Part shown: piece after piece, positions 1 to 64,000 of the stretch | How the letters are laid out: each line of letters opens with the position of its first letter | Numbering within the stretch: position 1 is the first letter of the stretch | Source of the DNA: Desulfosudis oleivorans | GTDB taxonomy: Bacteria; Desulfobacterota; Desulfobacteria; Desulfobacterales; SURF-7 | Direction of reading: 5' to 3' | NCBI GenBank assembly: GCA_020723325.1 | Contig: DYJD01000027.1 | Location: forward strand, 15,697 to 79,696 | DNA length: 64,000 nt | Notes under the pieces: generated by a model | Database searches by the model: none | What the model was told of the DNA's origin: nothing | What the model saw: the letters and a program-made list of their open reading frames with translations, nothing else | Made by a program: the position numbers and the translations under genes

Positions 1-910
1 TTCTTCCCATGGGGATGAGCTGGTTTCCGCGTACCGGTTTGGCGAGCTGCAATCGGTAATGCCATTTTATCCAAATGGGGGTGTAAACCCGGTTGATGCA
101 CACATTCATGGCCGTGTCTTGGATCAGGCCGATCCGGCACATTTTATAAATGAACTTTCCGGCCGCGGCGGCGTTGGCTTGTAAATATTCATCGTCGTTC
201 ACATGGCCGCTCACCGGAAACACCGGTCCCCAACTGCCCATGCACCAGAACAAAAAGGGCAGCGGCAGCCCCAAAAGATTAGCAGAAACACTATCCGCCA
301 CACAGGAGAGCACTGCGGCATAGTTTGCGAACATCAGGGTTTCTGGCTGCAAGATTGTGGCTAATTCATCATCGTTCCACATGGGGTCTATCTCTGTGAT
401 ATACCCTAGATCGAACTGGCTATTATCTTCACACATGTTGTCGACTGTTTTCTGCATGAGCGTAACGGCTGGGAAATAGAAAAAATGGGCCTGGGCAAAG
501 CTGCTCATTTCTTCCTGATTAGCCATGTCTTCATGGGTCCCACATGTTAGGCCCTTTTTTTCTTCGTCATTCATTTGTTGGCCGATTCCTGGAAAACAAT
601 ACGCATCCTTAACGGTTTCGATAAAAATGGACGGCTCCCAATAGCTCACCGTTACCCCAATCCTTTTATATCTAGGATATGGGGCCGGACATATGCATAC
701 AGAGGATGGAAAGGCATCAATGGGCTCCACCATGCCTTTTTGCTGACCTATGGGCACCTGGGCGACCTTGATAGGAAAAATTCCAGACCAATATACATCC
801 GAGGCCGGATTAATCATTGATTCTTTACAGATCGTCAGCCCATCCTCTGTTTGCAGGCCAAGGATGGCGATTGTTAAAAATATTGCCCGTACGATTTTAC
901 TTGATTGCAT
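1..910 (-). CDS. traU: F-type conjugal transfer protein TraU (3' end runs off the window)
   Basis: Manual translation from ATG 910: MQSSKIVRAIFL...INPASDVYWSGIFPIKVA...VCICPAP...IGVTVSYWEP...CFP, the TraU pattern; follows traW; absent from the ORF track. Confidence 0.85.
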   Translation of the reverse strand, partial: MQSSKIVRAIFLTIAILGLQTEDGLTICKESMINPASDVYWSGIFPIKVAQVPIGQQKGMVEPIDAFPSSVCICPAPYPRYKRIGVTVSYWEPSIFIETVKDAYCFPGIGQQMNDEEKKGLTCGTHEDMANQEEMSSFAQAHFFYFPAVTLMQKTVDNMCEDNSQFDLGYITEIDPMWNDDELATILQPETLMFANYAAVLSCVADSVSANLLGLPLPFLFWCMGSWGPVFPVSGHVNDDEYLQANAAAAGKFIYKMCRIGLIQDTAMNVCINRVYTPIWIKWHYRLQLAKPVRGNQLIPMGR

Positions 911-1553
911 TTTTACCCTTCTCGATTTGTATTTCTTCCACCTTCATGTATTTCCCCTCCTGCCGGACAACTGCCGGTACGCATTCAATTTGAAACTTGG
1001 TCACGATTTCTCCCAGGGCGTAATACACCGGTCGTTTGATGCGCTCGCGGGTGTCGTACCAGTTGCCATCGGTCAAAAGAATGGTGGTGGATAGACGTTT
1101 ATAATGCGGGCTGTTTTGCAGCCAGGCGATTTGATCGGCATCCGTGCCATCAATGAAAACATAGGTTCTTTTCATCTGCATAAAGTCCAGGGGATTGAAC
1201 TTAAATCCTTTTGGGTAAAGCACGTTGCCGTTCTGGTCCGGTATGTCGAAATCCAGGGCGTGGGTCATATCCACCAAGAAAGCCCTGTTCTCGCGGGCCA
1301 CGGGCAGCTTTTTGACCGTTTCCGGCTTGAAGTTCTTAATCTTTTGCTCCATTACTTTTTTGTCGGCGATTTTCGAAAAATCGATGCTCTTGGCTTTTTC
1401 TTGCAGCTCCATTAAAGCGTCGTTTTCCTTTATGGGGTAGGTCTCGCCTATCTTGCCCATGGAGATTAGGCCGCTCCAGGCCTCACCGCTCAGAATCAGG
1501 ATGCACAGCAGAACAACCGCTGCACTACTATTGGGTTTTTTGGTAAAATTCAT
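897..1553 (-). CDS. traW: F-type pilus assembly protein TraW
   Basis: Signal peptide, GETYPIKEND, DIPDQNGNVLYPKGFKFNPLD, FIDGTDADQIAW; probable start is the internal Met at 1553. Confidence 0.85.
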   Translation of the reverse strand: MNFTKKPNSSAAVVLLCILILSGEAWSGLISMGKIGETYPIKENDALMELQEKAKSIDFSKIADKKVMEQKIKNFKPETVKKLPVARENRAFLVDMTHALDFDIPDQNGNVLYPKGFKFNPLDFMQMKRTYVFIDGTDADQIAWLQNSPHYKRLSTTILLTDGNWYDTRERIKRPVYYALGEIVTKFQIECVPAVVRQEGKYMKVEEIQIEKGKNAIK

Positions 1554-3408
1554 CGATACGATCACGCAGTTTATTTTTAAGGGTAATTGAGCTGATGGTC
1601 TGGATTTCTGAGAACCATTCTGAGAGGTCCATTTTTCCAAAATCCAGGGCCTGAAATTCATCCGGCGTGAACCCCTGGCAGTTGGGGTTGTCGGCCGAGC
1701 CCCAATCGCTCAGGGTTTTGAGCTGCGCCCGGCCCTGCTCTTGAACGATTCTCGCCAGCTTGGAATTGAAACAACAGTAGGTCTTTTCCGTCTCTATGCA
1801 GATGCTCCCCAAAAATGGCACGGATAGTGTTTTGGAACAATGCGGGCCGACGTAATGACAGAGTGCCCGGGATTTCATATCAGCCAGTTCCAGCTCGCTT
1901 TCTCGGCACCGGCCCAGTCCGAAAAAAAAGTCCTTATCCTTGCAGCAGTCCTCCCAACCGATGGTGACCCCGCCGGACCGGCAACGGCGGTCATGGCCAC
2001 TGTAAATATAAATTTTTCCCAGGCACTCCCCATTCTCATCAATGCCGGCATCATTTTTTTTATCGTTCTGGCCCTCCGGCACCCCGTTTAGCTGGATCAT
2101 CCCACAATCGACGGCACTGCACATCTCCAGCGCATGACCGTCCAACTGGACGCACGGCCGATTATTCCCATACGGGCAAGGCTGGCCAAAGGGATAGCAG
2201 CCGTTTTGGATGGGATTGTATTGTAAATCCGGCGGGTCGTCCGGGCATCGCGGCTCACCGGTCTCGCAGACCAGCTTGTCTTTCAAATTCATGGGAGTTC
2301 CAAGGCTCGGTATTTCCTGTTTTGCTCCAAGGCAATCGCCCGTTTGTGTTTGATAGGCGTACCCATCCGGGCAGATACCATTGAAACTGGATACCCGGCA
2401 GTCATCGCTGCCCATAACCGGCAGGCCATACAGACAGGCCTTCACCGTGCCTGGGCCGATGCAGCCCGGGGAACCCAGACAGATCAATTTTCCATTGGGG
2501 TCAAACGTTCCGCCATAGCCGTTGGGACAAAACGGCTTGGCCGGGTCCGGCTCGTAAAGGCAAGCGTTATCCTGGGTTAATGCGCCGAACATGCACCCCT
2601 GGTTTTTAAAACATTGATCCATGTCCGGATCGATCCAGCTTTGGCTGTCCGTGCAGAAGGCCTCTATCTTTTTTGCACAATTGACGGCGTCTATCGGGCA
2701 TAAATGGGTAGGCATGGCGCCCACCTTTCCGAGCGCGCAGGACCACAGGCCACCGCTGGCGACGCTGTCATTCGTGCAGACATACTCCCCAACGGCCGTG
2801 CCCGGAGGCTGCACCGTATAGCCTAGCCGGATTCCATTGATGATGGTGCGCGAATACACAATCCAATAGCCTATCGGCACGCCGGCCATGCTCAGCACGC
2901 TATCGGCCCGGGTGTTCTGCTCCTGCCATTTGCAGGCCTGCCCGTACTCATCCGAATTGCAGAAAGGAGCTGTTGCGCTGGTCCGGTTGAGTTCTGGAAA
3001 CTCATTACTCGGTGGATTGGCCACGGCATTGTCCACCATGGTCGGGTCCACATAATTAAGGGTTAAGGTCACGCTGGTTCCCGGCATAATGGTGCCGCTA
3101 CGGTCCACACCGCAGGTCAGATAGCTCGGCAGGGCCGGATTTGTGCCGGGTATGTATTGCATTGACCCGTCACAGGTGGCATGCATGGTGGCACCATCCA
3201 CCACAAAATCAACGCCGTTGTCCGGCCCGATTGGTCCGCCTTGGGGTACAATTTCCATGGTGTGGGTTTCTGTGATTGTCGGCAGGTCCGTTCGATAAAC
3301 TGAAAAATTGAACTTGTCGCCATTGAGGTCGAACACTACCGTGTCGGCGGAGGCGTTGCCCACAAACACCATTAATAAACTAAGTATGGTTGCATTTATT
3401 CTGGCCAT
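1528..3408 (-). CDS. traN: Mating-pair stabilisation protein TraN
   Basis: Cys-rich, with C-terminal CHYVG..C...YCCFNSKLARIVQEQGRAQL..WG...PNCQGFTPDEFQALDFGKMDLSEW. Confidence 0.92.
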   Translation of the reverse strand: MARINATILSLLMVFVGNASADTVVFDLNGDKFNFSVYRTDLPTITETHTMEIVPQGGPIGPDNGVDFVVDGATMHATCDGSMQYIPGTNPALPSYLTCGVDRSGTIMPGTSVTLTLNYVDPTMVDNAVANPPSNEFPELNRTSATAPFCNSDEYGQACKWQEQNTRADSVLSMAGVPIGYWIVYSRTIINGIRLGYTVQPPGTAVGEYVCTNDSVASGGLWSCALGKVGAMPTHLCPIDAVNCAKKIEAFCTDSQSWIDPDMDQCFKNQGCMFGALTQDNACLYEPDPAKPFCPNGYGGTFDPNGKLICLGSPGCIGPGTVKACLYGLPVMGSDDCRVSSFNGICPDGYAYQTQTGDCLGAKQEIPSLGTPMNLKDKLVCETGEPRCPDDPPDLQYNPIQNGCYPFGQPCPYGNNRPCVQLDGHALEMCSAVDCGMIQLNGVPEGQNDKKNDAGIDENGECLGKIYIYSGHDRRCRSGGVTIGWEDCCKDKDFFFGLGRCRESELELADMKSRALCHYVGPHCSKTLSVPFLGSICIETEKTYCCFNSKLARIVQEQGRAQLKTLSDWGSADNPNCQGFTPDEFQALDFGKMDLSEWFSEIQTISSITLKNKLRDRIDEFYQKTQ

Positions 3409-3851
3409 ATTTTTTTCAATTCCCGTTGCACGTTATTGATATAAGCATACGCTCTCTGTCGCAGTTCAGGGCTCAGCTCGTCGGGCGACTTGCCGCAGTT
3501 GTAACAGGCCACGGCATCCCAGGTGTTGCCGTAGCGCTCGACGCATTGCCGCAAGATCCAGGCCCCTACCCGCGTGCAATAGCAGGGGTTTTCCGGGAGG
3601 AGGGTCCAGCCGGCCGCTCCCATCTTTTTAATCCACTGGCTGTTGATCTGCATGTGGCCGAGATCAACCGAGTTATTGGGGTTGGTATTGATCGCGTCCG
3701 GCCTGTGCCGGCTTTCCACGGCGGAAATCGCATACAGGAGATGCGGTGACACCTGGAATTCAATGCCTGCTTGTTCAAAGCAGTATTCGCCCGCTTCCAC
3801 TCCGGAACAAACCAACAACAATGTCAATAACAGCGCGGTTTTACCTTTCAT
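3396..3851 (-). CDS. Lytic transglycosylase (SLT domain)
   Basis: CFEQAG...LLYAISAVES...DLGHMQINS...AVACYN motifs. Confidence 0.9.
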   Translation of the reverse strand: MKGKTALLLTLLLVCSGVEAGEYCFEQAGIEFQVSPHLLYAISAVESRHRPDAINTNPNNSVDLGHMQINSQWIKKMGAAGWTLLPENPCYCTRVGAWILRQCVERYGNTWDAVACYNCGKSPDELSPELRQRAYAYINNVQRELKKIWPE

Positions 3852-3937
3852 TCACGGTCCCCAGCCACCAATGGACATACGTCCGCTCCTGAAAAAATGA
3901 TCATTTCTTGGGTTGTTTATCGTATTTTGAGGAGAGC

Positions 3938-4735
3938 TTATTCCAGCCGTGCCCGCAACTCCATTTCCATGTCGGCGAGCAGGCCAAGGATCTCCTTTTC
4001 AAGTGCCTTCAGGTTCGCGCCTTCAACTCTTTTGCCATTGTCCAGAATGAACAGGGGGACGCCTTTTACACCGAGTTGCTCGGTGGTGGCTCTGGTTTTG
4101 GCCAGCAGTTCCTCGGCCCGATCGCACTCCTCCCCTTCCCTTTTGGTCTCGGAGGCGCTTAAATCCAAATATTCATCGATATTCATCTGATTGCAGATGG
4201 CCGCCCTTGCCTTTGGGTTATTCTCCCGAAGAGGGGCGATAATGAGCTTGATCGCCATTCCATAGCGTTCCGATATGGTCTTGATTTGGGATCCGGCCGT
4301 CTGGCAATAGTGGCAGTCCGGGTCCGCGATCATATACAGACTTCGGTGTATGTTGCGCTCTTGCGGGGTGTAGGTGATCGATACGCAATCATCCAGGACC
4401 TTCCTTTTTTGTTCAGCCGTCGCTACTTCCAATTCGTCTATCTTTCTTTTGGTGACGGCCTTTTGGTCCTGGAACATATCCCCCACCAGCACGTAATCAG
4501 GCGATACATACAACGGGAAATATTTACCGCTGCTTTCCACGATAATTTCGCAAAGGCCGTGCACCGGCGTCTGCGAGAGAATCTTGAACTTTGGAGGCAA
4601 AAACGCATGCTTCTGAATGGTATCCATGCCGGTCAAGCATGGATTTGGCTCCTGAGTCTCAGGCCGTAGGGTGGTTTCTGCGCAACCGATACAACTGAAA
4701 AGGATCAGCGCGATTATTATTGAATTATTTCTCAT
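3938..4735 (-). CDS. dsbC: DsbC-family thiol-disulfide isomerase
   Basis: DPDCHYC active site, GVKGVP cis-Pro loop, N-terminal dimerisation region; typical of F-type T4SS. Confidence 0.85.
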   Translation of the reverse strand: MRNNSIIIALILFSCIGCAETTLRPETQEPNPCLTGMDTIQKHAFLPPKFKILSQTPVHGLCEIIVESSGKYFPLYVSPDYVLVGDMFQDQKAVTKRKIDELEVATAEQKRKVLDDCVSITYTPQERNIHRSLYMIADPDCHYCQTAGSQIKTISERYGMAIKLIIAPLRENNPKARAAICNQMNIDEYLDLSASETKREGEECDRAEELLAKTRATTEQLGVKGVPLFILDNGKRVEGANLKALEKEILGLLADMEMELRARLE

Positions 4736-5297
4736 CGGCAGTACCTTCCTGGTTGACGGTTTGTCCTTTCAATTTCCTCAACTCGTCAAATTCATATATA
4801 ATTCTATTCCTGTCGGTTATATTTAGAGAATAAACCATCAAGTTTTTCATTTCATATTGATCAGGAGTAGTTGCGTATACACTAATCAATATATTTTCTT
4901 CAGGCGACGAGGTTCTTGACCATAAGTAGCGGTCGTGTTGTTCGGTCAAAAGGGCTTCGAGTTCGCCATCAAACACCATATAAAGTTCTTTTTTTTGTTT
5001 ATCGATAGCCAGACGAAAGCCTTCATTTTTTGCTATACGCTCTCTATTTGTTTGAAACACGAAACCAAAACCGTTTAGCGTGAAAAAGAAATTGCTTGCA
5101 ACCAGCCCTGATTGACCATGCTTAGGCAAATCCTTCGATGTATTTGTTTTCATATCGTGTTCGGAGCCCCTCCAATTCTTTTCTTTAATATAATAAATCC
5201 CAAAGCTGCTGAGTATAAACAAGACGCTGAAGACCATTCCTGCCGCAAACGCAAGAAACATCTTCGCTTTTTGCACCTTGCCGGCATCCAAATTCAT
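4725..5297 (-). CDS. Membrane-anchored hypothetical protein (candidate entry exclusion protein)
   Basis: N-terminal TM helix, AT-rich, directly downstream of traG. Confidence 0.5.
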   Translation of the reverse strand: MNLDAGKVQKAKMFLAFAAGMVFSVLFILSSFGIYYIKEKNWRGSEHDMKTNTSKDLPKHGQSGLVASNFFFTLNGFGFVFQTNRERIAKNEGFRLAIDKQKKELYMVFDGELEALLTEQHDRYLWSRTSSPEENILISVYATTPDQYEMKNLMVYSLNITDRNRIIYEFDELRKLKGQTVNQEGTADEK

Positions 5298-5307
5298 TTC
5301 TGCCCTT

Positions 5308-8300
5308 CTATTTCCTTCCTGGATGGTAATATGGATTGTCCTTACTAATTGTTTCTCTTGTTTGCGGATCTGTCAGCTCGATAAGTTTGTCTCCTCTTGC
5401 CTCCTTATTTCCCCAACCTAAGATATTAGATAAGCCGTCACCTGTAAAAAATCCGAGAGCACCTCCTAACGGTCCTGGCACAACATTCCTGCCGACATCC
5501 ATTGCCCCTTTGGTTTTGGCTACGGTATGAATGGCTTCTTCAGGCGATTTACCAGCCTTTTCTATAAGTTGATTATAGGTCTCTGTTTGTACCGGATTAA
5601 GATGAGTATCAACACCACCATCATATCGCCATCTGTTGGCATGAGTGATACTTTCTTGACCGGTCGTGCGGCTGGTCAGATTAGACGATCTAATATTGTT
5701 GAGGCTGAGTCGCCCGTTCTCGTAGCCGGCATTGAAACTCACCGCATCCCCGGGATTTACCTGCACTTCATGAGAGCCCAATTGTTGATTTATGGCGTTT
5801 GCCTGGGATTCTGTCAGGCTGGCAATGGATTGATTCATGCTGGCAATTTCTACCGCCCGGCGGCCGGTTTCTGTCTGCATCAATTCCCCGAATCGCCTTT
5901 GCTGCTTGGGTGTTAGAGGCAGGCCGAGTAAACTTCGATTCACGGCCGCGCGCATGGTGGCGTCGGCGACCCGCTGTTGGGCGCTGGTCATTGCGCTATA
6001 CCCCGCGTTTTCAACGGAACCCACGCCCGCCAGGTCTCCTTTTTGCTGCGCGATTTCTTTTTCGGTCAGGACCCCGGCCTCACCGGGCGTCAGATTATCG
6101 ATCTGGGCATTATTTCTTGCCCCTTGGAGTTCTCCCAGCATTGCGCTCCGAGAAGGTCCGCCCATGGTTTCGCTTTCTGTAACCATGCGGGCTGTCTGGG
6201 TCGCATTGGCTTCCGCCAGCCGGCCGGCTGCCGTTCCGGGATCGCCGCTGCCAAACAGGCTGGTTTCTTGATTCATGGTTTCCAAGGCTTTTTGCTTGCC
6301 GTATACTTCCGGGCCGACTTCATTTTTAACCGCTGCGCTTAAATCTCCTGCTCCAAGCGTTTGGATGCTTTGCTCGGCCGCCGTGGTGCCCCTGACCGTC
6401 TGATAGGCCTGCCCCTGCCCTTCCCTCATGGCCGCCGCCGTGGGATTGCCGCCCCCGAGTTCCTGGGTTTTTGTGGTCATAGCGGCCGCAGCGGCGGTCA
6501 CACCGTAAGCGATGGCCGCTGCCTCCGCATTCGCGGCCGTGTCCGGGTGGCCGAAATGTTCGACTTTTTTCTCGGCGGTCCCCACGCGGGTTTGTTCGCC
6601 GAGCACATTGCCCGCCGCGCTCCTGCCGGCCGCCTGGAGCGGATTTCCGGACCCGAGGTGATCCACAATACCCTGGCTGGTTTGCATGGCGGTCCCTAAT
6701 TGATACATCTCTTGGTTCGCCATGTTTCCGTAACCGTAGGAATTTGCCACTGCCAAAACCGGGACAGCGCGTGTAAGTTGCTGGAGAGCGGCGGCCCTTC
6801 TTTCTGGATTTTCGGTTTGCAGGGCGGCACCGGCTCCGTAGCTCCGGGATGCTGATAATTGATCAGCAAAATGAGCCATGGCCGTACCTCCAAAATGGGC
6901 CAGCATGGACGATAGAACGCCGGCAATCATCATCCCTGCCCACCTGGCCGAACCGAATATTGCCAGGGCTTTTGTGGCCTCATCCTCGAACATTAAAAGA
7001 CTACGCAACCCCAGCTTCCCTTGGGCGATTTCATGGAACAGGGCAACGCTCTTATGCATGGCAAATGAATGAATCAGGGCGTCACAGATCCCCCAGGAAG
7101 TAATGAAAACAAACATCCCGAATATAAAACCAACTATTCGCCCGCAAAGCGGCGTGGGGATCAACAACGCCAAAAAAGGAAAAAGGCCGATGAACGCGGC
7201 AAACACCATGGCCCGGATTACCGGTATCCAACTGTTGGCCATGGACTGCATACCACCCAGGGAAACCCCGGCCTGCCGGTCGGCCAGGACCTGATAATCC
7301 CCGCTCTGCACCGCATCGAACATGCCCCTTGCGATCAGGGCTTGAATTACGATTTGCTCGGAAGTCACGGCCGACCCTATCAAATGACTGACAGCGGTCG
7401 TGACCTTGTCGCGATATTGATCGGCCATGTCCGGGCCTACCGCTCCGAGTACATTGGCGAGCCCGCATTTTCCGCTCTTTTCCTTGTAAAAGCGCGTCAC
7501 GACATCACTTGTCGGCGTTAACGTCGAAAAATAATTGTTAAGCGAAACCCAGCATTGCTGACAATCGACGGTGATTCCGGCCTTGTTCGCGTCGTCCTTC
7601 CATACTGTGAATATGGCTGGATTGGCGGCATTAGCCAAAAGGCTCGTAAAGTCAGTAGTCGTATAGAAATCGTTGATATTGATGGTCGAGCCGGGCCGGC
7701 TGAGTTCAAAAACGACGCAATCTTTTGTGTATCGATTCAAATTCAAATATGTATAGGCGCCAGGGTCCGGGGTGCCGGCCAGATTAACCTCCCCGCCCCC
7801 GCTGAACGCGCTTTTAATCATGTCAAAAACAGTCCCGCCGGCGCTGTCTCGAAAGGATTCTATATCCCCGGAAGTCCAAATCACGTCCACCAACCCTTTT
7901 TCAATTTTATTGGACAGGCAGGCAATCACGATCAAACCTTCCGGGACCCCTCCCACCGTGATTTGCTGATTCATAACCTCATCGTAGATCGTTATCTCCG
8001 ATGTGGGCTGAATGAATGTTTTGTAGAGAATTACCCCCAGAATGATTGTCCCGAATATGCCCATCCAATTTGCAGTGGATATGCCGTTCCCCGCAATGGC
8101 CCTGAGAGCCGCGTTTATACATCCAAACACAATCGAAAGGACGATGATCCCAAAGAACAAGCCCTGATAACGGCTATCACTCATCATGAGGCCGATTCTC
8201 TGGAACGTATCCACGACCGTATCGAACTCCCCATAGGTCGTGTACACGTTAAAACCGGTCGGCACCACCGCGAACGCCCCATCGGACACGCCGAGGAATG

Positions 8301-8337
8301 TTACGGTGATTGCAAGGATGATCAGAATCTTTTTCAT
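5308..8337 (-). CDS. traG: Conjugal transfer protein TraG (N-terminal TraG domain plus long Ala/Gly-rich tail)
   Basis: 1009 aa, several TM segments, GGVPEGL, WIPVIRAMVFAAFIGLFPF; follows traH. Confidence 0.88.
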   Translation of the reverse strand: MKKILIILAITVTFLGVSDGAFAVVPTGFNVYTTYGEFDTVVDTFQRIGLMMSDSRYQGLFFGIIVLSIVFGCINAALRAIAGNGISTANWMGIFGTIILGVILYKTFIQPTSEITIYDEVMNQQITVGGVPEGLIVIACLSNKIEKGLVDVIWTSGDIESFRDSAGGTVFDMIKSAFSGGGEVNLAGTPDPGAYTYLNLNRYTKDCVVFELSRPGSTININDFYTTTDFTSLLANAANPAIFTVWKDDANKAGITVDCQQCWVSLNNYFSTLTPTSDVVTRFYKEKSGKCGLANVLGAVGPDMADQYRDKVTTAVSHLIGSAVTSEQIVIQALIARGMFDAVQSGDYQVLADRQAGVSLGGMQSMANSWIPVIRAMVFAAFIGLFPFLALLIPTPLCGRIVGFIFGMFVFITSWGICDALIHSFAMHKSVALFHEIAQGKLGLRSLLMFEDEATKALAIFGSARWAGMMIAGVLSSMLAHFGGTAMAHFADQLSASRSYGAGAALQTENPERRAAALQQLTRAVPVLAVANSYGYGNMANQEMYQLGTAMQTSQGIVDHLGSGNPLQAAGRSAAGNVLGEQTRVGTAEKKVEHFGHPDTAANAEAAAIAYGVTAAAAAMTTKTQELGGGNPTAAAMREGQGQAYQTVRGTTAAEQSIQTLGAGDLSAAVKNEVGPEVYGKQKALETMNQETSLFGSGDPGTAAGRLAEANATQTARMVTESETMGGPSRSAMLGELQGARNNAQIDNLTPGEAGVLTEKEIAQQKGDLAGVGSVENAGYSAMTSAQQRVADATMRAAVNRSLLGLPLTPKQQRRFGELMQTETGRRAVEIASMNQSIASLTESQANAINQQLGSHEVQVNPGDAVSFNAGYENGRLSLNNIRSSNLTSRTTGQESITHANRWRYDGGVDTHLNPVQTETYNQLIEKAGKSPEEAIHTVAKTKGAMDVGRNVVPGPLGGALGFFTGDGLSNILGWGNKEARGDKLIELTDPQTRETISKDNPYYHPGRK

Positions 8338-8357
8338 GCTGGACGATCCCCTAATAA

Positions 8358-8942
8358 CTACTGTTCCGGCTGAGACGGCTGGACCGGTAACGTAATTTCA
8401 AAAGTCTCGTAATCTATATAATATTTAAAGGTGTTAGGAGGCGTGAAATCCTCAATATGGGCCGCAGCTAATATATATGCCTTACCACCAAGTTGTTTTA
8501 AATATTTCGTTATTGTTTGATTTGTAACTTCACTTTTAAATTGAATGGCATTAGTTGTTGCAACATATTTGAAACTATATGAAAATGATAAATTCATGTT
8601 GTGGAAGGCCCAACTATCCAGTTCTATACCTTCACCTTTAAAAATGCCGTTCACAAATTGCTGCTCGGTAATATTCGCGGATGGAGTTACAAAAAGAGCT
8701 ATATAGAGGAATTTTAAATCTGATTCTGCATCCACATCATAGCTTATTGTAAATGTATCGGCTGTAGCTAATTCGCTTGGAGTTACTTTCAAATTAGTCA
8801 AAGAAATCCTTGGGGTGGCATTTGGTGTGCTGGGCTGCGTGTTGTTATGGGGCTGCGGAACATCAACTCCTGTATCACCAGAGCAACCCCAAAAAATAAA
8901 AGCAATTAAAATTGAAGCCAGTATTGTCCTATTACCTTTCAT
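8358..8942 (-). CDS. Hypothetical lipoprotein
   Basis: Lipobox-like FWGC after a hydrophobic stretch; AT-rich; lies between traH and traG. Confidence 0.7.
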   Translation of the reverse strand: MKGNRTILASILIAFIFWGCSGDTGVDVPQPHNNTQPSTPNATPRISLTNLKVTPSELATADTFTISYDVDAESDLKFLYIALFVTPSANITEQQFVNGIFKGEGIELDSWAFHNMNLSFSYSFKYVATTNAIQFKSEVTNQTITKYLKQLGGKAYILAAAHIEDFTPPNTFKYYIDYETFEITLPVQPSQPEQ

Positions 8943-8964
8943 CTTTTTATTACTCTCCTTTGGT

Positions 8965-10431
8965 CTAATTCGATTTTATACGGCCTCGATGAACTTCGTT
9001 CATCCGCTCGTTTTCGATTTGCCGTTTGGCTTCCACCGCCCCTTGGCCCATGGCAAGATAGGCCACGTATTGATTAACACTCATATCGTAGTCCCTTGTT
9101 ACGGCGATTTTGTATGCTCTTATCTTTTCTTTCATTCTACCAAGCGATGTTATTGCTCCTTGGGCCAATTGAAGTTGGCAGTCTTTCTGGCCTCCGCCGC
9201 TGTCGGTCCCCTGTTTGTTTTTGGCAATGGTTTCTGCCGTGTTGATCACCTGGCTGGTGGTTTCGTATAGATCGGTAATCATCGCGTACGTGTAGGCTGA
9301 TGCTGCTATTTCACTATACGGCCTGACTACATCGGCCGAAATAGTACTCTCACCACGTTTTTCAACTTCTTGCTTTAATCCCATGTAGATCGAGCCAGGT
9401 AACGCACTAACAAAGGTGGTTTGATCGTTTGTCAAAGGAGATTTTGCAACTAGATTGTCGGCAATCCCGACCATCATGTCCGACACATATTCCCGAATCG
9501 ACCCATAAGTATGGCCGTTTATAATAAAAGAACTGAGTTTTTCGCAGACATTGGTATTCTTAGTGCGTTGGTACATTTCCCCGTACATGAATTCCGCTAT
9601 TCTTTCTGGTCTATTTTCACTACATGGGTCTAAGTAGTTATAATCTAAATTGGGAGAAACCTCGATATCACCTACAAGGCCTCTGATAAGTTCGATATAC
9701 CCAACAGCTATTCCTCTTTCGTTAGCCAGATTTTCCAGCACAGACCCGGCCTTGAAAAAAGTATTTTGCATAGCCGGCGGGCAGCCGGACACCATGCTTG
9801 CCTTGGTTGCACCGTATGCAGCAAGTGCTTGATCGGCTGTTGCATTTTCACCACCTGAAATTACATCTTTATAATATTGCTCCAATCCAGAATCTACTAG
9901 AAAATTCGATACAGCCTCTGTTTCTGCAGGACCAGCCAAACTGCCTGGGGTATGATCCTTCATAATAGCTACGACCGCTTTTTGCGCTTTGCAGTCATCC
10001 AAATTCAACTGGTTTAAACGGTCAATTAACGCCGAGAGTGACTTAAATTCTTTTGCGCACGGCTCACACAACAAATTCATTGAGATATCGAATAGGTATG
10101 TTTCCATTGAATGGGTCATTATATTTTTAAATTTTTCTCCTAAATATTTCATTTTTGTATAACCCATTCCCCCCAGAAAAACATCAATGCCTCCACAGCC
10201 GCTCGAAAACCGTGGCTTAGCTATCGTTAATAGGTAGTCCTTGTTGTTCGCCCAGCGCATATTGACTCCGCCGGCGGATGCATATCCGCGCTTTTGATCC
10301 TCCATGGTCGTGGGACCATGCACGGTTTTTTGGTTGATCCAATCATCCACCCACGCAGCACGACACACACCCTGAAGCAAGAAAAAACTAATGAGTACCA
10401 GCGAGGATTTCACAAGCCTTGTCATATCCAA
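8965..10431 (-). CDS. traH: Pilus assembly protein TraH
   Basis: QKRGYASAGG...PRFSSGCGGIDVFLGG...LCEPC...LNLDDC. Confidence 0.92.
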   Translation of the reverse strand: MDMTRLVKSSLVLISFFLLQGVCRAAWVDDWINQKTVHGPTTMEDQKRGYASAGGVNMRWANNKDYLLTIAKPRFSSGCGGIDVFLGGMGYTKMKYLGEKFKNIMTHSMETYLFDISMNLLCEPCAKEFKSLSALIDRLNQLNLDDCKAQKAVVAIMKDHTPGSLAGPAETEAVSNFLVDSGLEQYYKDVISGGENATADQALAAYGATKASMVSGCPPAMQNTFFKAGSVLENLANERGIAVGYIELIRGLVGDIEVSPNLDYNYLDPCSENRPERIAEFMYGEMYQRTKNTNVCEKLSSFIINGHTYGSIREYVSDMMVGIADNLVAKSPLTNDQTTFVSALPGSIYMGLKQEVEKRGESTISADVVRPYSEIAASAYTYAMITDLYETTSQVINTAETIAKNKQGTDSGGGQKDCQLQLAQGAITSLGRMKEKIRAYKIAVTRDYDMSVNQYVAYLAMGQGAVEAKRQIENERMNEVHRGRIKSN

Positions 10432-12880
10432 TTCCCTTCCGTTGCAGGTCTTTTAGTTTCGCGTTGTCGTCCGGGTCGCTGGTATAAATCCAGTAGGATT
10501 CTGGGTCGGTGACCAGGCGAACAACTCCGGTTCCCATGGGTGAATGCAAAAATATTTCAGAATACCTTGGCTTCGGAGTTTTTACCGATCTCAAAATTTC
10601 CATGGTGAATGGGTCGTAGCTGATAATCTTCTCCTTGGCCGCTTCTGGGTAGTCTTCGGATTCCAGCAAAAACTTGAAGGCCGAATTGGCTTTGATTACC
10701 TGGCCTACGGATCGGAACAGGGCCAAGTCCAGGATGGATTGAAAAACACACGTAAAGCTACCCTTATATTTTCTTGCCCGGCGATACCCGGACGCCACCG
10801 CCTTGGCGATCATCACGCTTTCGGATTCGTCATCCCCCAGAAATTGGGCCGGCTCATCGAACACAAACATGCGTTTGCGATCACGGGCCGACAAATACAA
10901 TTCATTGGTGAGGAAATTGATAAGCTGTAAAGTCACCACCCGGAATAGCTCGGTTTGGGGTTTCAACTCCTCCAACTCCAGGGCCACAAAATCATCTCCT
11001 TTAATATCCAGATTGGATTTACCATTGAACCAGCGGCCGTAGACCCCCGAACTGGTATAATCCGATAAATTATAGGCTAGCTCCTCACCGAGTTTACCCA
11101 TGTCCCGTAGCATTTCAGCTTTAATGCCGAGCTTGGCCAAATATTTGTCTGCATTTCTCAAATATTCTTGCACATCATCAATTTGGCCGTCATTTCCCTT
11201 GGTTTCGTAAGTATGCCTGATGGCTGATTTAATGAGGCCCATTTGCAGTTCTACGGGCTGTTGCCTGGTCGATGAATAAATCATTTGAGCAACAACACTG
11301 GACAAAATGCCGATATCTTCCTTGATGTTGCTGACATTCCCAAATGGGTTGATGATTATCTCCGATTTTTCCGTAAAGGCGATGTATTTCCCAGCAACAA
11401 CATCACAGGTTTTCTCATACGATCGGCCAAGGTCGATTATTCGTATCCGCGCTCCAGTGGCATAATTGTTAAATAACAAATAATTTGTGAAAAACGACTT
11501 GCCGCTGCCGGTAGTGGCGGCCACCATGCAGTTATAGTTTAGAGAACGCTTGGAAAAAATATCTATGGTGGCAATCTGGCCTTTGCGACCAACCATCAAT
11601 AGACTAGGACTTCCGCCCCCAGAAAAATCTCCTTGAATCGGCAAAAACCTTGCTGCGGATTTCCCGTCCAGGATGAAATCACGATCGATCATGCTTATAT
11701 TGGTGCCTATATTGTACAGACCAAACGGCAGGGATGAATACAACAGAATTCCAAGGATACCCCGGTCTTCTTGCATTACAAAACCTTGGTTTTCCCACAA
11801 GCGCTTGGCCCGGGCGGTATTTTCTCGGGAGCTGTCCTCATCATCGCAGAACGTCCATATAATCGGCATGATCCGAACAAAAGGCGTTCTCCCTTTCTCA
11901 AGCTCTCCAGTGGCCCACATATACTCTTCCTGTTTTCGATGCAGAGACGGGGCCAGGCTGCCCACGGCTTTTTGTTGCAAAACGAAATTACATTTGCCGT
12001 GTAATTTTGCATTTAGCTTTTCGAACAAAACATTGACCGTAATTGCGAAAGGACAATTAATTTGGTTGCCGTCACCCTTCAGGCCCCAAACATCGCCGGT
12101 CAGCATGTTGGATGTCATGCAGTCAATGCTGGAGGGCAGTTTTTTGGGTGTAATACAGCGCAAATGCTTATCGCCCACGAGGACTTCATTCCATTTAACA
12201 GTTATCTTGGTCTCACTGCTCAGAATTTGCTTATTGATCGGCATGCTGTCAGCGCAAGACTCCCATTTCACCGTCCTGTCATTAAACATTTTTGATAAGA
12301 GATTGATTAGTGCTTCCGGTTCCATATATTGTGGATATAGATGCAGGCCATGTAGACATTCTTTGATATTGTCTCGCAGTTCGAGCGCCTGCATGATATT
12401 TTTCGTTTCCTGCGGAACCTTGAGGGATACAATCAGGCGGAAATTCCGCACCGGAATGTTTTGGATCTTCTTTAACCCGTGAGTGCCTTCCTGGAACATC
12501 TTCCGCGTTGCTTCGGTGATCTTTTTTACCACCGGACTTGCGTCCTGGGGCCGCATATTCTGATATTCATCCAGAATTAAATCGACGAACGGGTCCGCCC
12601 ACAGCATGAATTGCAGCACACTGCCTTCCGGGACGCCCATATTGAAAAGTCCCTCCAAATTTTCAAAGGTCTTTTCACTAGCATAGACGAGCGGATAGCA
12701 CTCCCAAATGAAACCAACGGTGTTATCGTTGTTATTATATAGCTTTTTATCCGCGTCATAGGCGATATATGGGAAATATTTCGAAGCTTGATTTCTTCTC
12801 GTCATTCTAGACAGTTCGCTTTTGCGCAGCCCACCATTTTCACCCACGAACAAACTCATCATAGAGCCTAAAATATCCAA
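10388..12880 (-). CDS. traC: VirB4-family ATPase TraC
   Basis: Walker A ATTGSGKS, IIDLGRSY, FDEP, YRRARKYKGS; probable TTG start at 12880 after a GGAGAG RBS. Confidence 0.93.
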   Translation of the reverse strand: MDILGSMMSLFVGENGGLRKSELSRMTRRNQASKYFPYIAYDADKKLYNNNDNTVGFIWECYPLVYASEKTFENLEGLFNMGVPEGSVLQFMLWADPFVDLILDEYQNMRPQDASPVVKKITEATRKMFQEGTHGLKKIQNIPVRNFRLIVSLKVPQETKNIMQALELRDNIKECLHGLHLYPQYMEPEALINLLSKMFNDRTVKWESCADSMPINKQILSSETKITVKWNEVLVGDKHLRCITPKKLPSSIDCMTSNMLTGDVWGLKGDGNQINCPFAITVNVLFEKLNAKLHGKCNFVLQQKAVGSLAPSLHRKQEEYMWATGELEKGRTPFVRIMPIIWTFCDDEDSSRENTARAKRLWENQGFVMQEDRGILGILLYSSLPFGLYNIGTNISMIDRDFILDGKSAARFLPIQGDFSGGGSPSLLMVGRKGQIATIDIFSKRSLNYNCMVAATTGSGKSFFTNYLLFNNYATGARIRIIDLGRSYEKTCDVVAGKYIAFTEKSEIIINPFGNVSNIKEDIGILSSVVAQMIYSSTRQQPVELQMGLIKSAIRHTYETKGNDGQIDDVQEYLRNADKYLAKLGIKAEMLRDMGKLGEELAYNLSDYTSSGVYGRWFNGKSNLDIKGDDFVALELEELKPQTELFRVVTLQLINFLTNELYLSARDRKRMFVFDEPAQFLGDDESESVMIAKAVASGYRRARKYKGSFTCVFQSILDLALFRSVGQVIKANSAFKFLLESEDYPEAAKEKIISYDPFTMEILRSVKTPKPRYSEIFLHSPMGTGVVRLVTDPESYWIYTSDPDDNAKLKDLQRKGIGYDKACEILAGTH

Positions 12881-12896
12881 GTTCTCTCCCTCTCTT

Positions 12897-13340
12897 TTAT
12901 TCCTGATCCAAAATGAACTTTGGCTCGCCAACCATGAAATACACAAATCGATTGCCGAACAAGACCTTGCCGTTGTCGTCCGGATAATAAATTATCAGGG
13001 TCCTGACGGTCTTAGGGGGAACCAGCAAGGGAGTTTTGTCTTTGCTGTCGAGGAGTTGAGCATAGGTTTCATACAGCCGGTCCTTGTAGTGGTAGTCCAC
13101 GTCCTGTTTTTTCTTAGCGTATTCATTTTTATTCTTTTTACAGTCCGGGCCTATGCATTTCTTTTTTTTAATGACCAGTTCGTTTTCATGGTCGAGGCTC
13201 TCTTGATATGCTTCGTCCATGTCCGCACATTTTCCTACTGGTACGTCCGGACACATGAATTCAGACTCATACGGGTTGAAAATTTTGGAACATCCCATAA
13301 ACAAAAAAACAGTTATGATTAGTAATAGCTTACGCACCAT
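12897..13340 (-). CDS. traV: TraV lipoprotein
   Basis: Lipobox FMGC, NPYESEFMCP..GKC, PLLVPPKTVRTLI. Confidence 0.85.
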   Translation of the reverse strand: MVRKLLLIITVFLFMGCSKIFNPYESEFMCPDVPVGKCADMDEAYQESLDHENELVIKKKKCIGPDCKKNKNEYAKKKQDVDYHYKDRLYETYAQLLDSKDKTPLLVPPKTVRTLIIYYPDDNGKVLFGNRFVYFMVGEPKFILDQE

Positions 13341-14604
13341 TCAGCCCACCTCCCCCACTGTTCGTCGGTTCGATTTTCAACTCCAGGCCCTTTTTGATGA
13401 CGATGTGGATTTCTTTGGTCGGCCCAACTTCAATAACCGGCAGGGTCTGTTGAGCCAAGTCCAGGTAAAATTTTTGCAATTCCTTTGCCGTGCTTTGTAG
13501 GCCTTTGCCGACGGATAGCTTTAAAATACTCTCCGTATCATCTTTCATTGTTCTTTGAACAACGCCGGTTGCCGGCGAGAACTGCTCGGTATATGAGCTT
13601 TTCTCCACACCCTCGGCCGCCCCGCCGAGAAGTCCGGCCAGGCCCACCCGAGCCAAATGGGTGCCCATTTTGGCCACCACCCTGCCCTTCAGATCCACTT
13701 GGCCGTCTGCGTCCACCACAAACCCGTTGACCTCTTGATCGATTATGCTTTGGCCTTTTTTGCCCACGCACGCCAGGTTGACCAGGCGTGTGTCCACCCG
13801 GTGGGTCTGAAGATTGCCAACCCCCTCGGCGATCACGAAACAACCCTTCAAGTCCGCTTTTAAACGGTTGGGCAGGACCGCAAGGTTATCAATTTTAATT
13901 AACATAGGCACCGGGTTTTTTTTCCCGGCCATGGATGCCGGGGCTTGAACCCCCGATAATAAGGTTCCGCGCATGTAGCACGGTGGCAGCCGGATGGTTT
14001 CCGGCTTTTTTTTTTCAGCGCCCTCGCTTTTTGCTTTGTTGGTAACTACTTCCACACCACCTACCATGGCAAACTTTTTTGGTTTGGCCTGGGTTGGGGG
14101 TGAAGTTGGAAAGAGATTTTTGGTGTCGCCGGCGGGTTTGATTGGTAATGATTGTGCCGGCATTGCCGGCGGTTCGGGAAATTTTTGATTGGGTTTGACT
14201 TCTGGTTTTTCATCCAATTCAATATTGGACACAATCTCGCTGATCACTGTTTTCTCTTCTTTAGGCGGCCCCTTTTCTTCAGGCGATCCAGGCAACCGGT
14301 TTCTCATTTCCTCTGAGGATTTCCGCTTGAATTCGGCTAAATCATCTTTGATTTTCTTCAGCTCATTGTACATTTCCTCTTCTTGCTTCCTGATCTTTTT
14401 TTCTGTCTGCACATACAACCCTTTTTCCAGTTGCTGGGAATCAAGGGTCATTTTAAGTTTTTCTTCTTTTTTTTGTACAACTTCAGTCTTGCCCCGTCCG
14501 GACGCGATATACGCAAGATACCCGACAACAACTAAACATAACAAAGCTAATAGATATACAACCTTCTTGCGTTTGGTCGCGGATAAATTATCCCATAGTT
14601 CCAT
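13330..14604 (-). CDS. traB: TraB (VirB10-like)
   Basis: N-terminal TM, coiled coil, Pro-rich linker, LPN..DLKGCFV..LACV..GFVVD.DG..LKGRVV. Confidence 0.92.
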   Translation of the reverse strand: MELWDNLSATKRKKVVYLLALLCLVVVGYLAYIASGRGKTEVVQKKEEKLKMTLDSQQLEKGLYVQTEKKIRKQEEEMYNELKKIKDDLAEFKRKSSEEMRNRLPGSPEEKGPPKEEKTVISEIVSNIELDEKPEVKPNQKFPEPPAMPAQSLPIKPAGDTKNLFPTSPPTQAKPKKFAMVGGVEVVTNKAKSEGAEKKKPETIRLPPCYMRGTLLSGVQAPASMAGKKNPVPMLIKIDNLAVLPNRLKADLKGCFVIAEGVGNLQTHRVDTRLVNLACVGKKGQSIIDQEVNGFVVDADGQVDLKGRVVAKMGTHLARVGLAGLLGGAAEGVEKSSYTEQFSPATGVVQRTMKDDTESILKLSVGKGLQSTAKELQKFYLDLAQQTLPVIEVGPTKEIHIVIKKGLELKIEPTNSGGGGLNGA

Positions 14605-15355
14605 GGTTCACCCTTTCTACAATGAATAACCTGGTTTTTTGTTTTTTAGTAACCACAAAATCCTCTATGGTTATTCCAATCGGTTTATCGGTGACTTCCG
14701 GGATGAGAAAGAATTTTTCCTGTAATTCAACCTTCTCCAACGGAGAGGTATTCTTCATTGCGATTACGAATTCTTTCAAAATAAGGCCGGTTCCTTCTGC
14801 TTCGATTGTCTTTCTGTGATACAAGATCAGGTCCTGGTGGGTCTCGATGGATTTACCAATCTTTGTCTGACTAAATGTGCTCGGAAGGCTTTCTTCCATG
14901 GCAGCCTGGGTCATTTTTACAATGGACTTTTCAATGGGTAGGCCTTCGAAAAATTTTAGATTTTCTTCAATTTTTTCACTACCCCATTGTAATAGGATGG
15001 TTTGGCCGTCAGTGGCCCTGGGAATGCCGATGATCGGGTACACCAAATTATCCACCACTACGAAGCACTTGATCGGCTCCGTCATGAAAGTGGTTTCTCC
15101 GGTGTCCTGGTCCACCTTTCGCAAAAAAGTAAGGAATGCATCGCTACCCCGGATCTCGACAGATACGCCGGCATCCTTTGGTATTACAACATCTTTGATT
15201 TGTTTGCCTTGGGGAGCTTTGATCCAGTTCGGATTTTTGTTACTAAGGTCACATTTGGTTACAATCTCAGGCAGTGCTGAAACCTCAAGCTCGGCTGAAT
15301 ATACAAATGAAGCAATAAAAACCAAACCAGCTATATAAACTATTGTGCGTTTCAT
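14588..15355 (-). CDS. traK: TraK (VirB9-like secretin partner)
   Basis: Signal peptide, LSNKNPNWI, position between traE and traB. Confidence 0.8.
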   Translation of the reverse strand: MKRTIVYIAGLVFIASFVYSAELEVSALPEIVTKCDLSNKNPNWIKAPQGKQIKDVVIPKDAGVSVEIRGSDAFLTFLRKVDQDTGETTFMTEPIKCFVVVDNLVYPIIGIPRATDGQTILLQWGSEKIEENLKFFEGLPIEKSIVKMTQAAMEESLPSTFSQTKIGKSIETHQDLILYHRKTIEAEGTGLILKEFVIAMKNTSPLEKVELQEKFFLIPEVTDKPIGITIEDFVVTKKQKTRLFIVERVNHGTMG

Positions 15356-15921
15356 CTTTTACCTTCTTCTTTCATTTCTGTAATATTCCTCACAAAGAAC
15401 TTTCGATTCATGAACTCATAGGTAATTATGTATCTTTTGATTTTATCTTCCATTGGGTTGTTGTGGGTGAACTGTTTCCGCAGCCCGCTTAATTCTACGG
15501 TTTTTTTGTTCGGGTCCACTTCAATTGTCTGTGGATAAAACACCGAGCTGACCGAAAGATTTTCGATATTATCCGCGATCTTCGTAAGTTGATCGTTCAA
15601 CTCCGGATAAAACTCTGGGTGCGCATATGCCAGCAGTTCCTGGAATTGCGCCTTGGCCGTCCTGGGTTGGTAATTCAATAATAGGCCGCAAATATGCCGT
15701 GTCATGACTTTGTAATATTCCGCGTTGGCGGTGTTGCCCTGGAATTCGAGCTGGAAATCATTCGATATCGGCAAAACAATGGTGCGTTGGTAGTTTAGGG
15801 CGGCTTTTGCTGCCCACATCGAGTACATCTGGCCCAACATTAATACTATGATCACAAATTTCAGCAGCCTGTTCTCCGCAAACAGGTTGGATGATTTTTG
15901 TAAGAACATATCCATTTTCAT
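15352..15921 (-). CDS. traE: TraE
   Basis: ENRLLKF-TM-RTIVLP...LNYQP...SSVFYP; follows traL. Confidence 0.88.
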   Translation of the reverse strand: MKMDMFLQKSSNLFAENRLLKFVIIVLMLGQMYSMWAAKAALNYQRTIVLPISNDFQLEFQGNTANAEYYKVMTRHICGLLLNYQPRTAKAQFQELLAYAHPEFYPELNDQLTKIADNIENLSVSSVFYPQTIEVDPNKKTVELSGLRKQFTHNNPMEDKIKRYIITYEFMNRKFFVRNITEMKEEGKR

Positions 15922-16190
15922 TCAGTGAATTCCTTCTCAAAGGACGCGGGATACATCTGAATATTTTGCAATCCCATAAAGTAAAGTAAATGTTTTAAAA
16001 ATCCCCTGGGATACTCGTTTTTGACAAACCGGTATCCATACGGACCGATAAACAACATGAAAAATAAAAGCCAACTCCAAAAAAGAATCAGCAAGATGAA
16101 AAATATTAGTATTATTGCGCATTCATCACTCTCGAACCAAGCTATCGACCATGGCGACGATAAATACTGAGGTACATTTATTCTTTCCAT
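15918..16190 (-). CDS. traL: TraL
   Basis: VPQYLSSP..IAWFESDE...YPRGFLKHLLYFMG..YP. Confidence 0.9.
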   Translation of the reverse strand: MERINVPQYLSSPWSIAWFESDECAIILIFFILLILFWSWLLFFMLFIGPYGYRFVKNEYPRGFLKHLLYFMGLQNIQMYPASFEKEFTE

Positions 16191-16248
16191 TCATAAGGCC
16201 TTTTTGTTTTGGGGGGATGATCTCCCCCCACATAGTGACAAAAAAATA

Positions 16249-16566
16249 TCAACAAATTAGCCCCATTGAGGTTACAATGGTGTCCGCCTTAAGTAGCGCG
16301 GCCCCCGACAAAGTTGTGAAAACTCCAGGGACAATCATTTGTCGTACGACCAAAATGATACCAACGACCAGAACAGCTATGCCGGCCATAAAACCAATCG
16401 CACCCTTCAAGATGCTGTTCACACCTATGTCATAAATATCATACGCAAAACTGCCAGCCGCCGGCGCAACCATCGCAAAGCTCTGGGGAGTGGTTGCAAC
16501 GAAAAGTAACACCATGATTGCGAAAATACGATAATAGCGATTTGTTTTCGTATCGAATTTACTCAT
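16249..16566 (-). CDS. traA: Conjugative pilin (TraA-like)
   Basis: Signal peptide plus two hydrophobic helices, 105 aa, directly upstream of traL. Confidence 0.75.
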   Translation of the reverse strand: MSKFDTKTNRYYRIFAIMVLLFVATTPQSFAMVAPAAGSFAYDIYDIGVNSILKGAIGFMAGIAVLVVGIILVVRQMIVPGVFTTLSGAALLKADTIVTSMGLIC

Positions 16567-16595
16567 TTTTTTATTTCTCCTTATGCCACTTTGTG

Positions 16596-16814
16596 TTAAC
16601 GGTTGATGGGTATATATTTATCGGGGCAGAGATTCCTTTTCGGTGGTGCAAGGGTATGCGCCGCCGCAATGATGAAGCTCCCCCGAATATCCTGGTTTAT
16701 TTGTTTTGAGTGTTTAGATAGGTTGAGATTGCTTTGAGACATGGGTTTTTCTGTGGCTGTTTTGCAACCCATTAATACGAGAATAAAAATCACCATAGGG
16801 ATGGATGTTTTCAT
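16596..16814 (-). CDS. Small hypothetical lipoprotein at the head of the tra operon
   Basis: MK + hydrophobic stretch + LMGC lipobox; AGAAGGA upstream. Confidence 0.45.
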   Translation of the reverse strand: MKTSIPMVIFILVLMGCKTATEKPMSQSNLNLSKHSKQINQDIRGSFIIAAAHTLAPPKRNLCPDKYIPINR

Positions 16815-17148
16815 AGAATTATGATAATCCTTCTCGAAAATTAGAATTTAGTTATTCGAAATATTATTATACAAATCGCCTAAAGTTTGAGGAATTATGG
16901 CGATTTTTGGATATGGCTATTGATAGCCACTTGAAATTTCAATAAATTTTATTTAAATATTTAATAGTGAGGAAATATATTTTTTTTATTAAAAAATACT
17001 GACAGGATGTATTAAATGTTAAATACAGACAAGATTTTTCAAAAAACCAATGAGCTTTATTTAGATAAAAAAAATCCTTGTGTCAAGCATAATTTTAAAA
17101 AAATATTCGGATTATATTCGAATTATAAACATTGTTTACAGGTAAAAC

Positions 17149-18144
17149 ATGTCGTACACATTCGAATACAGTATTTTAAATAAATATAAAGAACTTATAG
17201 ACGATTTTTTGGACCGGCATCTTGTCGATAAAACGATGTTGTTCCTGTGTAAGGCTCTCAAACTTAATCCGGCAGCAATTACTAGTCAAAAAACCGGTCG
17301 AAGACCCTTATCTCCACACACCTTGAAAGCACTCCTGAAAAACGATCTAATTAAATTCCGAGAATTATTTGGCAATCGCACCTGGGCGGAAATTCCAGAT
17401 GAAGATAAAAACGTGCTGATCCCTCTCGCGATTCCGGAAAATGTTCTATTCGCAATCGGAGAAGCACTTTTTGAGCATGGAGAAATATCTTTGCAGAATA
17501 TGGAAAATATTTTAGAACTTATTAAACATGAGATAGAACCGATCGAAGTTCGTTATATCGGTTCCAAAAATAAGATTGCAAAAATACAAGAAATTGCTGA
17601 ATTGGAAGGTTTGAAAAATTTATCAAAAAACCCTTTTTGGACCACTCAACAAAAACAACTACCGTCAGTTTGCACTCTCATTATAAAGACTCGGAAAATA
17701 AAGGGTATGACACAAAAAGATCTAGCAAAGAAAGCCGGAATAATACCGTATTACCTTTCTGAGATCGAAACCGGACGCCGGGAGCTTACTTATAAAATGG
17801 CTCGCAGGATAGCTTCTGCTTTAGAGCTTGATGTTAATGAACTTCTTGGTGTAGATAAAGAATCGCACATTTCAGCCTCTAACAAAAACTCGATCTCATC
17901 AGGCCTGAAAGCTTTACTCGATAAGCAAACTCAGGATAAACAACTACCGCCAGTTTGCGCTCTCATTATAAAGACTCGAAAAAAAAAGGGTATGACACAA
18001 AAAGATCTAGCAAATAAAGCCGGAATGATCCCGGGCTACCTTTCTGAAATCGAAACCGGACGCCGGGAGCTGTCTAATAAAATGGCTCGCAGGATAGCTT
18101 CTGCTTTAGAGCTTGATGTCAATAAGCTTCTTAACTTAGTTTAA
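17149..18144 (+). CDS. Transcriptional regulator with two tandem XRE HTH domains
   Basis: Two copies of RKxKGMTQKDLAxKAG..YLSEIETGRREL..MARRIASAL; divergent from the tra operon. Confidence 0.85.
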   Translation: MSYTFEYSILNKYKELIDDFLDRHLVDKTMLFLCKALKLNPAAITSQKTGRRPLSPHTLKALLKNDLIKFRELFGNRTWAEIPDEDKNVLIPLAIPENVLFAIGEALFEHGEISLQNMENILELIKHEIEPIEVRYIGSKNKIAKIQEIAELEGLKNLSKNPFWTTQQKQLPSVCTLIIKTRKIKGMTQKDLAKKAGIIPYYLSEIETGRRELTYKMARRIASALELDVNELLGVDKESHISASNKNSISSGLKALLDKQTQDKQLPPVCALIIKTRKKKGMTQKDLANKAGMIPGYLSEIETGRRELSNKMARRIASALELDVNKLLNLV

Positions 18145-18274
18145 AAATAGTCGGGCACTCAAAAAAAATATTTTTTGAGTGGATTTGAAAAACGCATTTT
18201 ATTAAACTCCGACATAGTTTGCGGGCCGCTGCAAATAGGTTTTGCCCTAAAAACCTATTTGCTCGTTTCCATGA

Positions 18275-19717
18275 CTATAATGTCTCGGACTCTTTATAAA
18301 ACAACTCTACAAATATTGCTCGCATCGCATTTTCAAACATCAGACCAGTACGACGGGCCTTTGCTGCGACTGGTAAACTTGAATGACATTTTTTAAAAGC
18401 CTCGCCTTCTCGGTCCTGCATCATCTCTGCAAATTTTAAATCAATATCTGCGTCTCGCTCAGCTTTTTTAATTTCATTCAACTGCTTAGCTCTTTCCTGT
18501 TTTTCTCTTAGTCTCTTTTCAGCTCTTTCCAAAGCCTTTTCTTCAAACGATTTATAGCCTGCCGGCTTATCGTAATATCTGTGCTTTTTTAAAATAGCAT
18601 ACAACCAGTCAAGCACATTTTTTATCGGCTGCCCTTTTTTATCTCTCTCTCCCTTCTCAATCATGTCAAATGCACAATGACATAAAGATTCCAGCATATC
18701 TTCATCCGAAATTTTTAGTTCAGCCATCCACGATTCAATTTTTTGAATCTTCAATTTATCGTTCCAGTATGCGAGGTCAGGGTTTTTTTGTAATGCGTCG
18801 CTTAGTAAGTTAGTTTCTTTTAAAAACTTACTACTAACTATTATAGAGGGATCAATTCGGTGATTTGGTGATTCGGTTATTCGGTTATCTGCTCGGTTAC
18901 CCGGTGATTCGGTTATTCGGTTATCTGCTCGGTTATTCGGTGATTCGGTTATTCGGTTAAAAAATAGATTTGGTTTTAATTTTTTTTGATCGTCATTACT
19001 GACTGGAGTATAACCAAACAGGGGAAAACATCTATCTGTGTCAACAATACAAGTTGTCATTTTGTTTGGACTGCTATTTATTGAAAATCGTTGTAATATA
19101 TATCCTTTTTTTATTAAACTTAATGTACGGCTTCGAACATTATCAACAGATACTGGTGGATAAAGTAAATCCCCTATTCCATCTTTTTTTTCACTATCAA
19201 CCTTATATGGTCTATTAAAATAGAGAGCATGTAGCAATTCATATTGTGCTTTGTTAAGGTCGGATGGTTTTTTTGTATAATCTATGGGCGGTAAATTGAA
19301 TTGTTTATAGGTGTTTTGGATATCCGGCGATTCGGTTATCCGGTTATCCGGGTATTCGGTTATTCGGCTATCTGCTCGGTTATCCGGTGATTCGGTTATT
19401 CGGTTATCTGCTCGGTTATTCGGTGATTCGGTTATCCGATTATCCGGGTATTCGGTTATTCGGATAGAGGATTCGGTTATCTGCTCGGTTATCCGGTTAG
19501 AGGATTCGGTGATTCGGTTATCCGGGTATTCGGTTATTCGGTTATTCGGTGGGCCAGTAATAATGCTTTTCTTTGCAACTAAACGATTTCGATCTGATAA
19601 ACCCAATGGTTTATTGGGTGCAGAAAATGATTCTATTAATTCTTTCTCCTTTTGTCGCTCTTCAGGATTATGATTTTGCTTTCTTGAATTTTTCAATCTT
19701 TCTGCGAGTCCTGTCAT
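18275..19717 (-). CDS. Putative replication initiator (central wHTH-like region) with internal iteron-like repeats
   Basis: Downstream of parA; NRITESP/NRAD peptide repeats encoded by ATAACCGA repeats; C-terminal coiled coil. Confidence 0.55.
   Translation of the reverse strand: MTGLAERLKNSRKQNHNPEERQKEKELIESFSAPNKPLGLSDRNRLVAKKSIITGPPNNRITEYPDNRITESSNRITEQITESSIRITEYPDNRITESPNNRADNRITESPDNRADSRITEYPDNRITESPDIQNTYKQFNLPPIDYTKKPSDLNKAQYELLHALYFNRPYKVDSEKKDGIGDLLYPPVSVDNVRSRTLSLIKKGYILQRFSINSSPNKMTTCIVDTDRCFPLFGYTPVSNDDQKKLKPNLFFNRITESPNNRADNRITESPGNRADNRITESPNHRIDPSIIVSSKFLKETNLLSDALQKNPDLAYWNDKLKIQKIESWMAELKISDEDMLESLCHCAFDMIEKGERDKKGQPIKNVLDWLYAILKKHRYYDKPAGYKSFEEKALERAEKRLREKQERAKQLNEIKKAERDADIDLKFAEMMQDREGEAFKKCHSSLPVAAKARRTGLMFENAMRAIFVELFYKESETL
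18855..18959. repeat. Iteron-like (A)TTCGGTTAT / ATAACCGAA repeat cluster 1
   Basis: Tandem TTCGGTTAT, TCGGTGAT and ATCTGCTCGG units. Confidence 0.9.
19321..19550. repeat. Iteron-like repeat cluster 2 (larger)
   Basis: About 230 bp of the same CGGTTAT-based units. Confidence 0.9.
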
Positions 19718-19739
19718 GTCAGCACCAAACTATACTATT

Positions 19740-20528
19740 TTAAAAGAATGTTAAAAATTCAGTTGCAAGATTTCGAAAAGATTGTGCTCCTTTTGATTTT
19801 TGAGCGAATGAAAAAATTGTTTGACCTTTAACAAATTCAACACTTTCAAAAAGAGAGCTGGTCGGTATTGAATTTTTAAAAACATTATTTGCACCGAAAC
19901 GTTCAATTGCATCATCAATTACAGCTTGATGGGCTGATTTACGTTTATCTACCTTATTTATTAATATTTTTAAAAACCTTAAATCTGGATTTTTATCTTT
20001 TTTTACGCTGTCCATCAGGTCTAATACCCCTTTTATACCCTCAAGGCTATTTCCTGAGCCTGCGTCCATTGGAATCATAACAAAGTCCGCAGCATATAAT
20101 GCGTTATTTACAAATAGGGAAAGAGTGGGGGGGCAATCGATAAAGATAAAATCATAATTATTGACTACGTATTCGCGGACCGCTTTTCGAAGATAAAGGT
20201 TGCTGTTAGGATAGTTTTGGGCTAACGGAATTTCGAGGCCTGATGTTTCGCTAATATTGGGAAGAATAAAAAGATTCTTATGAATGGTTCGATAAATACA
20301 ATCCTTAATTTCTACAGGTCTGGTTTCTTCAGGATTTAGTAAATGGTATAAACAGCCCTCGATTCTTGCATCAGGTGGTAAGACGGCTCTTGTGCTATCA
20401 GCCTGGGGATCATTATCTATTATTAATGTTTTTTTATTTTTATACGAAAGGGCGGCTGAAAGATTCACCGTAAAGGTCGTTTTACCAACACCGCCTTTAT
20501 AATTAGAGACAGCTCCGATCAGCCCCAT
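19740..20528 (-). CDS. parA: ParA/Soj family ATPase
   Basis: KGGVGKTT, DNDPQA, YDFIFIDCPP. Confidence 0.93.
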   Translation of the reverse strand: MGLIGAVSNYKGGVGKTTFTVNLSAALSYKNKKTLIIDNDPQADSTRAVLPPDARIEGCLYHLLNPEETRPVEIKDCIYRTIHKNLFILPNISETSGLEIPLAQNYPNSNLYLRKAVREYVVNNYDFIFIDCPPTLSLFVNNALYAADFVMIPMDAGSGNSLEGIKGVLDLMDSVKKDKNPDLRFLKILINKVDKRKSAHQAVIDDAIERFGANNVFKNSIPTSSLFESVEFVKGQTIFSFAQKSKGAQSFRNLATEFLTFF

Positions 20529-20753
20529 TATTATATCCTTTTTGTTCTGAGGTTATTATTTTTGATTCTACCGATACAATATAACTATATGTATGTCAAT
20601 AAATTTTTGCCTTTGATATGTCCTTATTGTATCTTTTTTAACTCTCTAATCTATATATTGAAGAATAATATTTTTAAATTTTAACATATATAACTTGCTT
20701 ATTTTATAGCCTTCCAATTCAAGTCTATGTAAAGCGTTGGGCGAGCCTTTATA

Positions 20754-20820
20754 GATAACCGAATCACCGGATAACCGGATAACCGGATAACCGGATAACC
20801 GGATAACCGGATAACCGAAA
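20754..20820 (+). repeat. Octamer tandem array (CCGGATAA)x6, iteron- or centromere-like
   Basis: Six perfect copies at 20767-20814; same ATAACCG core as the repeats in the rep gene. Confidence 0.9.
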
Positions 20821-20829
20821 AGTAAACTC

Positions 20830-21759
20830 TTGGACACCTTAAGGATAGGGTTGTTTTGTTACAAGGTAACAAACCGCATACTAAAAAAAACAGCTTGGCG
20901 GAACTAAATGAGGCAATTCAGTTCTTCGAGGACAACAAAAAAATGAAAGGAAATTTTGGGCGTTGCGACGCAAACTACGCGCCGCTGCTCTGCAGGGGCC
21001 AGGTCCCGGCAAACTACGCCGGGACTGGCGGCAAACTGCGCCGCCACCCCTGCGGCCGCTAACGCCGTGGCAGCATCTCCCTCCGAACCATTAACTTGGA
21101 CGTTGTTTTGCTAAGCTCCGGTCCAAGAACCTGGAAAACAATTCGGATGAAATCACTATTTTGAAAAGCCCTCCAATATGTCCATAAAACAGGGATGAAT
21201 TCCGGCAAAACCAACCGCCAAAAGGAACAGCTTCTTTTGGCAATTGGCTTTGCTATTCAGAATTCATTGAGTAGGTTGCTGGGACTGAATAAGGTATTCT
21301 GTCTGAATTTTTTTACTTCCCTTCTTAAGGGCGAAAGGGAAGTAAAAAATATTCATGTTTGATTTATTAAAGACTTCAAAACGCAAGGCGTTTAATCCTT
21401 CATTGCTTCGCTACAAGGTAGGAAATCTATATCGTTGTTTGTGGTAGTAATATCGCGCAAAGTTTGGATTAATAATGAATTAATTCATGATATTATGAAT
21501 ATTTAGCCGGCAATAAGTAATTGAATTTTTTGATAAAAATAAATGATAATTATTTTATAACTAATTGTAATTATTATTAAAAATATCTTAAATAATTTAT
21601 AAAAATAGTGATTATTTGCTTGACATATAATTACTAGTTAGCTATATTGTAATCAAAAAGACGGGAAACAAGAAGTAAAAAACCCGCCTCCTGGGCAAAC
21701 AGGAAAGCGGGTCAAGATTCCCCTTCAACCACTTCAAAGCCAAAAGGAGAATGACTATG
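20830..21759 (+). repeat. Leading-region expression module A
   Basis: Shares the palindrome, the triple hairpin (20959-21066), the AT-rich block and the promoter with modules B and C, and the UTR with B; middle part differs. Confidence 0.9.
21620..21648 (+). promoter_or_regulatory. Sigma70 promoter (module A)
   Basis: TTGACA-N17-TATATT with an ACTAGT-centred imperfect palindrome in the spacer. Confidence 0.85.
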
Positions 21760-22572
21760 TTTAGACCAAACCGTAACCGCCTGTCAAGCTATTTGCCACT
21801 GACCAACCAAGATATCCTTGATGCCGCCCCCTCTGTCGGTGCTGTATCGCCTCATGCCGAAGTATCCGACCGTTACCAAATGATCCCCACCATTGCCATC
21901 GTTGACATGATGAGAAAAGAAGGCTGGCAACCCATGCAGGTTTCTGAAGTAAGAGCCAAGGAAGAGGGGAGAAGGGGCTTTCAAAAACACCTTATCCGGT
22001 TTCAGCATAATGATTTGATTTTGGGTGATGAGGCCATTGACGCTGTTTTGGTAAATTCCCATGACCGCTCTTGCGCCTATCAGTTCTTTACCGGGGTTTA
22101 CCGGTTTATCTGCTCAAATGGTATGATTGTCGGCGATACCTTTGAAAGAATATCGATTCGCCACATGAACTTCCAGCCGGAGGAAGTCATTGAAGCAAGC
22201 TATAAAATTCTGGATGATGCACCGGCGATCGGTGAAAAAATCAAAGAAATGAAATCGATTGCCTTGACCGATGCAGAAAAGGCCGCCTATGCCGGCGCTG
22301 CCCTTCAATTGGTGTATGACGAGACGGACCAGGCGCCCTACAGGGCCGAAAAACTCCTATCCCCCAAACGCTCATATGACCGCGATCCCGACCTCTGGAA
22401 AACCTTTAATTCGGTGCAGGAAAATATCATGAAAGGTGGAATCCGCGGCTTGAATCCAAAAACCCGAAAACCAGTGACCACCCGACAAATCACCTCTATT
22501 GATAAAAATGTCAAACTGAATCGCGCCCTCTGGACCCTAACTGAAAAAATGATGGAGCTGAAACGCGGTTAA
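21751..22572 (+). CDS. DUF932/DUF945 family protein (YubP/YafZ-like, typical of leading regions)
   Basis: PLT...APSV...SDRYQMIPT...EGWQP...KHLIRF...NSHD...G.YRFICSNGMIVG...DLWKTFNSVQENIMKGG...LNRALW. Confidence 0.88.
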   Translation: MTMFRPNRNRLSSYLPLTNQDILDAAPSVGAVSPHAEVSDRYQMIPTIAIVDMMRKEGWQPMQVSEVRAKEEGRRGFQKHLIRFQHNDLILGDEAIDAVLVNSHDRSCAYQFFTGVYRFICSNGMIVGDTFERISIRHMNFQPEEVIEASYKILDDAPAIGEKIKEMKSIALTDAEKAAYAGAALQLVYDETDQAPYRAEKLLSPKRSYDRDPDLWKTFNSVQENIMKGGIRGLNPKTRKPVTTRQITSIDKNVKLNRALWTLTEKMMELKRG

Positions 22573-22580
22573 TTAAAGGA

Positions 22581-22602
22581 TTGCCCCTCTACGGAGGGGC
22601 AA
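22581..22602 (+). other. Stable RNA hairpin with a cUACGg tetraloop between co-oriented genes
   Basis: TTGCCCCTC-TACG-GAGGGGCAA; no U-tract. Confidence 0.5.
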
Positions 22603-22620
22603 CAAAAACGAGGTGATGAA

Positions 22621-22938
22621 ATGTCAAATCAAATAGCCCAAAACATACTTCTGCAACTTGGCGGAAATCGATTTAAGACAATGACAGGCGCAAAAAATTT
22701 TCTGGCAGGGGATAGCTATCTACTCTTTACAATCCCCAAATGCAACAAAGGCGGGATCAACTTGGTGATGATTTCGTTGAATGGTCTAGACCTTTACGAC
22801 ATGGCTTTTTTAAGGGTCAAAAAAAAACGTAATTCTATTGAATATGATCAACAGGTCATCGCTGAAGTTAAAAATATTTACTTCGATATGTTGCAAACAA
22901 TTTTTACCGAACAGACCGGGCTTTATACTCACTTATGA
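22621..22938 (+). CDS. Hypothetical protein of a phage/plasmid-type family
   Basis: GAGGTG RBS; IAQNILLQLGGNRFKTMTGAKNF...DLYDM.F...FTEQTGLYTHL. Confidence 0.75.
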   Translation: MSNQIAQNILLQLGGNRFKTMTGAKNFLAGDSYLLFTIPKCNKGGINLVMISLNGLDLYDMAFLRVKKKRNSIEYDQQVIAEVKNIYFDMLQTIFTEQTGLYTHL

Positions 22939-22947
22939 GGTGACGAT

Positions 22948-23217
22948 ATGATGTTTGAATTGGATGAAATTTTACATTGTGTAAGCCTGCTGAATGACAA
23001 CAATGAAGGAAGGGCGGAATACAATTTTATTAGAGCAATAAGCCTGCCGCGTGTTGGAAATAAAGGAGTAGTGACCCTTGATCGAGTCGGCGAAGCGACT
23101 AAGACCATCTGTCAAATGACACGAATATCAAAGGACCCTGAATGCTGGGAAGTAGAAGGAGGAAACGACTTTTTCAGAAGGCTTTTTTATGAACGCATAC
23201 AGGCGGTAAAGCGATAG
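22948..23217 (+). CDS. Hypothetical protein
   Basis: GAGGTG RBS; followed by the hairpin AAGCCCCT-N6-AGGGGCTT. Confidence 0.6.
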   Translation: MMFELDEILHCVSLLNDNNEGRAEYNFIRAISLPRVGNKGVVTLDRVGEATKTICQMTRISKDPECWEVEGGNDFFRRLFYERIQAVKR

Positions 23218-23373
23218 TAAAAAAAGAAGCCCCTTGTTGGAGGGGCTTTACTCTAATAAAATGGGAGAATCTATCATGGGAATTGGAGCTTATAATCGGG
23301 GTTCAAACGGTATCCGTCAAAGAATTAATTAGGTTATGGTCAATTTTAATACCGCGATTTGACTATTTTTTTA

Positions 23374-23402
23374 TTGACTTTTATACTAAATTTTAGTATA
23401 GA
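23374..23402 (+). promoter_or_regulatory. TA promoter with autoregulatory operator
   Basis: TTGACT plus the palindrome TATACTAAA-T-TTTAGTATA. Confidence 0.65.
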
Positions 23403-23408
23403 TTCCCT

Positions 23409-23687
23409 ATGAACTGGAAAATTACTGTAACAAAAAAAGTTCAAAAACAAATAGATTGCCTCCCAGAGCAGGCAAGAAAAAACCTTGCCCTTTTGGCAAA
23501 AGAAATGGAAAGCTATGGGCCGATTAGGGGTAACTGGCCTAATTACAGCCCATTAAAAGGTAACCGACACCATTGCCATATAAAAAAGGGCAGGCCAACC
23601 TATGTTGCAGTATGGGAAATAATAAATAAAGAAATTAGAATAATTGAGGTCATTTATGCAGGTACACACGAAAAAGCGCCGTACTGA
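23409..23687 (+). CDS. RelE/HigB-like toxin
   Basis: 92 aa; WKITVTKKVQKQI..LP...NWPNYSPL...HHCH...YAGTHEKAPY; upstream of an XRE gene. Confidence 0.8.
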   Translation: MNWKITVTKKVQKQIDCLPEQARKNLALLAKEMESYGPIRGNWPNYSPLKGNRHHCHIKKGRPTYVAVWEIINKEIRIIEVIYAGTHEKAPY

Positions 23688-24006
23688 AAGAATTGAATTG
23701 CGATTTGTCGGACCAAGCGACAAGCAGCAAAATGCTATAGATCTTTTAAAGCCACTTGGCTTTTTGAGTGTTACGGATTCAATCCCTTGGCGGGAAGCAT
23801 TCCCTTATTCTAAAGAGGCCCTGCCGGGCGTCTGTCTATCAGGAGCAAGAAGCAAGGAAGGTATTACTCAGCAAGAGCTGTCAAGGCTAACCGGGATTCC
23901 TCAACGGCACATTTCCGAGATGGAACACGGAAAACGGCCTATCGGAAAGGAAAATGCAAAGAAGCTGGGGAAGGCCCTTAATGTCGGTTATAAGGTTTTT
24001 TTATAG
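23656..24006 (+). CDS. HigA-like XRE antitoxin
   Basis: ARSKEGITQQELSRLTGIPQRHISEMEHGKRPIGKENAKKLGKAL. Confidence 0.82.
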   Translation: MQVHTKKRRTERIELRFVGPSDKQQNAIDLLKPLGFLSVTDSIPWREAFPYSKEALPGVCLSGARSKEGITQQELSRLTGIPQRHISEMEHGKRPIGKENAKKLGKALNVGYKVFL

Positions 24007-24058
24007 CCATCATATTTATAGCCCAGAATTGCTGGTTTTCAGCAAAGCCAAGGCAGCG

Positions 24059-24317
24059 TGCAGCCATTTTGCGCTCCGCCTCCCTAGCCTAAACCTTTGC
24101 AATAAGACCTCGACTTTGAATCTAACAGAGCGCAAATTTGCCGGCACGGCCCACCCTGCAAAGGGTGTTTTTATTCCATACAAGAATCTATCGCCTACCA
24201 GGCATTAAGCCAATTTGTCGTTCCCACGCCCCGGCGGGCGCAAAATGGCTGCAACAAGGTGTTCCATCAAAAAATTTAAATTCGCTGCGCTAACAATCTT
24301 GCGCGAGGACGCGCTTT
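24059..24317. repeat. Long stem-loop element copy 1 (Frpo/ssi-like)
   Basis: TGCAGCCATTTTGCGC...GCGCAAAATGGCTGCA arms (24059-24253); homologous to 33592-33850. Confidence 0.75.
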
Positions 24318-24434
24318 GTATTCCTTCCCGCCCTCCACCCATATAAACCCGGCCGGATACGGCCGGGTCCCTTCTTCGAAGTTTAAATAAATATATGGAC
24401 ACCTGGGCACCTCAGTAATTAAATAACAGGGAAG

Positions 24435-24680
24435 GCAGATAACCGAATCCTCTATCCGAATAACCGAATACCCGGATAATCGGATAACCGAATCACCGAA
24501 TAACCGAGCAGATAACCGAATAACCGAATCACCGGATAACCGAGCAGATAGCCGAATAACCGAATACCCGGATAACCGGATAACCGAATCGCCGGATATC
24601 CAAAACACCTATAAACAATTCAATTTACCGCCCATAGATTATACAAAAAAACCATCCGACCTTAACAAAGCACAATATGA
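24435..24680 (+). repeat. Inverted copy of 19239-19484 (internal rep iteron segment)
   Basis: Reverse complement matches over 246 bp; identical shadow-ORF translations. Confidence 0.9.
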
Positions 24681-25532
24681 TCGGACAAGCGACGGGTGCT
24701 TGATCTTGTTACAAGGTAACTAATATTTCAGAAGCACCAGACAACAATATAGGAACAGCATAGGGACAGTATGTTGAAACTCATGCCGGCAAAGCCAGGG
24801 GCTCTTACATGAAAACTGATTTTGGGCGTTGCGGCGCAAACTACGCGCCGCCGCTCTGCAGGGGCCAGGTCCCGGCAAACTACGCCGGGACCTGGCGGCA
24901 AACTGCGCCGCCACCCCTGCGGCCGCTAACGCCGTGGGACCGCCTCCCTTCCGAACCATTACCTTGGACGTTGTTTTGCTAAGCTCCGAACCAAGGACCT
25001 GGAAAATAATACAGCAGCAGGCTTTCAGCACTGCATTAGCTCGGGCTTACAGCACCGAGCATTATTGCTTGCGTTCCGCAATGCGTAATGAAAGCCACCA
25101 ACGCCCAGAAACCCAGGTGGGGCCTCCATTGCCGTGCAAGATTGTAATGCCAAAGACCACAGGCCATTAATTTTTAGGTAAGCCGATAGTCACGTTCTTT
25201 ATCATTTCAAAGGATATTGATTACAGTTTGACTACTTCAGCTCGGCTGTTAAAGAGAAAAAATAACCCGCAAAGGCCATTCCAGGGTAGCAAGGCAGCTA
25301 TTGGGGGATAAGCCGCTTTAGGGCTATATAGGAAAGTTATAGTTATTTTTATATGGTATATTTTTGGATATAGTTATTGCATTAATAATGAATTGATTCA
25401 TTATATTATGAATATTTGGCCAACAATAAGTAATTGGATTTTTTGATAAAAATAAATTATAGTTATTTTATAACTAATTGTAAATATTATTAAAAACCGC
25501 TTAAAATATTAATAAAAATAATACTTTTTTGC

Positions 25533-25561
25533 TTGACATATAATTACTAGTTAGCTATATT
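25533..25561 (+). promoter_or_regulatory. Sigma70 promoter (module B)
   Basis: Identical TTGACATATAATTACTAGTTAGCTATATT. Confidence 0.85.
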
Positions 25562-25663
25562 GAAATCAAAAAGACGGGAAACAAGAAGTAAAAAACCCGC
25601 CTCCTGGGCAAACAGGAAAGCGGGTCAAGATTCCCCTTCAACCACTTCAAAGCCAAAAGGAGA

Positions 25664-27526
25664 ATGACTATGCCTACCACTTCTGAAAAAAATTTACAAG
25701 CCGAATACACCGCAACCTATAGCCCGGAAGATAACAAACTTCGGCTCTACTCTTTGCACCGGCTGGACACAGAAACCTATTCCCGCCTTAAGGCCGCCGG
25801 TTTCAAATGGGCTCCAAAACAACAGCTTTTTGTTGCCCCCATGTGGACCCCGGGGCGTTACGATTTACTTGTTGAATTGTGCGGAGAAGTCGGAGACGAA
25901 GATACAAGCTTAGTTGAACGGCAACAGGAAAGGGCGGACCGGTTTGAAGGGTACAGCGAAAACCGTTTGCAAGATGCCCATGCCGCTAAAGCGGCCGTGG
26001 ATGCCATTGCCGACCATATACCCTTTGGGCAGCCGATCCTTGTTGGACATCATAGCGAAAGACACGCCCGGAAACATGCCCAAAAAATCGAAAACGGCAT
26101 GCGCAAGGCGGTTAAAATGTGGGAAACCTCCCAATATTGGAAAGACCGGGCCGTTGGGGCCTTGTGTCATGCGCAATACAAGGAAAGTCCCAGAGTCAGG
26201 GCCAACCGGATCAGAACAATCGAGGCCGATAGGAGAAAGGCCACGAGAGAGAGGGACGAATTCCGGGCACGCTTCAATTCTTGGTTAAATCCGACAGTCC
26301 CATTTAATCTATCGTCGGCCATGGCGATCACAGCAGGCAGCTATTCCGCTTTCAAATTCCCGCTGGACCGATATCCGCGAGAAGCACCGAAAAGCCAATA
26401 TGAGGGCGAAATGTCTTTATATAGGGCATTGGAAGAGGGGATTATCACGCCACGACAGGCCCGCAACCTGCATGTCCCCGTATTGGTCAGGACAATAAAA
26501 AACCGTGAACGCTGGATAGCCCACTATGAAAACCGCCTCATTTATGAGCGGGCCATGTTGGAAGAGCAGGGGGCAAGCGATTTACTTAAGCCCAAAGAAA
26601 GGCCTAAACAATTACCCCTTTTGAATTATCGCCAACCCGAAGGGTTTATGATTGAAAACATTTACCGCAAAGGGGAATCCAGTCTTTACCCACAGGTGGA
26701 AATGACAAAGGCGGAATTTGCCAAAATTTACCAGGATTACAAGGGTACTCGAATTGTAGAAAATTCCCACAGGGTACGGTTTGCAGTGCTACAAAACCAT
26801 AAAAGAGCGATCATTTTTTTAACTGACAGCAAAGTACATGAAAAGCCGGAGCCGGTTGTTAAGCCGGAACCAAAACCCCTGGCAATTGCGATGCAGATTA
26901 ATTCAAGCCCGGATTACCCAACAAGAGAGCGGACCCAGTTTGACGATATGAAAAACACCTTGAAAAATGGTGGTGTTCAAATCGTATCCGCTCCGCAGCT
27001 TTTCCCCACACCGCCGGAACTGGCAAGGCGTATGGCCAGGGAGGCGGGGATACTAGCAGGAAGGCGGATTCTTGAACCATCCGCAGGGACCGGAAACCTT
27101 GTATCGGCAGCAATAAATGCCGCTTCTGGGGCTGATTGCTGCCGAATTGTCGCCGTTGAAATAAATGCCGCCCTTGTCGGCGAATTGCGAAATATGAGAG
27201 ACAAAACGCTTTATGCAAATGGCCACAACTTCGAAATTAAACATGCCGATTTTCTGGACTGCAACGGCGACCTTTTGAAATTTGACCGGATCATCATGAA
27301 CCCACCCTTTGAAAACGGGGCCGATATAAAACATATCAAGCATGCCATGAGCTTTCTCAAGGAAGGGGGCCGCCTGGTGGCACTTTGCGCGAACGGGCCA
27401 CGCCAACGGGATCAACTGAAACCGATCGCCGAAGAAAGTGGCGGATTCTGGGAGGACCTCCCGGCCGGAACTTTCAAAAATGCCGGCACCAATGTAAACA
27501 CGGCCCTTTTGGTCATTGAAAATTAA
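25664..27526 (+). CDS. DUF3560 domain protein fused to a SAM-dependent (probably N6-adenine DNA) methyltransferase
   Basis: N-terminal ATYSPEDNKLRLY...IPFGQPILVGHHSERHAR; C-terminal LFPTP..ILEPSAGTG...IIMNPPF. Confidence 0.85.
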   Translation: MTMPTTSEKNLQAEYTATYSPEDNKLRLYSLHRLDTETYSRLKAAGFKWAPKQQLFVAPMWTPGRYDLLVELCGEVGDEDTSLVERQQERADRFEGYSENRLQDAHAAKAAVDAIADHIPFGQPILVGHHSERHARKHAQKIENGMRKAVKMWETSQYWKDRAVGALCHAQYKESPRVRANRIRTIEADRRKATRERDEFRARFNSWLNPTVPFNLSSAMAITAGSYSAFKFPLDRYPREAPKSQYEGEMSLYRALEEGIITPRQARNLHVPVLVRTIKNRERWIAHYENRLIYERAMLEEQGASDLLKPKERPKQLPLLNYRQPEGFMIENIYRKGESSLYPQVEMTKAEFAKIYQDYKGTRIVENSHRVRFAVLQNHKRAIIFLTDSKVHEKPEPVVKPEPKPLAIAMQINSSPDYPTRERTQFDDMKNTLKNGGVQIVSAPQLFPTPPELARRMAREAGILAGRRILEPSAGTGNLVSAAINAASGADCCRIVAVEINAALVGELRNMRDKTLYANGHNFEIKHADFLDCNGDLLKFDRIIMNPPFENGADIKHIKHAMSFLKEGGRLVALCANGPRQRDQLKPIAEESGGFWEDLPAGTFKNAGTNVNTALLVIEN

Positions 27527-27565
27527 GTTAAGGCCCTGCAGCGTTCTGCTCTGCAGGGCAAATCA

Positions 27566-27913
27566 ATGGAGGAAAACATGGAAACAACGCTTGACCAGAT
27601 TAAAAGATATTCAGGTGGAAAAGATATCGCGGTGCTTGCCCCGCTTAATCATGATATCAATGATATATCGGTCTTTCTGCATGGGGTGCCCTTGCCTGAT
27701 AGTATTAGTAGGCAACCGTATACAAAAGACCCTGACCTCATGCCGATTCTGCATGAAATAAATGCCGCAAATGAAGGCGTTTTCAAGCGCATAAACATTG
27801 AGGGAATCCGGAGAAAACTGTTATATCTGAAATTCTTACAGAGTGGCGGAGCTTCGATTCATTTGTATTTAATCGAACCGGCAAAAGGATTTGGGCCGGA
27901 ATTGGATGAATAA
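27566..27913 (+). CDS. Hypothetical protein
   Basis: GGAGG RBS before the internal ATG at 27578; co-oriented with neighbours. Confidence 0.6.
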   Translation: MEENMETTLDQIKRYSGGKDIAVLAPLNHDINDISVFLHGVPLPDSISRQPYTKDPDLMPILHEINAANEGVFKRINIEGIRRKLLYLKFLQSGGASIHLYLIEPAKGFGPELDE

Positions 27914-28165
27914 AAAAGAAAGCTCGCGACCTGGTGCAACGGCAAAGCGAGTCGAACCCCAAATTGATCGCAAAAGAAGGAAAACATAAAATGAATATCA
28001 CTACAGATAAAAGAAAGCCTAAAGGAACAATAAACCATAACCCAAAAGAAAAAAAAGTCAGCTTTTGAAGGCCTTGACGAATTACCCATGGGCTAATCGT
28101 TATTAGATACTTGAACTCTATGGCCCCGAGCCGAGACAGCCGAACAGTAAAGGAGAAATTTTGAA

Positions 28166-28330
28166 ATGAAAGCAAACGCGGAACATTTTTTTAAAGCCAT
28201 TGAACATTGCTTGAAGTGCAGGTTTACAAAGGCGCAGGCTATGATAATGAGCCGTGGATTTTCGAGAAGAGGGTTTATTGATGCCAGCGAAGGGTGCATG
28301 CATTACGCGCTGATGTTATTTGAAGGCTAA
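28166..28330 (+). CDS. Small hypothetical protein (54 aa, not in the ORF track)
   Basis: AAGGAG RBS; MKANAEHFFKAIEHCLKCRF...LFEG; followed by the hairpin ACCCGGCTC-N4-GAGCCGGGT. Confidence 0.5.
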   Translation: MKANAEHFFKAIEHCLKCRFTKAQAMIMSRGFSRRGFIDASEGCMHYALMLFEG

Positions 28331-28403
28331 CCTGGTTGCAAAACGTGAAATGAGCCCCAGCAAAATCAGAAACCATAAAACCCGGCTCGCTTGAGCCGGG
28401 TCA

Positions 28404-29428
28404 TCCCCGCCCACCCACCCAGAGGAACCCGGCCGTATCCGGCCGGGTTCCTTCTTTGCTCAAGCTTAATTAAAAATATGGACACCAAGACACCTGGATA
28501 CCTGGACACCTAAATTACCAAATAGCAGGGCTATCGGACAAGCGGCGGGAGTTTGATCTTGTTACAAGGTAACTAATATTTCAGGAGCAGCAGAGAACAA
28601 TATAGAAACAGCATAGGGACAGTATAGGTTGAAACTCATACCGGCAAAGCCAGGGGCTCTTACATGAAAACTGATTTTGGGCGTTGCGGCGCAAACTACG
28701 CGCCGCCGCTCTGCAGGGGCCAGGTCCCGGCAAACTACGCCGGGACTGGCGGCAAACTGCGCCGCCACCCCTGCGGCCGCTAACGCCGTGGCTGCATCTC
28801 CCTCTGTACCATCGCCTTGGACGTTGTTTTACTAAGCTCCGAAGCAAGGACCTGGAAAATAATACAGCAGCAGGTTTTCAGCACTGCATTAGTTCGGGCT
28901 TACAGCACCGCGCATTATTGCTTGCGTTCCGCAATGCGTAATGAAAGCCACCAACGCCCATAAACCCAGGTGGGGCCTCCATTGCCGTGCAAGATTGTAA
29001 TGCCAAAGACCACAGGCCATTAATTTTTAGGTAAGCCGATAGTCACGTTCTTTATCATTTCAAAGGATATTGATTACAGTTTGACTACTTCAGCTCGGCT
29101 GTTAAAGAGAAAAAATAACCCGCAAAGGCCATTCCAGGGTAGCAAGGCAGCTATTGGGGGATAAGCCGCTTTAGGGCTATATAGGAAAGTTATAGTTATT
29201 TTTATATGGTATATTTTTGGATATAGTTATTGCATTAATAATGAATCGATTCATTATATTATGAATATTTGGCCAACAATAAGTAATTGAATTTTTTGAT
29301 AAAAATAAATTATAGCTATTTTATAACCAATTGTAAATATTATTTAAAACGTCTTAAAATATTAATAAAAATAATGCTTTTTTGCTTGACATATAATTAC
29401 TAGTTAGCTATATTGTAATCAAAAAGAC
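28404..29428 (+). repeat. Leading-region expression module C
   Basis: CCCGGCCG hairpin, GGACACC octamers, palindrome, triple hairpin (28680-28787), AT-rich block, promoter. Confidence 0.92.
29386..29414 (+). promoter_or_regulatory. Sigma70 promoter (module C)
   Basis: Identical TTGACA-N17-TATATT. Confidence 0.85.
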
Positions 29429-29447
29429 AGGAGACAGGAGACAGGAA

Positions 29448-29753
29448 ATGAGAAAAAGACAAATGCAAACGTACTGCACACAAAATAATGGTGATTGTCG
29501 GACATGCGCACTAGTAAATCACGGCCGCGACTGCCGAAACAATCTGATTGCAAAACGTGAAGAGATTTGTGCATCATGTGGCCTGCCGGCGGATAATTGC
29601 AGGTGTGACAACCATATAGAAATTTTATCGAATTATTGCCAATGTGGAGAAGTGGTTTGGTGTTGTCCCGCGCATTCGCCAAATTATTATGCTTCTGATA
29701 GAGCTATTTATCTTGCTGCCCGTGCGAAAATAGCCGACCAAATACCTTTCTAA
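29448..29753 (+). CDS. Cys-rich, probably Zn-binding, hypothetical protein
   Basis: CTQNNGDCRTC..C, CASC, CRC, CQC, CC motifs; first gene after promoter C. Confidence 0.65.
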   Translation: MRKRQMQTYCTQNNGDCRTCALVNHGRDCRNNLIAKREEICASCGLPADNCRCDNHIEILSNYCQCGEVVWCCPAHSPNYYASDRAIYLAARAKIADQIPF

Positions 29754-29768
29754 AAATGAGAGGGCAAC

Positions 29769-30140
29769 ATGGAAATTAAATTCAGCCAAAAATACACCTT
29801 AACAAGGGAACATCCTGCATCACATTATGGTGCTGGAGTTCTGCTCGATACCGAAACCGGTATTGTTTACGGCCCGAGTGATGTTTTGCCGCCTAATCCA
29901 TTGGGCAGTAAAATGCTTGGCGTTGAAATTAAAGTAGAAGCTGGATATTTTATCGTTTCGAATGTATGCCATCCAACTGTTGCCTCTTTAAATCATCGAT
30001 ACTCGGGAGATCAATTGGGTTTCATACGCAGGTATCTTTCCCAAGATCCGTCCGGGCGCTTTGAATTGCCCGATAATGAAACCCTCACTCAATATTGGCG
30101 AGAGGCGGAAGAAAGAAACGACGCGGAAAACAAGCTGTGA
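29769..30140 (+). CDS. Hypothetical protein
   Basis: GAGAGG RBS; operonic. Confidence 0.65.
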   Translation: MEIKFSQKYTLTREHPASHYGAGVLLDTETGIVYGPSDVLPPNPLGSKMLGVEIKVEAGYFIVSNVCHPTVASLNHRYSGDQLGFIRRYLSQDPSGRFELPDNETLTQYWREAEERNDAENKL

Positions 30141-30210
30141 AAAATGAACCGCAGCTCGAAAGTGCGCTGAAGAAACTTAAAATTTTACTTCCGGCCCGAA
30201 GGAGATTCTT

Positions 30211-30741
30211 ATGCAGAAATTGAATCATATTCATCGGGGTGTAGTACGTGCGGCGATGAACGCCGATGGTTGGAAATTTGTTGGAGAATTCAATCGATAT
30301 CCAGAAGAAAACGGCAGCTATGTTTTTGTTTCATCTGATTTTGATCCGAATGATTTGTACTCAGAAATCATGGTTTGTACGCTGTATGAAGATTATGGCG
30401 ACATCGAGATCGGAGCAGTTCATGAGTTCAACAATGAATTCATTTATACGATTGTCTTTTTTCCCGGTTATAGTTTACTAGAAAAATTGACGGCCCGATA
30501 TCCGCTGAGGGTTCCCCTGGGGCCTGAAAACGGCCCGGCTCAGCGATACATGGAAGAATACCAACGAGAGATTTTAAACGGCATGCGCGGATTCCCCTCG
30601 CAAGATGAATGGATTCATATTCAACAAAAATGTATCGAGGCTGCTGAAAGCAATAATTTTGAAAGATCCCAAAATTTATTTTTACCCCCTGGTATGACGT
30701 TACCAGCGCAGGAATTGAAAAATGAGCAACTATATTTCTGA
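30211..30741 (+). CDS. Hypothetical protein
   Basis: AAGGAG RBS. Confidence 0.65.
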   Translation: MQKLNHIHRGVVRAAMNADGWKFVGEFNRYPEENGSYVFVSSDFDPNDLYSEIMVCTLYEDYGDIEIGAVHEFNNEFIYTIVFFPGYSLLEKLTARYPLRVPLGPENGPAQRYMEEYQREILNGMRGFPSQDEWIHIQQKCIEAAESNNFERSQNLFLPPGMTLPAQELKNEQLYF

Positions 30742-30964
30742 CTGGCCCAATAACACGGAATCGGCCCGCAAATGGGCTGATGGCTGGGTGAAGAACGCGG
30801 AAGAAACCGGAAATATATTTCCAGCTCAATGTATAAACAAGTGCGCCAAAGCCTTTAAAAAGCGTTTTTGTACAAACGGGATATGGGTACCTGGGGCTGA
30901 AGCTGTTTTTGAAATGCTACAGGACAAGGCCTGGGCCGCGGCACAAAAGGCGGACGAATACTAG
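30722..30964 (+). CDS. Hypothetical protein
   Basis: Overlaps the end of the previous gene; plausible helical protein. Confidence 0.55.
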   Translation: MSNYISDWPNNTESARKWADGWVKNAEETGNIFPAQCINKCAKAFKKRFCTNGIWVPGAEAVFEMLQDKAWAAAQKADEY

Positions 30965-31293
30965 TTGTAGTATATTACTATGAAATGATTTGATATTGGT
31001 CTTTCTTCTGAAAAATTAGGCCATCAAGCTCGGTTTCGAAGAATTAGAATAACAACGATTGGACAAAACGACAGCAATGTGATTTGTTACAAAGTAACAA
31101 ACTCCTCATGACAAAAAACAATTTAGAAGAATGAATATGGGTTCAAATGCGGCTGCTGTTAAGATGCAAGCAGAGACAGCCTGGGAAAACCGAAAGAATT
31201 TTATTTGTCAGGCGCTTGAGCTTAAAGATCCGATTCTGATTGTCGCCGGACCGACCGGCAGGCTATGGGATTGGATGCGAAAGGGGATTGCTG

Positions 31294-31482
31294 ATGAGAA
31301 GAAATAATTTCTGCGAATCAATAACTGTCTATCGCTGTGCGGCGGCCGATGAGGACGAAATGAAAAAGTGTAATTTTTTTGAGTCTGCCGAAGATGGCGG
31401 GCATTGCGGAAATGCGATGGAGATTATTCCAGGCATGATAAGATGCCATTCAAAACGGGCGCAAAAGAATTCAATGGCGTGA
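31294..31482 (+). CDS. Small Cys-rich hypothetical protein
   Basis: AGGGGGA RBS before MRRNNFCES; five Cys residues. Confidence 0.45.
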   Translation: MRRNNFCESITVYRCAAADEDEMKKCNFFESAEDGGHCGNAMEIIPGMIRCHSKRAQKNSMA

Positions 31483-31501
31483 ATAAAAATAAGGGAAGAG
31501 C

Positions 31502-31735
31502 GTGATGGACCGATCAGTTTTTGAACAGAATATGAATTATGCGAAGACGATGCATTCGATCGGTGAACAGAGTGAATACTGGAATGGATACATGCGTGGT
31601 TTGCGCCGCCGATACCATGGAGAGAATTTTGGCACGGAAGAGGAGCACCAACTTTGGCTGACGGCCAATGGTGACGATACTCATGACCAGCGGTCAGCCG
31701 GATATAAAGTCTGTTATTTCGGCCCTTGGCGATAG
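31502..31735 (+). CDS. Hypothetical protein
   Basis: YWNGYMRGLRRRYHGENFGTEEEH; operonic. Confidence 0.6.
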   Translation: MMDRSVFEQNMNYAKTMHSIGEQSEYWNGYMRGLRRRYHGENFGTEEEHQLWLTANGDDTHDQRSAGYKVCYFGPWR

Positions 31736-31785
31736 GTCGATTTTCCGGTATTTCAACTCTGAAAAATGCAAAGGGCGGTCCCCCC

Positions 31786-32220
31786 ATGACGGATATAATT
31801 CACATTAAAAATAATGGGCAAGAAATTGTTGAAACAAATTATTACGATACGCCGAACGCCAGGGCGGGCTATTTTTATTTGAGCACGAACGCTGGCTGTT
31901 TTCGTTTATTGGTGCCGGATTCTCAATTATCGGTTTTGAGCGAATTGAGCACCGGCAGGGAAATAATTATTTCACGAGGTCCATGGCCTGAGCAGAGAAA
32001 GAAAGATGCTTTAGAATTGTTATTTGAAGATGACTCGGATAATCCTTTTTCGTTGCATATTTTACCAGAGCAGTGTGATCGATTGCCGGAAAAGAAGGAC
32101 GCAGGGAAAAGATGGTTGTTTTCCGTTTGGTCTCGAACCGGAAAACATTTTGAAGCCCCCTGTTATTATCGACAGGTTAAAAAATTGCCTTGGCTAAAGC
32201 CTTATACCGGTCAAAGGTAA
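31786..32220 (+). CDS. CcgAII-like plasmid protein
   Basis: NNGQEIVETNYYD...GYFYLS.NAG.FRLLVPD...IISRG...DALELLFED.S..PF.LHI..EQCDRL resembles IncN CcgAII (recalled, not searched). Confidence 0.6.
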   Translation: MTDIIHIKNNGQEIVETNYYDTPNARAGYFYLSTNAGCFRLLVPDSQLSVLSELSTGREIIISRGPWPEQRKKDALELLFEDDSDNPFSLHILPEQCDRLPEKKDAGKRWLFSVWSRTGKHFEAPCYYRQVKKLPWLKPYTGQR

Positions 32221-32229
32221 TTGTAAAAT

Positions 32230-32388
32230 GCGGCAACGGGGTAAAGATTTATTTGGTGCGGAGTTCGGTCTAGTGTCCCCGCGCTGGGGAATCTCAATAA
32301 TTCCCTAGAGCGGGGACACGGTGGGGCAGGTACAGCCTAAAAATTTGTTTTCGGGAGAGGCCCCGCGAAGCGGGAAAATTTTCTATCG
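32230..32388. repeat. Structured direct repeat copy 1 (ssi-like; long hairpin plus GCGAAGC mini-hairpin)
   Basis: GTGTCCCCGC...GCGGGGACAC and CCCGC-GAA-GCGGG; second copy 1137 bp downstream. Confidence 0.85.
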
Positions 32389-32422
32389 ATTTTTCAACAT
32401 TGTTCAAGATCGGCCAAGGGCT

Positions 32423-33331
32423 ATGATTTCCATATCGAATCTTTATTCCAAATTCCAAAAGCTCGGCCTTGTTGAGGCTGCGGTGAAAATCCAACCGCCG
32501 CAACACGCCGGAGGCTATATCCTGATAAAATCCGGTATGGATCATCATGCCCCAACTCTCGGGTTGCTCAACATTGCCACAAGTTTTGTTACCTGGTGGC
32601 AATGCCGTCAAAGAACAGTCTGGCGAATAACTCCACTGACAGCCGAGTACATCCGATCAGTGAATCTAACATTCCTGCCAGAAACATCTCCGCCTTCGTG
32701 GACCGGAAATGCCATTCTGATTGAATCCACCAGACCGGAAAAGCCCCTATTCGATGACGTCTTTTCCATGGCCTGCTATCGGATTCCGGATATGACCGGC
32801 CGCGATCGATATTTTTTTATTCTGCTTTCATATCCAGACGGGGTTATGGTTTTTTCCATTGCCACGGATCTTTTTAGGATCAATCAGAAAATGGCTGAGT
32901 CCGGAGAAATGTTCATGCCTGGATGGATTGATGACACCGGTCTGGATTTAGATAGGTCAGTTCCCCGGGAAAAAAAGCAAACGGCATACAACGCCATTCG
33001 ATTTGTTTTCGCCTTCAGTTATTATGTGGATTCTCCGGCCAGGATGATAATGACCATTGAACCCGGGCCGCCGGTTAAAAATGAGAGAGGGAAGGTCGTC
33101 AAGAAAGACGGACAACCAACCTCCCAGTGGCGGTATGTGACGGCCCAGATCGTCAAAAAGGCAGACCTACCGAAGGAAGAACGTCCCCTTGATAAATCAA
33201 ACCTATCTTTGGAGCCAGTCCTTGTTGTTCCCCATATTCGTCGGCGAGGCGATAAAATCATCATCGTAGATCAACATGATTCTCATCGGTGGAAAAATCC
33301 AGAAAAGATCGCATCTAAAATTTCGATATGA
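32423..33331 (+). CDS. Hypothetical protein (~302 aa) flanked by direct repeats
   Basis: Long ORF; first ATG after the repeat is at 32423; C-terminal PHIRRR. Confidence 0.75.
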   Translation: MISISNLYSKFQKLGLVEAAVKIQPPQHAGGYILIKSGMDHHAPTLGLLNIATSFVTWWQCRQRTVWRITPLTAEYIRSVNLTFLPETSPPSWTGNAILIESTRPEKPLFDDVFSMACYRIPDMTGRDRYFFILLSYPDGVMVFSIATDLFRINQKMAESGEMFMPGWIDDTGLDLDRSVPREKKQTAYNAIRFVFAFSYYVDSPARMIMTIEPGPPVKNERGKVVKKDGQPTSQWRYVTAQIVKKADLPKEERPLDKSNLSLEPVLVVPHIRRRGDKIIIVDQHDSHRWKNPEKIASKISI

Positions 33332-33366
33332 AGTATGGGTAAAAAATAGTTGCGTGCTTTCGGAAA

Positions 33367-33525
33367 GCGGCAAAGGTTTTATGAGTTATTTGGTGCGGAG
33401 TTCGGCCTAGTGTCCCCGCGCTGGGGAATCTCAATAATTCCATAGAGCGGGGACACGGGGGGGCAGGTACAGCCTAAAAATTTGCTTTTTGGGGAGGCCC
33501 CGCGAAGCGGGAAAATTTTCTATCG
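33367..33525. repeat. Structured direct repeat copy 2
   Basis: Highly similar to 32230-32388. Confidence 0.85.
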
Positions 33526-33591
33526 TTTTTTTGGCTTTGTTTAAGCTCAGCTTCGGCATTATCCTTAATTTTCAGTGATGCGTTTTATTGT

Positions 33592-33850
33592 TTGCAGCCA
33601 TTTTGCGCCCCGCCTCCCTGCCTAAACATTTGCAATAGAACCTCGGCTTTTAAATCTAGTAGATCGCGAACTCGCCGGCATGGCCCACCCTGCAAAGGCT
33701 GCCTTTATTCCATACAACAATCCTTCGCAAACCAGGCATTACAGCATTTATCGTTCCCACGCCCCGGCAGGCGCAAAATGGCTGCAACAGGGAGTTCCGT
33801 CTAAAATTTTGATTTCGCTGCGCTGGCTATTTTGCGCGGGGCCGCGCTTT
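33592..33850. repeat. Long stem-loop element copy 2 (Frpo/ssi-like)
   Basis: TTGCAGCCATTTTGCGCC...GGCGCAAAATGGCTGCAA (33592-33787). Confidence 0.75.
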
Positions 33851-34159
33851 TTACCCATTCACGGCCTCTGAAACTTTTTCAAGGTTATCCACAGGCTCGT
33901 TATTCGGTGTATCCTTATCATCCTCTATGATACCAAACAATTCTTTATCATGCTTTCGAGTTAAATACGGTTTTAGTAATTTAGCGAGTTCCTTTTCCCG
34001 TCCTTTATATTTTTGTAACAAGTATGCTCCGGCGAGGATCTTGCGCCTGGTATCGCGTTTTTCTTCTTCTTTTCGCTCTTTGGCTTTCATGTTTGCGATT
34101 TGGGCTTCCAACTGTTTTTTCTTTTCAAGTAGCTTATCTACCTTTGATTTTTCAGTCAT
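33851..34159 (-). CDS. Relaxosome accessory protein (Ti-type TraD/MobS-like)
   Basis: Coiled coil then ERKEEEKRDTRRKILAGA; divergent from the relaxase across oriT; GGAGA RBS. Confidence 0.78.
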   Translation of the reverse strand: MTEKSKVDKLLEKKKQLEAQIANMKAKERKEEEKRDTRRKILAGAYLLQKYKGREKELAKLLKPYLTRKHDKELFGIIEDDKDTPNNEPVDNLEKVSEAVNG

Positions 34160-34292
34160 ATTTTCTCCATGGAATGAGGTAACAAGATAGTATCGCGGAT
34201 AAAATACTTGACTTTGGGAAAAAAATCCACGAAAATTTAAAGCGAGGGTAAAGGGAAAAACAATCGGGTGCCGAGGCGACCCGAAGCAGAGC

Positions 34293-34324
34293 AAGGGCGC
34301 ACTTATAGGTTGCAAGCAACCCAT
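34293..34324 (-). other. oriT of the MOBQ (RSF1010/pTi) family
   Basis: Minus strand reads TATGGGTTGC-TT-GCAACCTATAAGTGCG^CCCTT: inverted repeat followed by the conserved TAAGTGCGCCCT nick motif. Confidence 0.9.
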
Positions 34325-34366
34325 ACTAACAGAATCGGCCATATCGGCCTACCATCTTGGATAAGA

Positions 34367-37300
34367 ATGGCGAGCTATCATTTGTCAGTCAAGGTATTCG
34401 GTAGAAGCGGAGGCAAAAGCGCTCCAGCGGCGGCGGCATACCGTGCTCGCACGGCCTTGACGGATAATCGGCAGGGTCTATCTTTCGATTACTCAGCAAA
34501 ACAAGATCTGGGATTTTCAGTGATTATGGCTCCAGATCATGCCCCAGCTTGGGTATATGACCGCTCAAGCCTTTGGAATGCTGTTGAAGCTTCAGAAAAA
34601 CGGAAAGATTCCCAAGTAGCCCGCGAAGTTGAAATCGCTCTTCCAAAAGAACTGACGCTTGAACAAAACATAGAACTGTTGAAAGAGTTTACCCAGAAAA
34701 ATTTCGTGGATCTTGGCATGATTGCCGATGTTAATATCCACAACAATGAAAAGAATCCCCATGCCCATATCATGCTCACAACCCGCGAGATCACACCCGA
34801 CGGCTTTGGGAAAAAGAATACCGATTGGAACAAAAGAGAAAATGTTCTGATTTGGCGAGAAGGCTGGGCCAATTTACAGAATATTCATTTGCAACAAGCC
34901 GGTTTTGATATCCAAGTCGATCACCGGTCCCATGCCGACCGTGGGATTGATTTAGAGCCCCAGATTCATTTGGGACCCGATCAAAAAGCTGAATCCGACG
35001 AGAAAAGAAAACCTGATCGCATTGAAGAATACCGACGGATTGCCCGAGAAAACGGCGAACGGATTATTGCCGATCCCTCCATTGCATTGGATGTCCTTAC
35101 CCGCCATCAAGGTATTTTTACCCATTTGGAAATTGATAAATTTGCACATTCACATTCTGTCGATGAAAAGCAATTTTTTAAAGTCGTAAGAGCTATTGAA
35201 GAAAGCTCGTCGCTATTGAGGATAGGGGACAATGAAAATGGCGTTTTGTGTTACACCACCAAGGAAATGATTCAGGCCGAAAAAGAAATGCTGACAGCGG
35301 CTCACGAAATGAAAAACGCCAATTATCGTTTCAGCGATTCCAAAAAAGTCGAACCGGTCCTCGCCACGAGGACCTTGACCCAAGAGCAGGAAAAAGTATT
35401 TCGGGATATCATGTACGGTCCGCCGCTTTCATTGGTGATCGGCAAGGCCGGCACCGGCAAAAGCTATACCCTTGACGCGGTAAGGGAGGCTTATGAAGCC
35501 CAGGGATTTACCGTGAGGGGAGCGGCCCTTTCCGGGATTGCGGCTGAAGGCCTTCAGAATTCGAGCGGGATCGAAAGCCGGACCATCCATAGCCTGCTTA
35601 ATCAATTGGACCAGGGCCGGGAGCAGCTCAATAAAAATCATGTTTTGATTGTTGATGAGGCCGGCATGGTAGGCACAAGACAAATGCACCGGATCGTCCA
35701 ATATGCGCATGATGCTGACGCAAGATTGATTCTTGTGGGGGATGTGGATCAATTGCAGCCCATCGAGGCCGGCGGCCCGTTCCGTGGTCTGGTGGGGCGT
35801 CACTATTCTTCAGAACTTCAAACCATCATGCGGCAAAAGCAAGATTGGCAAAAACAAGCCACCCATGAATTATCCAACATGGTAAACAATTATGAATTCA
35901 AGAAGGGGCTGGACCGATATGCCCAGGCCGGCCAGATTCATGGGTATAAATCTTTTGACTCAGCCAAGGCGGGTTTAATTCAGGAATGGAGCCAATATCA
36001 AAAAGAAAATTATGGCAAGTCCAGTTTGATTTTGGCCCATCGCCGGGCCGATGTGTCTGAACTGAATTTGGCCGCCCGCGAGGAACTGAAAAAGACCGGG
36101 CTTATTTCCAGCAAGGAATATGAAATCGAAACCGCCCGGGGTGACCGGATGTTTGCCCAAGGGGAACGCATCATGTTTTTGAGGAACGAAAACTCCATGG
36201 GCGTGAAAAACGGATCCCTGGGAACCGTGACCGCTTTTGGTTCGGGCGGGGGCTCCATGACCGTGCGTATGGATGATGGCCGGGCGCTGGCGTTTGACAC
36301 TCATATGTACAACAACTTTGATCATGGGTATGCGGCGACGATCCATAAAACCCAAGGTGTGACCGTGGACCGCACTTTTATTCTAGGCACCTATGGTCTT
36401 GATCGGCAGTTGGTCTATGTGGCCTTTTCTCGGCATCGTGAAAACGTTTCTTTGCATGCCGGGGTAGGGAAGGGGAAGGACGAATTCCGCGATTACAAAC
36501 ATATGAGGGAAGTGTTCCTTAAGAGCCGTGAGAAGGGTTTGGTTTTGGATTACGCACATTTTAGAGGGGTGTTCGATACGGATAAGGCTCTTTATCCGAA
36601 ACTCAATCCTGCTGAATACGCGGTATCAAAAGGGTATGCCGTAGACAAAAACATGAGCTATCCGAATTCCCTAGTGTTGGATGGAAAGGACGATAAAATT
36701 CTAGTTTCCAGAGATAAGGAAGGCAATTATTCGTATACCTCTCTGAACGGCAAGGGAACTGGCTCAATCGTCGAATTGCATCAAGCCGTAACCGGCCAAA
36801 ATCCTGCCCAGGCCCGGGAAGCGGTGCAAACATGGCTGGTCCAAAAATCGGAACCGGCAATAACGATTCCCAACATCAATTCTTACATTGGGCGTGAGGA
36901 GGCTTTTAAGCAGCTTCACAGCGCCCATGCCATCGATCCGGAAAATCCCTATCTGGAAGGGAAGGGGATCTTTAAAAAGACGCTTCAGGATGTTCGATTC
37001 AAATATGTGGTGTTTCAGGATGAAAATAAAAACGTGCTGTATGCCTTTCGGGACCGTGAAGGCCTTACCGGGTTCGAGGAGCGGAACACAACCCATACTC
37101 GGTATAGTAGCGATGTTCACGGGGTTTGGGAATCATTCAAAAGGCCGGGGGACACCCAGCTTGTAATCACCGACACGCCGTTACAGGCGCTCTCGTATCA
37201 TCAGTTGCACGGGGACGAAAACACGCGGTATCTGGCGGTGTCCACCGGCATCAACACCAAGGCACAGAAAGAGATGATCAGGGAACGGATTTCTGGGATG

Positions 37301-37555
37301 CCCGAAGGTTCAGACATCGTGATTGCCACCGGTCATGGTGAAAGAAACGAACGGATAGCCGGCGGCTTGGAAAGATTGTATGCCGAGGTTAAGCGGGATG
37401 ACCTTACCATCAAACGCGAGAAGCCGAAAGATGATTTCAATCTTGATTTGAGAGAGAAATTATCTGAATTGGAATTGAAGTTCCCTGGCTTGTCGAAGGA
37501 GAGGGGGCTGGAACTGGGGAAAAACCCGCGTAATTTGCCGGGATTATCACTGTGA
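34367..37555 (+). CDS. traA: Ti-type conjugative relaxase TraA (MobA/MobL relaxase + RecD-like helicase + DUF3991/Toprim-like tail)
   Basis: MASYHLSVK..RS.GKSA.AAAAYR, NPHAHIMLTTR, VDHRS, GKAGTGKS, VDEAGMV, GYAATIHKTQGVTVD. Confidence 0.93.
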   Translation: MASYHLSVKVFGRSGGKSAPAAAAYRARTALTDNRQGLSFDYSAKQDLGFSVIMAPDHAPAWVYDRSSLWNAVEASEKRKDSQVAREVEIALPKELTLEQNIELLKEFTQKNFVDLGMIADVNIHNNEKNPHAHIMLTTREITPDGFGKKNTDWNKRENVLIWREGWANLQNIHLQQAGFDIQVDHRSHADRGIDLEPQIHLGPDQKAESDEKRKPDRIEEYRRIARENGERIIADPSIALDVLTRHQGIFTHLEIDKFAHSHSVDEKQFFKVVRAIEESSSLLRIGDNENGVLCYTTKEMIQAEKEMLTAAHEMKNANYRFSDSKKVEPVLATRTLTQEQEKVFRDIMYGPPLSLVIGKAGTGKSYTLDAVREAYEAQGFTVRGAALSGIAAEGLQNSSGIESRTIHSLLNQLDQGREQLNKNHVLIVDEAGMVGTRQMHRIVQYAHDADARLILVGDVDQLQPIEAGGPFRGLVGRHYSSELQTIMRQKQDWQKQATHELSNMVNNYEFKKGLDRYAQAGQIHGYKSFDSAKAGLIQEWSQYQKENYGKSSLILAHRRADVSELNLAAREELKKTGLISSKEYEIETARGDRMFAQGERIMFLRNENSMGVKNGSLGTVTAFGSGGGSMTVRMDDGRALAFDTHMYNNFDHGYAATIHKTQGVTVDRTFILGTYGLDRQLVYVAFSRHRENVSLHAGVGKGKDEFRDYKHMREVFLKSREKGLVLDYAHFRGVFDTDKALYPKLNPAEYAVSKGYAVDKNMSYPNSLVLDGKDDKILVSRDKEGNYSYTSLNGKGTGSIVELHQAVTGQNPAQAREAVQTWLVQKSEPAITIPNINSYIGREEAFKQLHSAHAIDPENPYLEGKGIFKKTLQDVRFKYVVFQDENKNVLYAFRDREGLTGFEERNTTHTRYSSDVHGVWESFKRPGDTQLVITDTPLQALSYHQLHGDENTRYLAVSTGINTKAQKEMIRERISGMPEGSDIVIATGHGERNERIAGGLERLYAEVKRDDLTIKREKPKDDFNLDLREKLSELELKFPGLSKERGLELGKNPRNLPGLSL

Positions 37556-37565
37556 AATATCGATA

Positions 37566-38273
37566 TCAGCTAAACTGTTGCATGAGGTCCATCATGTTTT
37601 TGATGACCTGGGCAAAGCGCTGAAACCCTGAAAACATTTGCTTCAAACCGTCCAGCTCGGCCGGCTGGGCGCTGTTCGCGATGCCCCAGAATTGCGTCGC
37701 AAATTCGATCATTTTAGGGTTGTTTATTATTTCACTATCACCACCGCCCTCGGCCAGGATTGATTCAACAAATTGATGGATGGCAAGCGAGGCCTCGAAG
37801 CGCTGCACCGGGACGGGCATGGAAATAGCCTTGACAGCGGCCAGCCGCTCATTCATCAAGCTGTTAGGTGGTTTTCTTTTACCTGTTAATGATTCGAAGC
37901 CGAGTTCAAAGTCATTCTTTTCCATGATTCTGTCAATTGTGCCTTGTTTGATCTTGCTGCAAAGATCAAGGATGTGTTCATTCCCGGCAAGGATTCTTTG
38001 GTTTAATTCAACCAGCCGTTCAACCTCGGAGCGCTGGTCCGGGTTAAGGCTTTGGGCAAGCCAGCAGTTGAGTTGCTCCCCATGCCGGATGCAATGCTCC
38101 CTGGCTTGCGAGTATGCCTGGATCGTGCGATTGATGATCCGGTCATCAAAAATATGCGGTTCAACTATACCCCGCTTCAGGGCCGAGATTTGATTCTGGT
38201 TGTTTTTCGCCATGAAATCCATCTGGTGGGCGATGGTGGATAGCCAACTGATATCTTGAAAGTTTTGGGTCAT
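37566..38273 (-). CDS. Hypothetical helical protein
   Basis: 235-aa ORF overlapping the response regulator stop. Confidence 0.65.
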   Translation of the reverse strand: MTQNFQDISWLSTIAHQMDFMAKNNQNQISALKRGIVEPHIFDDRIINRTIQAYSQAREHCIRHGEQLNCWLAQSLNPDQRSEVERLVELNQRILAGNEHILDLCSKIKQGTIDRIMEKNDFELGFESLTGKRKPPNSLMNERLAAVKAISMPVPVQRFEASLAIHQFVESILAEGGGDSEIINNPKMIEFATQFWGIANSAQPAELDGLKQMFSGFQRFAQVIKNMMDLMQQFS

Positions 38274-38734
38274 ACAATTGCCTTACGTTCAGGCTTTGGG
38301 ACGGGCGAAGTAAGTCCGTCAACAGCCGGTTTGATTATTGATCCTGATACATTATCATGTGAGGCCTTCTGTAAAAGCCTTCGAATGGAGGTTCTCAATT
38401 CCTTCAAATCACATGGTTTCCTCATAAGCAAATCCACGCCTTTTTCCCGCCAGTTTCGATGAATATCCTCGTGGAAAGAACCGGTCAGCATCAGCACCGG
38501 TGTTCCCGGAGAAGTTTTTTTGATCTCCGTGATCATAGAATACCCGTCCATTTTGGACATCCGGTAATCCGTGACCACCAGATCAGCCGCAACGGCCTTG
38601 AACTTTTCCAGGCCGTCCATACCATTTTCGGCAATATTCACTTGGTAGCCCATTCTGGTGAGGCACATTATCAGAACTTTGCGACAGCCGATATCATCGT
38701 CTACTACTAAAATTTTTTTCATGAGCCCCTTCAC
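38270..38734 (-). CDS. Single-domain response regulator (receiver)
   Basis: KKILVVDDD...VVTDYRMSKMDG...LTG...RKP. Confidence 0.88.
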   Translation of the reverse strand: MKGLMKKILVVDDDIGCRKVLIMCLTRMGYQVNIAENGMDGLEKFKAVAADLVVTDYRMSKMDGYSMITEIKKTSPGTPVLMLTGSFHEDIHRNWREKGVDLLMRKPCDLKELRTSIRRLLQKASHDNVSGSIIKPAVDGLTSPVPKPERKAIV

Positions 38735-39561
38735 CCACTCCTTATCAAGTCGGTCCCGTTGCTGGACATATTTATCAAACAGCCATTGTGCTGCATAACC
38801 TTTTTCACCGTATTCAGGTTAACCGGCCGCTGGTTGATTCTATCGGCCGCATAAAGTGATTTGGTGGCAATGCCGTTGATTTGCAGAGGGGTTACCGCGT
38901 GAGTCAACATAAATTCAGTCGCTTCCATCGTGAAAATTGAGTCCGGATCTTTAAAACATTGCTCAAGCAACCAATTACAATACTGATGCTGAAATCCGCT
39001 TAAATCTTCCAATTCAACATAGCAGGCTGATTTATCGAACCCGGCTGAGACTATCTTTTCTATGAGTTCGGGTTTGCCGAACAGCATGATGACAAGTCGG
39101 CTGTCATGTTGGCTGAAAAGTTCCGACAAGCTGATTAAATCAGTGACGGCCTTGTTGCTAAGCTGATGAGCATCGTCGATAAAGAGCACGGTCATGGTTT
39201 TGTTTTGGGTAATCGTTTGAATCAGGAAATTTTTCAACTCTTTTTTTCCCGGAACAGGCCTGTTTTTTGTCTTCCGGGCATCGAGGATCACTGCATACAT
39301 CATGGATGCGATCGTTACTTTGGATAGATCCAGTGCAAAAACCGTCGCTGTCAGAATTTTTTTTTCGGCGTTCAACTCTGCCTTGATCCGGCGGAGCAGT
39401 TTGGTTTTGCCGGTCCCGACTTGGCCTGTTACCATTACATGGCTTTGTTTATGGACAGCCGTTTTGATTGCATCATAGGCGGCTTTATAAGAAACGGTTT
39501 CAAACGTGCCGGCTTCTTCAAATGGTTTGATGAGTCCAAATTTCGCTAAATTGTAGTCCAT
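38731..39561 (-). CDS. ExeA-like AAA ATPase
   Basis: Walker A GQVGTGKT, Walker B LFIDDAH, LFGKPEL. Confidence 0.8.
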   Translation of the reverse strand: MDYNLAKFGLIKPFEEAGTFETVSYKAAYDAIKTAVHKQSHVMVTGQVGTGKTKLLRRIKAELNAEKKILTATVFALDLSKVTIASMMYAVILDARKTKNRPVPGKKELKNFLIQTITQNKTMTVLFIDDAHQLSNKAVTDLISLSELFSQHDSRLVIMLFGKPELIEKIVSAGFDKSACYVELEDLSGFQHQYCNWLLEQCFKDPDSIFTMEATEFMLTHAVTPLQINGIATKSLYAADRINQRPVNLNTVKKVMQHNGCLINMSSNGTDLIRSG

Positions 39562-39672
39562 TTCGGTATTATTAATTTTGCGGTTAAGCCCGAATTGACA
39601 TCCCAATTTTTGTATCTATGTTTGGGCAATATTGAGGTGTCGGTCTCACTACCGGCACCATCCCCCCCAATA

Positions 39673-39705
39673 TGCCCGGTCAGCAATGGCCGGGCTTCTT
39701 ATTTT
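39673..39705. terminator. Intrinsic terminator-like hairpin
   Basis: GCCCGGTCA-GCAA-TGGCCGGGC followed by a T-rich tract. Confidence 0.5.
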
Positions 39706-39753
39706 TGTTGGCTGGGGTTATGCTCGGAAAAAACGTATTGGGATTAAGAGGAA

Positions 39754-40167
39754 TTACGCTTTTGCGTAAACACCTTTTGATATCGCCTTGATCAGGCCTT
39801 TATTTCTTGCCTTGAAGACAATATTCGATATTTTTTTGGCATCAAATCCGGTCTTCTCCATCAGGGCTTTTGCGTCGATCCCGGACTCGCTGTTGCCAAT
39901 GATTTCGACAACTGATGCAAAGTCGGTCCCGGCTTTAGCGGTTGCCTTTTTGGCCACGGTCTTTTTAGGGGCTGGCTTCTTTTTTGCTGGTGCAGACTTT
40001 TTCCCGGCAGTCGCCTTTTTCACGGAAGTTTGTTTTGATGCTGCCTTCTTGGCTGGTTTGGATCGACCTATCTTGGTAAGGTCTTTGATGAATTTCTCCA
40101 ATTTATCCTTGATGGTTTTGACTTCCTTCTGAATTGCTTTGATTCCTTTTTCAATTTGGCTTGCCAT
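39754..40167 (-). CDS. Histone H1-like Lys/Ala-rich DNA-binding protein with C-terminal wHTH
   Basis: PAKKAASK..PAKKKPAPKKTVAKKATAK; C-terminal TGFDAKKISNIVFKARNKGLIK..KGVY. Confidence 0.75.
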   Translation of the reverse strand: MASQIEKGIKAIQKEVKTIKDKLEKFIKDLTKIGRSKPAKKAASKQTSVKKATAGKKSAPAKKKPAPKKTVAKKATAKAGTDFASVVEIIGNSESGIDAKALMEKTGFDAKKISNIVFKARNKGLIKAISKGVYAKA

Positions 40168-40194
40168 TATGGTTTCCTTTCATTGTCAAAAAGC

Positions 40195-40470
40195 CTAATT
40201 GTCCACGCGCTCTTTTAGTTCTTTGCCGCATTTGAAGAACGGCAGCTTCTTGGGTTTGATTTGTACTTTTTCGCCGGTCTTGGGGTTTGTGCCAACGTAT
40301 GGCTTGTAGGATTTTACAAAGAAGCTGCACAGCCCCCGGATTTCTACCCGTTGATTCTTTGCCAGTGCATCCGCCATGGAGGTGAAAAAAATATCTATGA
40401 TTTTGGCGGCTTCTTGTTTTGAAATTTTTGTCTCATTGCGTAAAGCGCTGATTAAATCGAGTTTGTTCAT
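40195..40470 (-). CDS. ihfB: Integration host factor / HU family protein (IHF-beta-like)
   Basis: MNKLDLI...RVEIRGLCSF...NPKTGEKV...PFFKCGKELKERVD. Confidence 0.85.
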   Translation of the reverse strand: MNKLDLISALRNETKISKQEAAKIIDIFFTSMADALAKNQRVEIRGLCSFFVKSYKPYVGTNPKTGEKVQIKPKKLPFFKCGKELKERVDN

Positions 40471-40620
40471 TTTTATCTGCGATTCGATGTTGAATAGGGG
40501 TTACATGAAAATGAGGGGATGGCTGATTTTATATATATATTGTGTCATAATGACGATAAATATTTGTTAAATCTCTTTTTGTCAATTATTTATAGTCAGT
40601 TAGTTGGTGTGAGGACCAAT

Positions 40621-40658
40621 TTGACTTTTGCACAAGAATGTTCTACATTGTAGAACAT
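40621..40658 (+). promoter_or_regulatory. TA promoter and operator
   Basis: TTGACT-N17-TACATT overlapped by the palindrome ATGTTCTACA-T-TGTAGAACAT. Confidence 0.7.
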
Positions 40659-40682
40659 CGATAAAGCAAGGGGAATGCTTAA

Positions 40683-40952
40683 ATGAAAACATATGTGGTT
40701 CGAGCACGTGTACCGGAAGAATTAAAGCAAAATTTTGAAGCGGCGGCAGCAGCGCATGGCTGGAATTTGAGTCATGCCATTCGACAATTGATGAATCAAT
40801 ATGTCGCCCAGGAGAAAGAGTTGGCCGCCCGGCGGTTAGAAACCTTAGAGGCGCTTGAAGACATAGAGGCCGGTCGTGTTGTAGCTGGTGACGAGGTTAT
40901 GAATTGGCTGAATAGCTGGGGAACTGATTTTGAGCGAGATGCACCGAGATGA
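40683..40952 (+). CDS. Ribbon-helix-helix antitoxin
   Basis: VVRARVPEELK...EALEDIEAGRVVAGDEVMNWLNSWGT. Confidence 0.82.
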   Translation: MKTYVVRARVPEELKQNFEAAAAAHGWNLSHAIRQLMNQYVAQEKELAARRLETLEALEDIEAGRVVAGDEVMNWLNSWGTDFERDAPR

Positions 40953-41224
40953 GGCTGCTGTTTTCAAAAGCGGCTGTAAAAGATTTGGTGAGACTCCGTG
41001 AGTTTATTGCCCAAAACAACCCCGGGGCGGCTCATCGGATCGCGCAAAGAATGCGCGGCGCTATCCTGGGGCTTGTCGATTCTCCCCAAATCGGCCGGCC
41101 GGTGATTGATGTACCGGGTGAGGTGCGTGAATTAATATTTGGAAAGTATATTATACGCTACGAAGTTAGGGATAGACTGTTATATATTTTAAGAATTTGG
41201 CATGGTAGAGAAAATCGGCCATGA
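40949..41224 (+). CDS. RelE/ParE family toxin
   Basis: FSKAAVKDLVRLREFIAQNNP.AA...PQIGRP...YIIRY...ILRIWHGRE; ATGA coupling. Confidence 0.88.
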   Translation: MRLLFSKAAVKDLVRLREFIAQNNPGAAHRIAQRMRGAILGLVDSPQIGRPVIDVPGEVRELIFGKYIIRYEVRDRLLYILRIWHGRENRP

Positions 41225-41313
41225 TTAAAGTCAAACTCTATATTCTGAATGTCGGATAAAATGCGGTTGCGTTTCATAACGGAAAAACCTTATTTGTGGT
41301 ACGCTTTTCCCGC

Positions 41314-41392
41314 CCTTGATCATCGTTTTGGCCGTATCGCGGCTGGAAGCCGCTCCAACAATGGGGGAATGGCTGAAGCGACGGTCAAGGCC
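41314..41392. repeat. REP-containing hairpin repeat copy 1
   Basis: GATCATCGTTTTGGCC arm, TCGCGGCTGGAAGCCGCTCC core, inverted arm. Confidence 0.75.
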
Positions 41393-41421
41393 CTTTTCCC
41401 AGTCGTGCTGTGTTGAAAATA

Positions 41422-43335
41422 TTATTTTTTTTGATTCGCAATACTGATAACACAACGAAACCCAACTCCTTCAAAAGCCTCCCAGGGGTGACGCTCGATA
41501 TAGAGAGGGATACTTTCTTTTCCCGCAAGGCCGGGATGCCCACCCAAAATAACGTACTCCATTCGGGCTGGATTGGTTTTATTCCCATCCGCTTCCAAGA
41601 TTTTAAGGCCCCACTCCCCGATTTCTTTATTCAACCCTCGAATTCCATATACATCAGGTTGAAGCATCATCGCCGGCGGTGGAATTCTGAAAACAGATTG
41701 AGGCATTATGACTTGATCCTGGTTCTGTTCATGGCGATGGGCAGCCGTCGTTACTGAATCTTGCTGTACGGACGAGGCTGTCTGGGTTTCTTTTTCCTTC
41801 TCCTTTTTTTCCGCACTTGCTACGTAAAGCCATTCCTCATATGTCGGTAAGCGTTTGTCATAAAATCGGGCGTAAGCGGAAGCCCCATACCCCGTTACGC
41901 GCAGTACCGGACAGGCCGCGTGTTCCGCGCCGTGGACATGAAATTTTCCGTTTTCAAAAACAATCGGTTCGTATCCCTTTCCTATTTCTCCTATCATCAG
42001 CCAAATCTTGGCTTTGTGTCGGACGATTTCGTTTTCCACCTTGATTCTTGGAAAAACCTGATTGAGAAATTCCACATACTGGTGGTTGGTAACCCAGGTC
42101 TCATCCATGTAAAAAGAGTTCAGATGACCGGAGTCGCTTTTGCCGGAAATTCCAGGCGGAACGGGATTCCCGGCCGGGATCAACCGCATAATGGAGTGAT
42201 CCTTACCTTGCAGGAGCTGGGATGATGAATCGATTTTCACATTTCCGGCTGCACCGGCGTCATTCCCCCGGGCCTGGTCGTGAATGCCGTGAATGTGTGA
42301 TCCTTCGCCCGGGATTCCGGTGTCGATGCTTTTTTTATGAAAAAAAATGCTCCCAATGCTGACCAGACCACCGAAAATAAGCAATGCCACGGCAAACAAA
42401 AGATTTTTTTTACCTTGCAGGATTTTTTCCTTCGTGGACTTGCCAGTGAGAATCGACGTTTTTTCTGTTGAACCAGTCTTTATAGTTGCCTGAATTACAT
42501 TCCGGAAGTCCTCCACAGATGAAAATCGCTGGCTTTTATCTTTTGCCGTTGCGGTTTGAATAATGCGGTCGATTTCTTGATAAAAAGAGGTGGCCGGGTT
42601 TTTCAGGCACGCCATTTGAAAAGGGATTTCATTGGAACTGATCGCCCCAGAGGCGGCTTCATAAAGAATTTTACCAAGTGAGTATATATCTGTCCGGTGA
42701 TCCGTCCTTTTTAAATCCGAAAAATGTTCGGGGGACATATAAGGGGGTGTCCCTTTGATATCCTTGGACTGGGTGACCGGTTTCAGTCTGTGTGAGCGCG
42801 CCAGACCGAAATCGGCAATCTTGGGAACATTTCCATCCATTAAAATATTTTCCGGTTTTAAATCCCGATGAATCACCCCAAGCTTATGCAGTGTCTCCAC
42901 TCCATCAAGCAAAGGTAGAAAATAGAGGAGCAGCCAGTCCTTCAATTGATTATCATCCGGATGAAATCCTTCTTCCGACATGGTGGATCGCAAGGTGGCC
43001 CCTGGGATGAATTCCATGGCGATATATCTGATATTACTTTCCGTCCCATTTTTCAGAAGTATGGTGCCATAGTCATAAAGATGCAGCACGTTGGGATGAT
43101 CGATCTGGGCCATGACTTGAACTTCACGCTGGAATCTCTCAAGGCACGTCTGGGCCTCATACGGATCATCTCCGAATTCTTGAAAGAATTTTTGTGAAAT
43201 GATCTTAAGGGCGATGTCGCGCTTCAGATTCAACTGGTGCACGCGGTACACTTCGCCCATGCCCCCCATGCCGATGAGTTCCATGACAACCCATCTGTCA
43301 TTAATGACCATGCCGGTTTCAAATGTGTTTTTCAC
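41422..43335 (-). CDS. Hanks-type Ser/Thr kinase with TM and C-terminal FGE/SUMF1-like domain
   Basis: IGMGGMGEVY, ALK, HRDLKPEN, DFG, GTPPYMSPE; VTNHQYVEFLN, RLPTYEEW, VGFRCV. Confidence 0.92.
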   Translation of the reverse strand: MKNTFETGMVINDRWVVMELIGMGGMGEVYRVHQLNLKRDIALKIISQKFFQEFGDDPYEAQTCLERFQREVQVMAQIDHPNVLHLYDYGTILLKNGTESNIRYIAMEFIPGATLRSTMSEEGFHPDDNQLKDWLLLYFLPLLDGVETLHKLGVIHRDLKPENILMDGNVPKIADFGLARSHRLKPVTQSKDIKGTPPYMSPEHFSDLKRTDHRTDIYSLGKILYEAASGAISSNEIPFQMACLKNPATSFYQEIDRIIQTATAKDKSQRFSSVEDFRNVIQATIKTGSTEKTSILTGKSTKEKILQGKKNLLFAVALLIFGGLVSIGSIFFHKKSIDTGIPGEGSHIHGIHDQARGNDAGAAGNVKIDSSSQLLQGKDHSIMRLIPAGNPVPPGISGKSDSGHLNSFYMDETWVTNHQYVEFLNQVFPRIKVENEIVRHKAKIWLMIGEIGKGYEPIVFENGKFHVHGAEHAACPVLRVTGYGASAYARFYDKRLPTYEEWLYVASAEKKEKEKETQTASSVQQDSVTTAAHRHEQNQDQVIMPQSVFRIPPPAMMLQPDVYGIRGLNKEIGEWGLKILEADGNKTNPARMEYVILGGHPGLAGKESIPLYIERHPWEAFEGVGFRCVISIANQKK

Positions 43336-45602
43336 AAATCCGCATCCTTGTATTTTTCCATGATCAATACAATTTCATCCTGGACGGCAAAAAAAGCGTC
43401 CACAACTTTCGGATCAAAATGGGTTCCTCGGCCTTCCTGGATAATGGTGAGAGCCGCCTCCAGTGCAAAGGCTTTTTTATATGGCCGTTTGGAAGTCAGG
43501 GCGTCAAAGACGTCGGCGATGGCGATAATACGCCCGGCCGGCGGGATTTCTTCCCCTTGAAGCCCCTTGGGATAGCCTGTACCGTCCCAGCGCTCGTGAT
43601 GAGTGAGCGCGATGACCTCGGCCAGCTTCATGAATTCTCCGCGGGAACCTCCGAGAATTTTCCCTCCCAGGATGGTGTGTTGTTTCATGGTTTCCCATTC
43701 TAGGGGATCAAGCTTGCCGGGCTTCAGCAGAATATCATCCGGAACGGCGATTTTTCCCACATCGTGCATGGGCGCCGCATACAGAATGGCTTCCACCATT
43801 TTTTTTCCCAGCCCCATTTGGTTGGCTATGGCGGCTGCGTAATGGCTCATGCGCTGCAGATGGGCGCCGGTGTCCTCATCCCGATATTCGGCGGCTAAAA
43901 GGAGCCGGTGAATGGTTTCCAGCGATACCTCTTTGATTTCATTGATGTAGGCTTCTGTCTCCCATTCAAAGGCCATGCGGCGGGCCAGTGTGCAAAGCAA
44001 TTTTATATCCTCTTCATGGATTTCCAATTCACTGGTATCCAGCATGGCCACGATACCCAATACCACTCCGCCGCTTGATAGAACGGGCACTCCCACATAA
44101 CTGAGGATGGAATGCTCGCGCAGGAAAGGGTCCGCAGGAAAGGCTTCCGCGGCCCGGGAATGTCGGCAAATGTTCTGGTTTTGACTGATTTCGGTACAGG
44201 GCGGTGCATTTGCGGGGAGGTTTATTCCATGCATAATGCCGCCTTGCTTGAAAAAAGAGACGATGGTTCTCGAACTGTCCCGAATCCTTTCCACAGTGGC
44301 CATACGGTGGCTCGTTACGGAAACAATAAACGCCACGACTTTATCGGCAATGTTGTTGGGATCTTTTGTGATGTGGACCCCCAAATCATAAAGTCCGGTT
44401 AAACGGTTGGTTTTTCCCTTCAGGGCATGCACCATGGTGTTAAAGCCCGAGCCCAGAATTTGTAACTCATCCCGACTGGTTATGTGCACGTTGGTTTCCA
44501 GATCACCACGGGAAACCCTTCTTATCGCCGAATGAAGCCGGTGAATGGAATCGAGAATGCGGCGTGCGAATAGGACGGAAAAGCTCCAGGTCATGCACAG
44601 AATCCCGAGGATCACATAGCCGAGAAAATTTTTAAACTGGCGCAAGGGGGCTTCCACCACTCGCCTGAGCGTATCAAAACCGATAGCCAGGGAAAGAGTG
44701 GGGGATAGTCGGAGGGTGGTGTAGAAAATTTCCCTTTCCCCGGAGAAAAGGACGCCTTCCTGGCCGGACAAAATTTCGGTGACCAGTTCCGGATATTCTG
44801 ATTTAAGATTTGTTTTGGCTATGGGAAGAGGGGTATTGCCGGTTTCCGGTAACTGATCCTGGGAAAGACTCAGGAAAGCGCCTTTTGCGTCGGCAATGAA
44901 AAATCTGCCTGCATCCTTGATCTGAAAAACGTCAAACCGTTTTTTAACATCCAGGAAACCCTGGGCTCGGACATCCGCCACGATCAAACCCCGCTTTCTT
45001 CCGACTGAATCAGAGAGGGCTGCGGCGTAACGGAAAACAGGGGGCTGTTGCGGATCAAGGTCCTGCTGAATGAGAGATATATCCACTATATTCTCACTCA
45101 TTTCCATGAATTTCATGAAATACGGTTGAAGAAAGGCGTTTTCAAGTTCGCCTTCGGGAACAACACGGATATTTTCGTTGTCATGATCCACCCGGACGAG
45201 TTCCATTCCGGTTGCGTCGATAAGACTAATCCGAATATAATGGTTTTTGATAAGCATTTCATTCCGGAAAATGGTTTCCAACTGCTGCTTCCATTGCTGA
45301 AAAGTGATTTTATCAACAGGATCGATGAGTCCGTTGTTATTTCTAGAACGGAAAATTCCTGAAACCGGCGGCAAGCGCAGCAATAATCGGAAACCCTCTT
45401 CCATATGGTTCATATGCACCTGAATGAGTTGCTTGATTTTATACAAGGACCCCATGTATTCGAATTCCATCATTTCGTGCACATGATGCCTGGCGGTGAT
45501 ATAGGCAAAACTTCCTATGGCTCCGGCGCAAGAAAGGCTCACAACCAGAACCAGGAGGGCGACTTTATACTTGAGTTTGAATATTTTTTTTGCCGCTTGC
45601 AT
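43332..45602 (-). CDS. HD-GYP c-di-GMP phosphodiesterase (periplasmic Cache-like, HAMP, GAF)
   Basis: TGAHLQRM, HDVGK, HHERWDGTGYP, IADVFDALTSKRPYK. Confidence 0.92.
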   Translation of the reverse strand: MQAAKKIFKLKYKVALLVLVVSLSCAGAIGSFAYITARHHVHEMMEFEYMGSLYKIKQLIQVHMNHMEEGFRLLLRLPPVSGIFRSRNNNGLIDPVDKITFQQWKQQLETIFRNEMLIKNHYIRISLIDATGMELVRVDHDNENIRVVPEGELENAFLQPYFMKFMEMSENIVDISLIQQDLDPQQPPVFRYAAALSDSVGRKRGLIVADVRAQGFLDVKKRFDVFQIKDAGRFFIADAKGAFLSLSQDQLPETGNTPLPIAKTNLKSEYPELVTEILSGQEGVLFSGEREIFYTTLRLSPTLSLAIGFDTLRRVVEAPLRQFKNFLGYVILGILCMTWSFSVLFARRILDSIHRLHSAIRRVSRGDLETNVHITSRDELQILGSGFNTMVHALKGKTNRLTGLYDLGVHITKDPNNIADKVVAFIVSVTSHRMATVERIRDSSRTIVSFFKQGGIMHGINLPANAPPCTEISQNQNICRHSRAAEAFPADPFLREHSILSYVGVPVLSSGGVVLGIVAMLDTSELEIHEEDIKLLCTLARRMAFEWETEAYINEIKEVSLETIHRLLLAAEYRDEDTGAHLQRMSHYAAAIANQMGLGKKMVEAILYAAPMHDVGKIAVPDDILLKPGKLDPLEWETMKQHTILGGKILGGSRGEFMKLAEVIALTHHERWDGTGYPKGLQGEEIPPAGRIIAIADVFDALTSKRPYKKAFALEAALTIIQEGRGTHFDPKVVDAFFAVQDEIVLIMEKYKDADL

Positions 45603-45684
45603 TGTTCAGCTCACTGATTGACTCGGGAGCGGATTATAAATTTTATCAGAAAACGATGGGCCGGCTTGAATCAGAGCACTTGCC

Positions 45685-46422
45685 TTAAAACCAGCGCACG
45701 AAACCAAAGGAAGCGCCGACGTCCGCCGAGGCGTCGCTCAACCCGAACGATAAGGCGGCCTGTACGGCGTAGTCCTTATTCAGCATATAAAACCCGCTGA
45801 GGTAAATATCCTGGGCCGTATCCGCGCCCGACACATAGGCGCCTTTGTTCTCATAGAAAACCGCTATTTCGCCGGCATTGAACGCCCGTGAGAGGCCGAG
45901 GGCATATACCGGCACATCGTTGTACTTCTGGAGCGCGCTGTCGCCGTTGATGATGTATCCGCCCTGGCCCATTAGGGCAAAGGAACCAAAGGCCTTTTTC
46001 AGCAGGATGAAACCGCCGAAATCCGCTTCGCCGGTTCCCAGGCCCTTGTTTTTGTCGGCGGTCGGCAGTTTGACAGCCAGCCCGCCGCTCAGCGTGAACC
46101 CGGCCATATCCTCGGTGATAATTTTATGGCTGCCGCGGATCAGGACGTCGCCGAGACCGGTTTCCGATTCACTGCCCTGGGTTCCGCTGCTTTGGGCCGA
46201 CAGGAGGGAAGTCGAGACAGCGGCCTCATAATTCCGGGCCGCATAGCCGACAGCCGGCGTCAGATAAAAAAGGCGGTAGTTCGTATCGGTGCCGAAATCC
46301 CCGCCACGGTAGCCGAGGGTTGTGGAAAAATAAGCGCGGCCGCTTCCGGCTCCGGCAAGGGAAGTCCACATCAAACAACAAAGGAACACGGCCGTTCCGA
46401 TCAGTTTTCCACGCGATTTCAT
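45685..46422 (-). CDS. Outer-membrane beta-barrel (transporter/porin-like)
   Basis: Signal peptide, ETGLGDV, VKLPTADKNKGLGTGEADF, terminal Phe. Confidence 0.75.
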   Translation of the reverse strand: MKSRGKLIGTAVFLCCLMWTSLAGAGSGRAYFSTTLGYRGGDFGTDTNYRLFYLTPAVGYAARNYEAAVSTSLLSAQSSGTQGSESETGLGDVLIRGSHKIITEDMAGFTLSGGLAVKLPTADKNKGLGTGEADFGGFILLKKAFGSFALMGQGGYIINGDSALQKYNDVPVYALGLSRAFNAGEIAVFYENKGAYVSGADTAQDIYLSGFYMLNKDYAVQAALSFGLSDASADVGASFGFVRWF

Positions 46423-46517
46423 GGAGTGTTTACGTGATTGGACGGGCGGATTGCGGAATAAATTTGTCTGTGTTCCGGTCGTGATTGCTATGGCTGGATT
46501 TTTCATTTTGCTCCTTC

Positions 46518-46672
46518 GGGCCTCGATCATCGTTTCAGCCGTATCGCGGCTGGAAGCCGCTCCTACCAAGCAGTGATGGCCGAAATGATGACCATGGCCC
46601 TCCTTTGATGTTGGGTCTTGATCATCGTTTCGGCCGGGCAGAAAAATCCGAAACCGAAAGAATGATCAAGAC
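46518..46672. repeat. REP-containing hairpin repeat copy 2 plus an empty hairpin
   Basis: Minus strand GTAGGAGCGGCTTCCAGCCGCGA; second arm pair at 46614-46672. Confidence 0.75.
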
Positions 46673-46679
46673 CGTTCTT

Positions 46680-47156
46680 TCAATTCATCGAGTGAACACC
46701 CTGCATCAAACTGTTCATTTCATCCATGCGTTTCTGCATTTGCGCGGTTGTCGCGGAATCCATATGGCCCTGGGCCATCTGCTTGGACATATCCTGCATG
46801 TTTTCAGAAATGCCTTTCATTACCTCGGACATCCGCTGCATGTCCGCCTGGGTCATTTGACCCTGCATCATCTGCTGCATGGCGCCGTTCATTTGCTGCA
46901 TCATGTTCATCATGCCCTGCATCATTTCATGGTTCATGCCGTGGGACATCATCTGGGAGCCGGTCATTTGACCGCCCATAATATGCCCGCCGCCGGAACC
47001 GGAATGCGAATCATGATCCATGCCGGACATCCCGCCGGTATCGGTGCCTGATTTAGAACTACCGCCCGTGCCGGACATGCCGCCGCCCATGCCTGCCAGG
47101 GCCGTCGAAGCCGACAACAGGAACGCCAGAATGATCATCATCGTAAATTTTTTCAT
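46680..47156 (-). CDS. Met/Gln-rich periplasmic protein (putative Cu/Ag binding), paralog 1
   Basis: Signal peptide ASTALA-GMG; MQGMMNMMQQM repeats; AAGGAG RBS. Confidence 0.8.
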   Translation of the reverse strand: MKKFTMMIILAFLLSASTALAGMGGGMSGTGGSSKSGTDTGGMSGMDHDSHSGSGGGHIMGGQMTGSQMMSHGMNHEMMQGMMNMMQQMNGAMQQMMQGQMTQADMQRMSEVMKGISENMQDMSKQMAQGHMDSATTAQMQKRMDEMNSLMQGVHSMN

Positions 47157-47244
47157 GTTTCTCTCCTTTCGCAGTTTGGAGGGGAATGCTGCAACTCTGT
47201 AATCCAGCATGGTAGCCGTACGCGGGTGAATCCAGTAATACCGA

Positions 47245-47694
47245 TCAGTTCTTTTTTGTCTTGATTCCCTGCATCTTTCGATTTATTTCATCCATGCGCT
47301 TCTGCATTTGCGCGGTTGTCGCGGAATCCATACGGCCCTGAGCCATCTGCTTGGACATGTCCTGCATGTTTTCGGACATGTCTTTCATCACCTCGGACAT
47401 CTGCTGCATGTCCGCCTGGGTCATTTGACCCTGCATCATCTGCTGCATGGCGCCGCTCATCTGCTGCATCATGTTCATCATGCCCTGCATCATCTGGGTA
47501 TTCATGTTTTGGGACATCATCTGGGAGCCGGTCATTTGACCGCTCCCCATGTGACCGCTGCCTTGACCGGTGCCCGAAGTTCCGCCCATGTCGCCCGTCC
47601 CCGAGCCTGAGCTGCCGCCCATGCCCATTCCCGCTAGGGCTGTCGAAGCCGTCAAGATGAATCCCAAGGCAACCATCAATGTAATTCTTTTCAT
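47245..47694 (-). CDS. Met/Gln-rich periplasmic protein, paralog 2
   Basis: C-terminal half near-identical to paralog 1; AAGGAGGA RBS. Confidence 0.8.
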   Translation of the reverse strand: MKRITLMVALGFILTASTALAGMGMGGSSGSGTGDMGGTSGTGQGSGHMGSGQMTGSQMMSQNMNTQMMQGMMNMMQQMSGAMQQMMQGQMTQADMQQMSEVMKDMSENMQDMSKQMAQGRMDSATTAQMQKRMDEINRKMQGIKTKKN

Positions 47695-47845
47695 TTTGTC
47701 CTCCTTAAAGATTGTTTATTGTTCGAAACCATCTCTTAAAATATGGCGCGGTATGTCCGTTTTTCAGGAAGTGTGAATTTTTTGCGCGCATGGCTCATGC
47801 GTTTATATCAATCCCACATTACACTTCTCACATCTCACTTCTCAC

Positions 47846-48442
47846 TTACTCCCGCTGAATCCACATCTCCCACAGGGCGCGCAGCGCCACGAAAGCGAAA
47901 ATTCCACCAAACAGGCTTCCCGCGGGCGCATGCAACCAGAAGAACAGCGGTGATACATAGTTTTTAAGCCACACCGCGGCAATATCCGTCAAAACGCCCG
48001 CAAACGGCAGGGCCACCAATAGGTTTCGAACACGCGCAGGCAGACTGAGCATGCAAGCGATGGCGCCCATGAAGAAAAAGATCATGTTCATGCCGAAAAT
48101 ATGGATATGGGTCCATTTCAAGAGCCAGACAAATTGCTCGGTCTTGTGGAAGGGTGGCTTTGCCTGGGGTTGAGCCGGGGCGACCGGCGCATCGAACAGA
48201 TCGCCATGAGCGCCCGCCATATGCATCCCTTTATGCATAGCCGGTGAATCCGGCCCAGGCGTTGCGGCGGGCGCCTGGCCGGCCGTTGATTTCACTTTCT
48301 CGAAGGTGGGAATAATATCATGGACGATGATTTGTCCCATGGCGCCCACCATGGCCAGGGATAATGTAACAATGACCGCCGTGATCAAAACCTTTACGGG
48401 CGGTGCTAAATCGGCCAATCTTGGCGTTTGCAATATGTTCAT
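47846..48442 (-). CDS. Inner-membrane protein with a His/Met-rich loop
   Basis: Four TM segments, MHKGMHMAGAHG, WTHIHIFGM. Confidence 0.7.
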   Translation of the reverse strand: MNILQTPRLADLAPPVKVLITAVIVTLSLAMVGAMGQIIVHDIIPTFEKVKSTAGQAPAATPGPDSPAMHKGMHMAGAHGDLFDAPVAPAQPQAKPPFHKTEQFVWLLKWTHIHIFGMNMIFFFMGAIACMLSLPARVRNLLVALPFAGVLTDIAAVWLKNYVSPLFFWLHAPAGSLFGGIFAFVALRALWEMWIQRE

Positions 48443-48531
48443 ATTCTTCGTGCCCTTCGTGGTGAAAAAATATCATCCCGCGTTGTAAAATATGCCGTGG
48501 TTGCCATGAAATTCCCTTTGCGCATAGGCTT

Positions 48532-48559
48532 GTAGGGGCGAAAAATTTTTCGTCCCTAC
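48532..48559. repeat. GTAG-type REP-like palindrome
   Basis: GTAGGGGCGAAAAATTTTTCGTCCCTAC. Confidence 0.6.
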
Positions 48560-48574
48560 GTTCACGATTCCGTC

Positions 48575-48928
48575 TTATTCACCGCTGAAATTGGAACCGG
48601 TATATTTTCCTGCTTGTGAAAAAAAGATATTGACGGTTTTAGGGGAACCTTCGCGGCGGTGAAAGGAAACCGTGAATTCATTCCCCGCCTTTGCCTGCTG
48701 CACGGAAATTTCCACCTTGACCAGTCCCGTCTCCCAATTCGGATCCAGTTTTCCGTTTGCTAGAAGCTTGTCATAAAGTACGGTGGCTTCCTGCAGCACT
48801 TTAAATGCGGTGGCCGATTCTTCTTGATGCTTTCCGCCGTGCCCCACGGCGCTGGAATTCCAAAACAAGGTGATACAGGCAAATACGATACACCCAAATA
48901 ATTTTTGATTTTGAAAAATATTGATCAT
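48575..48928 (-). CDS. Small periplasmic protein (DUF6488-like)
   Basis: Signal peptide then GHGGKH; GKLDPNW; IFFSQAGKYTGSNFSG. Confidence 0.65.
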   Translation of the reverse strand: MINIFQNQKLFGCIVFACITLFWNSSAVGHGGKHQEESATAFKVLQEATVLYDKLLANGKLDPNWETGLVKVEISVQQAKAGNEFTVSFHRREGSPKTVNIFFSQAGKYTGSNFSGE

Positions 48929-48950
48929 AAGGCGCCTCCTGATGAATTAC

Positions 48951-49030
48951 GGTCTTGGTCATCTTTTCGGCTTTATCGCGGCTGGAAGCAGCTCCCACAA
49001 TGGAGGGTGGCCGAAACAATGATCAAAGCC
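48951..49030. repeat. REP-containing hairpin repeat copy 3
   Basis: Same arm-core-arm structure as copies 1 and 2. Confidence 0.75.
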
Positions 49031-49034
49031 TGAA

Positions 49035-50876
49035 TTACTGCTCGACTTTGACAATCACTAAAGTAATGTCGTCCTCTTGTTCACGGGGGCATCGGAAATC
49101 GTTCAACTCCTGGATGACGATATCGATAATTTCCCGGGCTGATCTATACGCGGCAGCGCGGATCAGGGATAGAAAAGCCGTTTTCCCAAACAGCCGGCCC
49201 TGGGGATTCCGGGTTTCCCAGATACCATCAGTGCCGATGATGAGGACTTGTCCGGGCCGTATTTCCCGGCTGTTCTGCTCGTATGCCGCATTTTCCATGG
49301 TCCCCAAAGGCAGGCCTTTCCCAATCAGCTCGGTAAAAGTATCGGTACCGGGATCAAAGAGAATCGCAGGGTCATGACCGGCCCGAATATATTGAATCTT
49401 TTTTTGATTAATATCGATTTCAAGATAAAAAAGAGTCACAAAGCGGCCGGAATCCTCCACGTCCTTGACCAGTTGATTGTTCACATCCGCCACGATGCGG
49501 CTCGGAGCGTCATGACCGGATGCACGCTGGCGCAGGATAGCGCGAACAGTGGCCATTAACAGGGCCGAGGGAATGCCGTGACCGGATACATCGCCCACGG
49601 CCACACTGATTTTTGTATTGTTGGGTGCCGGGTGATGGAAAAAATCGTAATAATCCCCTCCGGTTTCATCACAATAGCGGCTGATGCCGGCGATGTCCAG
49701 ACCTTGAACTATAGGATTGGACTTGGGCAGAAGATTTTGTTGCACATCCATGGCAAGTCCCAGGGCGTGTTTCATGCGCAGCCGTTCCTCCAATTGCAGT
49801 GCCATGGAGTTGAAGTTCTGGATCAATTCGCCGACTTCATCACGGGTTTTTGCCGCAAGGGGCGGGTAGTCATCGCCCTTGGCCAATTTTCTTGCCGCTT
49901 CGGTTACATTTTTAATGGCCGACACGGTGCGGCCCGTCACCAGGCGGATCAGCAGAAGAATAAAGAAAATGAAACTCGCGCCGGTTATGGCGTAAAACCA
50001 GCGAAAACGGATGATGGGAGCCAGGATTTCTTCCGACGGCGCGAACATGACGAGACTCCAGGGAGCTTCCCGTAAACGATAAAAACCGCTGACTTCTCCG
50101 GCCGGATATTCCTTGCCGATCACTGTGCCCTGAATGTTTGCGCGCATGGCCTTCAGGGTATCCAATTCCAAGGCATCGCCGGTTTCTCCGAGCATCTTTC
50201 TTTTATCAAAGGTTGTGCCGGCCAAGGCCAAGATACGGCCGTCATCGTCCACGATAAAGGCTTTGTTGCTTTGCCACCAGCCTGTCCCGGCCACGGCGGC
50301 CATTAGGTAGTCAAATCGCAATACCACATCTATACGGCCGATGACGCGTTTTTGTTCATCCGTAAAGTCGGAAACGATTGAAACAGTCTGGTCCTTGATT
50401 TGTGGATCATAGTGAGGCGGCATGATTGCGATCATGCCATTATGATGATTCATACCATGTCCTTCTCCGGTTTTGCCATGTGCGGGATGTCCTTCCGCTT
50501 CCGGCCCGGATCCGCTCAGAAAGGATTGTTGATTGGAATCCAAACCGGTTTCCCCCGTCTGGCGGACGCGCACGACCCCTTCCATCTTTTCGAGCTGTTG
50601 AATGATGCTTGCGCGAAAATGATCCGCGTGTGGAAGGCCGGCGACTTCATGAACCATTTGTAACCAGTCCTTGGGGTGACTGATGCGCATATCGATCTGG
50701 TGCGCGGCGCGCTCGAGTTTCAACAGGGCGGCTTCACCCCACTGATCCAGCAAGCTGTCCCGGGCGTAAATAAAGCCGATCAAACCCATGCTGAACAGCA
50801 GCATCGCAACAGGCAACAGCATGAAAAGTGCAAAACGCTGTTGAAGTGATTTGGGTCTCAGCATCGGTTTATTCAT
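49035..50876 (-). CDS. SpoIIE/PP2C (RsbU-like) phosphatase with periplasmic sensor and HAMP
   Basis: TGGDYYD, VGDVSGHG, RAGH, GTDGIWE, EDDITL. Confidence 0.92.
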   Translation of the reverse strand: MNKPMLRPKSLQQRFALFMLLPVAMLLFSMGLIGFIYARDSLLDQWGEAALLKLERAAHQIDMRISHPKDWLQMVHEVAGLPHADHFRASIIQQLEKMEGVVRVRQTGETGLDSNQQSFLSGSGPEAEGHPAHGKTGEGHGMNHHNGMIAIMPPHYDPQIKDQTVSIVSDFTDEQKRVIGRIDVVLRFDYLMAAVAGTGWWQSNKAFIVDDDGRILALAGTTFDKRKMLGETGDALELDTLKAMRANIQGTVIGKEYPAGEVSGFYRLREAPWSLVMFAPSEEILAPIIRFRWFYAITGASFIFFILLLIRLVTGRTVSAIKNVTEAARKLAKGDDYPPLAAKTRDEVGELIQNFNSMALQLEERLRMKHALGLAMDVQQNLLPKSNPIVQGLDIAGISRYCDETGGDYYDFFHHPAPNNTKISVAVGDVSGHGIPSALLMATVRAILRQRASGHDAPSRIVADVNNQLVKDVEDSGRFVTLFYLEIDINQKKIQYIRAGHDPAILFDPGTDTFTELIGKGLPLGTMENAAYEQNSREIRPGQVLIIGTDGIWETRNPQGRLFGKTAFLSLIRAAAYRSAREIIDIVIQELNDFRCPREQEDDITLVIVKVEQ

Positions 50877-50900
50877 TATCACCGGTAAAATGCAGGGCCG

Positions 50901-51368
50901 TTAAGCATGGTTGTACCAGAATTTGAAAAAACGATCCTGATCATCCATTGTAATTGAGCAGATAATGCCGTATTTGCCTTTTTCCACAAAGGCGAATTCG
51001 GTCACAAACAGGCCCTTATAATTTCTCAACGGTAAGACCGCTTCTTTCCCGGATGGATTGATGATTTTCATTTCGCCCTGGATTTTCATGATCTGCCGGT
51101 TCGTATCAACCATAAAAAATTTTACCATGACATGATGCTTGACGTCGCCTATCGGCAGAAGTCCCATACTAATAAGTGGCATGACTTCGAACTCCGCGCG
51201 AATGCCGTCAACCACCAACGCGTGTTTGAAGGTTTTTGTTTCGTCCTGTTGAGCAGAGTCAGTAGTCGTTGATGTCGAGCCGTGGCCCTCATGCCCTTGC
51301 ATCGAAAAGCAGGCGGAACTCCATATAAGAGTAAAGATGATTGAAAGCAGTGTAATCCTCTTCTCCAT
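50901..51368 (-). CDS. Periplasmic His-tagged protein (similar to 61029-61535)
   Basis: Signal peptide, MQGHEGHG, KHHVMVKF..GEMKIINPSGK. Confidence 0.7.
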   Translation of the reverse strand: MEKRITLLSIIFTLIWSSACFSMQGHEGHGSTSTTTDSAQQDETKTFKHALVVDGIRAEFEVMPLISMGLLPIGDVKHHVMVKFFMVDTNRQIMKIQGEMKIINPSGKEAVLPLRNYKGLFVTEFAFVEKGKYGIICSITMDDQDRFFKFWYNHA

Positions 51369-51420
51369 TTTTGCTCCTTATGCCTGCGGGCTTATTCAAA
51401 AGATTCCAATGACTGTGTAT

Positions 51421-51436
51421 AGCAACGGAGATGCCA
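51421..51436 (-). promoter_or_regulatory. Sigma54 promoter
   Basis: Minus strand TGGCAT-CTCCG-TTGCT. Confidence 0.7.
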
Positions 51437-51710
51437 ACTTGTTATTTTTCCGGCGTATCAACTTTCAGCGGACGGTATTTCTCATATAACAAAGATATTA
51501 TCTAAAAGCGACCGATGCGGATCGGAATGTGTTTTCATAATCGTCGGAAGTGGACACAAACGATTTCGCTGGTTTGAGACCTTAAGTGCGTAAAAAATAC
51601 GCAGGTTAAATTATTTAAGATTAGCTGACAGACGATAAGAAAATGAAGCTTTTGTTCCGAATTATTTCACTATACTACCATATCGGCGCCATGATGTCTA
51701 TTTAAAAAAT

Positions 51711-51791
51711 GGGCCTTGATTATCGTTTCGGCCGTATCGCGACTGGAAGCCGCTGCCACAATGGAGACCGGCCGAAGCAATGAGCATGGCC
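51711..51791. repeat. REP-containing hairpin repeat copy 4
   Basis: Same arm-core-arm structure. Confidence 0.7.
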
Positions 51792-51883
51792 GAAAAAAGT
51801 ATCCCTCTTGCTTATTGTGATTGTTTCACCTGTTGACAAAGACAAGAGGGATACCCGTATTCCTTCATCCCTTTGATGCCGAT

Positions 51884-52243
51884 TCAATGTCCATGCGTGT
51901 CGTTATGGTTGTCATCGTTGGCGGGGACGTCGGTCGGTGGAGTCGTCTGATCGGTTGGTTGCTGTTGTTGTTGGTTGTGATGAGAAGTCATATTGCTCAT
52001 ATTATTCTGCATATCCTGTGAGTTCATCATCTGGTCTCCGGTCATGCCCTGCATATGGTTACCCATCATGTGCTGGGCACTGTTACCCGTTGTGGTTTGG
52101 GTAGTGTCACCCGTCATCATCCCCCCGGAGCTTCCTCCCATCATGCCGCCGCCGCCGGTGCCGGAGCCCATACCCATTCCCGCCAGCGCCGTTGAAGCCG
52201 TCAACATAATCGATAAAGCGATCGCCATTTGTATTCTTTTCAT
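51884..52243 (-). CDS. Met/His-rich periplasmic protein, paralog 3
   Basis: MKRI..ASTALAGMGMG; ends NHNDTHGH. Confidence 0.75.
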   Translation of the reverse strand: MKRIQMAIALSIMLTASTALAGMGMGSGTGGGGMMGGSSGGMMTGDTTQTTTGNSAQHMMGNHMQGMTGDQMMNSQDMQNNMSNMTSHHNQQQQQPTDQTTPPTDVPANDDNHNDTHGH

Positions 52244-52333
52244 CTTGTCCCCCTTTTACTTTTTTCAGGTTAATGTTGTATTTTTGCCGATACGTCCCAT
52301 ACATCACACTCGATCAAACCTGAAAGCTGTTAT

Positions 52334-52349
52334 TGCATAATGTCTGCCA
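52334..52349 (-). promoter_or_regulatory. Sigma54 promoter
   Basis: Minus strand TGGCAG-ACATT-ATGCA. Confidence 0.6.
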
Positions 52350-52809
52350 ATCCAGAATCAATTCAATCAAAATCCATCGCATCATTCTGATAATATATGT
52401 AATATGTTTTTTATTTCCTTCCTCCTCTTTATTGAGAGATGGCCTTCAGCAAAAGAAAGAGCGTGAACCGCTAAAATATTGCGCGGTTTTTCTTCTTTGG
52501 CATAGGAAGTGCGAATTTTTTTCGCGCTTGATCATGGCAATACTATCCAGCCATCATCAATCCGACTTTGAGTATCGATCAAACTGTCCCCGCCGTTATC
52601 TTGAATCCAAAATTGAATGAGAATAAGGAATGTCCGACAGACCGGAACGATGATCAATGCTAAAATATGGTATATATTTTGCTTTGATTTGGGTTTCATC
52701 GCTGCCGGATTAAAGTTTCATTTCCGAAAAAAAGAACAGTCTTGACATGCTGTTTATGAAGTAAAAAACAAAATTCTTAACAAATTAAAAATTTTCAGGA
52801 GGAGATCAG

Positions 52810-52941
52810 ATGAAAAAAATGATCAGCATGGTATTGATTGCGGTAGTACTGGCTTTGGGATCACTCGGTTGTGCGACGGTTTCTGATGACGACCATGGGC
52901 AGAGTCATCAAGGCCATTCCTCAGGGGGCGGCTGTCATTAA
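52810..52941 (+). CDS. 43-aa His/Cys-rich lipoprotein (not in the ORF track)
   Basis: AGGAGGAG RBS; MKKMISMVLIAVVLALGSLG-CATVSDDDHGQSHQGHSSGGGCH. Confidence 0.75.
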   Translation: MKKMISMVLIAVVLALGSLGCATVSDDDHGQSHQGHSSGGGCH

Positions 52942-53095
52942 ATATGGGCCTTGGCCGTAGCTGTGTCGCTGTCTGGTCTATTATTAAAAAATGGATTGCG
53001 TTTTTTTTCGATAAATGCAACTATAGCGAATAAATAATTCTTTACAGCATCTTAACAAAGCACACCCCGGCAAAAATCCTGGAATAAATTCGATT

Positions 53096-53111
53096 TGGTA
53101 TGCATATTGCT
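53096..53111 (+). promoter_or_regulatory. Sigma54 promoter of the efflux operon
   Basis: TGGTAT-GCATA-TTGCT. Confidence 0.7.
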
Positions 53112-53165
53112 GTCGTGGTTATCGAAGGCTGCATAACTTCTGGAATGAAATGATAATGATTCGGA

Positions 53166-54563
53166 ATGGAAAGGACAATGGAGTCAGTCATGCGGTCATT
53201 TGAGCGGAACCAAACATCGCCGCGGCGCTGTGGGGCGGGCGCATGCTATTATTTACCTGCGATTTTGCTCAGCATAATGCTGGTTTGCCCGACAAGCGCC
53301 GCCGAACAGGACCTGAAAGTCTTGGAGGAGAGGCTTGTCATTGGACCGGGTCTTGCCGATGTTGTGGAGTACGCCTATCAAGCCGGCCCGAAGATCAGCG
53401 CCGGGAAAGCGGGCTGGCGGGAATCCCTGGAGCGCTATCGGGTTACCAGCGCCTATCCTGATCCGCGTTTGACAGCCACCTACTGGCCGGATTCGGTTCC
53501 TGACGATTTGTTTATGCGAAAATATGAGCTGATGCTTTCCCAGGAGATACCTTTTCCAGGAAAGCTTGGCGCGGCCGGAGAAGTGACCAGGATCGAAGCC
53601 CGGGCCGGCCGTATCAACCTGGACCGGGCCGTGCGGGACACGGTCACGGCCGTACGGGAGTCCTATCATGAATTGGCGTATATCCGTTCAGCCAAAAGGA
53701 TTGCCGAGCAGAACCGGAAACTGATCGATGAACTGCGCGCCCTTTCGGAAACCACTTATGCCAAGGAGCGCGGCACGCTGTTGGATGTGCTCAAGGCTCA
53801 ATCCCAGGCGGCCCAAAACGGCTATGATGCGCTCCTGCTAGGTGAGTTGGAGGAAACCGAGACCGCGCGTTTGAATAGCCTGCTTGATCGCGAACCCCGG
53901 GCAACCATCGGGCCTTTGGCCGAAGATACACCGCAACCCATAGCTTTTACAATAGAAGAGCTGTATTCCCTGGGGGAAAAGAACCGGGAGGAAGTGCGCC
54001 TTTCGCAAGCGGAGATGGAAAAAGCCAAAGCCGAGGAAAGGATGGCCCGCTATGAATCCTACCCGGATTTCATGATCGGCTTGTTGTACGAATCCAACCA
54101 GCCCGAGGATTTGCGTGCTTCAAGGGAAGACATGGTGGGCGTACAGTTCGGGCTGACTCTGCCCTTGTGGTATGATAAAAACACGGGCCGGCGCGCGGCC
54201 GCCGGAGCCGCGGTCGCCAAGGCCGAGGCCATGACCCGCACCGAGCTAAACGACACCCGCGCTATGGTACGGGAAACCCTTTTCCGGCTGCAGAATGCCT
54301 ACAGATTGATGACGCTGTACAAAGACCAGCTTATTCCCCAGGCTTATCGCTCCATGGAAACCGCTGAAACCTGGACCCGCCAGGGCAGCGGCAGCCTGTC
54401 AAATTATCTCGAGGCCCGGTCGGTCTGGTATAATTTCCAACTGGCCCTGGCCCGGGCCACGGCGGATTACGGCATTTATCTGGCCCGCCTGGAAAGCCTG
54501 GCCGGACAGGGTTTGACCAGGAAGGAACCTCCTGCAGCCAAATCAGAGGAGGTCAGCCCATGA
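53166..54563 (+). CDS. TolC-family outer membrane efflux protein
   Basis: YPDP...SQEIPFPGKL, YPDFMIG..LTLPLW, LYKDQLIPQA. Confidence 0.88.
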   Translation: MERTMESVMRSFERNQTSPRRCGAGACYYLPAILLSIMLVCPTSAAEQDLKVLEERLVIGPGLADVVEYAYQAGPKISAGKAGWRESLERYRVTSAYPDPRLTATYWPDSVPDDLFMRKYELMLSQEIPFPGKLGAAGEVTRIEARAGRINLDRAVRDTVTAVRESYHELAYIRSAKRIAEQNRKLIDELRALSETTYAKERGTLLDVLKAQSQAAQNGYDALLLGELEETETARLNSLLDREPRATIGPLAEDTPQPIAFTIEELYSLGEKNREEVRLSQAEMEKAKAEERMARYESYPDFMIGLLYESNQPEDLRASREDMVGVQFGLTLPLWYDKNTGRRAAAGAAVAKAEAMTRTELNDTRAMVRETLFRLQNAYRLMTLYKDQLIPQAYRSMETAETWTRQGSGSLSNYLEARSVWYNFQLALARATADYGIYLARLESLAGQGLTRKEPPAAKSEEVSP

Positions 54564-56296
54564 AAGCAATTTCCGATTCCGCTCAATCATTCGTCACATC
54601 GCCTTTTGCTCTTAATTTGAAGTCTAGTTTTAATATTACTTTCCGACGTCCAAAAAGAGTTCTAACCCAAGCTAGTGATGAAGATTATGAGCAAGAGCAA
54701 GAGCAAGAAAAAGCAACAATTTTTGATTTTTTGAAAATGAGCATGAAGCCCTTGCTTATAATTTTATTTTCCCCATTATTACTGGCGGCCTGTTCCGGCT
54801 CAAAAGCGGCGCAAGAGGAGATCGACGGTTACCTCCCCCCTGCGGTTTATCAGGCCGCCCAGGCCGCACCTCCTGCTGCAGAATCATCTAATGGCGATAC
54901 CTTTAATACCGATTTCTCAAAGCAGCGCCAAAAACTTCTCCAAATAAAGCAGGCAGCGGAAAGCGCTCTGGATCATCCGGATACACAGAACAGCTTTTAT
55001 ACCCCGGATGCCGGCCGGCTGGAAGCCTTGGCGCCGGCCATCAATGACCCGGCCGCGGCCCAAAAACTGCTTTCCAATGATTTTTCCCTGGCGGATCTCG
55101 AGATCCTGACCTGGGGCCGCAACCCCATGCTGAAAAGCGCCGCGAATAATTTTCACGCCGCCTTGGAAGCCTATGACCAGGTCGCCAACCTGGATGATAT
55201 CCTCGCGCAATACACCGCCTTTACCGCCGGGTCCATGACCGGGGTGGGGCCGGCAGGGAATATGGGCGGCATCGATAAACTTTTCCCGTTTCCCGGAATC
55301 ACCGCCCTAAAAGGCGATATTGCCAAGGTGGAAACCATGATCGCCCGCGAGGATCTGGAAATCGTCCGGCGCACAATCATCACCGAGGCCCGCAAACTTT
55401 ATTGGGAATTGTATTACAATCGTAAAGCCCGGGCGACTACTTCTGATAGTATCACGGTTCTGGACGGGTTTGAAGCTTCGGTCCAGCAGCGTTACGCCGG
55501 CGGTCAGATCCCTTTGCGCGAGCTTGTCATGCTGCGCATCCGCAAAGAGAAACTAAAAGAAAAACTGATTACATTGACGGAGAACGGCCGCAGCCTGGAT
55601 TCACGTTTCAAAGCATTGCTGTTGTTGCCGGATGAAGCCGTGATGGGATCACCCCAAGGCCATGAGATCCATCCGGCCTTGCCGGATCTTGCCAAGCTGA
55701 ATGAACTCGCCCTGACCCATGCTCAGGAATTGATCCGCATGGGCAGCATGATCAACCGCATGGAGTTGATGATCGAAATGGGTGAGACCGAGATTTATCC
55801 CGGTTTTTCCCAAAACTATAGCCTTACCGAAAACCGGGCCGTGACCACAGCCGGCACCGGCAGAATGGATACGGCTTTTCAGACCAATGTACCGGCCGGA
55901 GCAGGCGCCGGCCAGCCCAAGATGCCCTTCATGGGTTTGTCCGAGGCCTATCTGCGGGAGACTAGAAGGCGTCTTAATGGATTGCGGCAGGAATTGGCGG
56001 GACTTACGGCGGAAACCGCGGCAAAGGTCCGGGAAGGCTGGGTTGCGGCGGATCAGGCGCGCCGGGAAGATCTGCTGTACCGGGAAAAATTGTCCGAACT
56101 GGCGCGCGTCAACTTCCGTACCGCCGGCCGGGCCTATGAAAGCGGCGAAATTTCCTTCGGCGACGCGTTGGAGGCTCTGATGCTGGAACTTGCGACCAAA
56201 CTGGCCGCGGAAAGACGCAAGGCGGATCGGGGGATAACAACGGCGGCTCTTAAAGCAACGGTCGGTTTTTCATGGCCGGAAAAGCAGGAAGGATAG
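54560..56296 (+). CDS. Second TolC-family protein (lipoprotein); N-terminal ~60 aa may be an inserted repeat
   Basis: LAAC lipobox after Met60/62; FPFPGITALKG; OMF-like helices. Confidence 0.8.
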   Translation: MKAISDSAQSFVTSPFALNLKSSFNITFRRPKRVLTQASDEDYEQEQEQEKATIFDFLKMSMKPLLIILFSPLLLAACSGSKAAQEEIDGYLPPAVYQAAQAAPPAAESSNGDTFNTDFSKQRQKLLQIKQAAESALDHPDTQNSFYTPDAGRLEALAPAINDPAAAQKLLSNDFSLADLEILTWGRNPMLKSAANNFHAALEAYDQVANLDDILAQYTAFTAGSMTGVGPAGNMGGIDKLFPFPGITALKGDIAKVETMIAREDLEIVRRTIITEARKLYWELYYNRKARATTSDSITVLDGFEASVQQRYAGGQIPLRELVMLRIRKEKLKEKLITLTENGRSLDSRFKALLLLPDEAVMGSPQGHEIHPALPDLAKLNELALTHAQELIRMGSMINRMELMIEMGETEIYPGFSQNYSLTENRAVTTAGTGRMDTAFQTNVPAGAGAGQPKMPFMGLSEAYLRETRRRLNGLRQELAGLTAETAAKVREGWVAADQARREDLLYREKLSELARVNFRTAGRAYESGEISFGDALEALMLELATKLAAERRKADRGITTAALKATVGFSWPEKQEG

Positions 56297-57679
56297 GTGG
56301 CGCGCATGTCGGATTCCACATTCCGTGATTATTTCAATCGATATCCGCTGAGAACGCGGGTAATTCTTGTTATGGTAGTCCTTGTCCTGGCCGGCGGGAT
56401 CTATTTTTTGCTGAAGCCAATCGGCAAAGGCGCTGGAACGCAAACAGCTTCCAGTCAAAAATCCGGGGAACGCAAGATTTTATTCTACCGCAATCCCATG
56501 AATCCCGCCATCACTTCACCCACGCCGGCCAAGGACGAAATGGGCATGGACTACATTCCGGTCTACGAGGATGAAGGCAATGCTCCCAAAAAGACCATGG
56601 CCCAGGAAGTGGACGACTTTTTCAGCGACCAGGCGGCGGGTGCCGGTCAAGGCGGAGTGGAAGGACTCGCCCCCATCACACTGACCCAGGCCGGCATTGA
56701 AGCGGCCGGCGTGCTGACCGCACCGGTGACATCGGAAAATTTTGAGCAGCAAATCCGCACTGTGGGAAGAGTCATGGCCGATGAAACCAGGGTGCGCAAA
56801 GTGCCGACCCGGGTCAGCGGCTGGGTGGAAAAAGTGCATGTGCAATCCGCCGGCCAAATGGTGCAGCAAGGGGAGCCGATTCTGACCCTCTATTCCCCGG
56901 AGTTGCTGTCAAGCCAGGAGGAATACATTCAAGCCCTGGCCATGGCGGAAAAGATGGCGGCATCCTCCGACCCGGAAACCCGTAAATCCGGTGAGGAATT
57001 GCGGCATTCTGCCGGCCAGCGCTTGAAGTTGTTCGATGTTCCCGAAGCTTTTGTCGCCGAACTCCAAAAAAAGCGCAAACCCCGGCGGGCCGTCACCTTG
57101 ACAGCGCCCATCTCCGGTTTTGTCATGGTCAAAGAGGTTTTGGAAGGCCAGAAGGTGGAACCCGGCATGATTTTTTTTGTCATCAGCGATCTGAGTCATA
57201 TCTGGGTGGAAGCCGACTTTTATGAATATGAAGGCAAGGGATTGAAGCCTGGGCAGGAGGCCGTGGTTTCCTCCGCCTATGATCCCGCCCTAGAAATGAA
57301 GGGCAAGGTGGCGTTGGTATATCCCTACCTGAATCCGGAGAGCCGGACCATCAAGGCCCGTTTGGAGTTTGCCAACAGCGACTTGAAGTTGAAACCGGAT
57401 ATGTACGTGGATGTAAGCCTTCGGCTTGATCACGGCCGGAGTGTGCAGGTTCCGGAATCGGCGGTTCTGGATTCCGGGCCGCGCAAGGTGGTTTTCGTGT
57501 ACCTGGGCAACGGACGTTTTGAGCCCCGGGAAGTCAGAGTAGGCGTGAGGAGTCACGGCCAAGTTCAGATTCTGGAAGGCGTGGCCGAAGGCGAGCAGAC
57601 GGCCGTCAAGGCCAATTTTCTGCTTGATTCGGAATCGCGCTTGCAGGCGCTGATTCAGGGGGCGATGAAGAAGAAATAA
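56297..57679 (+). CDS. cusB: CusB-like membrane fusion protein
   Basis: FYRNPMNP..PAKDEMGMDYIPV metal motif, YSPEL, LKPDMY. Confidence 0.9.
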   Translation: MARMSDSTFRDYFNRYPLRTRVILVMVVLVLAGGIYFLLKPIGKGAGTQTASSQKSGERKILFYRNPMNPAITSPTPAKDEMGMDYIPVYEDEGNAPKKTMAQEVDDFFSDQAAGAGQGGVEGLAPITLTQAGIEAAGVLTAPVTSENFEQQIRTVGRVMADETRVRKVPTRVSGWVEKVHVQSAGQMVQQGEPILTLYSPELLSSQEEYIQALAMAEKMAASSDPETRKSGEELRHSAGQRLKLFDVPEAFVAELQKKRKPRRAVTLTAPISGFVMVKEVLEGQKVEPGMIFFVISDLSHIWVEADFYEYEGKGLKPGQEAVVSSAYDPALEMKGKVALVYPYLNPESRTIKARLEFANSDLKLKPDMYVDVSLRLDHGRSVQVPESAVLDSGPRKVVFVYLGNGRFEPREVRVGVRSHGQVQILEGVAEGEQTAVKANFLLDSESRLQALIQGAMKKK

Positions 57680-57768
57680 GTCAGAAGACAGAAGTAATTT
57701 GGAAGCATCCTTAAATGTTCTGACTCCTGGATTCTGAATTCTTACAATAAATAATAAGAGCGCAGCAC

Positions 57769-60700
57769 ATGATTCAAAAAATTATCGACTTTTCCGGCCG
57801 TAACCGTTTTCTGGTGCTCCTGCTCATGTTGGCAGTGGGCGGGATCTCGGTCTATATCCTGAAGAACATTCGGCTGGATGCTTTGCCGGATTTGTCCGAC
57901 ACCCAGGTGATCATTTTTTCGCGCTGGGACCGTTCACCGGATATCATCGAGGATCAGTTGACCTATCCCATTGTCACGGCCCTTTTGGGCGCGCCCCATG
58001 TCAAGGCCATCCGCGGTTTTTCGGATTTCGGCTTTTCCTATGTTTACGTGATTTTTGAGGACGGCACGGACATTTATTGGGCCAGGTCGCGAGTGCTGGA
58101 ATATCTTTCCAAGATCCAGTCGCGCCTGCCCCAGGGGATTGCCACTGAACTAGGGCCGGATGCCACGGGGGTGGGCTGGGTGTTCCAATACGCCCTGGTG
58201 GATGATTCCAAAACCCATTCCCTGGAAGCATTGCGCTCCTTTCAGGATTGGACCCTGCGCTACGCCTTGCAGGCCGTGCCCGGCGTGGCGGAGGTGGCCT
58301 CCATCGGCGGTTTTGTAAAACAGTACCAGATCACCGTGGACCCCAATCGCCTGGCGGCTTTTGATCTACCCCTGGACAAGGTTATTGAAGCGGTGCGTTC
58401 CTCCAATAACGAAGTCGGCGGCCGCCTGTTGGAATTGAGCGGCAGGGAGTACATGGTGAGGGGCAGGGGCTATAGCCGGCAGTTGTCGGATTTTGAGAGT
58501 ATCGTGGTGAAGACTACGCCGGGGGGCGTGCCGGTGCGGCTGAAGGACATCGCCCGGGTGGAATTCGGCCCGGAAATCCGGCGTGGAGTCGCTGATCTGG
58601 ACGGCACCGGCGATACCGTGGGCGGCATCGTGGTCATGCGCCACGGCGAAAACGCCATGAACGTCATCCAGCGGGTAAAGACCCGGCTGCAGGAGCTGGA
58701 GTCGTCCCTGCCAAAGGGGGTGCGCTTCGTCACCACCTATGACCGCTCGGATCTGATCGAGCGCGCCCTGAACACCCTGCGCCATGAACTGGTGGTGGAG
58801 ATGATCATCGTCTCCCTGGTGATCCTGCTGTTTCTCTGGCACATCCCTTCCGCCATCGTGCCCATCATCACCATTCCGGTGTCGGTTCTTTTCGCGTTCA
58901 TTCCCATGTATTATTTCGGGGTCACGGTGAACATCATGTCCCTGGCGGGCATCGCCATCTCCATCGGTGTGCTGGTGGACGGCGCCATTGTGGAAGTGGA
59001 AAACGCCTATAACAAGATCTACCATTGGCAGGCCGACGGCCGCAAAGGCGATTTCTTCGATGTACGCCTCGATGCCCTAAAAGAAGTCGGACCATCGGTG
59101 TTTTTCTCCCTGCTGGTCATTGCCGTGGCCTTTCTGCCGGTCTTTGCCCTGGTGGATCAGGAAGGTCGCCTGTTCAAGCCCCTGGCCTATTCCAAAAACC
59201 TGGCCATGGCCATCGCCGCCATTCTGGCCGTGACCCTGGACCCGGCCATGCGCATGCTTTTCGCCCGCATCGATGCGTTCAGCTTCCGGCCCAAATGGCT
59301 GGCCCGCCTGGCCACCCATACCCTGGTGGGAACTTATTATCCGGAAGAGAAGCATCCCATCAGCCGGGCCATTTTCAAAATATACGAGCCGGCCTGCCGG
59401 ATGGTGCTGCGCCATCCCAGGACTGTAATTCTGATATCAATGGCGCTCGTGGCCGTCAGCATCCCGGTGTATTTCTTGCTGGGATCGGAATTCATGCCGC
59501 CTTTGCGGGAAGGAACACTGCTGTTCATGCCCACCACCCTGCCGGGCATTTCCGTTGCGGAGACCCATCGTATCCTGCAGATCCAGGATAAAATCCTGCG
59601 CACTTTTCCGGAAGTGGAGCGGGTTTTCGGCAAGGCCGGCAGGGCGGATACATCCACCGATCCAGCGCCCTTTTCCATGATGGAAACCACCATTGTGCTG
59701 AAACCGGAAAAGGAGTGGCGGGAAAAGCAGCGCTGGTACTCGTCCTTTACGCCGGAATTCCTGAAGTCCATCCTGCGCCCGCTCTGGCCCGACCGGATTT
59801 CCTATGAGGAACTGCTGGCGGAAATGGATGAACAACTGACCATTCCGGGTGTCACCAGTCGCGGGGCCATGACCATGCCCATCAAGGCGCGCATCGACAT
59901 GCTCACCACCGGCGTGCGCAGCCCGGTGGGCATCAAGATTTTCGGCGCGGATTTGAAGGAGATCGAGCGCATCGGTGAAAATTTGGAAATGATCCTGAAA
60001 GAGGTTTCCGGCACCAGCAGTGTCTTTGCCGAGCGCACGGCCAGCGGTTATTTCATCGATTTCGAACCCAGACGGGAGCAATTGGCCCGTTACGGACTGA
60101 CCATCGGCCAGTTGCAGACCGTCATCATGAGCGCTGTGGGCGGGGAAAACATCACCACCAGTATCGAAGGCCGGGAACGCTATCCGGTGAACCTGCGCTA
60201 CCCTAGGGAATTGCGCAGCGACATGGAGACCTTGCGGCGGGTGCTGGTGTCCACGGAAGGCGGCGCCCAGGTGCCGTTGGGACAGCTCGCGGACATCCGC
60301 CTGGTGCAGGGGCCTTCCATGCTGCGCAATGAGAACGGTTTTCTTTCCGGCTATGTGTATGTGTATATGACCGGCCGGGATATCGGCGGTTATGTGGAGG
60401 AAGCCAAGCAAAGAGTCGCGGAAAAGCTCAGTCTGCCCACGGGCTATTCCCTGCAATGGAGTGGTCAGTATGAAAACATGCTGCGCGTCAAGGAACGGAT
60501 GAAGGTCATTATTCCGATCACATTGGTGCTGATTTTCATCCTGCTGTTCGCCAACACCCGCTCGGTGGTCAAGGCCCTGATCGTCATGCTGGCCGTGCCC
60601 TTTTCCGCCATCGGCGCCATTTGGCTGTTTTATTTTTTGAACTACAACGTTTCCATCGCCGCCTGGGTGGGCATGATCGCCCTGTTGGGTCTGGATGCGG

Positions 60701-61032
60701 AAACCGGGGTTTTCATGCTGCTGTTTTTGGAGCTTTCCTATGAGGAGGCCCAAAAACGGGGACAGCTCGGCACCCTTCCGGAACTGGACGAAGCCATCAT
60801 CCACGGTGCGGTGAAACGGGCGCGGCCCAAGCTGATGACCGTCTGCGCGGCATTTATGGGCCTGTTGCCCATCATGTGGTCCACCTCCGCCGGCGCCGAC
60901 GTGATGAAGCGCATCGCCGCGCCCATGATCGGCGGGCTGGTGACCTCGTTTGTCTTGGAACTGCTGGTCTATCCGGCGATTTTTAAACTATGGAAGCAAC
61001 GCAATTACGCAATAAAAGGAGAAGAAACATGA
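57769..61032 (+). CDS. cusA: CusA/SilA heavy-metal RND permease
   Basis: LDALPDLSDTQVII, GPDATGVGWVFQY, FMPPLREGTLLFMP, DPAPFSMMET, RIDMLTTG. Confidence 0.95.
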   Translation: MIQKIIDFSGRNRFLVLLLMLAVGGISVYILKNIRLDALPDLSDTQVIIFSRWDRSPDIIEDQLTYPIVTALLGAPHVKAIRGFSDFGFSYVYVIFEDGTDIYWARSRVLEYLSKIQSRLPQGIATELGPDATGVGWVFQYALVDDSKTHSLEALRSFQDWTLRYALQAVPGVAEVASIGGFVKQYQITVDPNRLAAFDLPLDKVIEAVRSSNNEVGGRLLELSGREYMVRGRGYSRQLSDFESIVVKTTPGGVPVRLKDIARVEFGPEIRRGVADLDGTGDTVGGIVVMRHGENAMNVIQRVKTRLQELESSLPKGVRFVTTYDRSDLIERALNTLRHELVVEMIIVSLVILLFLWHIPSAIVPIITIPVSVLFAFIPMYYFGVTVNIMSLAGIAISIGVLVDGAIVEVENAYNKIYHWQADGRKGDFFDVRLDALKEVGPSVFFSLLVIAVAFLPVFALVDQEGRLFKPLAYSKNLAMAIAAILAVTLDPAMRMLFARIDAFSFRPKWLARLATHTLVGTYYPEEKHPISRAIFKIYEPACRMVLRHPRTVILISMALVAVSIPVYFLLGSEFMPPLREGTLLFMPTTLPGISVAETHRILQIQDKILRTFPEVERVFGKAGRADTSTDPAPFSMMETTIVLKPEKEWREKQRWYSSFTPEFLKSILRPLWPDRISYEELLAEMDEQLTIPGVTSRGAMTMPIKARIDMLTTGVRSPVGIKIFGADLKEIERIGENLEMILKEVSGTSSVFAERTASGYFIDFEPRREQLARYGLTIGQLQTVIMSAVGGENITTSIEGRERYPVNLRYPRELRSDMETLRRVLVSTEGGAQVPLGQLADIRLVQGPSMLRNENGFLSGYVYVYMTGRDIGGYVEEAKQRVAEKLSLPTGYSLQWSGQYENMLRVKERMKVIIPITLVLIFILLFANTRSVVKALIVMLAVPFSAIGAIWLFYFLNYNVSIAAWVGMIALLGLDAETGVFMLLFLELSYEEAQKRGQLGTLPELDEAIIHGAVKRARPKLMTVCAAFMGLLPIMWSTSAGADVMKRIAAPMIGGLVTSFVLELLVYPAIFKLWKQRNYAIKGEET

Positions 61033-61535
61033 AATTATTTCGCATCACGTTTATAACCTCAGCAGCCCTGTTTTTGCTTTTCAATATGACCTGGGCCGCG
61101 GATCACAGCGGCCACGGGGGGCACGATCAAAATAAATCCGAGACTAAAAATGATGAGTCCATTGCGGAAAAACAAGTTGAAGGATTTACTATGGACTACA
61201 CGCTGTATAGCCTGGAAAAAAGAAATCGGATGATGAAAGCAATGGACGGCATGAAAATGGAAGGCATGGAGATGCACGGGATGAGCGCCGGCGCGGACAT
61301 CACCAATCATTTGATGCTGTTTATCCATGATGCCCAGGGGAAATTGGTTTCGGGCAAGGTCGGCTTTGTTGTAACCGGGCCGGACGGCAAGGAGTTCAAA
61401 ACCCTCACCATGGGCATGGGCGGCGGCTACGGCGCGGATGTGAGCCTGAAACAAGCCGGCGAATATACGATCAAGACCAAGGCGGTGATCGACGGCAAAA
61501 CCATTACGGATGAGATCAAGTATACCGTGAAATAA
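61029..61535 (+). CDS. Periplasmic His/Met-rich protein (putative metallochaperone)
   Basis: ADHSGHGGH, MDGMKMEGMEMHGM, NHLM; ATGA coupling to cusA. Confidence 0.78.
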   Translation: MKLFRITFITSAALFLLFNMTWAADHSGHGGHDQNKSETKNDESIAEKQVEGFTMDYTLYSLEKRNRMMKAMDGMKMEGMEMHGMSAGADITNHLMLFIHDAQGKLVSGKVGFVVTGPDGKEFKTLTMGMGGGYGADVSLKQAGEYTIKTKAVIDGKTITDEIKYTVK

Positions 61536-61702
61536 CAATTAACACCAAGGGATGTTGAAATAACGCTTTCCAGCAAAAGACTTTAATTTTTTTTCTACAG
61601 CCCGGCGTCGAAACGATGATCAGGACCAACCACCCGCCTCGCTGAGCACGAGCACGATACGTCAGATTAAAATTTTCGACTTCCGTCACCGCAAATGGAC
61701 GC

Positions 61703-61958
61703 GGCCCAATATAAGCGTAGCTACCATTTGCCGCAATTTAGGTCAAAAAGACCTAAATTGCGGGCAGAAAACTGAATACGCATTTGGCACCAACTACAAC
61801 GATACGATTAAATTCAAATAGGTTATAGAAAATGCACTTAAATTATGAAAAATGCAAGAATCTATATCATTGTTTCTATTTATATGCCAATTAAAACTTA
61901 TCATATAAATATGTTACACGAACATTGCGGCAAATGGTAGCTACGCTTATATTGGGCC
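61703..61958. mobile_element. MITE-like non-autonomous element
   Basis: Perfect 35-bp inverted repeats (61703-61737 and 61924-61958) around an AT-rich non-coding core. Confidence 0.7.
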
Positions 61959-62098
61959 AATATTGGAAGAAATATGTTGCCATCCCCAATGCCCTCAGAA
62001 GAAAAAAGAGCTTTAAAGTAGAATAAAGCGGCGGGGTACAGGACTGGAGGCGTTCTGGGGGCGGTTTGTGCCTTGCGGGTGATTTGGATTCAGCAGGA

Positions 62099-64000
62099 TC
62101 ACTCTTCCTTTATGGATTCAGAGTCGGCTTGATTGTTTCGGGTAATAATCGATTTTAATGCTGCAGCGCCGGCGGCGGCAACGGCCTGCGGGGTGTTTTC
62201 CGGGGGGGTGTTTTGTGCGGCAGCCGGCAGGTCCTGGAAGGGACCTCCCCCTTTCAGGGGCTCCGGGAGATCCACGATCACTTTACGATGGGCATAGAAG
62301 ATTCCTTTGGCGGCCAAGGCTTCGGTGATCAATCGGAAGGCTTCCCGACGGATGATGAAATGCTTGCCGGGTTTGGCCGTGAACTTAACCCGGAAGGTCA
62401 TGATGGAGTCCCCCACGCTTCTGATGCCTTGGGAGCGCAAGGGTTTGATGAAATCCGGGCCCAGCTCCTTATCTTCCAGCATGGCCTCGCCGACTTTTTT
62501 AACGATTTTCCTTACTTTCTCGATATCCGTGCCGTAAGGCAGTTCGATATTGAATTTGACCACAATGCCGCCGCGCATATAGTTGGTAACAGAGTCCAGG
62601 TTGCTGAAGGGGATGATCTGCAACATGCCGCGGTGGTGGCGCAGCTTGATGTTGCGCAGGGTGATGGCTTCCACTACTCCCGAGGCCTTGCCGGCTTCGA
62701 TATACTCGCCGATGCGAAAGGCATCATCCCACAGGAAAAAGATGCCGGAAAGCACATCGTGGACCAGTTTTTGGGCGCCAAAGCCGATGGCCAGACCGAT
62801 CACACCGGCACCGGCCATGAGCGGCCCGATGTCCACACCAACGGCGGACAATACGATCAAGGCGGTAATGACGATGAGCATGGAACCCATAAATTTTTTC
62901 AGCATGGGCAGCAGGGTGTAACGGCGATCAGCCGCCGCGGCAAGGCCCCACTCATCGGAGCCGGGCGTGGTTTTATCTGTTTCCGGAGGCAGGCTTTTCA
63001 TGAGGCGGGTATTGATGAAGTTTTCCGTGGCCATCCAGAGAATATGGGCCAGAAACAAAGTGACAAAAATGGTGAAAGCCCCCCGTACAATGGCCTCACC
63101 AAAGGGAATCCGGAATTCCCACAGATTGAGCAGCCAGAAGAGCAAGGCCAAAGCCAGAATCCAGCGGACCACCCGGCTTACTGCGGCCAGATAGCGACTC
63201 TGACTTTCATGGCCAGGTAGATCATCTTCGCTGATGCGATCTTGGCCGTGGCTTTGCTTGAATTTGCCCATGGCGGCTCTGACCAACCACTGGCCGGCAC
63301 GATCCAGGATCAAAAAAATGGGGCCGATCAATAGGCTGATCAGAAAGGCCGACCGGGCATGGGTTTCACTGATGATCAGGTGGTGGCTCCACAGCAGCCA
63401 GATCAGAAGCAGATAACCAAAAGTCAACCAATGCCAGGTGGCCGCGATTTGAGCGTGCAACCATTCCAAACGGGTTTCCGTGGTTTGCCCATTCCCGAAC
63501 AGGAAAGCCGTGATGCACTCGCGATGCTTTCCGATCAACACGGCGATGGCGGCAACCAGGCCACTGCCGAAAACAAATCCGAAAAATTCCACTGTGTATC
63601 GCGGTATATTCAAATGACTCAGCTCGGCATAGCAGATATAAGCCACGGCTATATAAGCGATGAATCCGATCACACGTTTGTACAAATAAACGGCGGCCGG
63701 ATCTTTTAATTGCAGCAAACGCAGGGCCGGTTGATCCGGGGCAAACAAGATCACTGCAAAGGCGGCGAAGGTCCTGGCCAGGAGCACCGGAACCCAGATG
63801 CATAAAAAGACATGCCGCGCAAAGGTGGATTGATATCCGGGAGTCAATAGAAAGCAAAGCAAACTGGAACCTGCAAACAGCGTGACTCCCATGAGATCAA
63901 GAAAAAAGCGCAACACCAGTCCACCCAGTTTTTGAAATCCATTCAATCGGGATGTGATTTTGATTTGCTGCCGGAAATTACCCGTGCTTTTACGGATAAG
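62099..64000 (-). CDS. MscS-family mechanosensitive channel (5' end outside the window)
   Basis: GVDIGPLMAGAGVIGLAIGFGAQKLVHDVLSG..FRIGEYI; frame stays open to the window edge. Confidence 0.9.
   Translation of the reverse strand, partial: LIRKSTGNFRQQIKITSRLNGFQKLGGLVLRFFLDLMGVTLFAGSSLLCFLLTPGYQSTFARHVFLCIWVPVLLARTFAAFAVILFAPDQPALRLLQLKDPAAVYLYKRVIGFIAYIAVAYICYAELSHLNIPRYTVEFFGFVFGSGLVAAIAVLIGKHRECITAFLFGNGQTTETRLEWLHAQIAATWHWLTFGYLLLIWLLWSHHLIISETHARSAFLISLLIGPIFLILDRAGQWLVRAAMGKFKQSHGQDRISEDDLPGHESQSRYLAAVSRVVRWILALALLFWLLNLWEFRIPFGEAIVRGAFTIFVTLFLAHILWMATENFINTRLMKSLPPETDKTTPGSDEWGLAAAADRRYTLLPMLKKFMGSMLIVITALIVLSAVGVDIGPLMAGAGVIGLAIGFGAQKLVHDVLSGIFFLWDDAFRIGEYIEAGKASGVVEAITLRNIKLRHHRGMLQIIPFSNLDSVTNYMRGGIVVKFNIELPYGTDIEKVRKIVKKVGEAMLEDKELGPDFIKPLRSQGIRSVGDSIMTFRVKFTAKPGKHFIIRREAFRLITEALAAKGIFYAHRKVIVDLPEPLKGGGPFQDLPAAAQNTPPENTPQAVAAAGAAALKSIITRNNQADSESIKEE

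What the first reader, a model, noticed from the sequence alone, without database searches (positions are those of the whole stretch)
20830..33850. Leading region built as an array of repeated structured modules with interchangeable gene cassettes
Seen: three modules (A 20830-21759, B 24325-25672, C 28404-29428) share one order of parts: GGACACC octamer(s), TTGTTAC-N3-GTAAC palindrome, GC-rich triple hairpin, structured middle, AT-rich palindromic block, identical sigma70 promoter. Each heads a different gene set. Two more repeat families and a partial module near 31060-31135 subdivide the rest. All genes point toward oriT, so the transferred minus strand is their template. Known: leading regions carry ssDNA promoters and anti-defence genes, and IncN plasmids use CUP repeats. 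Inference: a CUP-like but much larger zygotic-induction regulon, whose direct repeats also allow cassette gain, loss and shuffling by recombination.
Basis: partly seen in the sequence, partly recalled or inferred. Interest (0 to 1): 0.85.

Follow-up and report, generated by a model that had tools for sequence, protein, structure and literature searches.

The report
Repeated leader modules in leading region
Three roughly 1-kb mosaic DNA repeats, each with the same strong promoter and a conserved three-hairpin fold, head three different gene sets in the part of a conjugative element that enters a new cell first; this looks like a new variant of a design already known from F-type and IncN plasmids.

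Summary
Three direct-repeat modules (A 20830-21759, B 24396-25672, C 28479-29447) share a TTGTTAC-N3-GTAAC palindrome, a 108-nt GC-rich three-hairpin cloverleaf with identical loops, an AT-rich block and an invariant TTGACA-17-TATATT promoter. Each heads a different plus-strand operon.

A perfect MOBQ oriT consensus lies on the minus strand at 34293-34311, upstream of a MobA/MobL relaxase. The minus strand is therefore the transferred strand, 34290 downwards is the leading region, and the genes use that strand as template.

The modules are mosaic. B shares its middle with C (351/355) and its 5'UTR plus start codon with A (109/109). That argues for exchange between copies.

The design is not new in kind. 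F and a Denitratisoma plasmid have dispersed repeats before homologous genes (DUF932; DUF3560-methylase), and IncN has CUP repeats. The sequence and the cloverleaf were found nowhere else that I searched.

An Frpo-type promoter hairpin, a LexA box and an active relaxase-linked primase were tested and not supported.

Function (zygotic induction; a single-strand signal) is inferred, not shown. Verdict: new variant of a known kind, moderate interest.

The parts
20830..21759 (+). Module A. TGGACACC 20831-20838; palindrome 20856-20872; cloverleaf core 20959-21066; A-type middle 21148-21459; AT block 21460-21619; promoter 21620-21648; 5'UTR up to the ATG at 21751.
24396..25672 (+). Module B. Octamers 24396-24411; inserted inverted copy of a par-operon ORF fragment 24435-24680; palindrome 24706-24720; cloverleaf core 24825-24933; B/C-type middle 25016-25370; AT block 25371-25532; promoter 25533-25561; 5'UTR identical to A's, up to the ATG at 25664.
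28479..29447 (+). Module C. Octamers 28479-28510; palindrome 28559-28573; cloverleaf core 28680-28787; B/C-type middle 28869-29223; AT block 29224-29385; promoter 29386-29414; its own short 5'UTR up to the ATG at 29448.
31060..31130 (+). Partial module: TTGGACA... plus the palindrome TTGTTACAAAGTAACAA directly before ORF 31131-31307. It resembles only the left edge of module A.
24055..24335 (-). Repeat family E, copy 1 (after operon A). It has a 23-bp long-range stem and folds better on the minus strand.
33590..33868 (-). Repeat family E, copy 2 (between the last plus-strand gene and the MobC-like gene); 83% identical to copy 1.
32227..32414 (+). Repeat family D6, copy 1 (before the 336-aa ORF). 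Contains a 20-bp imperfect hairpin and folds better on the plus strand.
33364..33551 (+). Repeat family D6, copy 2 (after the 336-aa ORF); 88% identical to copy 1.
21751..24006 (+). Operon A: DUF932 (21751-22572), then ORFs of 105, 89 and 92 aa, then an HTH_3 protein (23644-24006).
25664..28330 (+). Operon B: DUF3560-methyltransferase (25664-27526), then ORFs of 115 aa and 54 aa.
29448..30964 (+). Operon C: four ORFs of 101, 123, 176 and 80 aa with no family match.
31131..33331 (+). oriT-proximal plus-strand ORFs, including the 336-aa ORF 32321-33331 (282 aa from the database start). It belongs to a rare family. AcrVA2-like is an unverified lead.
33851..34162 (-). Small basic accessory gene divergent from the relaxase. 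MobC-like by position; the similarity itself is recalled, not tested.
34293..34325 (-). oriT. The minus strand reads AACCTATAAGTGCGCCCTT (34311 to 34293), a zero-mismatch match to the MOBQ consensus, preceded 5' by the inverted repeat GGTTGC-TT-GCAACC.
34367..37555 (+). Relaxase: MobA/MobL domain, RecD-like helicase, and a C-terminal DUF3991/Toprim-like domain that lacks the conserved acidic residues.

Best explanation
This is the leading (first-transferred) region of a conjugative element with an F-type mating apparatus and a MOBQ (RSF1010/Ti-type) relaxase and oriT. It is organised as successive same-direction operons. Three of them are each headed by a 0.9-1.0 kb mosaic leader module.

Shown:
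- Each module supplies the same near-consensus sigma-70 promoter. In A and B it also supplies the same 5'UTR, ribosome site and first three codons.
- About 550-650 nt upstream of the promoter each module has a strongly conserved 108-nt GC-rich cloverleaf: an outer stem enclosing three hairpins with identical 7-nt loops.
- The transferred strand is the template of all these genes.
- The copies have exchanged segments.

Inferred:
- The modules form one regulon that gives coordinated early expression of establishment and anti-defence genes in a new host. The strong duplex promoters would be kept down in established cells by element-encoded repressors acting at the repeated palindromes. This is CUP/ArdK-like zygotic induction.
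- The cloverleaf acts on the incoming single strand as an initiation or pausing signal for complementary-strand synthesis. A primer laid there would be extended toward oriT, across the promoter and its operon, and would make them duplex early. I put this last step at about 0.3.
- The repeats also serve as substrates for homologous exchange, which re-sorts leaders and gene sets.
For: Polarity:
- One zero-mismatch match to the MOBQ oriT consensus lies on the minus strand at 34293-34311 (consensus from a PMC3832669 passage).
- It sits upstream of a MobA/MobL relaxase (3.8e-72).
- F-type T4SS genes and a coupling protein lie on the far side.

Gene content:
- The DUF932 and DUF3560-methyltransferase homologues sit in the leading region of F or in the matching region of Denitratisoma pI.

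Modules:
- The promoter has 0 of 29 variable columns. The cloverleaf core has 3 of 109, against 21 of 93 in its flanks (Fisher p 1.3e-5) and 27 of 162 in the AT block.

Structure:
- Cloverleaf on the minus strand: -43.7 kcal/mol against -32.3 +/- 3.2, with 0 of 200 shuffles as good.
- Whole-module transferred-strand folds: z -8.5 for A and -4.8 for B, 20 shuffles each.
- The one stem substitution (20968, G in B and C, A in A) keeps a G.T pair only on the minus strand.

Mosaic:
- Middle: B-C 351/355, A-B 133/370.
- 5'UTR plus ATG: A-B 109/109, A-C 33/109.

Precedent:
- F has two roughly 600-nt dispersed repeats, one before ssb and one before the orf+DUF932 pair.
- Denitratisoma pI has repeats with one shared promoter before the ssb, methylase and DUF3560 operons.
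- IncN has the CUP regulon, with CUP-mediated rearrangements (PMC5371602 passages).
- Frpo acts both as a promoter and as a primer site (PMC7690428 passage).
Against: - No relative of the module was found, so there is no covariation test: PLSDB near and distant searches; 60 relatives; 400 genomes of the order; capped metagenome and IMG/VR pattern scans.
- There are no expression data.
- No repressor or operator was tested.
- The palindrome lies about 760 nt from the main promoter and also occurs in unrelated repeats on other contigs.
- The promoter is an ordinary duplex promoter. The AT block around it folds no better than shuffles.
- The cloverleaf folds almost equally well on both strands.
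- The relaxase's Toprim-like domain lacks the conserved Glu and DxD, so no element-borne primase is evident.
- High conservation of core and promoter could come from gene conversion rather than selection. The three copies are not independent.
- Only one run holds the sequence, and it may be the source sample.
Confidence: 0.55

Rival explanations
1. Purely duplex, CUP-like regulon. The modules are repeated promoter regions with operator sites. The cloverleaf and the other hairpins are insulators, terminator remnants or protein-binding sites on double-stranded DNA, with no role on the transferred single strand.
For: - A canonical promoter, 11 of 12 to consensus, is identical in the three copies.
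- Operator-like palindromes are present.
- The same palindrome occurs twice directly before the 128-aa/DnaB operon of the same element.
- Xre-type and two-HTH regulators are encoded nearby.
- The IncN precedent applies.
- The cloverleaf is nearly strand-symmetric.
Against: - This reading does not explain why a 108-nt GC-rich fold 550-650 nt upstream of the promoter is the most conserved part apart from the promoter itself.
- In both comparison plasmids (F, Denitratisoma pI) the repeated leaders fold into long hairpins on the transferred strand.
Confidence: 0.25
2. Frpo-type single-stranded promoter. On the transferred strand the promoter pairs with a mirror-image copy about 50 nt upstream (minus-strand TTTACA-17-TATAAT at 25484-25456 and 29337-29309). 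That would rebuild a duplex promoter before complementary-strand synthesis.
For: - Back-to-back promoter-like sites share one centre in B and C, both at 11 of 12.
- In module A the minimum-energy fold of the minus strand pairs the -10 and part of the -35 with the upstream arm.
- The block is AT-rich, like an UP element.
Against: - The mirror arms agree at only 16, 19 and 19 of 29 positions. Other registers in the same block score 17-18.
- B and C fold differently, with energies of -10 to -18 kcal/mol, close to shuffles.
- There is no BLAST similarity to the two F repeats, whereas the Denitratisoma modules do share 33 nt at 91% with them.
- F's repeat forms one long GC-rich hairpin, unlike this block.
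Confidence: 0.1
3. Each module encodes a minus-strand non-coding RNA. It would start at the minus-strand promoter in the AT block, run through the middle and the cloverleaf, and end at the minus-strand terminators at the module's left edge. Alternatively the module carries a plus-strand leader RNA that starts near the palindrome.
For: - Minus-strand promoter-like sites in B and C.
- A minus-strand terminator at 28402-28379 and a similar hairpin at 24368-24339 (read).
- A slight minus-strand folding preference for the cloverleaf in A and B, with RNA parameters.
Against: - The minus-strand promoter is weaker in A (9 of 12).
- AT-rich DNA gives such matches easily: 33 sites found against 27.9 +/- 5.4 expected.
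- There is no Rfam match and no RNA run.
- C shows no minus-strand preference.
Confidence: 0.07
4. The repeats are recent segmental duplications with no function of their own beyond carrying a promoter, or partly an assembly artefact of a metagenome bin.
For: - The modules were found in one genome and one run only.
- B carries a 246-nt perfect inverted copy of a gene fragment, which could be a mis-join.
- B and C are 95.7% identical.
Against: - The depth of the unique and the two-copy segments fits the assembly.
- Divergence is strongly uneven along the module.
- The repeats end exactly at the start codons of unrelated genes.
- Analogous layouts exist in F and in Denitratisoma pI.
Confidence: 0.03

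Closest known systems
Frpo / ssi repeats of IncF and IncI1 leading regions (single-stranded DNA promoters and primer sites)
   Same: - Dispersed direct repeats of several hundred nt in the leading region.
- Each sits before a different set of genes that use the transferred strand as template and point toward oriT.
- The transferred strand is strongly structured.
- In F, one copy precedes the orf+DUF932 pair (PMC11541004 and PMC7690428 passages).
   Different: - No sequence similarity to the F copies.
- The fold is a compact three-hairpin cloverleaf plus separate hairpins, not one long hairpin of about 300 nt.
- The promoter hexamers form a canonical duplex promoter 550-650 nt away from the fold.
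- A stem that would rebuild the promoter is not supported.
[quoted passage not shown]
   Same: - Several same-orientation operons.
- Each has a conserved repeat at its 5' end that carries a promoter.
- Rearrangements occur by recombination between the repeats (PMC5371602 and PMC6289460 passages).
- Here the copies are mosaic.
   Different: - No DNA similarity to anything in PLSDB.
- ArdK and its 13-nt site were not looked for.
- The candidate operators here are different palindromes and are untested.
- These modules carry a large structured GC-rich part.
Repeated leaders of Denitratisoma oestradiolicum plasmid pI (NZ_LR778302.1), seen here; I know of no description
   Same: - Conjugative, with an F-type mating apparatus.
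- DUF932 (45% identical) and DUF3560-methyltransferase (47-52%) homologues.
- Its ssb and DUF3560 operons are preceded by the same repeat of at least 750 nt.
- Three operons share one promoter, TTGACG-16/17-TAGAAT.
- Two-part layout: a structured GC-rich region followed by a duplex promoter.
   Different: - MOBF, not MOBQ.
- The repeats share 33 nt at 91% with the F repeats and form a long hairpin.
- The operator-like palindrome overlaps the -35.
- No similarity to the window's modules.
G4-type single-strand initiation signals (three adjacent stem-loops recognised by primase on SSB-coated DNA); recalled, no paper read
   Same: About 110-130 nt with three adjacent hairpins, on the strand that must be copied.
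   Different: Nothing beyond the shape was compared. Priming is untested.
RSF1010/R1162 MobA with its linked primase and ssiA/ssiB (MOBQ). The oriT consensus comes from a PMC3832669 passage; the primase biology is recalled
   Same: - The oriT nick-region consensus is matched at every specified position.
- The relaxase gene is divergent from a small accessory gene.
- The relaxase carries an extra C-terminal domain of primase-type (Toprim) ancestry.
   Different: - The C-terminal domain is DUF3991/Toprim-like, not the RSF1010 type.
- It has Asp where 9 of 9 aligned homologues have Glu, and G-H-G in place of their DxD.
- A RecD-like helicase lies between the relaxase and this domain.

Membership tests
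Leading region of a MOBQ conjugative element | oriT nick-region consensus NWACCNNTAAGTGCGCCCTYNN next to the relaxase gene | tested here: met
   One match with 0 mismatches at 34293-34311 on the minus strand; 0.01 expected. The consensus comes from a PMC3832669 passage.
Leading region of a MOBQ conjugative element | MobA/MobL-type relaxase | tested here: met
   PF03389 at 3.8e-72. The best plasmid matches are Ti-type TraA at 41-47% identity.
Leading region of a MOBQ conjugative element | The nick and the direction of transfer are demonstrated | not testable with these tools
   Polarity follows from the rule that the relaxase stays on the 5' end and transfer runs 5' to 3' (established knowledge).
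Frpo / ssi single-stranded DNA promoter | Sequence similarity to known Frpo/ssi elements | tested here: not met
   No BLAST hit between the window modules and the two F repeats at word size 7, E 0.01. Only F was compared. The Frpo list in the supplement of PMC11541004 could not be seen.
Frpo / ssi single-stranded DNA promoter | A long stem-loop on the transferred strand that puts the -35 and -10 boxes in duplex form | tested here: inconclusive
   Mirror arms agree at 16, 19 and 19 of 29 positions, barely above other registers. The minimum-energy fold pairs the -10 only in A. Block energies are close to shuffles.
Frpo / ssi single-stranded DNA promoter | Placed before leading-region genes that use the transferred strand as template, in several copies | tested here: met
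Frpo / ssi single-stranded DNA promoter | RNA polymerase starts RNA on the single strand | not testable with these tools
   Needs in vitro transcription or transconjugant RNA.
CUP-controlled regulon (IncN) | Same-orientation operons, each with a conserved upstream repeat that holds a promoter | tested here: met
CUP-controlled regulon (IncN) | ArdK repressor and its binding site in every repeat | not tested
   No ArdK search was run. The candidate regulators (HTH_3 23644-24006; two-HTH protein 17149-18144; 128-aa gene on C10) are untested.
CUP-controlled regulon (IncN) | Sequence similarity to CUP | tested here: not met
   No match in 72,556 plasmid records, either by megablast of 20700-33900 or by blastn of module B.
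Relaxase-linked primase (RSF1010 type of arrangement) | Primase-type catalytic domain with its acidic residues intact, fused to the relaxase | tested here: not met
   The C-terminal 303 aa has 679 homologues. 10 of 10 scanned carry DUF3991 + Toprim_2. The window's copy has D for the Glu kept in 9 of 9 aligned homologues, and G-H-G for their DxD.
G4-type ssi | Three adjacent stem-loops on the strand to be copied (definition recalled) | tested here: met
   Cloverleaf fold on the minus strand, 0 of 200 shuffles as stable. This shows shape only.
G4-type ssi | Primase-dependent priming at the site | not testable with these tools
   Needs an ssi rescue assay.

The most novel reading that the evidence does not exclude
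The GC-rich cloverleaf (three hairpins with identical loops inside an outer stem) is a new class of signal that works on the incoming transferred strand. It would recruit a host primase or polymerase, or stall complementary-strand synthesis, and it would be coupled in one portable leader to an ordinary duplex promoter. Each module would then time the single-to-double-strand conversion and the expression of its own operon. The E repeats, which fold specifically on the minus strand, would be a second such signal.
Probability: 0.2. Interest if true: 0.7.

Novelty: new variant of a known kind. Interest (0 to 1): 0.45.

Why it matters
Work since 2023 places the leading region at the centre of plasmid establishment and anti-defence. 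Almost all mechanistic knowledge, however, comes from the Frpo elements of enterobacterial F and I plasmids and from the IncN CUP regulon.

Here the same organising idea appears in an environmental element with a MOBQ relaxase: dispersed repeated leaders in front of different gene sets, all using the transferred strand as template. The sequence is unrelated and the fold is different.

If the cloverleaf proves to be active on single-stranded DNA, it would widen the known repertoire of such signals. It would also give a search model for leading regions where Frpo similarity searches find nothing.

The mosaic copies also show, within a single molecule, how leaders and gene sets can be re-sorted.

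Tried and rejected
1. LexA box. The palindrome contains TTAC-N3-GTAA, which I recalled as a LexA box of some bacteria. The genome's lexA (TIGR00498, 171.6 bits) has no such site in the 250 nt upstream of it. Dropped.

2. Hairpin-loop motif elsewhere.
IMG/VR returned 18.
- By eye most are tandem repeats or coding matches.
- BLAST of the leading region against the held loci found no module match. This run preceded the IMG/VR scan, so it covered the 120 metagenome loci but not the 18 IMG/VR loci.
- 9 of 138 loci have two or more motifs with stems of 5 bp or more.
- Of 10 neighbouring ORFs, 2 had Pfam hits: RepA_N beside 27-bp iterons, and FecR. No link was found.

3. Rfam: only two chance-level miRNA matches.

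4. Relatives of the element.
- Module A against 60 relatives gave only 28-93 nt AT-rich hits, in 8 of the 60.
- The loop pattern was found in 0 of 400 other genomes of the order.
- The DUF3560-methylase was found in 0 of 250 other genomes of the phylum at E 1e-60.
- DUF932 in genome contigs gave only Legionella genes at 37-42% identity.

5. Relaxase-linked primase: homology yes, catalytic residues no. No PDB match by sequence.

6. The 336-aa ORF as an anti-CRISPR.
- Its atlas neighbours carry AcrVA2-like on 29-38% of members, but the recognition value is low.
- Pfam, NCBIfam and PHROGs give nothing.
- The PDB hits are summed weak polyubiquitin matches.
- There are 5 homologues.
- The model has pLDDT 50.4, too poor for a fold search, so none was run.

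7. RNA evidence: no RNA holder is listed.

8. Reads: the run is kept as contigs only. No deletion joint was seen. The one 'opposite strands' joint (20400 to 24456) is explained by the inverted array copy.

9. The palindrome as a regulator's own operator. The 128-aa gene behind two palindromes has no paralogue beside the other sites. The sites on other contigs lie in a different repeated element.

Supplements of papers were not opened.

Full report
WHAT IS THERE

The three modules are real direct repeats (alignment; self-BLAST).
- B and C are 95.7% identical over 909 nt (24680-25586 / 28533-29439). Their similarity begins at the terminator hairpins at 24327 / 28406.
- A shares two blocks with them: 20953-21142 (about 93%) and 21464-21759 (93% to B).

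From left to right each module has:
- one to four TGGAYACC octamers;
- the palindrome TTGTTAC-AAG-GTAAC;
- a GC-rich three-hairpin region;
- a middle part;
- an AT-rich block with short palindromes;
- TTGACA-17-TATATT.

The palindrome occurs at 4 sites in the window, with none expected. The loop motif GCAAACTRCGC occurs exactly 9 times, three per module and nowhere else in the window. No shuffle out of 100 reaches the total count of 12, which includes 3 one-mismatch hits. The octamers are a weak feature.

A fourth, partial copy (octamer-like word plus palindrome) lies at 31060-31130, directly before a small ORF. Two further repeat families subdivide the rest: E (24059-24335 / 33593-33868, 83%) and D6 (32227-32414 / 33364-33551, 88%).

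CONTEXT AND POLARITY

On the minus strand to the left lie F-type mating-pair genes (TraN, TraG, TraH, TraC, TraB/TrbI, TraK). Further left on the contig lie TraF, a coupling protein and a DnaB-like helicase. Next come a two-HTH regulator, and then ParA with a 480-aa ORF.

To the right of the repeats lie a small minus-strand accessory gene (33851-34162) and a 1062-aa relaxase (34367-37555). The relaxase has MobA/MobL and RecD-like helicase domains.

The published MOBQ oriT consensus (passage of PMC3832669) is matched once in the window with no mismatch. The match is on the minus strand at 34293-34311, just 3' of a short inverted repeat.

The relaxase stays on the 5' end at the nick and transfer runs 5' to 3' (established knowledge). 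It follows that the minus strand is the transferred strand and that DNA from about 34290 downwards enters first. All plus-strand genes from 21751 to 33331 therefore use the transferred strand as template. The MobC-like gene is the exception.

Gene content fits a leading region.
- The DUF932 protein (2.5e-40) is 35% identical to the DUF932 gene in F's leading region.
- The DUF3560-methyltransferase fusion matches at least 5000 plasmid records, 3865 of them conjugative.
- The other ORFs have no family, or only PHROGs families of unknown function.

ANATOMY AND CONSERVATION

Divergence along the module is very uneven.

The promoter has 0 of 29 variable columns. The cloverleaf core (108 nt in A, 20959-21066) has 3 of 109. 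Its flanks have 21 of 93 (Fisher p 1.3e-5) and the AT block has 27 of 162. Because the copies are only three and can convert each other, this shows homogenisation or selection of these two parts. It cannot say which.

The copies are mosaic.
- The middle is 99% identical in B and C (351/355) and unrelated in A (133/370).
- The 109 nt from just after the -10 through the ribosome site and ATG-ACT-ATG are identical in A and B (109/109) and unrelated in C.
- B is thus a recombinant of an A-like and a C-like leader.
- The repeat ends exactly where unrelated genes begin.

B also carries an insertion that C lacks. Positions 24435-24680 are a perfect inverted copy of 19239-19484. That stretch lies inside the 480-aa ORF after parA and is read there as peptide repeats through 8-nt DNA arrays. 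A mis-join at this exact repeat cannot be excluded from contig data.

STRUCTURE

The cloverleaf consists of an outer 6-bp stem, one hairpin, and an inner 8-9-bp stem enclosing two more hairpins, with 7-9-bp GC stems.
- Minus-strand DNA fold: -43.7 kcal/mol against -32.3 +/- 3.2, with 0 of 200 shuffles as stable.
- It folds nearly as well on the plus strand (differences of 0.8 to 3.1 kcal/mol).
- The only substitution in a stem keeps a G.T pair on the minus strand and gives A.C on the plus strand. This is a single data point.

Whole modules fold well as transferred strand: z -8.5 for A and -4.8 for B, with 20 shuffles each.

With a rough control of 8 mononucleotide shuffles:
- the A middle is strongly structured and the B/C middle weakly;
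- the AT block folds no better than shuffles;
- E folds better on the minus strand (by 6-8.5 kcal/mol with DNA parameters, 16-21 with RNA parameters);
- D6 folds better on the plus strand (by 5-6 and 17-18).

The two E copies keep a fully conserved 23-bp long-range stem although their interior has diverged.

MECHANISMS TESTED

(a) Frpo-type promoter hairpin. B and C have a minus-strand promoter-like site that mirrors the plus-strand promoter about one centre. On the transferred strand this could rebuild a duplex promoter. However, the arms agree at only 16, 19 and 19 of 29 positions, barely above other registers in this AT-rich block. The minimum-energy folds differ between copies. Not supported, not excluded.

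(b) Relaxase-linked primase. The C-terminal 303 aa has 679 homologues. All 10 scanned carry DUF3991 plus Toprim_2, and 2 of them are fused to relaxases. The window's copy has Asp where 9 of 9 aligned homologues have Glu, and G-H-G instead of their DxD. An element-borne primase is therefore not evident.

(c) LexA control of the palindrome: no such site before lexA.

(d) Known RNA families: none.

(e) The palindrome itself. It occurs twice directly before the 128-aa/DnaB operon of the same element and in a different repeated element on other contigs. It therefore behaves like an operator of a regulator used at several loci. The regulator is unknown.

COMPARISON WITH KNOWN SYSTEMS

In F, fetched as a control, the leading genes also point to oriT. 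Two roughly 600-nt dispersed repeats (77-95% identical) precede ssb and the orf+DUF932 pair. Their transferred strand forms one long hairpin with z -9.3.

Denitratisoma oestradiolicum plasmid pI carries the closest DUF3560-methylase in PLSDB.
- It has the same repeat of at least 750 nt before its ssb and DUF3560 operons.
- Three operons share the promoter TTGACG-16/17-TAGAAT, with an overlapping palindrome.
- It shares 33 nt at 91% with the F repeats.

IncN plasmids have the CUP-controlled regulon. It comprises same-orientation operons, each with a CUP repeat holding an ArdK site and a promoter, and it shows deletions and an inversion attributed to CUP-CUP recombination (passages of PMC5371602 and PMC6289460).

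From passages of PMC11541004: 13,089 Frpo-like promoters in 6,006 elements. From one section of bioRxiv 10.64898/2026.01.09.698686: a single-stranded promoter of F also stalls complementary-strand synthesis. From a passage of PMC7690428: Frpo serves as promoter and as primer site.

The organising principle is therefore known. The window's modules are unrelated in sequence to these and differ in fold.

OCCURRENCE

No DNA match was found in:
- 72,556 plasmid records;
- 60 relatives, where only short AT-rich hits appeared in 8;
- 400 other genomes of the order, searched by loop pattern.

The methylase has no close relative in 250 genomes of the phylum.

One sequencing run, from a subsurface metagenome, holds the stretch. 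It may be the source sample. Its contigs have depths that fit one copy of the A middle and two copies of the B/C middle.

READING

Shown:
- a leading region with three mosaic leader repeats;
- an invariant strong promoter;
- a conserved cloverleaf;
- genes that use the transferred strand as template;
- past exchange between copies.

Inferred:
- repressor-controlled zygotic induction, by analogy with CUP/ArdK and other plasmid regulons;
- a role of the cloverleaf, and perhaps of E, on the single strand. The arguments are its position (a primer laid there would be extended across the promoter and its operon), its conservation, and the precedent of Frpo/ssi.

I rate the regulon reading as likely and the single-strand role as about 0.3. 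The finding is a new variant of a known kind. It is interesting mainly as a non-enterobacterial, non-Frpo example and as a candidate new single-strand element.

Noticed in passing
window 18275-19717 (-), 20753-20821, 24435-24680: The 480-aa ORF after parA is read straight through arrays of 8-nt DNA repeats (GGATAACC / GAATAACC types), giving NRITESPD-like peptide repeats. The variant 8-mers are those that avoid in-frame TAA. A further array of seven GGATAACC lies upstream of parA. A 246-nt perfect inverted copy of the ORF's array sits in module B. Such arrays occur only on this contig. They are candidates for centromere or regulator sites embedded in a gene.
   Followed up: partly
L161 (G000:C10) 5932-7965, left of the window: A 578-aa ORF with a weak Cas12f1-like TNB domain match (E 2e-5). 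Downstream of it lie three copies of a roughly 39-nt repeat (two of them identical) at 5932, 6096 and 6167, and two copies of the TTGTTAC-AAG-GTAACAA palindrome. This could be a mini CRISPR array or a TnpB guide region on the conjugative element.
   Followed up: no
window 36644-37552 (+): The relaxase ends in a DUF3991/Toprim-like domain. Its conserved Glu is replaced by Asp and its DxD by G-H-G. It is probably a catalytically dead domain kept for another role.
   Followed up: yes
window 32321-33331 (+): The plus-strand ORF nearest to oriT belongs to a rare family: 5 homologues at 38-52% identity in the large protein collection. Its language-model neighbours are clusters partly annotated AcrVA2-like. 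The structure model was too poor to test this.
   Followed up: partly
window 17644-17847 and 17929-18132: The two-HTH regulator gene contains an internal 204-nt tandem-like duplication (90% identical) covering its HTH units.
   Followed up: no
G000 contigs C5, C49, C78, C87, C89, C99 (sites listed): The same palindrome, TGTTAC-N3-GTAACA, sits next to a terminator-like hairpin in a different repeated element of 200-300 nt (80-89% identical), often near contig ends. It may be an operator shared by several mobile elements of this genome.
   Followed up: partly
L182 (NZ_LR778302.1) 3576-3702, 4913-5680, 8116-8880: Denitratisoma oestradiolicum plasmid pI has repeated leaders before three operons: hyp+cytosine methylase, ssb+DUF932, and DUF3560-methylase. 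All three share one promoter and the palindrome AACTATTGAC-GG-TCAATAGTT. The leaders have a short match to the F repeats.
   Followed up: partly
window 21683-21706 and 25596-25619: The 5'UTR shared by modules A and B contains a hairpin that reads as an intrinsic terminator on the minus strand (stem followed by TTTTTT). It would stop antisense transcription from entering the promoter region.
   Followed up: no
window 24055-24335 / 33590-33868 and 32227-32414 / 33364-33551: The two smaller repeat families have opposite strand preferences in folding. E folds better on the minus strand and D6 on the plus strand. This suggests different modes of action: transferred strand or minus-strand RNA for E, mRNA for D6.
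   Followed up: partly

Follow-up and report, generated by a model that had tools for sequence, protein, structure and literature searches.

Three copies of a GC-rich triple hairpin stand upstream of the leading-region operons of a conjugative element in Desulfosudis oleivorans, and the locus raises the question of what such a repeated structure, set on one strand, might do in the course of plasmid transfer. The DNA analysed here is a stretch of 64,000 nucleotides from contig DYJD01000027.1 (assembly GCA_020723325.1), referred to as the window; all coordinates are counted from its first letter.

Structure of the triple hairpin and its conservation

Each copy is about 108 nt long and contains three GC-rich hairpins with the loop AAACT(A/G)C (Table 1). 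Hairpin 1 reads GCGGCGC-AAACTAC-GCGCCGC, with GCGACGC in place of GCGGCGC in copy A; hairpin 2 reads GTCCCGGC-AAACTAC-GCCGGGAC, and hairpin 3 TGGCGGC-AAACTGC-GCCGCCA. The hairpins are nested in two closing helices: GCAGGGG/CCCCTGC encloses hairpins 2 and 3, and GGCGTT/AACGCC encloses the whole element. All copies have the same orientation, and the positions, hairpins, loops and helices given in a preliminary description of this DNA are those that the sequence contains. The 11-mer GCAAACTRCGC occurs three times per copy, at spacings of 39 and 22-23 nt, out of helical phase.

Table 1. Coordinates of the features of the leading region and the oriT-traA segment
Feature	Position	Strand	Basis or remark
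Triple hairpin, copy A	20959..21066	-	A.C mismatch (+ strand), equal to G.T wobble (- strand), in hairpin 1
Triple hairpin, copy B	24825..24933	-	Extra C gives hairpin 2 a stem of 13 bp
Triple hairpin, copy C	28680..28787	-	Pattern match, fold scan
Fourth conserved hairpin, copy A	21094..21128	-	Stem of CTTGG...CCAAG type, inside conserved block ~20938-21135
Fourth conserved hairpin, copy B	24962..24996	-	CCTTGG...CCAAGG, block 1
Fourth conserved hairpin, copy C	28815..28849	-	Block 1
Invariant palindrome TTGTTACAAGGTAAC	20856..20870, also 24706-24720, 28559-28573	.	3 matches vs 0 in 100 shuffles
Palindrome ATAATGAAT-NN-ATTCATNAT, AT-rich block 2	21472..21491, also 25385-25404, 29238-29257	.	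Recurs in all three modules
Sigma-70 type promoter TTGACA-17-TATATT (11/12), operon A	21620..21648	+	Promoter scan
Sigma-70 type promoter TTGACA-17-TATATT, operon B	25533..25561	+	Promoter scan
Sigma-70 type promoter TTGACA-17-TATATT, operon C	29386..29414	+	Promoter scan
Operon A first gene, DUF932	21751-22572	+	
Operon B first gene, DUF3560 plus methyltransferase	25664-27526	+	
Operon C ORFs	29448 to 33331	+	
oriT core	34294..34330	-	Inverted repeat GGTTGC/GCAACC, then TAAGTGCG/CCCT-type nick motif
traA, Ti-type MOBQ relaxase-helicase	34367..37555	+	TIGR02768, 784 bits (cut-off 590); true start ATG 34367

The three-loop pattern was matched three times in the window and never in 100 shuffles. 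A 131-nt element gave folding energies of -45.5 (minus strand) and -44.8 kcal/mol (plus strand) with DNA parameters, and of -78.1 (minus strand) and -75.5 kcal/mol (plus strand) with RNA parameters; in each of these four cases none of the 200 shuffles was as stable (z-scores from -4.2 to -5.0), and the folds anticipated earlier were recovered on both strands with both parameter sets. When positions 16000-37600 were scanned with DNA parameters (864 sliding windows of 150 nt, 21.6 kb), the 13 most stable windows all overlapped the three copies. Hairpins with an AAACTRC loop and at least five perfect pairs number nine in the whole 7.22-Mb genome: eight of these belong to the three copies, and a different contig holds the remaining one, which has a stem of 5 bp.

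For the covariation test, nine hairpins were taken as paralogues, which gave four distinct rows. Pairing was retained in 27 of 28 alignment cells, with compensatory change of both sides in five of the seven stem pairs, while six of the seven loop positions and the two closing pairs were invariant; the covariation score was not reached by any of 500 shuffles. The earlier remark that the stems differ and the loops are conserved thus holds quantitatively, and the covariation of the stems around fixed loops indicates that the structure is under selection. Gene conversion is a process that could keep the three copies alike. The assembled contigs of one DNA run showed no differences at the element; however, this run is probably the source sample of the window assembly, hence the agreement is not independent support.

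Several features distinguish the two strands. The sole stem substitution creates an A.C mismatch on the plus strand and a G.T pair on the minus strand, the sole indel lengthens a stem, and a G.T pair that can turn each loop into a pentaloop exists on the minus strand only. The minus strand is also the stabler one, by 1.3-2.8 kcal/mol (DNA parameters, best window per copy). The strand preference as a whole comprises one substitution, one repeated loop motif and these small energy differences.

Two other identities of the element were rejected. A small ORF (ATG at 24809, 20944 or 28664) has no Shine-Dalgarno motif upstream, its frame is shifted by the extra C of copy B, and both substitutions that the element contains are non-synonymous in it. 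Intrinsic terminators were called at none of the three elements on either strand, the flanks of the fold being GTGG... (plus strand) and CAAAAT... (minus strand).

Repeated modules in the leading region

Each triple hairpin is the first block of a repeated module of about 1 kb that ends in a sigma-70 promoter of the duplex type. Between copy A and copies B/C, block 1 is 80-100% identical, and the sequences upstream and downstream of it are 28-48% and 26-46% identical, respectively; this mosaic pattern clearly marks the modules as products of recombination. The invariant palindrome TTGTTACAAGGTAAC upstream of the element has the look of an operator to which a protein binds on duplex DNA, and the palindrome of block 2, ATAATGAAT-NN-ATTCATNAT, looks like an operator too.

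The promoter, located 554-600 nt downstream of each element, is the top-scoring site of its region in all three modules. The promoter regions fold like their shuffles (z of -0.04, 0.41 and -0.86), and a Frpo-like fold was rejected for them on account of z values of about 0 and weak inverted repeats. A divergent minus-strand promoter, TTTACA-17-TATAAT, scores 11/12 in module B (25484-25456) and module C (29337-29309) and is degenerate in module A (9/12). The promoter scan found no site of at least 9/12 on either strand of block 1 or just upstream of it. Since block 1 is devoid of such a site and the divergent promoter is degenerate in A, a conserved promoter for an RNA role is missing. Terminators of the upstream operons (24152-24167 and 24301-24314) precede the module.

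The conjugative element also carries an F-type T4SS (TraC, TraE, TrbI), ParA and a Ti-type TraA. Its oriT, in which an inverted repeat lies 5' of the nick, has the layout of the RSF1010 nick substrate (PMC4814116). The same nick motif is present about 60-110 nt upstream of TraA homologues in loci L129, L130, L131, L132, L135, L140 and L148, the distance being about 80 nt in L129 and L148. The nick motif therefore identifies the minus strand as the transferred one, which departs at about 34297 toward lower coordinates, and it settles that the loops read G(T/C)AGTTT on the transferred strand, as had been proposed. Because the ORFs that follow the modules, from 21751 to 33331, are all on the plus strand, the T-strand is the template of the leading genes. 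These operons are of the anti-defence type: the DUF3560-methyltransferase is homologous to the leading-region methylase of IncF/IncI plasmids, and a resemblance to AcrVA2 of the first gene to enter the recipient is a lead only. The unknown proteins of the region yielded nothing informative in PHROGs or NCBIfam.

Relatives of the element and candidate reader proteins

The view that the element belongs to no known family is upheld by Rfam, which gave no match at gathering thresholds in the whole window and, when 24600-25700 was searched at E up to 10, nothing above chance level (E 0.34-9.7, far below gathering). A comparison with 40 relatives yielded no homologue, and R1, a covariance model of the element, produced a single chance-level match (E 0.07) in 150 genomes of the order. 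The three-loop pattern was absent from viral contigs and from 400 other genomes of the phylum, and its strict form from metagenome contigs; the loose form matched at least 119 stretches in genome contigs, and those outside the window were, among the matches listed, simple tandem repeats. A relaxase search retrieved 11 metagenome loci (33-54% identity) and, among 400 further genomes from the class, gave matches in 4. The flanks analysed around the TraA homologues contained the oriT motif in six loci (L130, L131, L132, L135, L140 and L148) and no triple hairpin; there was no repeated module in the best relaxase-flank locus (55% identity), and no such element on the BuS5 plasmid that encodes the closest DUF932 (57%).

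The Desulfosarcina ovata plasmid Do28_1 (NZ_AP021877.1) resembles the present conjugative element in its backbone layout, in which parA is followed by leading genes, mob, oriT and traA, with a relaxase 47% identical, and in having repeated intergenic modules upstream of leading operons. Its modules form strongly folding GC-rich structures (z -10.1, covariation in 12 of 38 pairs), and its short GC hairpins, the stems of which differ and stay paired, have the loop (T/C)AACT and thus the AACT core in common with ours. In contrast to the triple hairpin, they are single, about 215 nt apart and beside a long hairpin of 120 nt, one copy adjoining oriT. The modules share no alignable similarity, and the best R1 score on Do28_1 was 9.1 bits (E 2.7). 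A strong plus-strand terminator follows the structured region of the D. ovata module and would suit an RNA gene there. We regard a possible kinship of the two kinds of module as a lead, not as a finding.

As for a cognate primase, Toprim_2 and Toprim_3 gave no match on the plasmid contig, and RepB_primase (PF16793) gave none in the genome and likewise none in the control genomes. The DUF3991 tail of TraA scored 24.4 bits against a cut-off of 24.5 and matched a Toprim protein weakly in a pairwise comparison (E 0.018); since GHG replaces the DND of the aligned bona fide Toprim protein, this Toprim-like stretch may be inactive. The tail had no sequence match to solved structures, and its single-sequence model was unusable (mean pLDDT 44.7).

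Possible functions of the element

A precedent is offered by F, ColIb-P9 and pESBL, in which leading-region operons are preceded by repeated ssi/Frpo elements that are proposed to serve early expression and primer supply (PMC12672017, PMC7690428). The triple hairpins are similar to Frpo/ssi1-3 and to the class 2 and class 3 promoters in being near-identical repeated structures on the transferred strand that are intergenic and upstream of leading operons. However, Frpo-type elements are described as large imperfect stem-loops (328 nt for Frpo) that rebuild -35 and -10 boxes, whereas our element is made of three GC hairpins, all of them short, perfectly paired and with the same loop, lacks promoter boxes and is accompanied by a separate duplex promoter. 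In blastn (word size 11) against 72,556 plasmid records, neither the element nor the whole module had any match, Frpo and ssi1-3 included.

The preliminary description had also pointed to the G4 primase entry site, in which three stem-loops phase SSB in such a way that primase starts at a CTG 3' of them (PMC6783573). This likeness stands for the architecture, i.e. three stem-loops on a single-stranded template with comparable fold z-scores (-4.06 for G4 and -4.7 for the element), but not for homology: with filters off, the best score of R1 on the G4 genome was 4.9 bits (E 2.4), covering a single hairpin. Moreover, the G4 hairpins lie side by side with unequal lengths and unlike loops, whereas the element has its hairpins nested within two closing helices and uses one loop sequence for all three; its host, judging from the nearest plasmid relatives, is a Desulfobacterales-like bacterium. 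In every copy the minus strand has a CTG some 27-37 nt beyond the 3' side of the fold, at a position that differs between A and B/C, and others are inside the fold; at a chance rate of about one per 64 nt, this is roughly what chance would give. In RSF1010, a hairpin and specific bases of ssiA/ssiB are recognised by the primase RepB', which primes 3' of the hairpin (PMC8567376). If our element were a priming site, it would resemble these in being a sequence-specific ssi of a MOBQ-type plasmid. The RSF1010 sites are, in the same account, single 40-nt hairpins in oriV, one per strand, unlike our three elements of three hairpins each on one strand of the leading region; and RSF1010 has its cognate RepB', whereas a RepB-type primase was not found in the present genome, the control search being equally blank.

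A hypothesis regarding the role of the element may be formulated. The anatomy is best matched by a priming or loading signal on single-stranded DNA, and we suggest, as a possibility that is plausible rather than probable, that the element is a single-strand initiation signal that would quickly make the downstream promoter and operon double-stranded. We infer that it folds in vivo on the single-stranded DNA, that its three identical loops are read by a protein and that this leads to priming. The element would then be a strand-specific signal on the transferred strand in the recipient, i.e. an ssi site at which primase, or a primosome loaded with the help of the element, starts the complementary strand. 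As the T-strand would enter 5'-first from oriT (about 34297) toward lower coordinates, each module would enter in the order operon, promoter, triple hairpin. A primer made at the hairpin cluster would be extended toward higher coordinates and would convert to duplex the promoter, at a distance of 554-600 nt, and the operon that precede it in the order of entry; because of this direction of extension, exactly the promoter and the operon would be converted, rapidly and locally. The sigma-70 promoters, which have palindromic operators and do not fold as single strands, would fire only after the conversion, and three signals about 3.86 kb apart would allow a rapid, Okazaki-like synthesis of the second strand. 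An early, repressor-free burst of leading-region genes would follow. The gap between element and promoter has no explanation under the priming reading, against which it may also be said that very stable, perfect GC stems could also hinder a polymerase and that the searches of the contig turned up no active primase.

A protein-binding signal on single-stranded DNA that does not prime, serving for phasing or exclusion of SSB/RecA, as an anchor for a piloted plasmid protein (e.g. through the DUF3991/Toprim-like tail of TraA), for helicase loading, or as a decoy for a nuclease or a defence sensor of branched or hairpin DNA, shares the evidence of strand, orientation and structure with the priming reading. 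Three loops of one sequence suggest that the reader is multimeric and sequence-specific, the nested three-way junctions look like branched DNA, and the genes nearby belong to the anti-defence type. Nevertheless, we found no candidate for the reader, the TraA tail model being of no use here, and a decoy or protective role would leave the placement upstream of each promoter unexplained, so that we consider such a signal unlikely. We judge similarly improbable an RNA element, either a minus-strand transcript from the divergent block 2 promoter that ends in or is stabilised by the hairpins, or a plus-strand RNA, the loops of which would bind a protein or kiss another RNA as a sponge or antisense. 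The fold is equally significant with RNA parameters (z -4.5 and -4.2), the G.U-compatible substitution and the loop closure suit a minus-strand RNA as well as a minus-strand DNA, modules B and C have the 11/12 divergent promoter, and the terminator of the D. ovata module is on the plus strand. However, the divergent promoter falls to 9/12 in copy A although the hairpins there are conserved, a promoter-like site upstream on the plus strand is absent in every copy, and on that strand copy A has an A.C mismatch. Furthermore, the fold has no U-tract behind it on either strand, the terminator scan and Rfam were both blank, and the upstream operons terminate before the module.

Two further readings appear very unlikely. 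A new class of ssDNA promoter, Frpo-like in role, at which RNA polymerase would start at the fold and produce a primer and an mRNA with a long leader, would account for the repetition upstream of leading operons on the template strand, as in Frpo, ssi1-3 and the class 2 and class 3 promoters of pESBL (PMC12672017); but block 1 has no -35/-10-like boxes of at least 9/12 on either strand, its stems are short and almost pure G+C, unlike the stem-loops of that class, which are described as long and imperfect, the downstream sequence has a canonical duplex promoter at 554-600 nt, and the 72,556 plasmids without a blastn match include IncF and IncI. Just as hard to sustain is a feature of duplex DNA, be it GCAAACTRCGC direct repeats for a DNA-binding protein, a cruciform operon boundary or a functionless relic of the duplication of promoter modules. 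The 11-mer is indeed present three times per copy, the modules are mosaic products of recombination, and they contain other palindromic operators. Against this, the spacing of the repeats is off helical phase, and a duplex site needs no flanks that differ yet remain self-complementary; a neutral relic is opposed by the conservation of block 1 (80-100% between A and B/C) next to flanks that are both below 50%.

The priming reading may be taken further, with rather doubtful standing: the elements could represent a new class of sequence-specific, trivalent ssDNA signal, with three G.T-closed (T/C)AGTT pentaloops on the transferred strand, which a multimeric primase, helicase loader or piloted plasmid protein would read, coupling the priming of the second strand to the initial burst from promoters that work only as duplex. 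The D. ovata hairpins with AGTT loops would then belong, as distant members, to the same undescribed family, carried by plasmids of sulfate reducers.

Only for the IncF and IncI plasmids of enterobacteria is it known in some detail how early genes are expressed ahead of host defences, and the solution there is folded single-strand promoters. The present element, on a plasmid of an uncultivated subsurface bacterium, suggests a different one: a strong structured signal on the incoming strand lies ahead of every ordinary duplex promoter, as seen in the direction in which the second strand is made. Even if it is no priming site, it clearly exemplifies a nucleic-acid fold that is under selection and has no described relatives. 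If it is one, fast local synthesis of the second strand can replace single-strand promoters, and the element would be a short ssi of defined sequence and with repeated loops, open to mutational dissection, and would point to a new reader protein, of the host or of the plasmid.

Structure and conservation of the triple hairpin

At all three places named in the preliminary description, the sequence was found to match what had been claimed. Each copy of the element consists of three perfect GC-rich hairpins with the 7-nt loops AAACTAC, AAACTAC and AAACTGC; hairpins 2 and 3 are enclosed by GCAGGGG/CCCCTGC, and the entire element by GGCGTT/AACGCC. A search for the three-loop pattern matched the window at exactly these three places, whereas 100 shuffles gave no match. 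Fold z-scores ranged from -4.2 to -5.0 for both strands, whether computed as DNA or as RNA (0 of 200 shuffles were equally stable). When 16000-37600 was folded as DNA in 864 sliding windows, the top 13 by stability all lay on the three copies. The whole 7.22-Mb genome contains nine hairpins that combine the element's loop with a stem of five or more perfect pairs, eight of them in triple-hairpin copies; there are only three such copies in the genome, and the element is known from this single metagenome-assembled genome.

For the covariation analysis, the nine hairpins of the three copies were treated as paralogues, which gave four distinct rows. In this alignment, 27 of 28 cells were paired, changes had occurred on both sides in five of the seven stem pairs, and the two closing pairs and six of the seven loop bases were invariant. 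The covariation score was reached by none of 500 shuffles, and shifting the hairpin partner by 1-3 columns lowered the pairing from 96% to 25-56%. Within the fold the copies differ in three points only: a single base at an unpaired position, an additional C in copy B, which provides a partner for a G that would otherwise be bulged and extends hairpin 2 to 13 bp, and a G-to-A substitution in hairpin 1 of copy A, which yields A.C on the + strand and G.T on the - strand. On the - strand, moreover, a G.T pair can close every loop to the pentaloop (T/C)AGTT, and as DNA this strand is more stable than the + strand by 1.3-2.8 kcal/mol (best window of each copy). The substitution, the loop closure and the energy gap all favour the - strand, as hints that are few and mutually non-independent.

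Repeated modules and the transferred strand

Each copy lies in a repeated module of about 1 kb (A, B or C). When the three regions were aligned and identity was scored in 50-column blocks, a mosaic was obtained: copy A is 28-48% identical to B/C in the upstream part, 80-100% in block 1 (200 nt), which comprises the triple hairpin and also a fourth, CCTTGG/CCAAGG-type hairpin, 26-46% over the following ~300 nt, and 80-98% in the AT-rich block 2. The distance from the end of the triple hairpin to the sigma-70 promoter of its own module is 554, 600 and 599 nt. Both module palindromes look like operators for plasmid repressors, and genes for HTH_3 proteins lie at 17149-18144 and 23644-24006.

Coordinates of features in the window and in the comparison plasmid
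Feature	Position	Strand	Remark
F-type T4SS genes (TraC, TraE, TrbI)	up to ~15.9 kb	-	
parA	19740-20528		
Triple hairpin, copies A, B, C	20959-21066, 24825-24933, 28680-28787		
Invariant palindrome TTGTTACAAGGTAAC	20856-20870, 24706-24720, 28559-28573		~90-105 nt upstream of each triple hairpin
Second invariant palindrome, in every module	21472-21491, 25385-25404, 29238-29257		AT-rich block 2, ~130 nt before promoter
Sigma-70 promoter TTGACA-17-TATATT (11/12)	21620, 25533, 29386		region's best sigma-70 matches, in block 2
Divergent sigma-70-like promoter TTTACA-17-TATAAT (11/12)	25484-25456, 29337-29309	-	back to back with operon promoter, modules B and C
DUF932			leading-region gene
DUF3560-methyltransferase			leading-region gene
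336-aa ORF	32321-33331	+	first large gene entering recipient
traA, Ti-type MOBQ relaxase-helicase	34367-37555		
Do28_1 repeated leading-region modules	NZ_AP021877.1 4665-5420, 10717-11189, 11896-12651, 19612-19803		

An 8-nt unit (ATAACCGR and variants) is repeated in four arrays, at 18855-18959, 19330-19550, 20754-20817 and 24456-24589. Two of the arrays sit within a 480-aa ORF downstream of parA (18275-19717, - strand), the translation of which shows matching NRITES-type peptide repeats and no family match, and the remaining two are intergenic, directly upstream of modules A and B; the arrays may be centromere or iteron-like sites doubling as coding repeats. Direct repeats of 83-88% (24115-24335 vs 33649-33868; 32227-32414 vs 33364-33551), which contain terminator-like hairpins, link the sequence immediately preceding the mob gene and oriT to the terminal part of operon A and to sequence inside or beyond operon C.

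Just upstream of traA, the - strand of 34294-34330 carries an inverted repeat and then a TAAGTGCG/CCCT-type motif. The same layout is seen in the RSF1010 nick substrate as listed in Table 2 of PMC4814116, in which the nick follows the inverted repeat on its 3' side and the relaxase retains the 3' part. Seven other loci carry the same oriT motif ~60-110 nt upstream of a TraA homologue (~80 nt in L129, the Desulfosarcina ovata plasmid Do28_1, and in L148). From this RSF1010-like layout, the transferred strand (T-strand) is therefore the window's - strand, entering from ~34297 towards lower coordinates, and the oriT polarity bears out the earlier statement that the loops read G(T/C)AGTTT on the transferred strand. 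The ORFs following the modules (21751-24208, 25664-27913 and 29448-33331) are all on the + strand, and the T-strand is therefore their template. The triple hairpin is a real, strongly selected nucleic-acid fold; its three copies lie on the transferred strand, in the leading region of a conjugative element.

The ORFs following the modules are leading-region genes. The DUF3560-methyltransferase is 42-49% identical to the methylases that many enterobacterial conjugative plasmids encode in their leading regions, and the ORFs include many small ones with no assigned function. The 336-aa ORF had no match in Pfam, NCBIfam or PHROG; its nearest Atlas clusters are AcrVA2-like on 29-38% of members (score 0.97, of low recognition value), and the likeness to AcrVA2 is a lead only.

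The C-terminal 331 residues of TraA (36560-37555) form an additional domain outside the TraA_Ti model. DUF3991 is borderline in this tail (24.4 bits vs a cut-off of 24.5). The tail also has a Toprim-like stretch, whose alignment to a bona fide Toprim protein from the BuS5 plasmid is weak (E 0.018) and which reads GHG at the acidic DxD position where the BuS5 protein has DND; the quality of a single-sequence structure model of the tail was too poor for use. To the right of traA (37566-51368) lie signal-transduction-type genes, encoding a response regulator, a Ser/Thr kinase with an FGE-sulfatase domain, an HD-GYP-like HAMP/GAF protein and a SpoIIE phosphatase. The right border of the conjugative element, or a cargo region, may begin directly after traA.

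Comparison with known systems

Published work describes repeated ssi/Frpo elements (single-strand initiation sites or promoters) upstream of leading-region operons in F, ColIb-P9 and pESBL (PMC12672017, PMC7690428), a phage G4 primase entry site made of three stem-loops phasing SSB (PMC6783573), and hairpin ssi sites of RSF1010 recognised by its own primase (PMC8567376). These precedents support the logic of an initiation signal, not the identity of the element. The three-stem-loop architecture is shared with the G4 origin, but there is no homology (4.9 bits, E 2.4), and the G4 hairpins are dissimilar to each other and un-nested. Among 72,556 plasmids no sequence match to the element was found, nor were relatives found in any collection searched, the loose genome_contigs scan being saturated by tandem repeats. 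No Rfam family matched, in agreement with the preliminary view, in which the element was not recognised as a known family.

The nearest analogue is Do28_1, the backbone order of which is identical to that of the window and which has repeated modules upstream of leading operons, one copy directly beside oriT. These modules contain a ~120-nt GC-rich hairpin (compensatory changes in 12 of 38 predicted pairs, fold z -10.1) as well as short GC hairpins that combine (T/C)AACT loops with stems that vary yet remain paired; the module is followed by a strong terminator on the + strand and by a TTGACT-17-TAGAGT promoter. The Do28_1 hairpins were not detected by R1, the covariance model built from the triple-hairpin element, so their kinship with the element is only a lead.

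A putative single-strand initiation signal

Because the T-strand enters 5'-first, the operon of each module would arrive first, its promoter next and the triple hairpin last. A primer made at the hairpins would be extended towards higher coordinates, across the module's promoter and operon. The module promoters are of the ordinary duplex type and have operators; folded as single strands, their regions are no more stable than shuffles (z -0.04, 0.41 and -0.86), and no strong inverted repeat rebuilding them was found. They cannot act Frpo-style and must await the second strand. The triple hairpins are the only strong ssDNA folds of the leading region and sit exactly where a second-strand start signal would help most, and we therefore read the element, tentatively and with rather less than even confidence, as a single-strand initiation signal acting by the mechanism that we infer here. 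CTG occurs 3' of the fold at a position that is not conserved, and searches of the contig brought up no active primase gene (the control of one search was also blank).

A protein-binding ssDNA signal with a non-priming purpose (SSB/RecA phasing, an anchor for a piloted protein, or a decoy) fits the structure equally well, but accounts less well for the position. An RNA transcribed from the - strand is possible, since the divergent promoter of copies B and C would read into the element; however, this promoter is degenerate (9/12) in copy A, and the fold is not followed by a U-tract. Transcription of the + strand lacks any promoter call, and the A.C mismatch would fall on that strand. A new ssDNA promoter is unlikely, as -35/-10 boxes are lacking, and the element does not show the structure that defines an Frpo-type promoter. 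A duplex operator would leave the self-complementary flanks unexplained. A small ORF starting 14-16 nt upstream of the fold was rejected, its frame not being conserved between copies.

On balance, the element is most readily accounted for as a new form of single-strand initiation signal, presumably placed to turn on duplex promoters early. Its significance would rise with the discovery of a reader protein or of a wider conserved-loop family.
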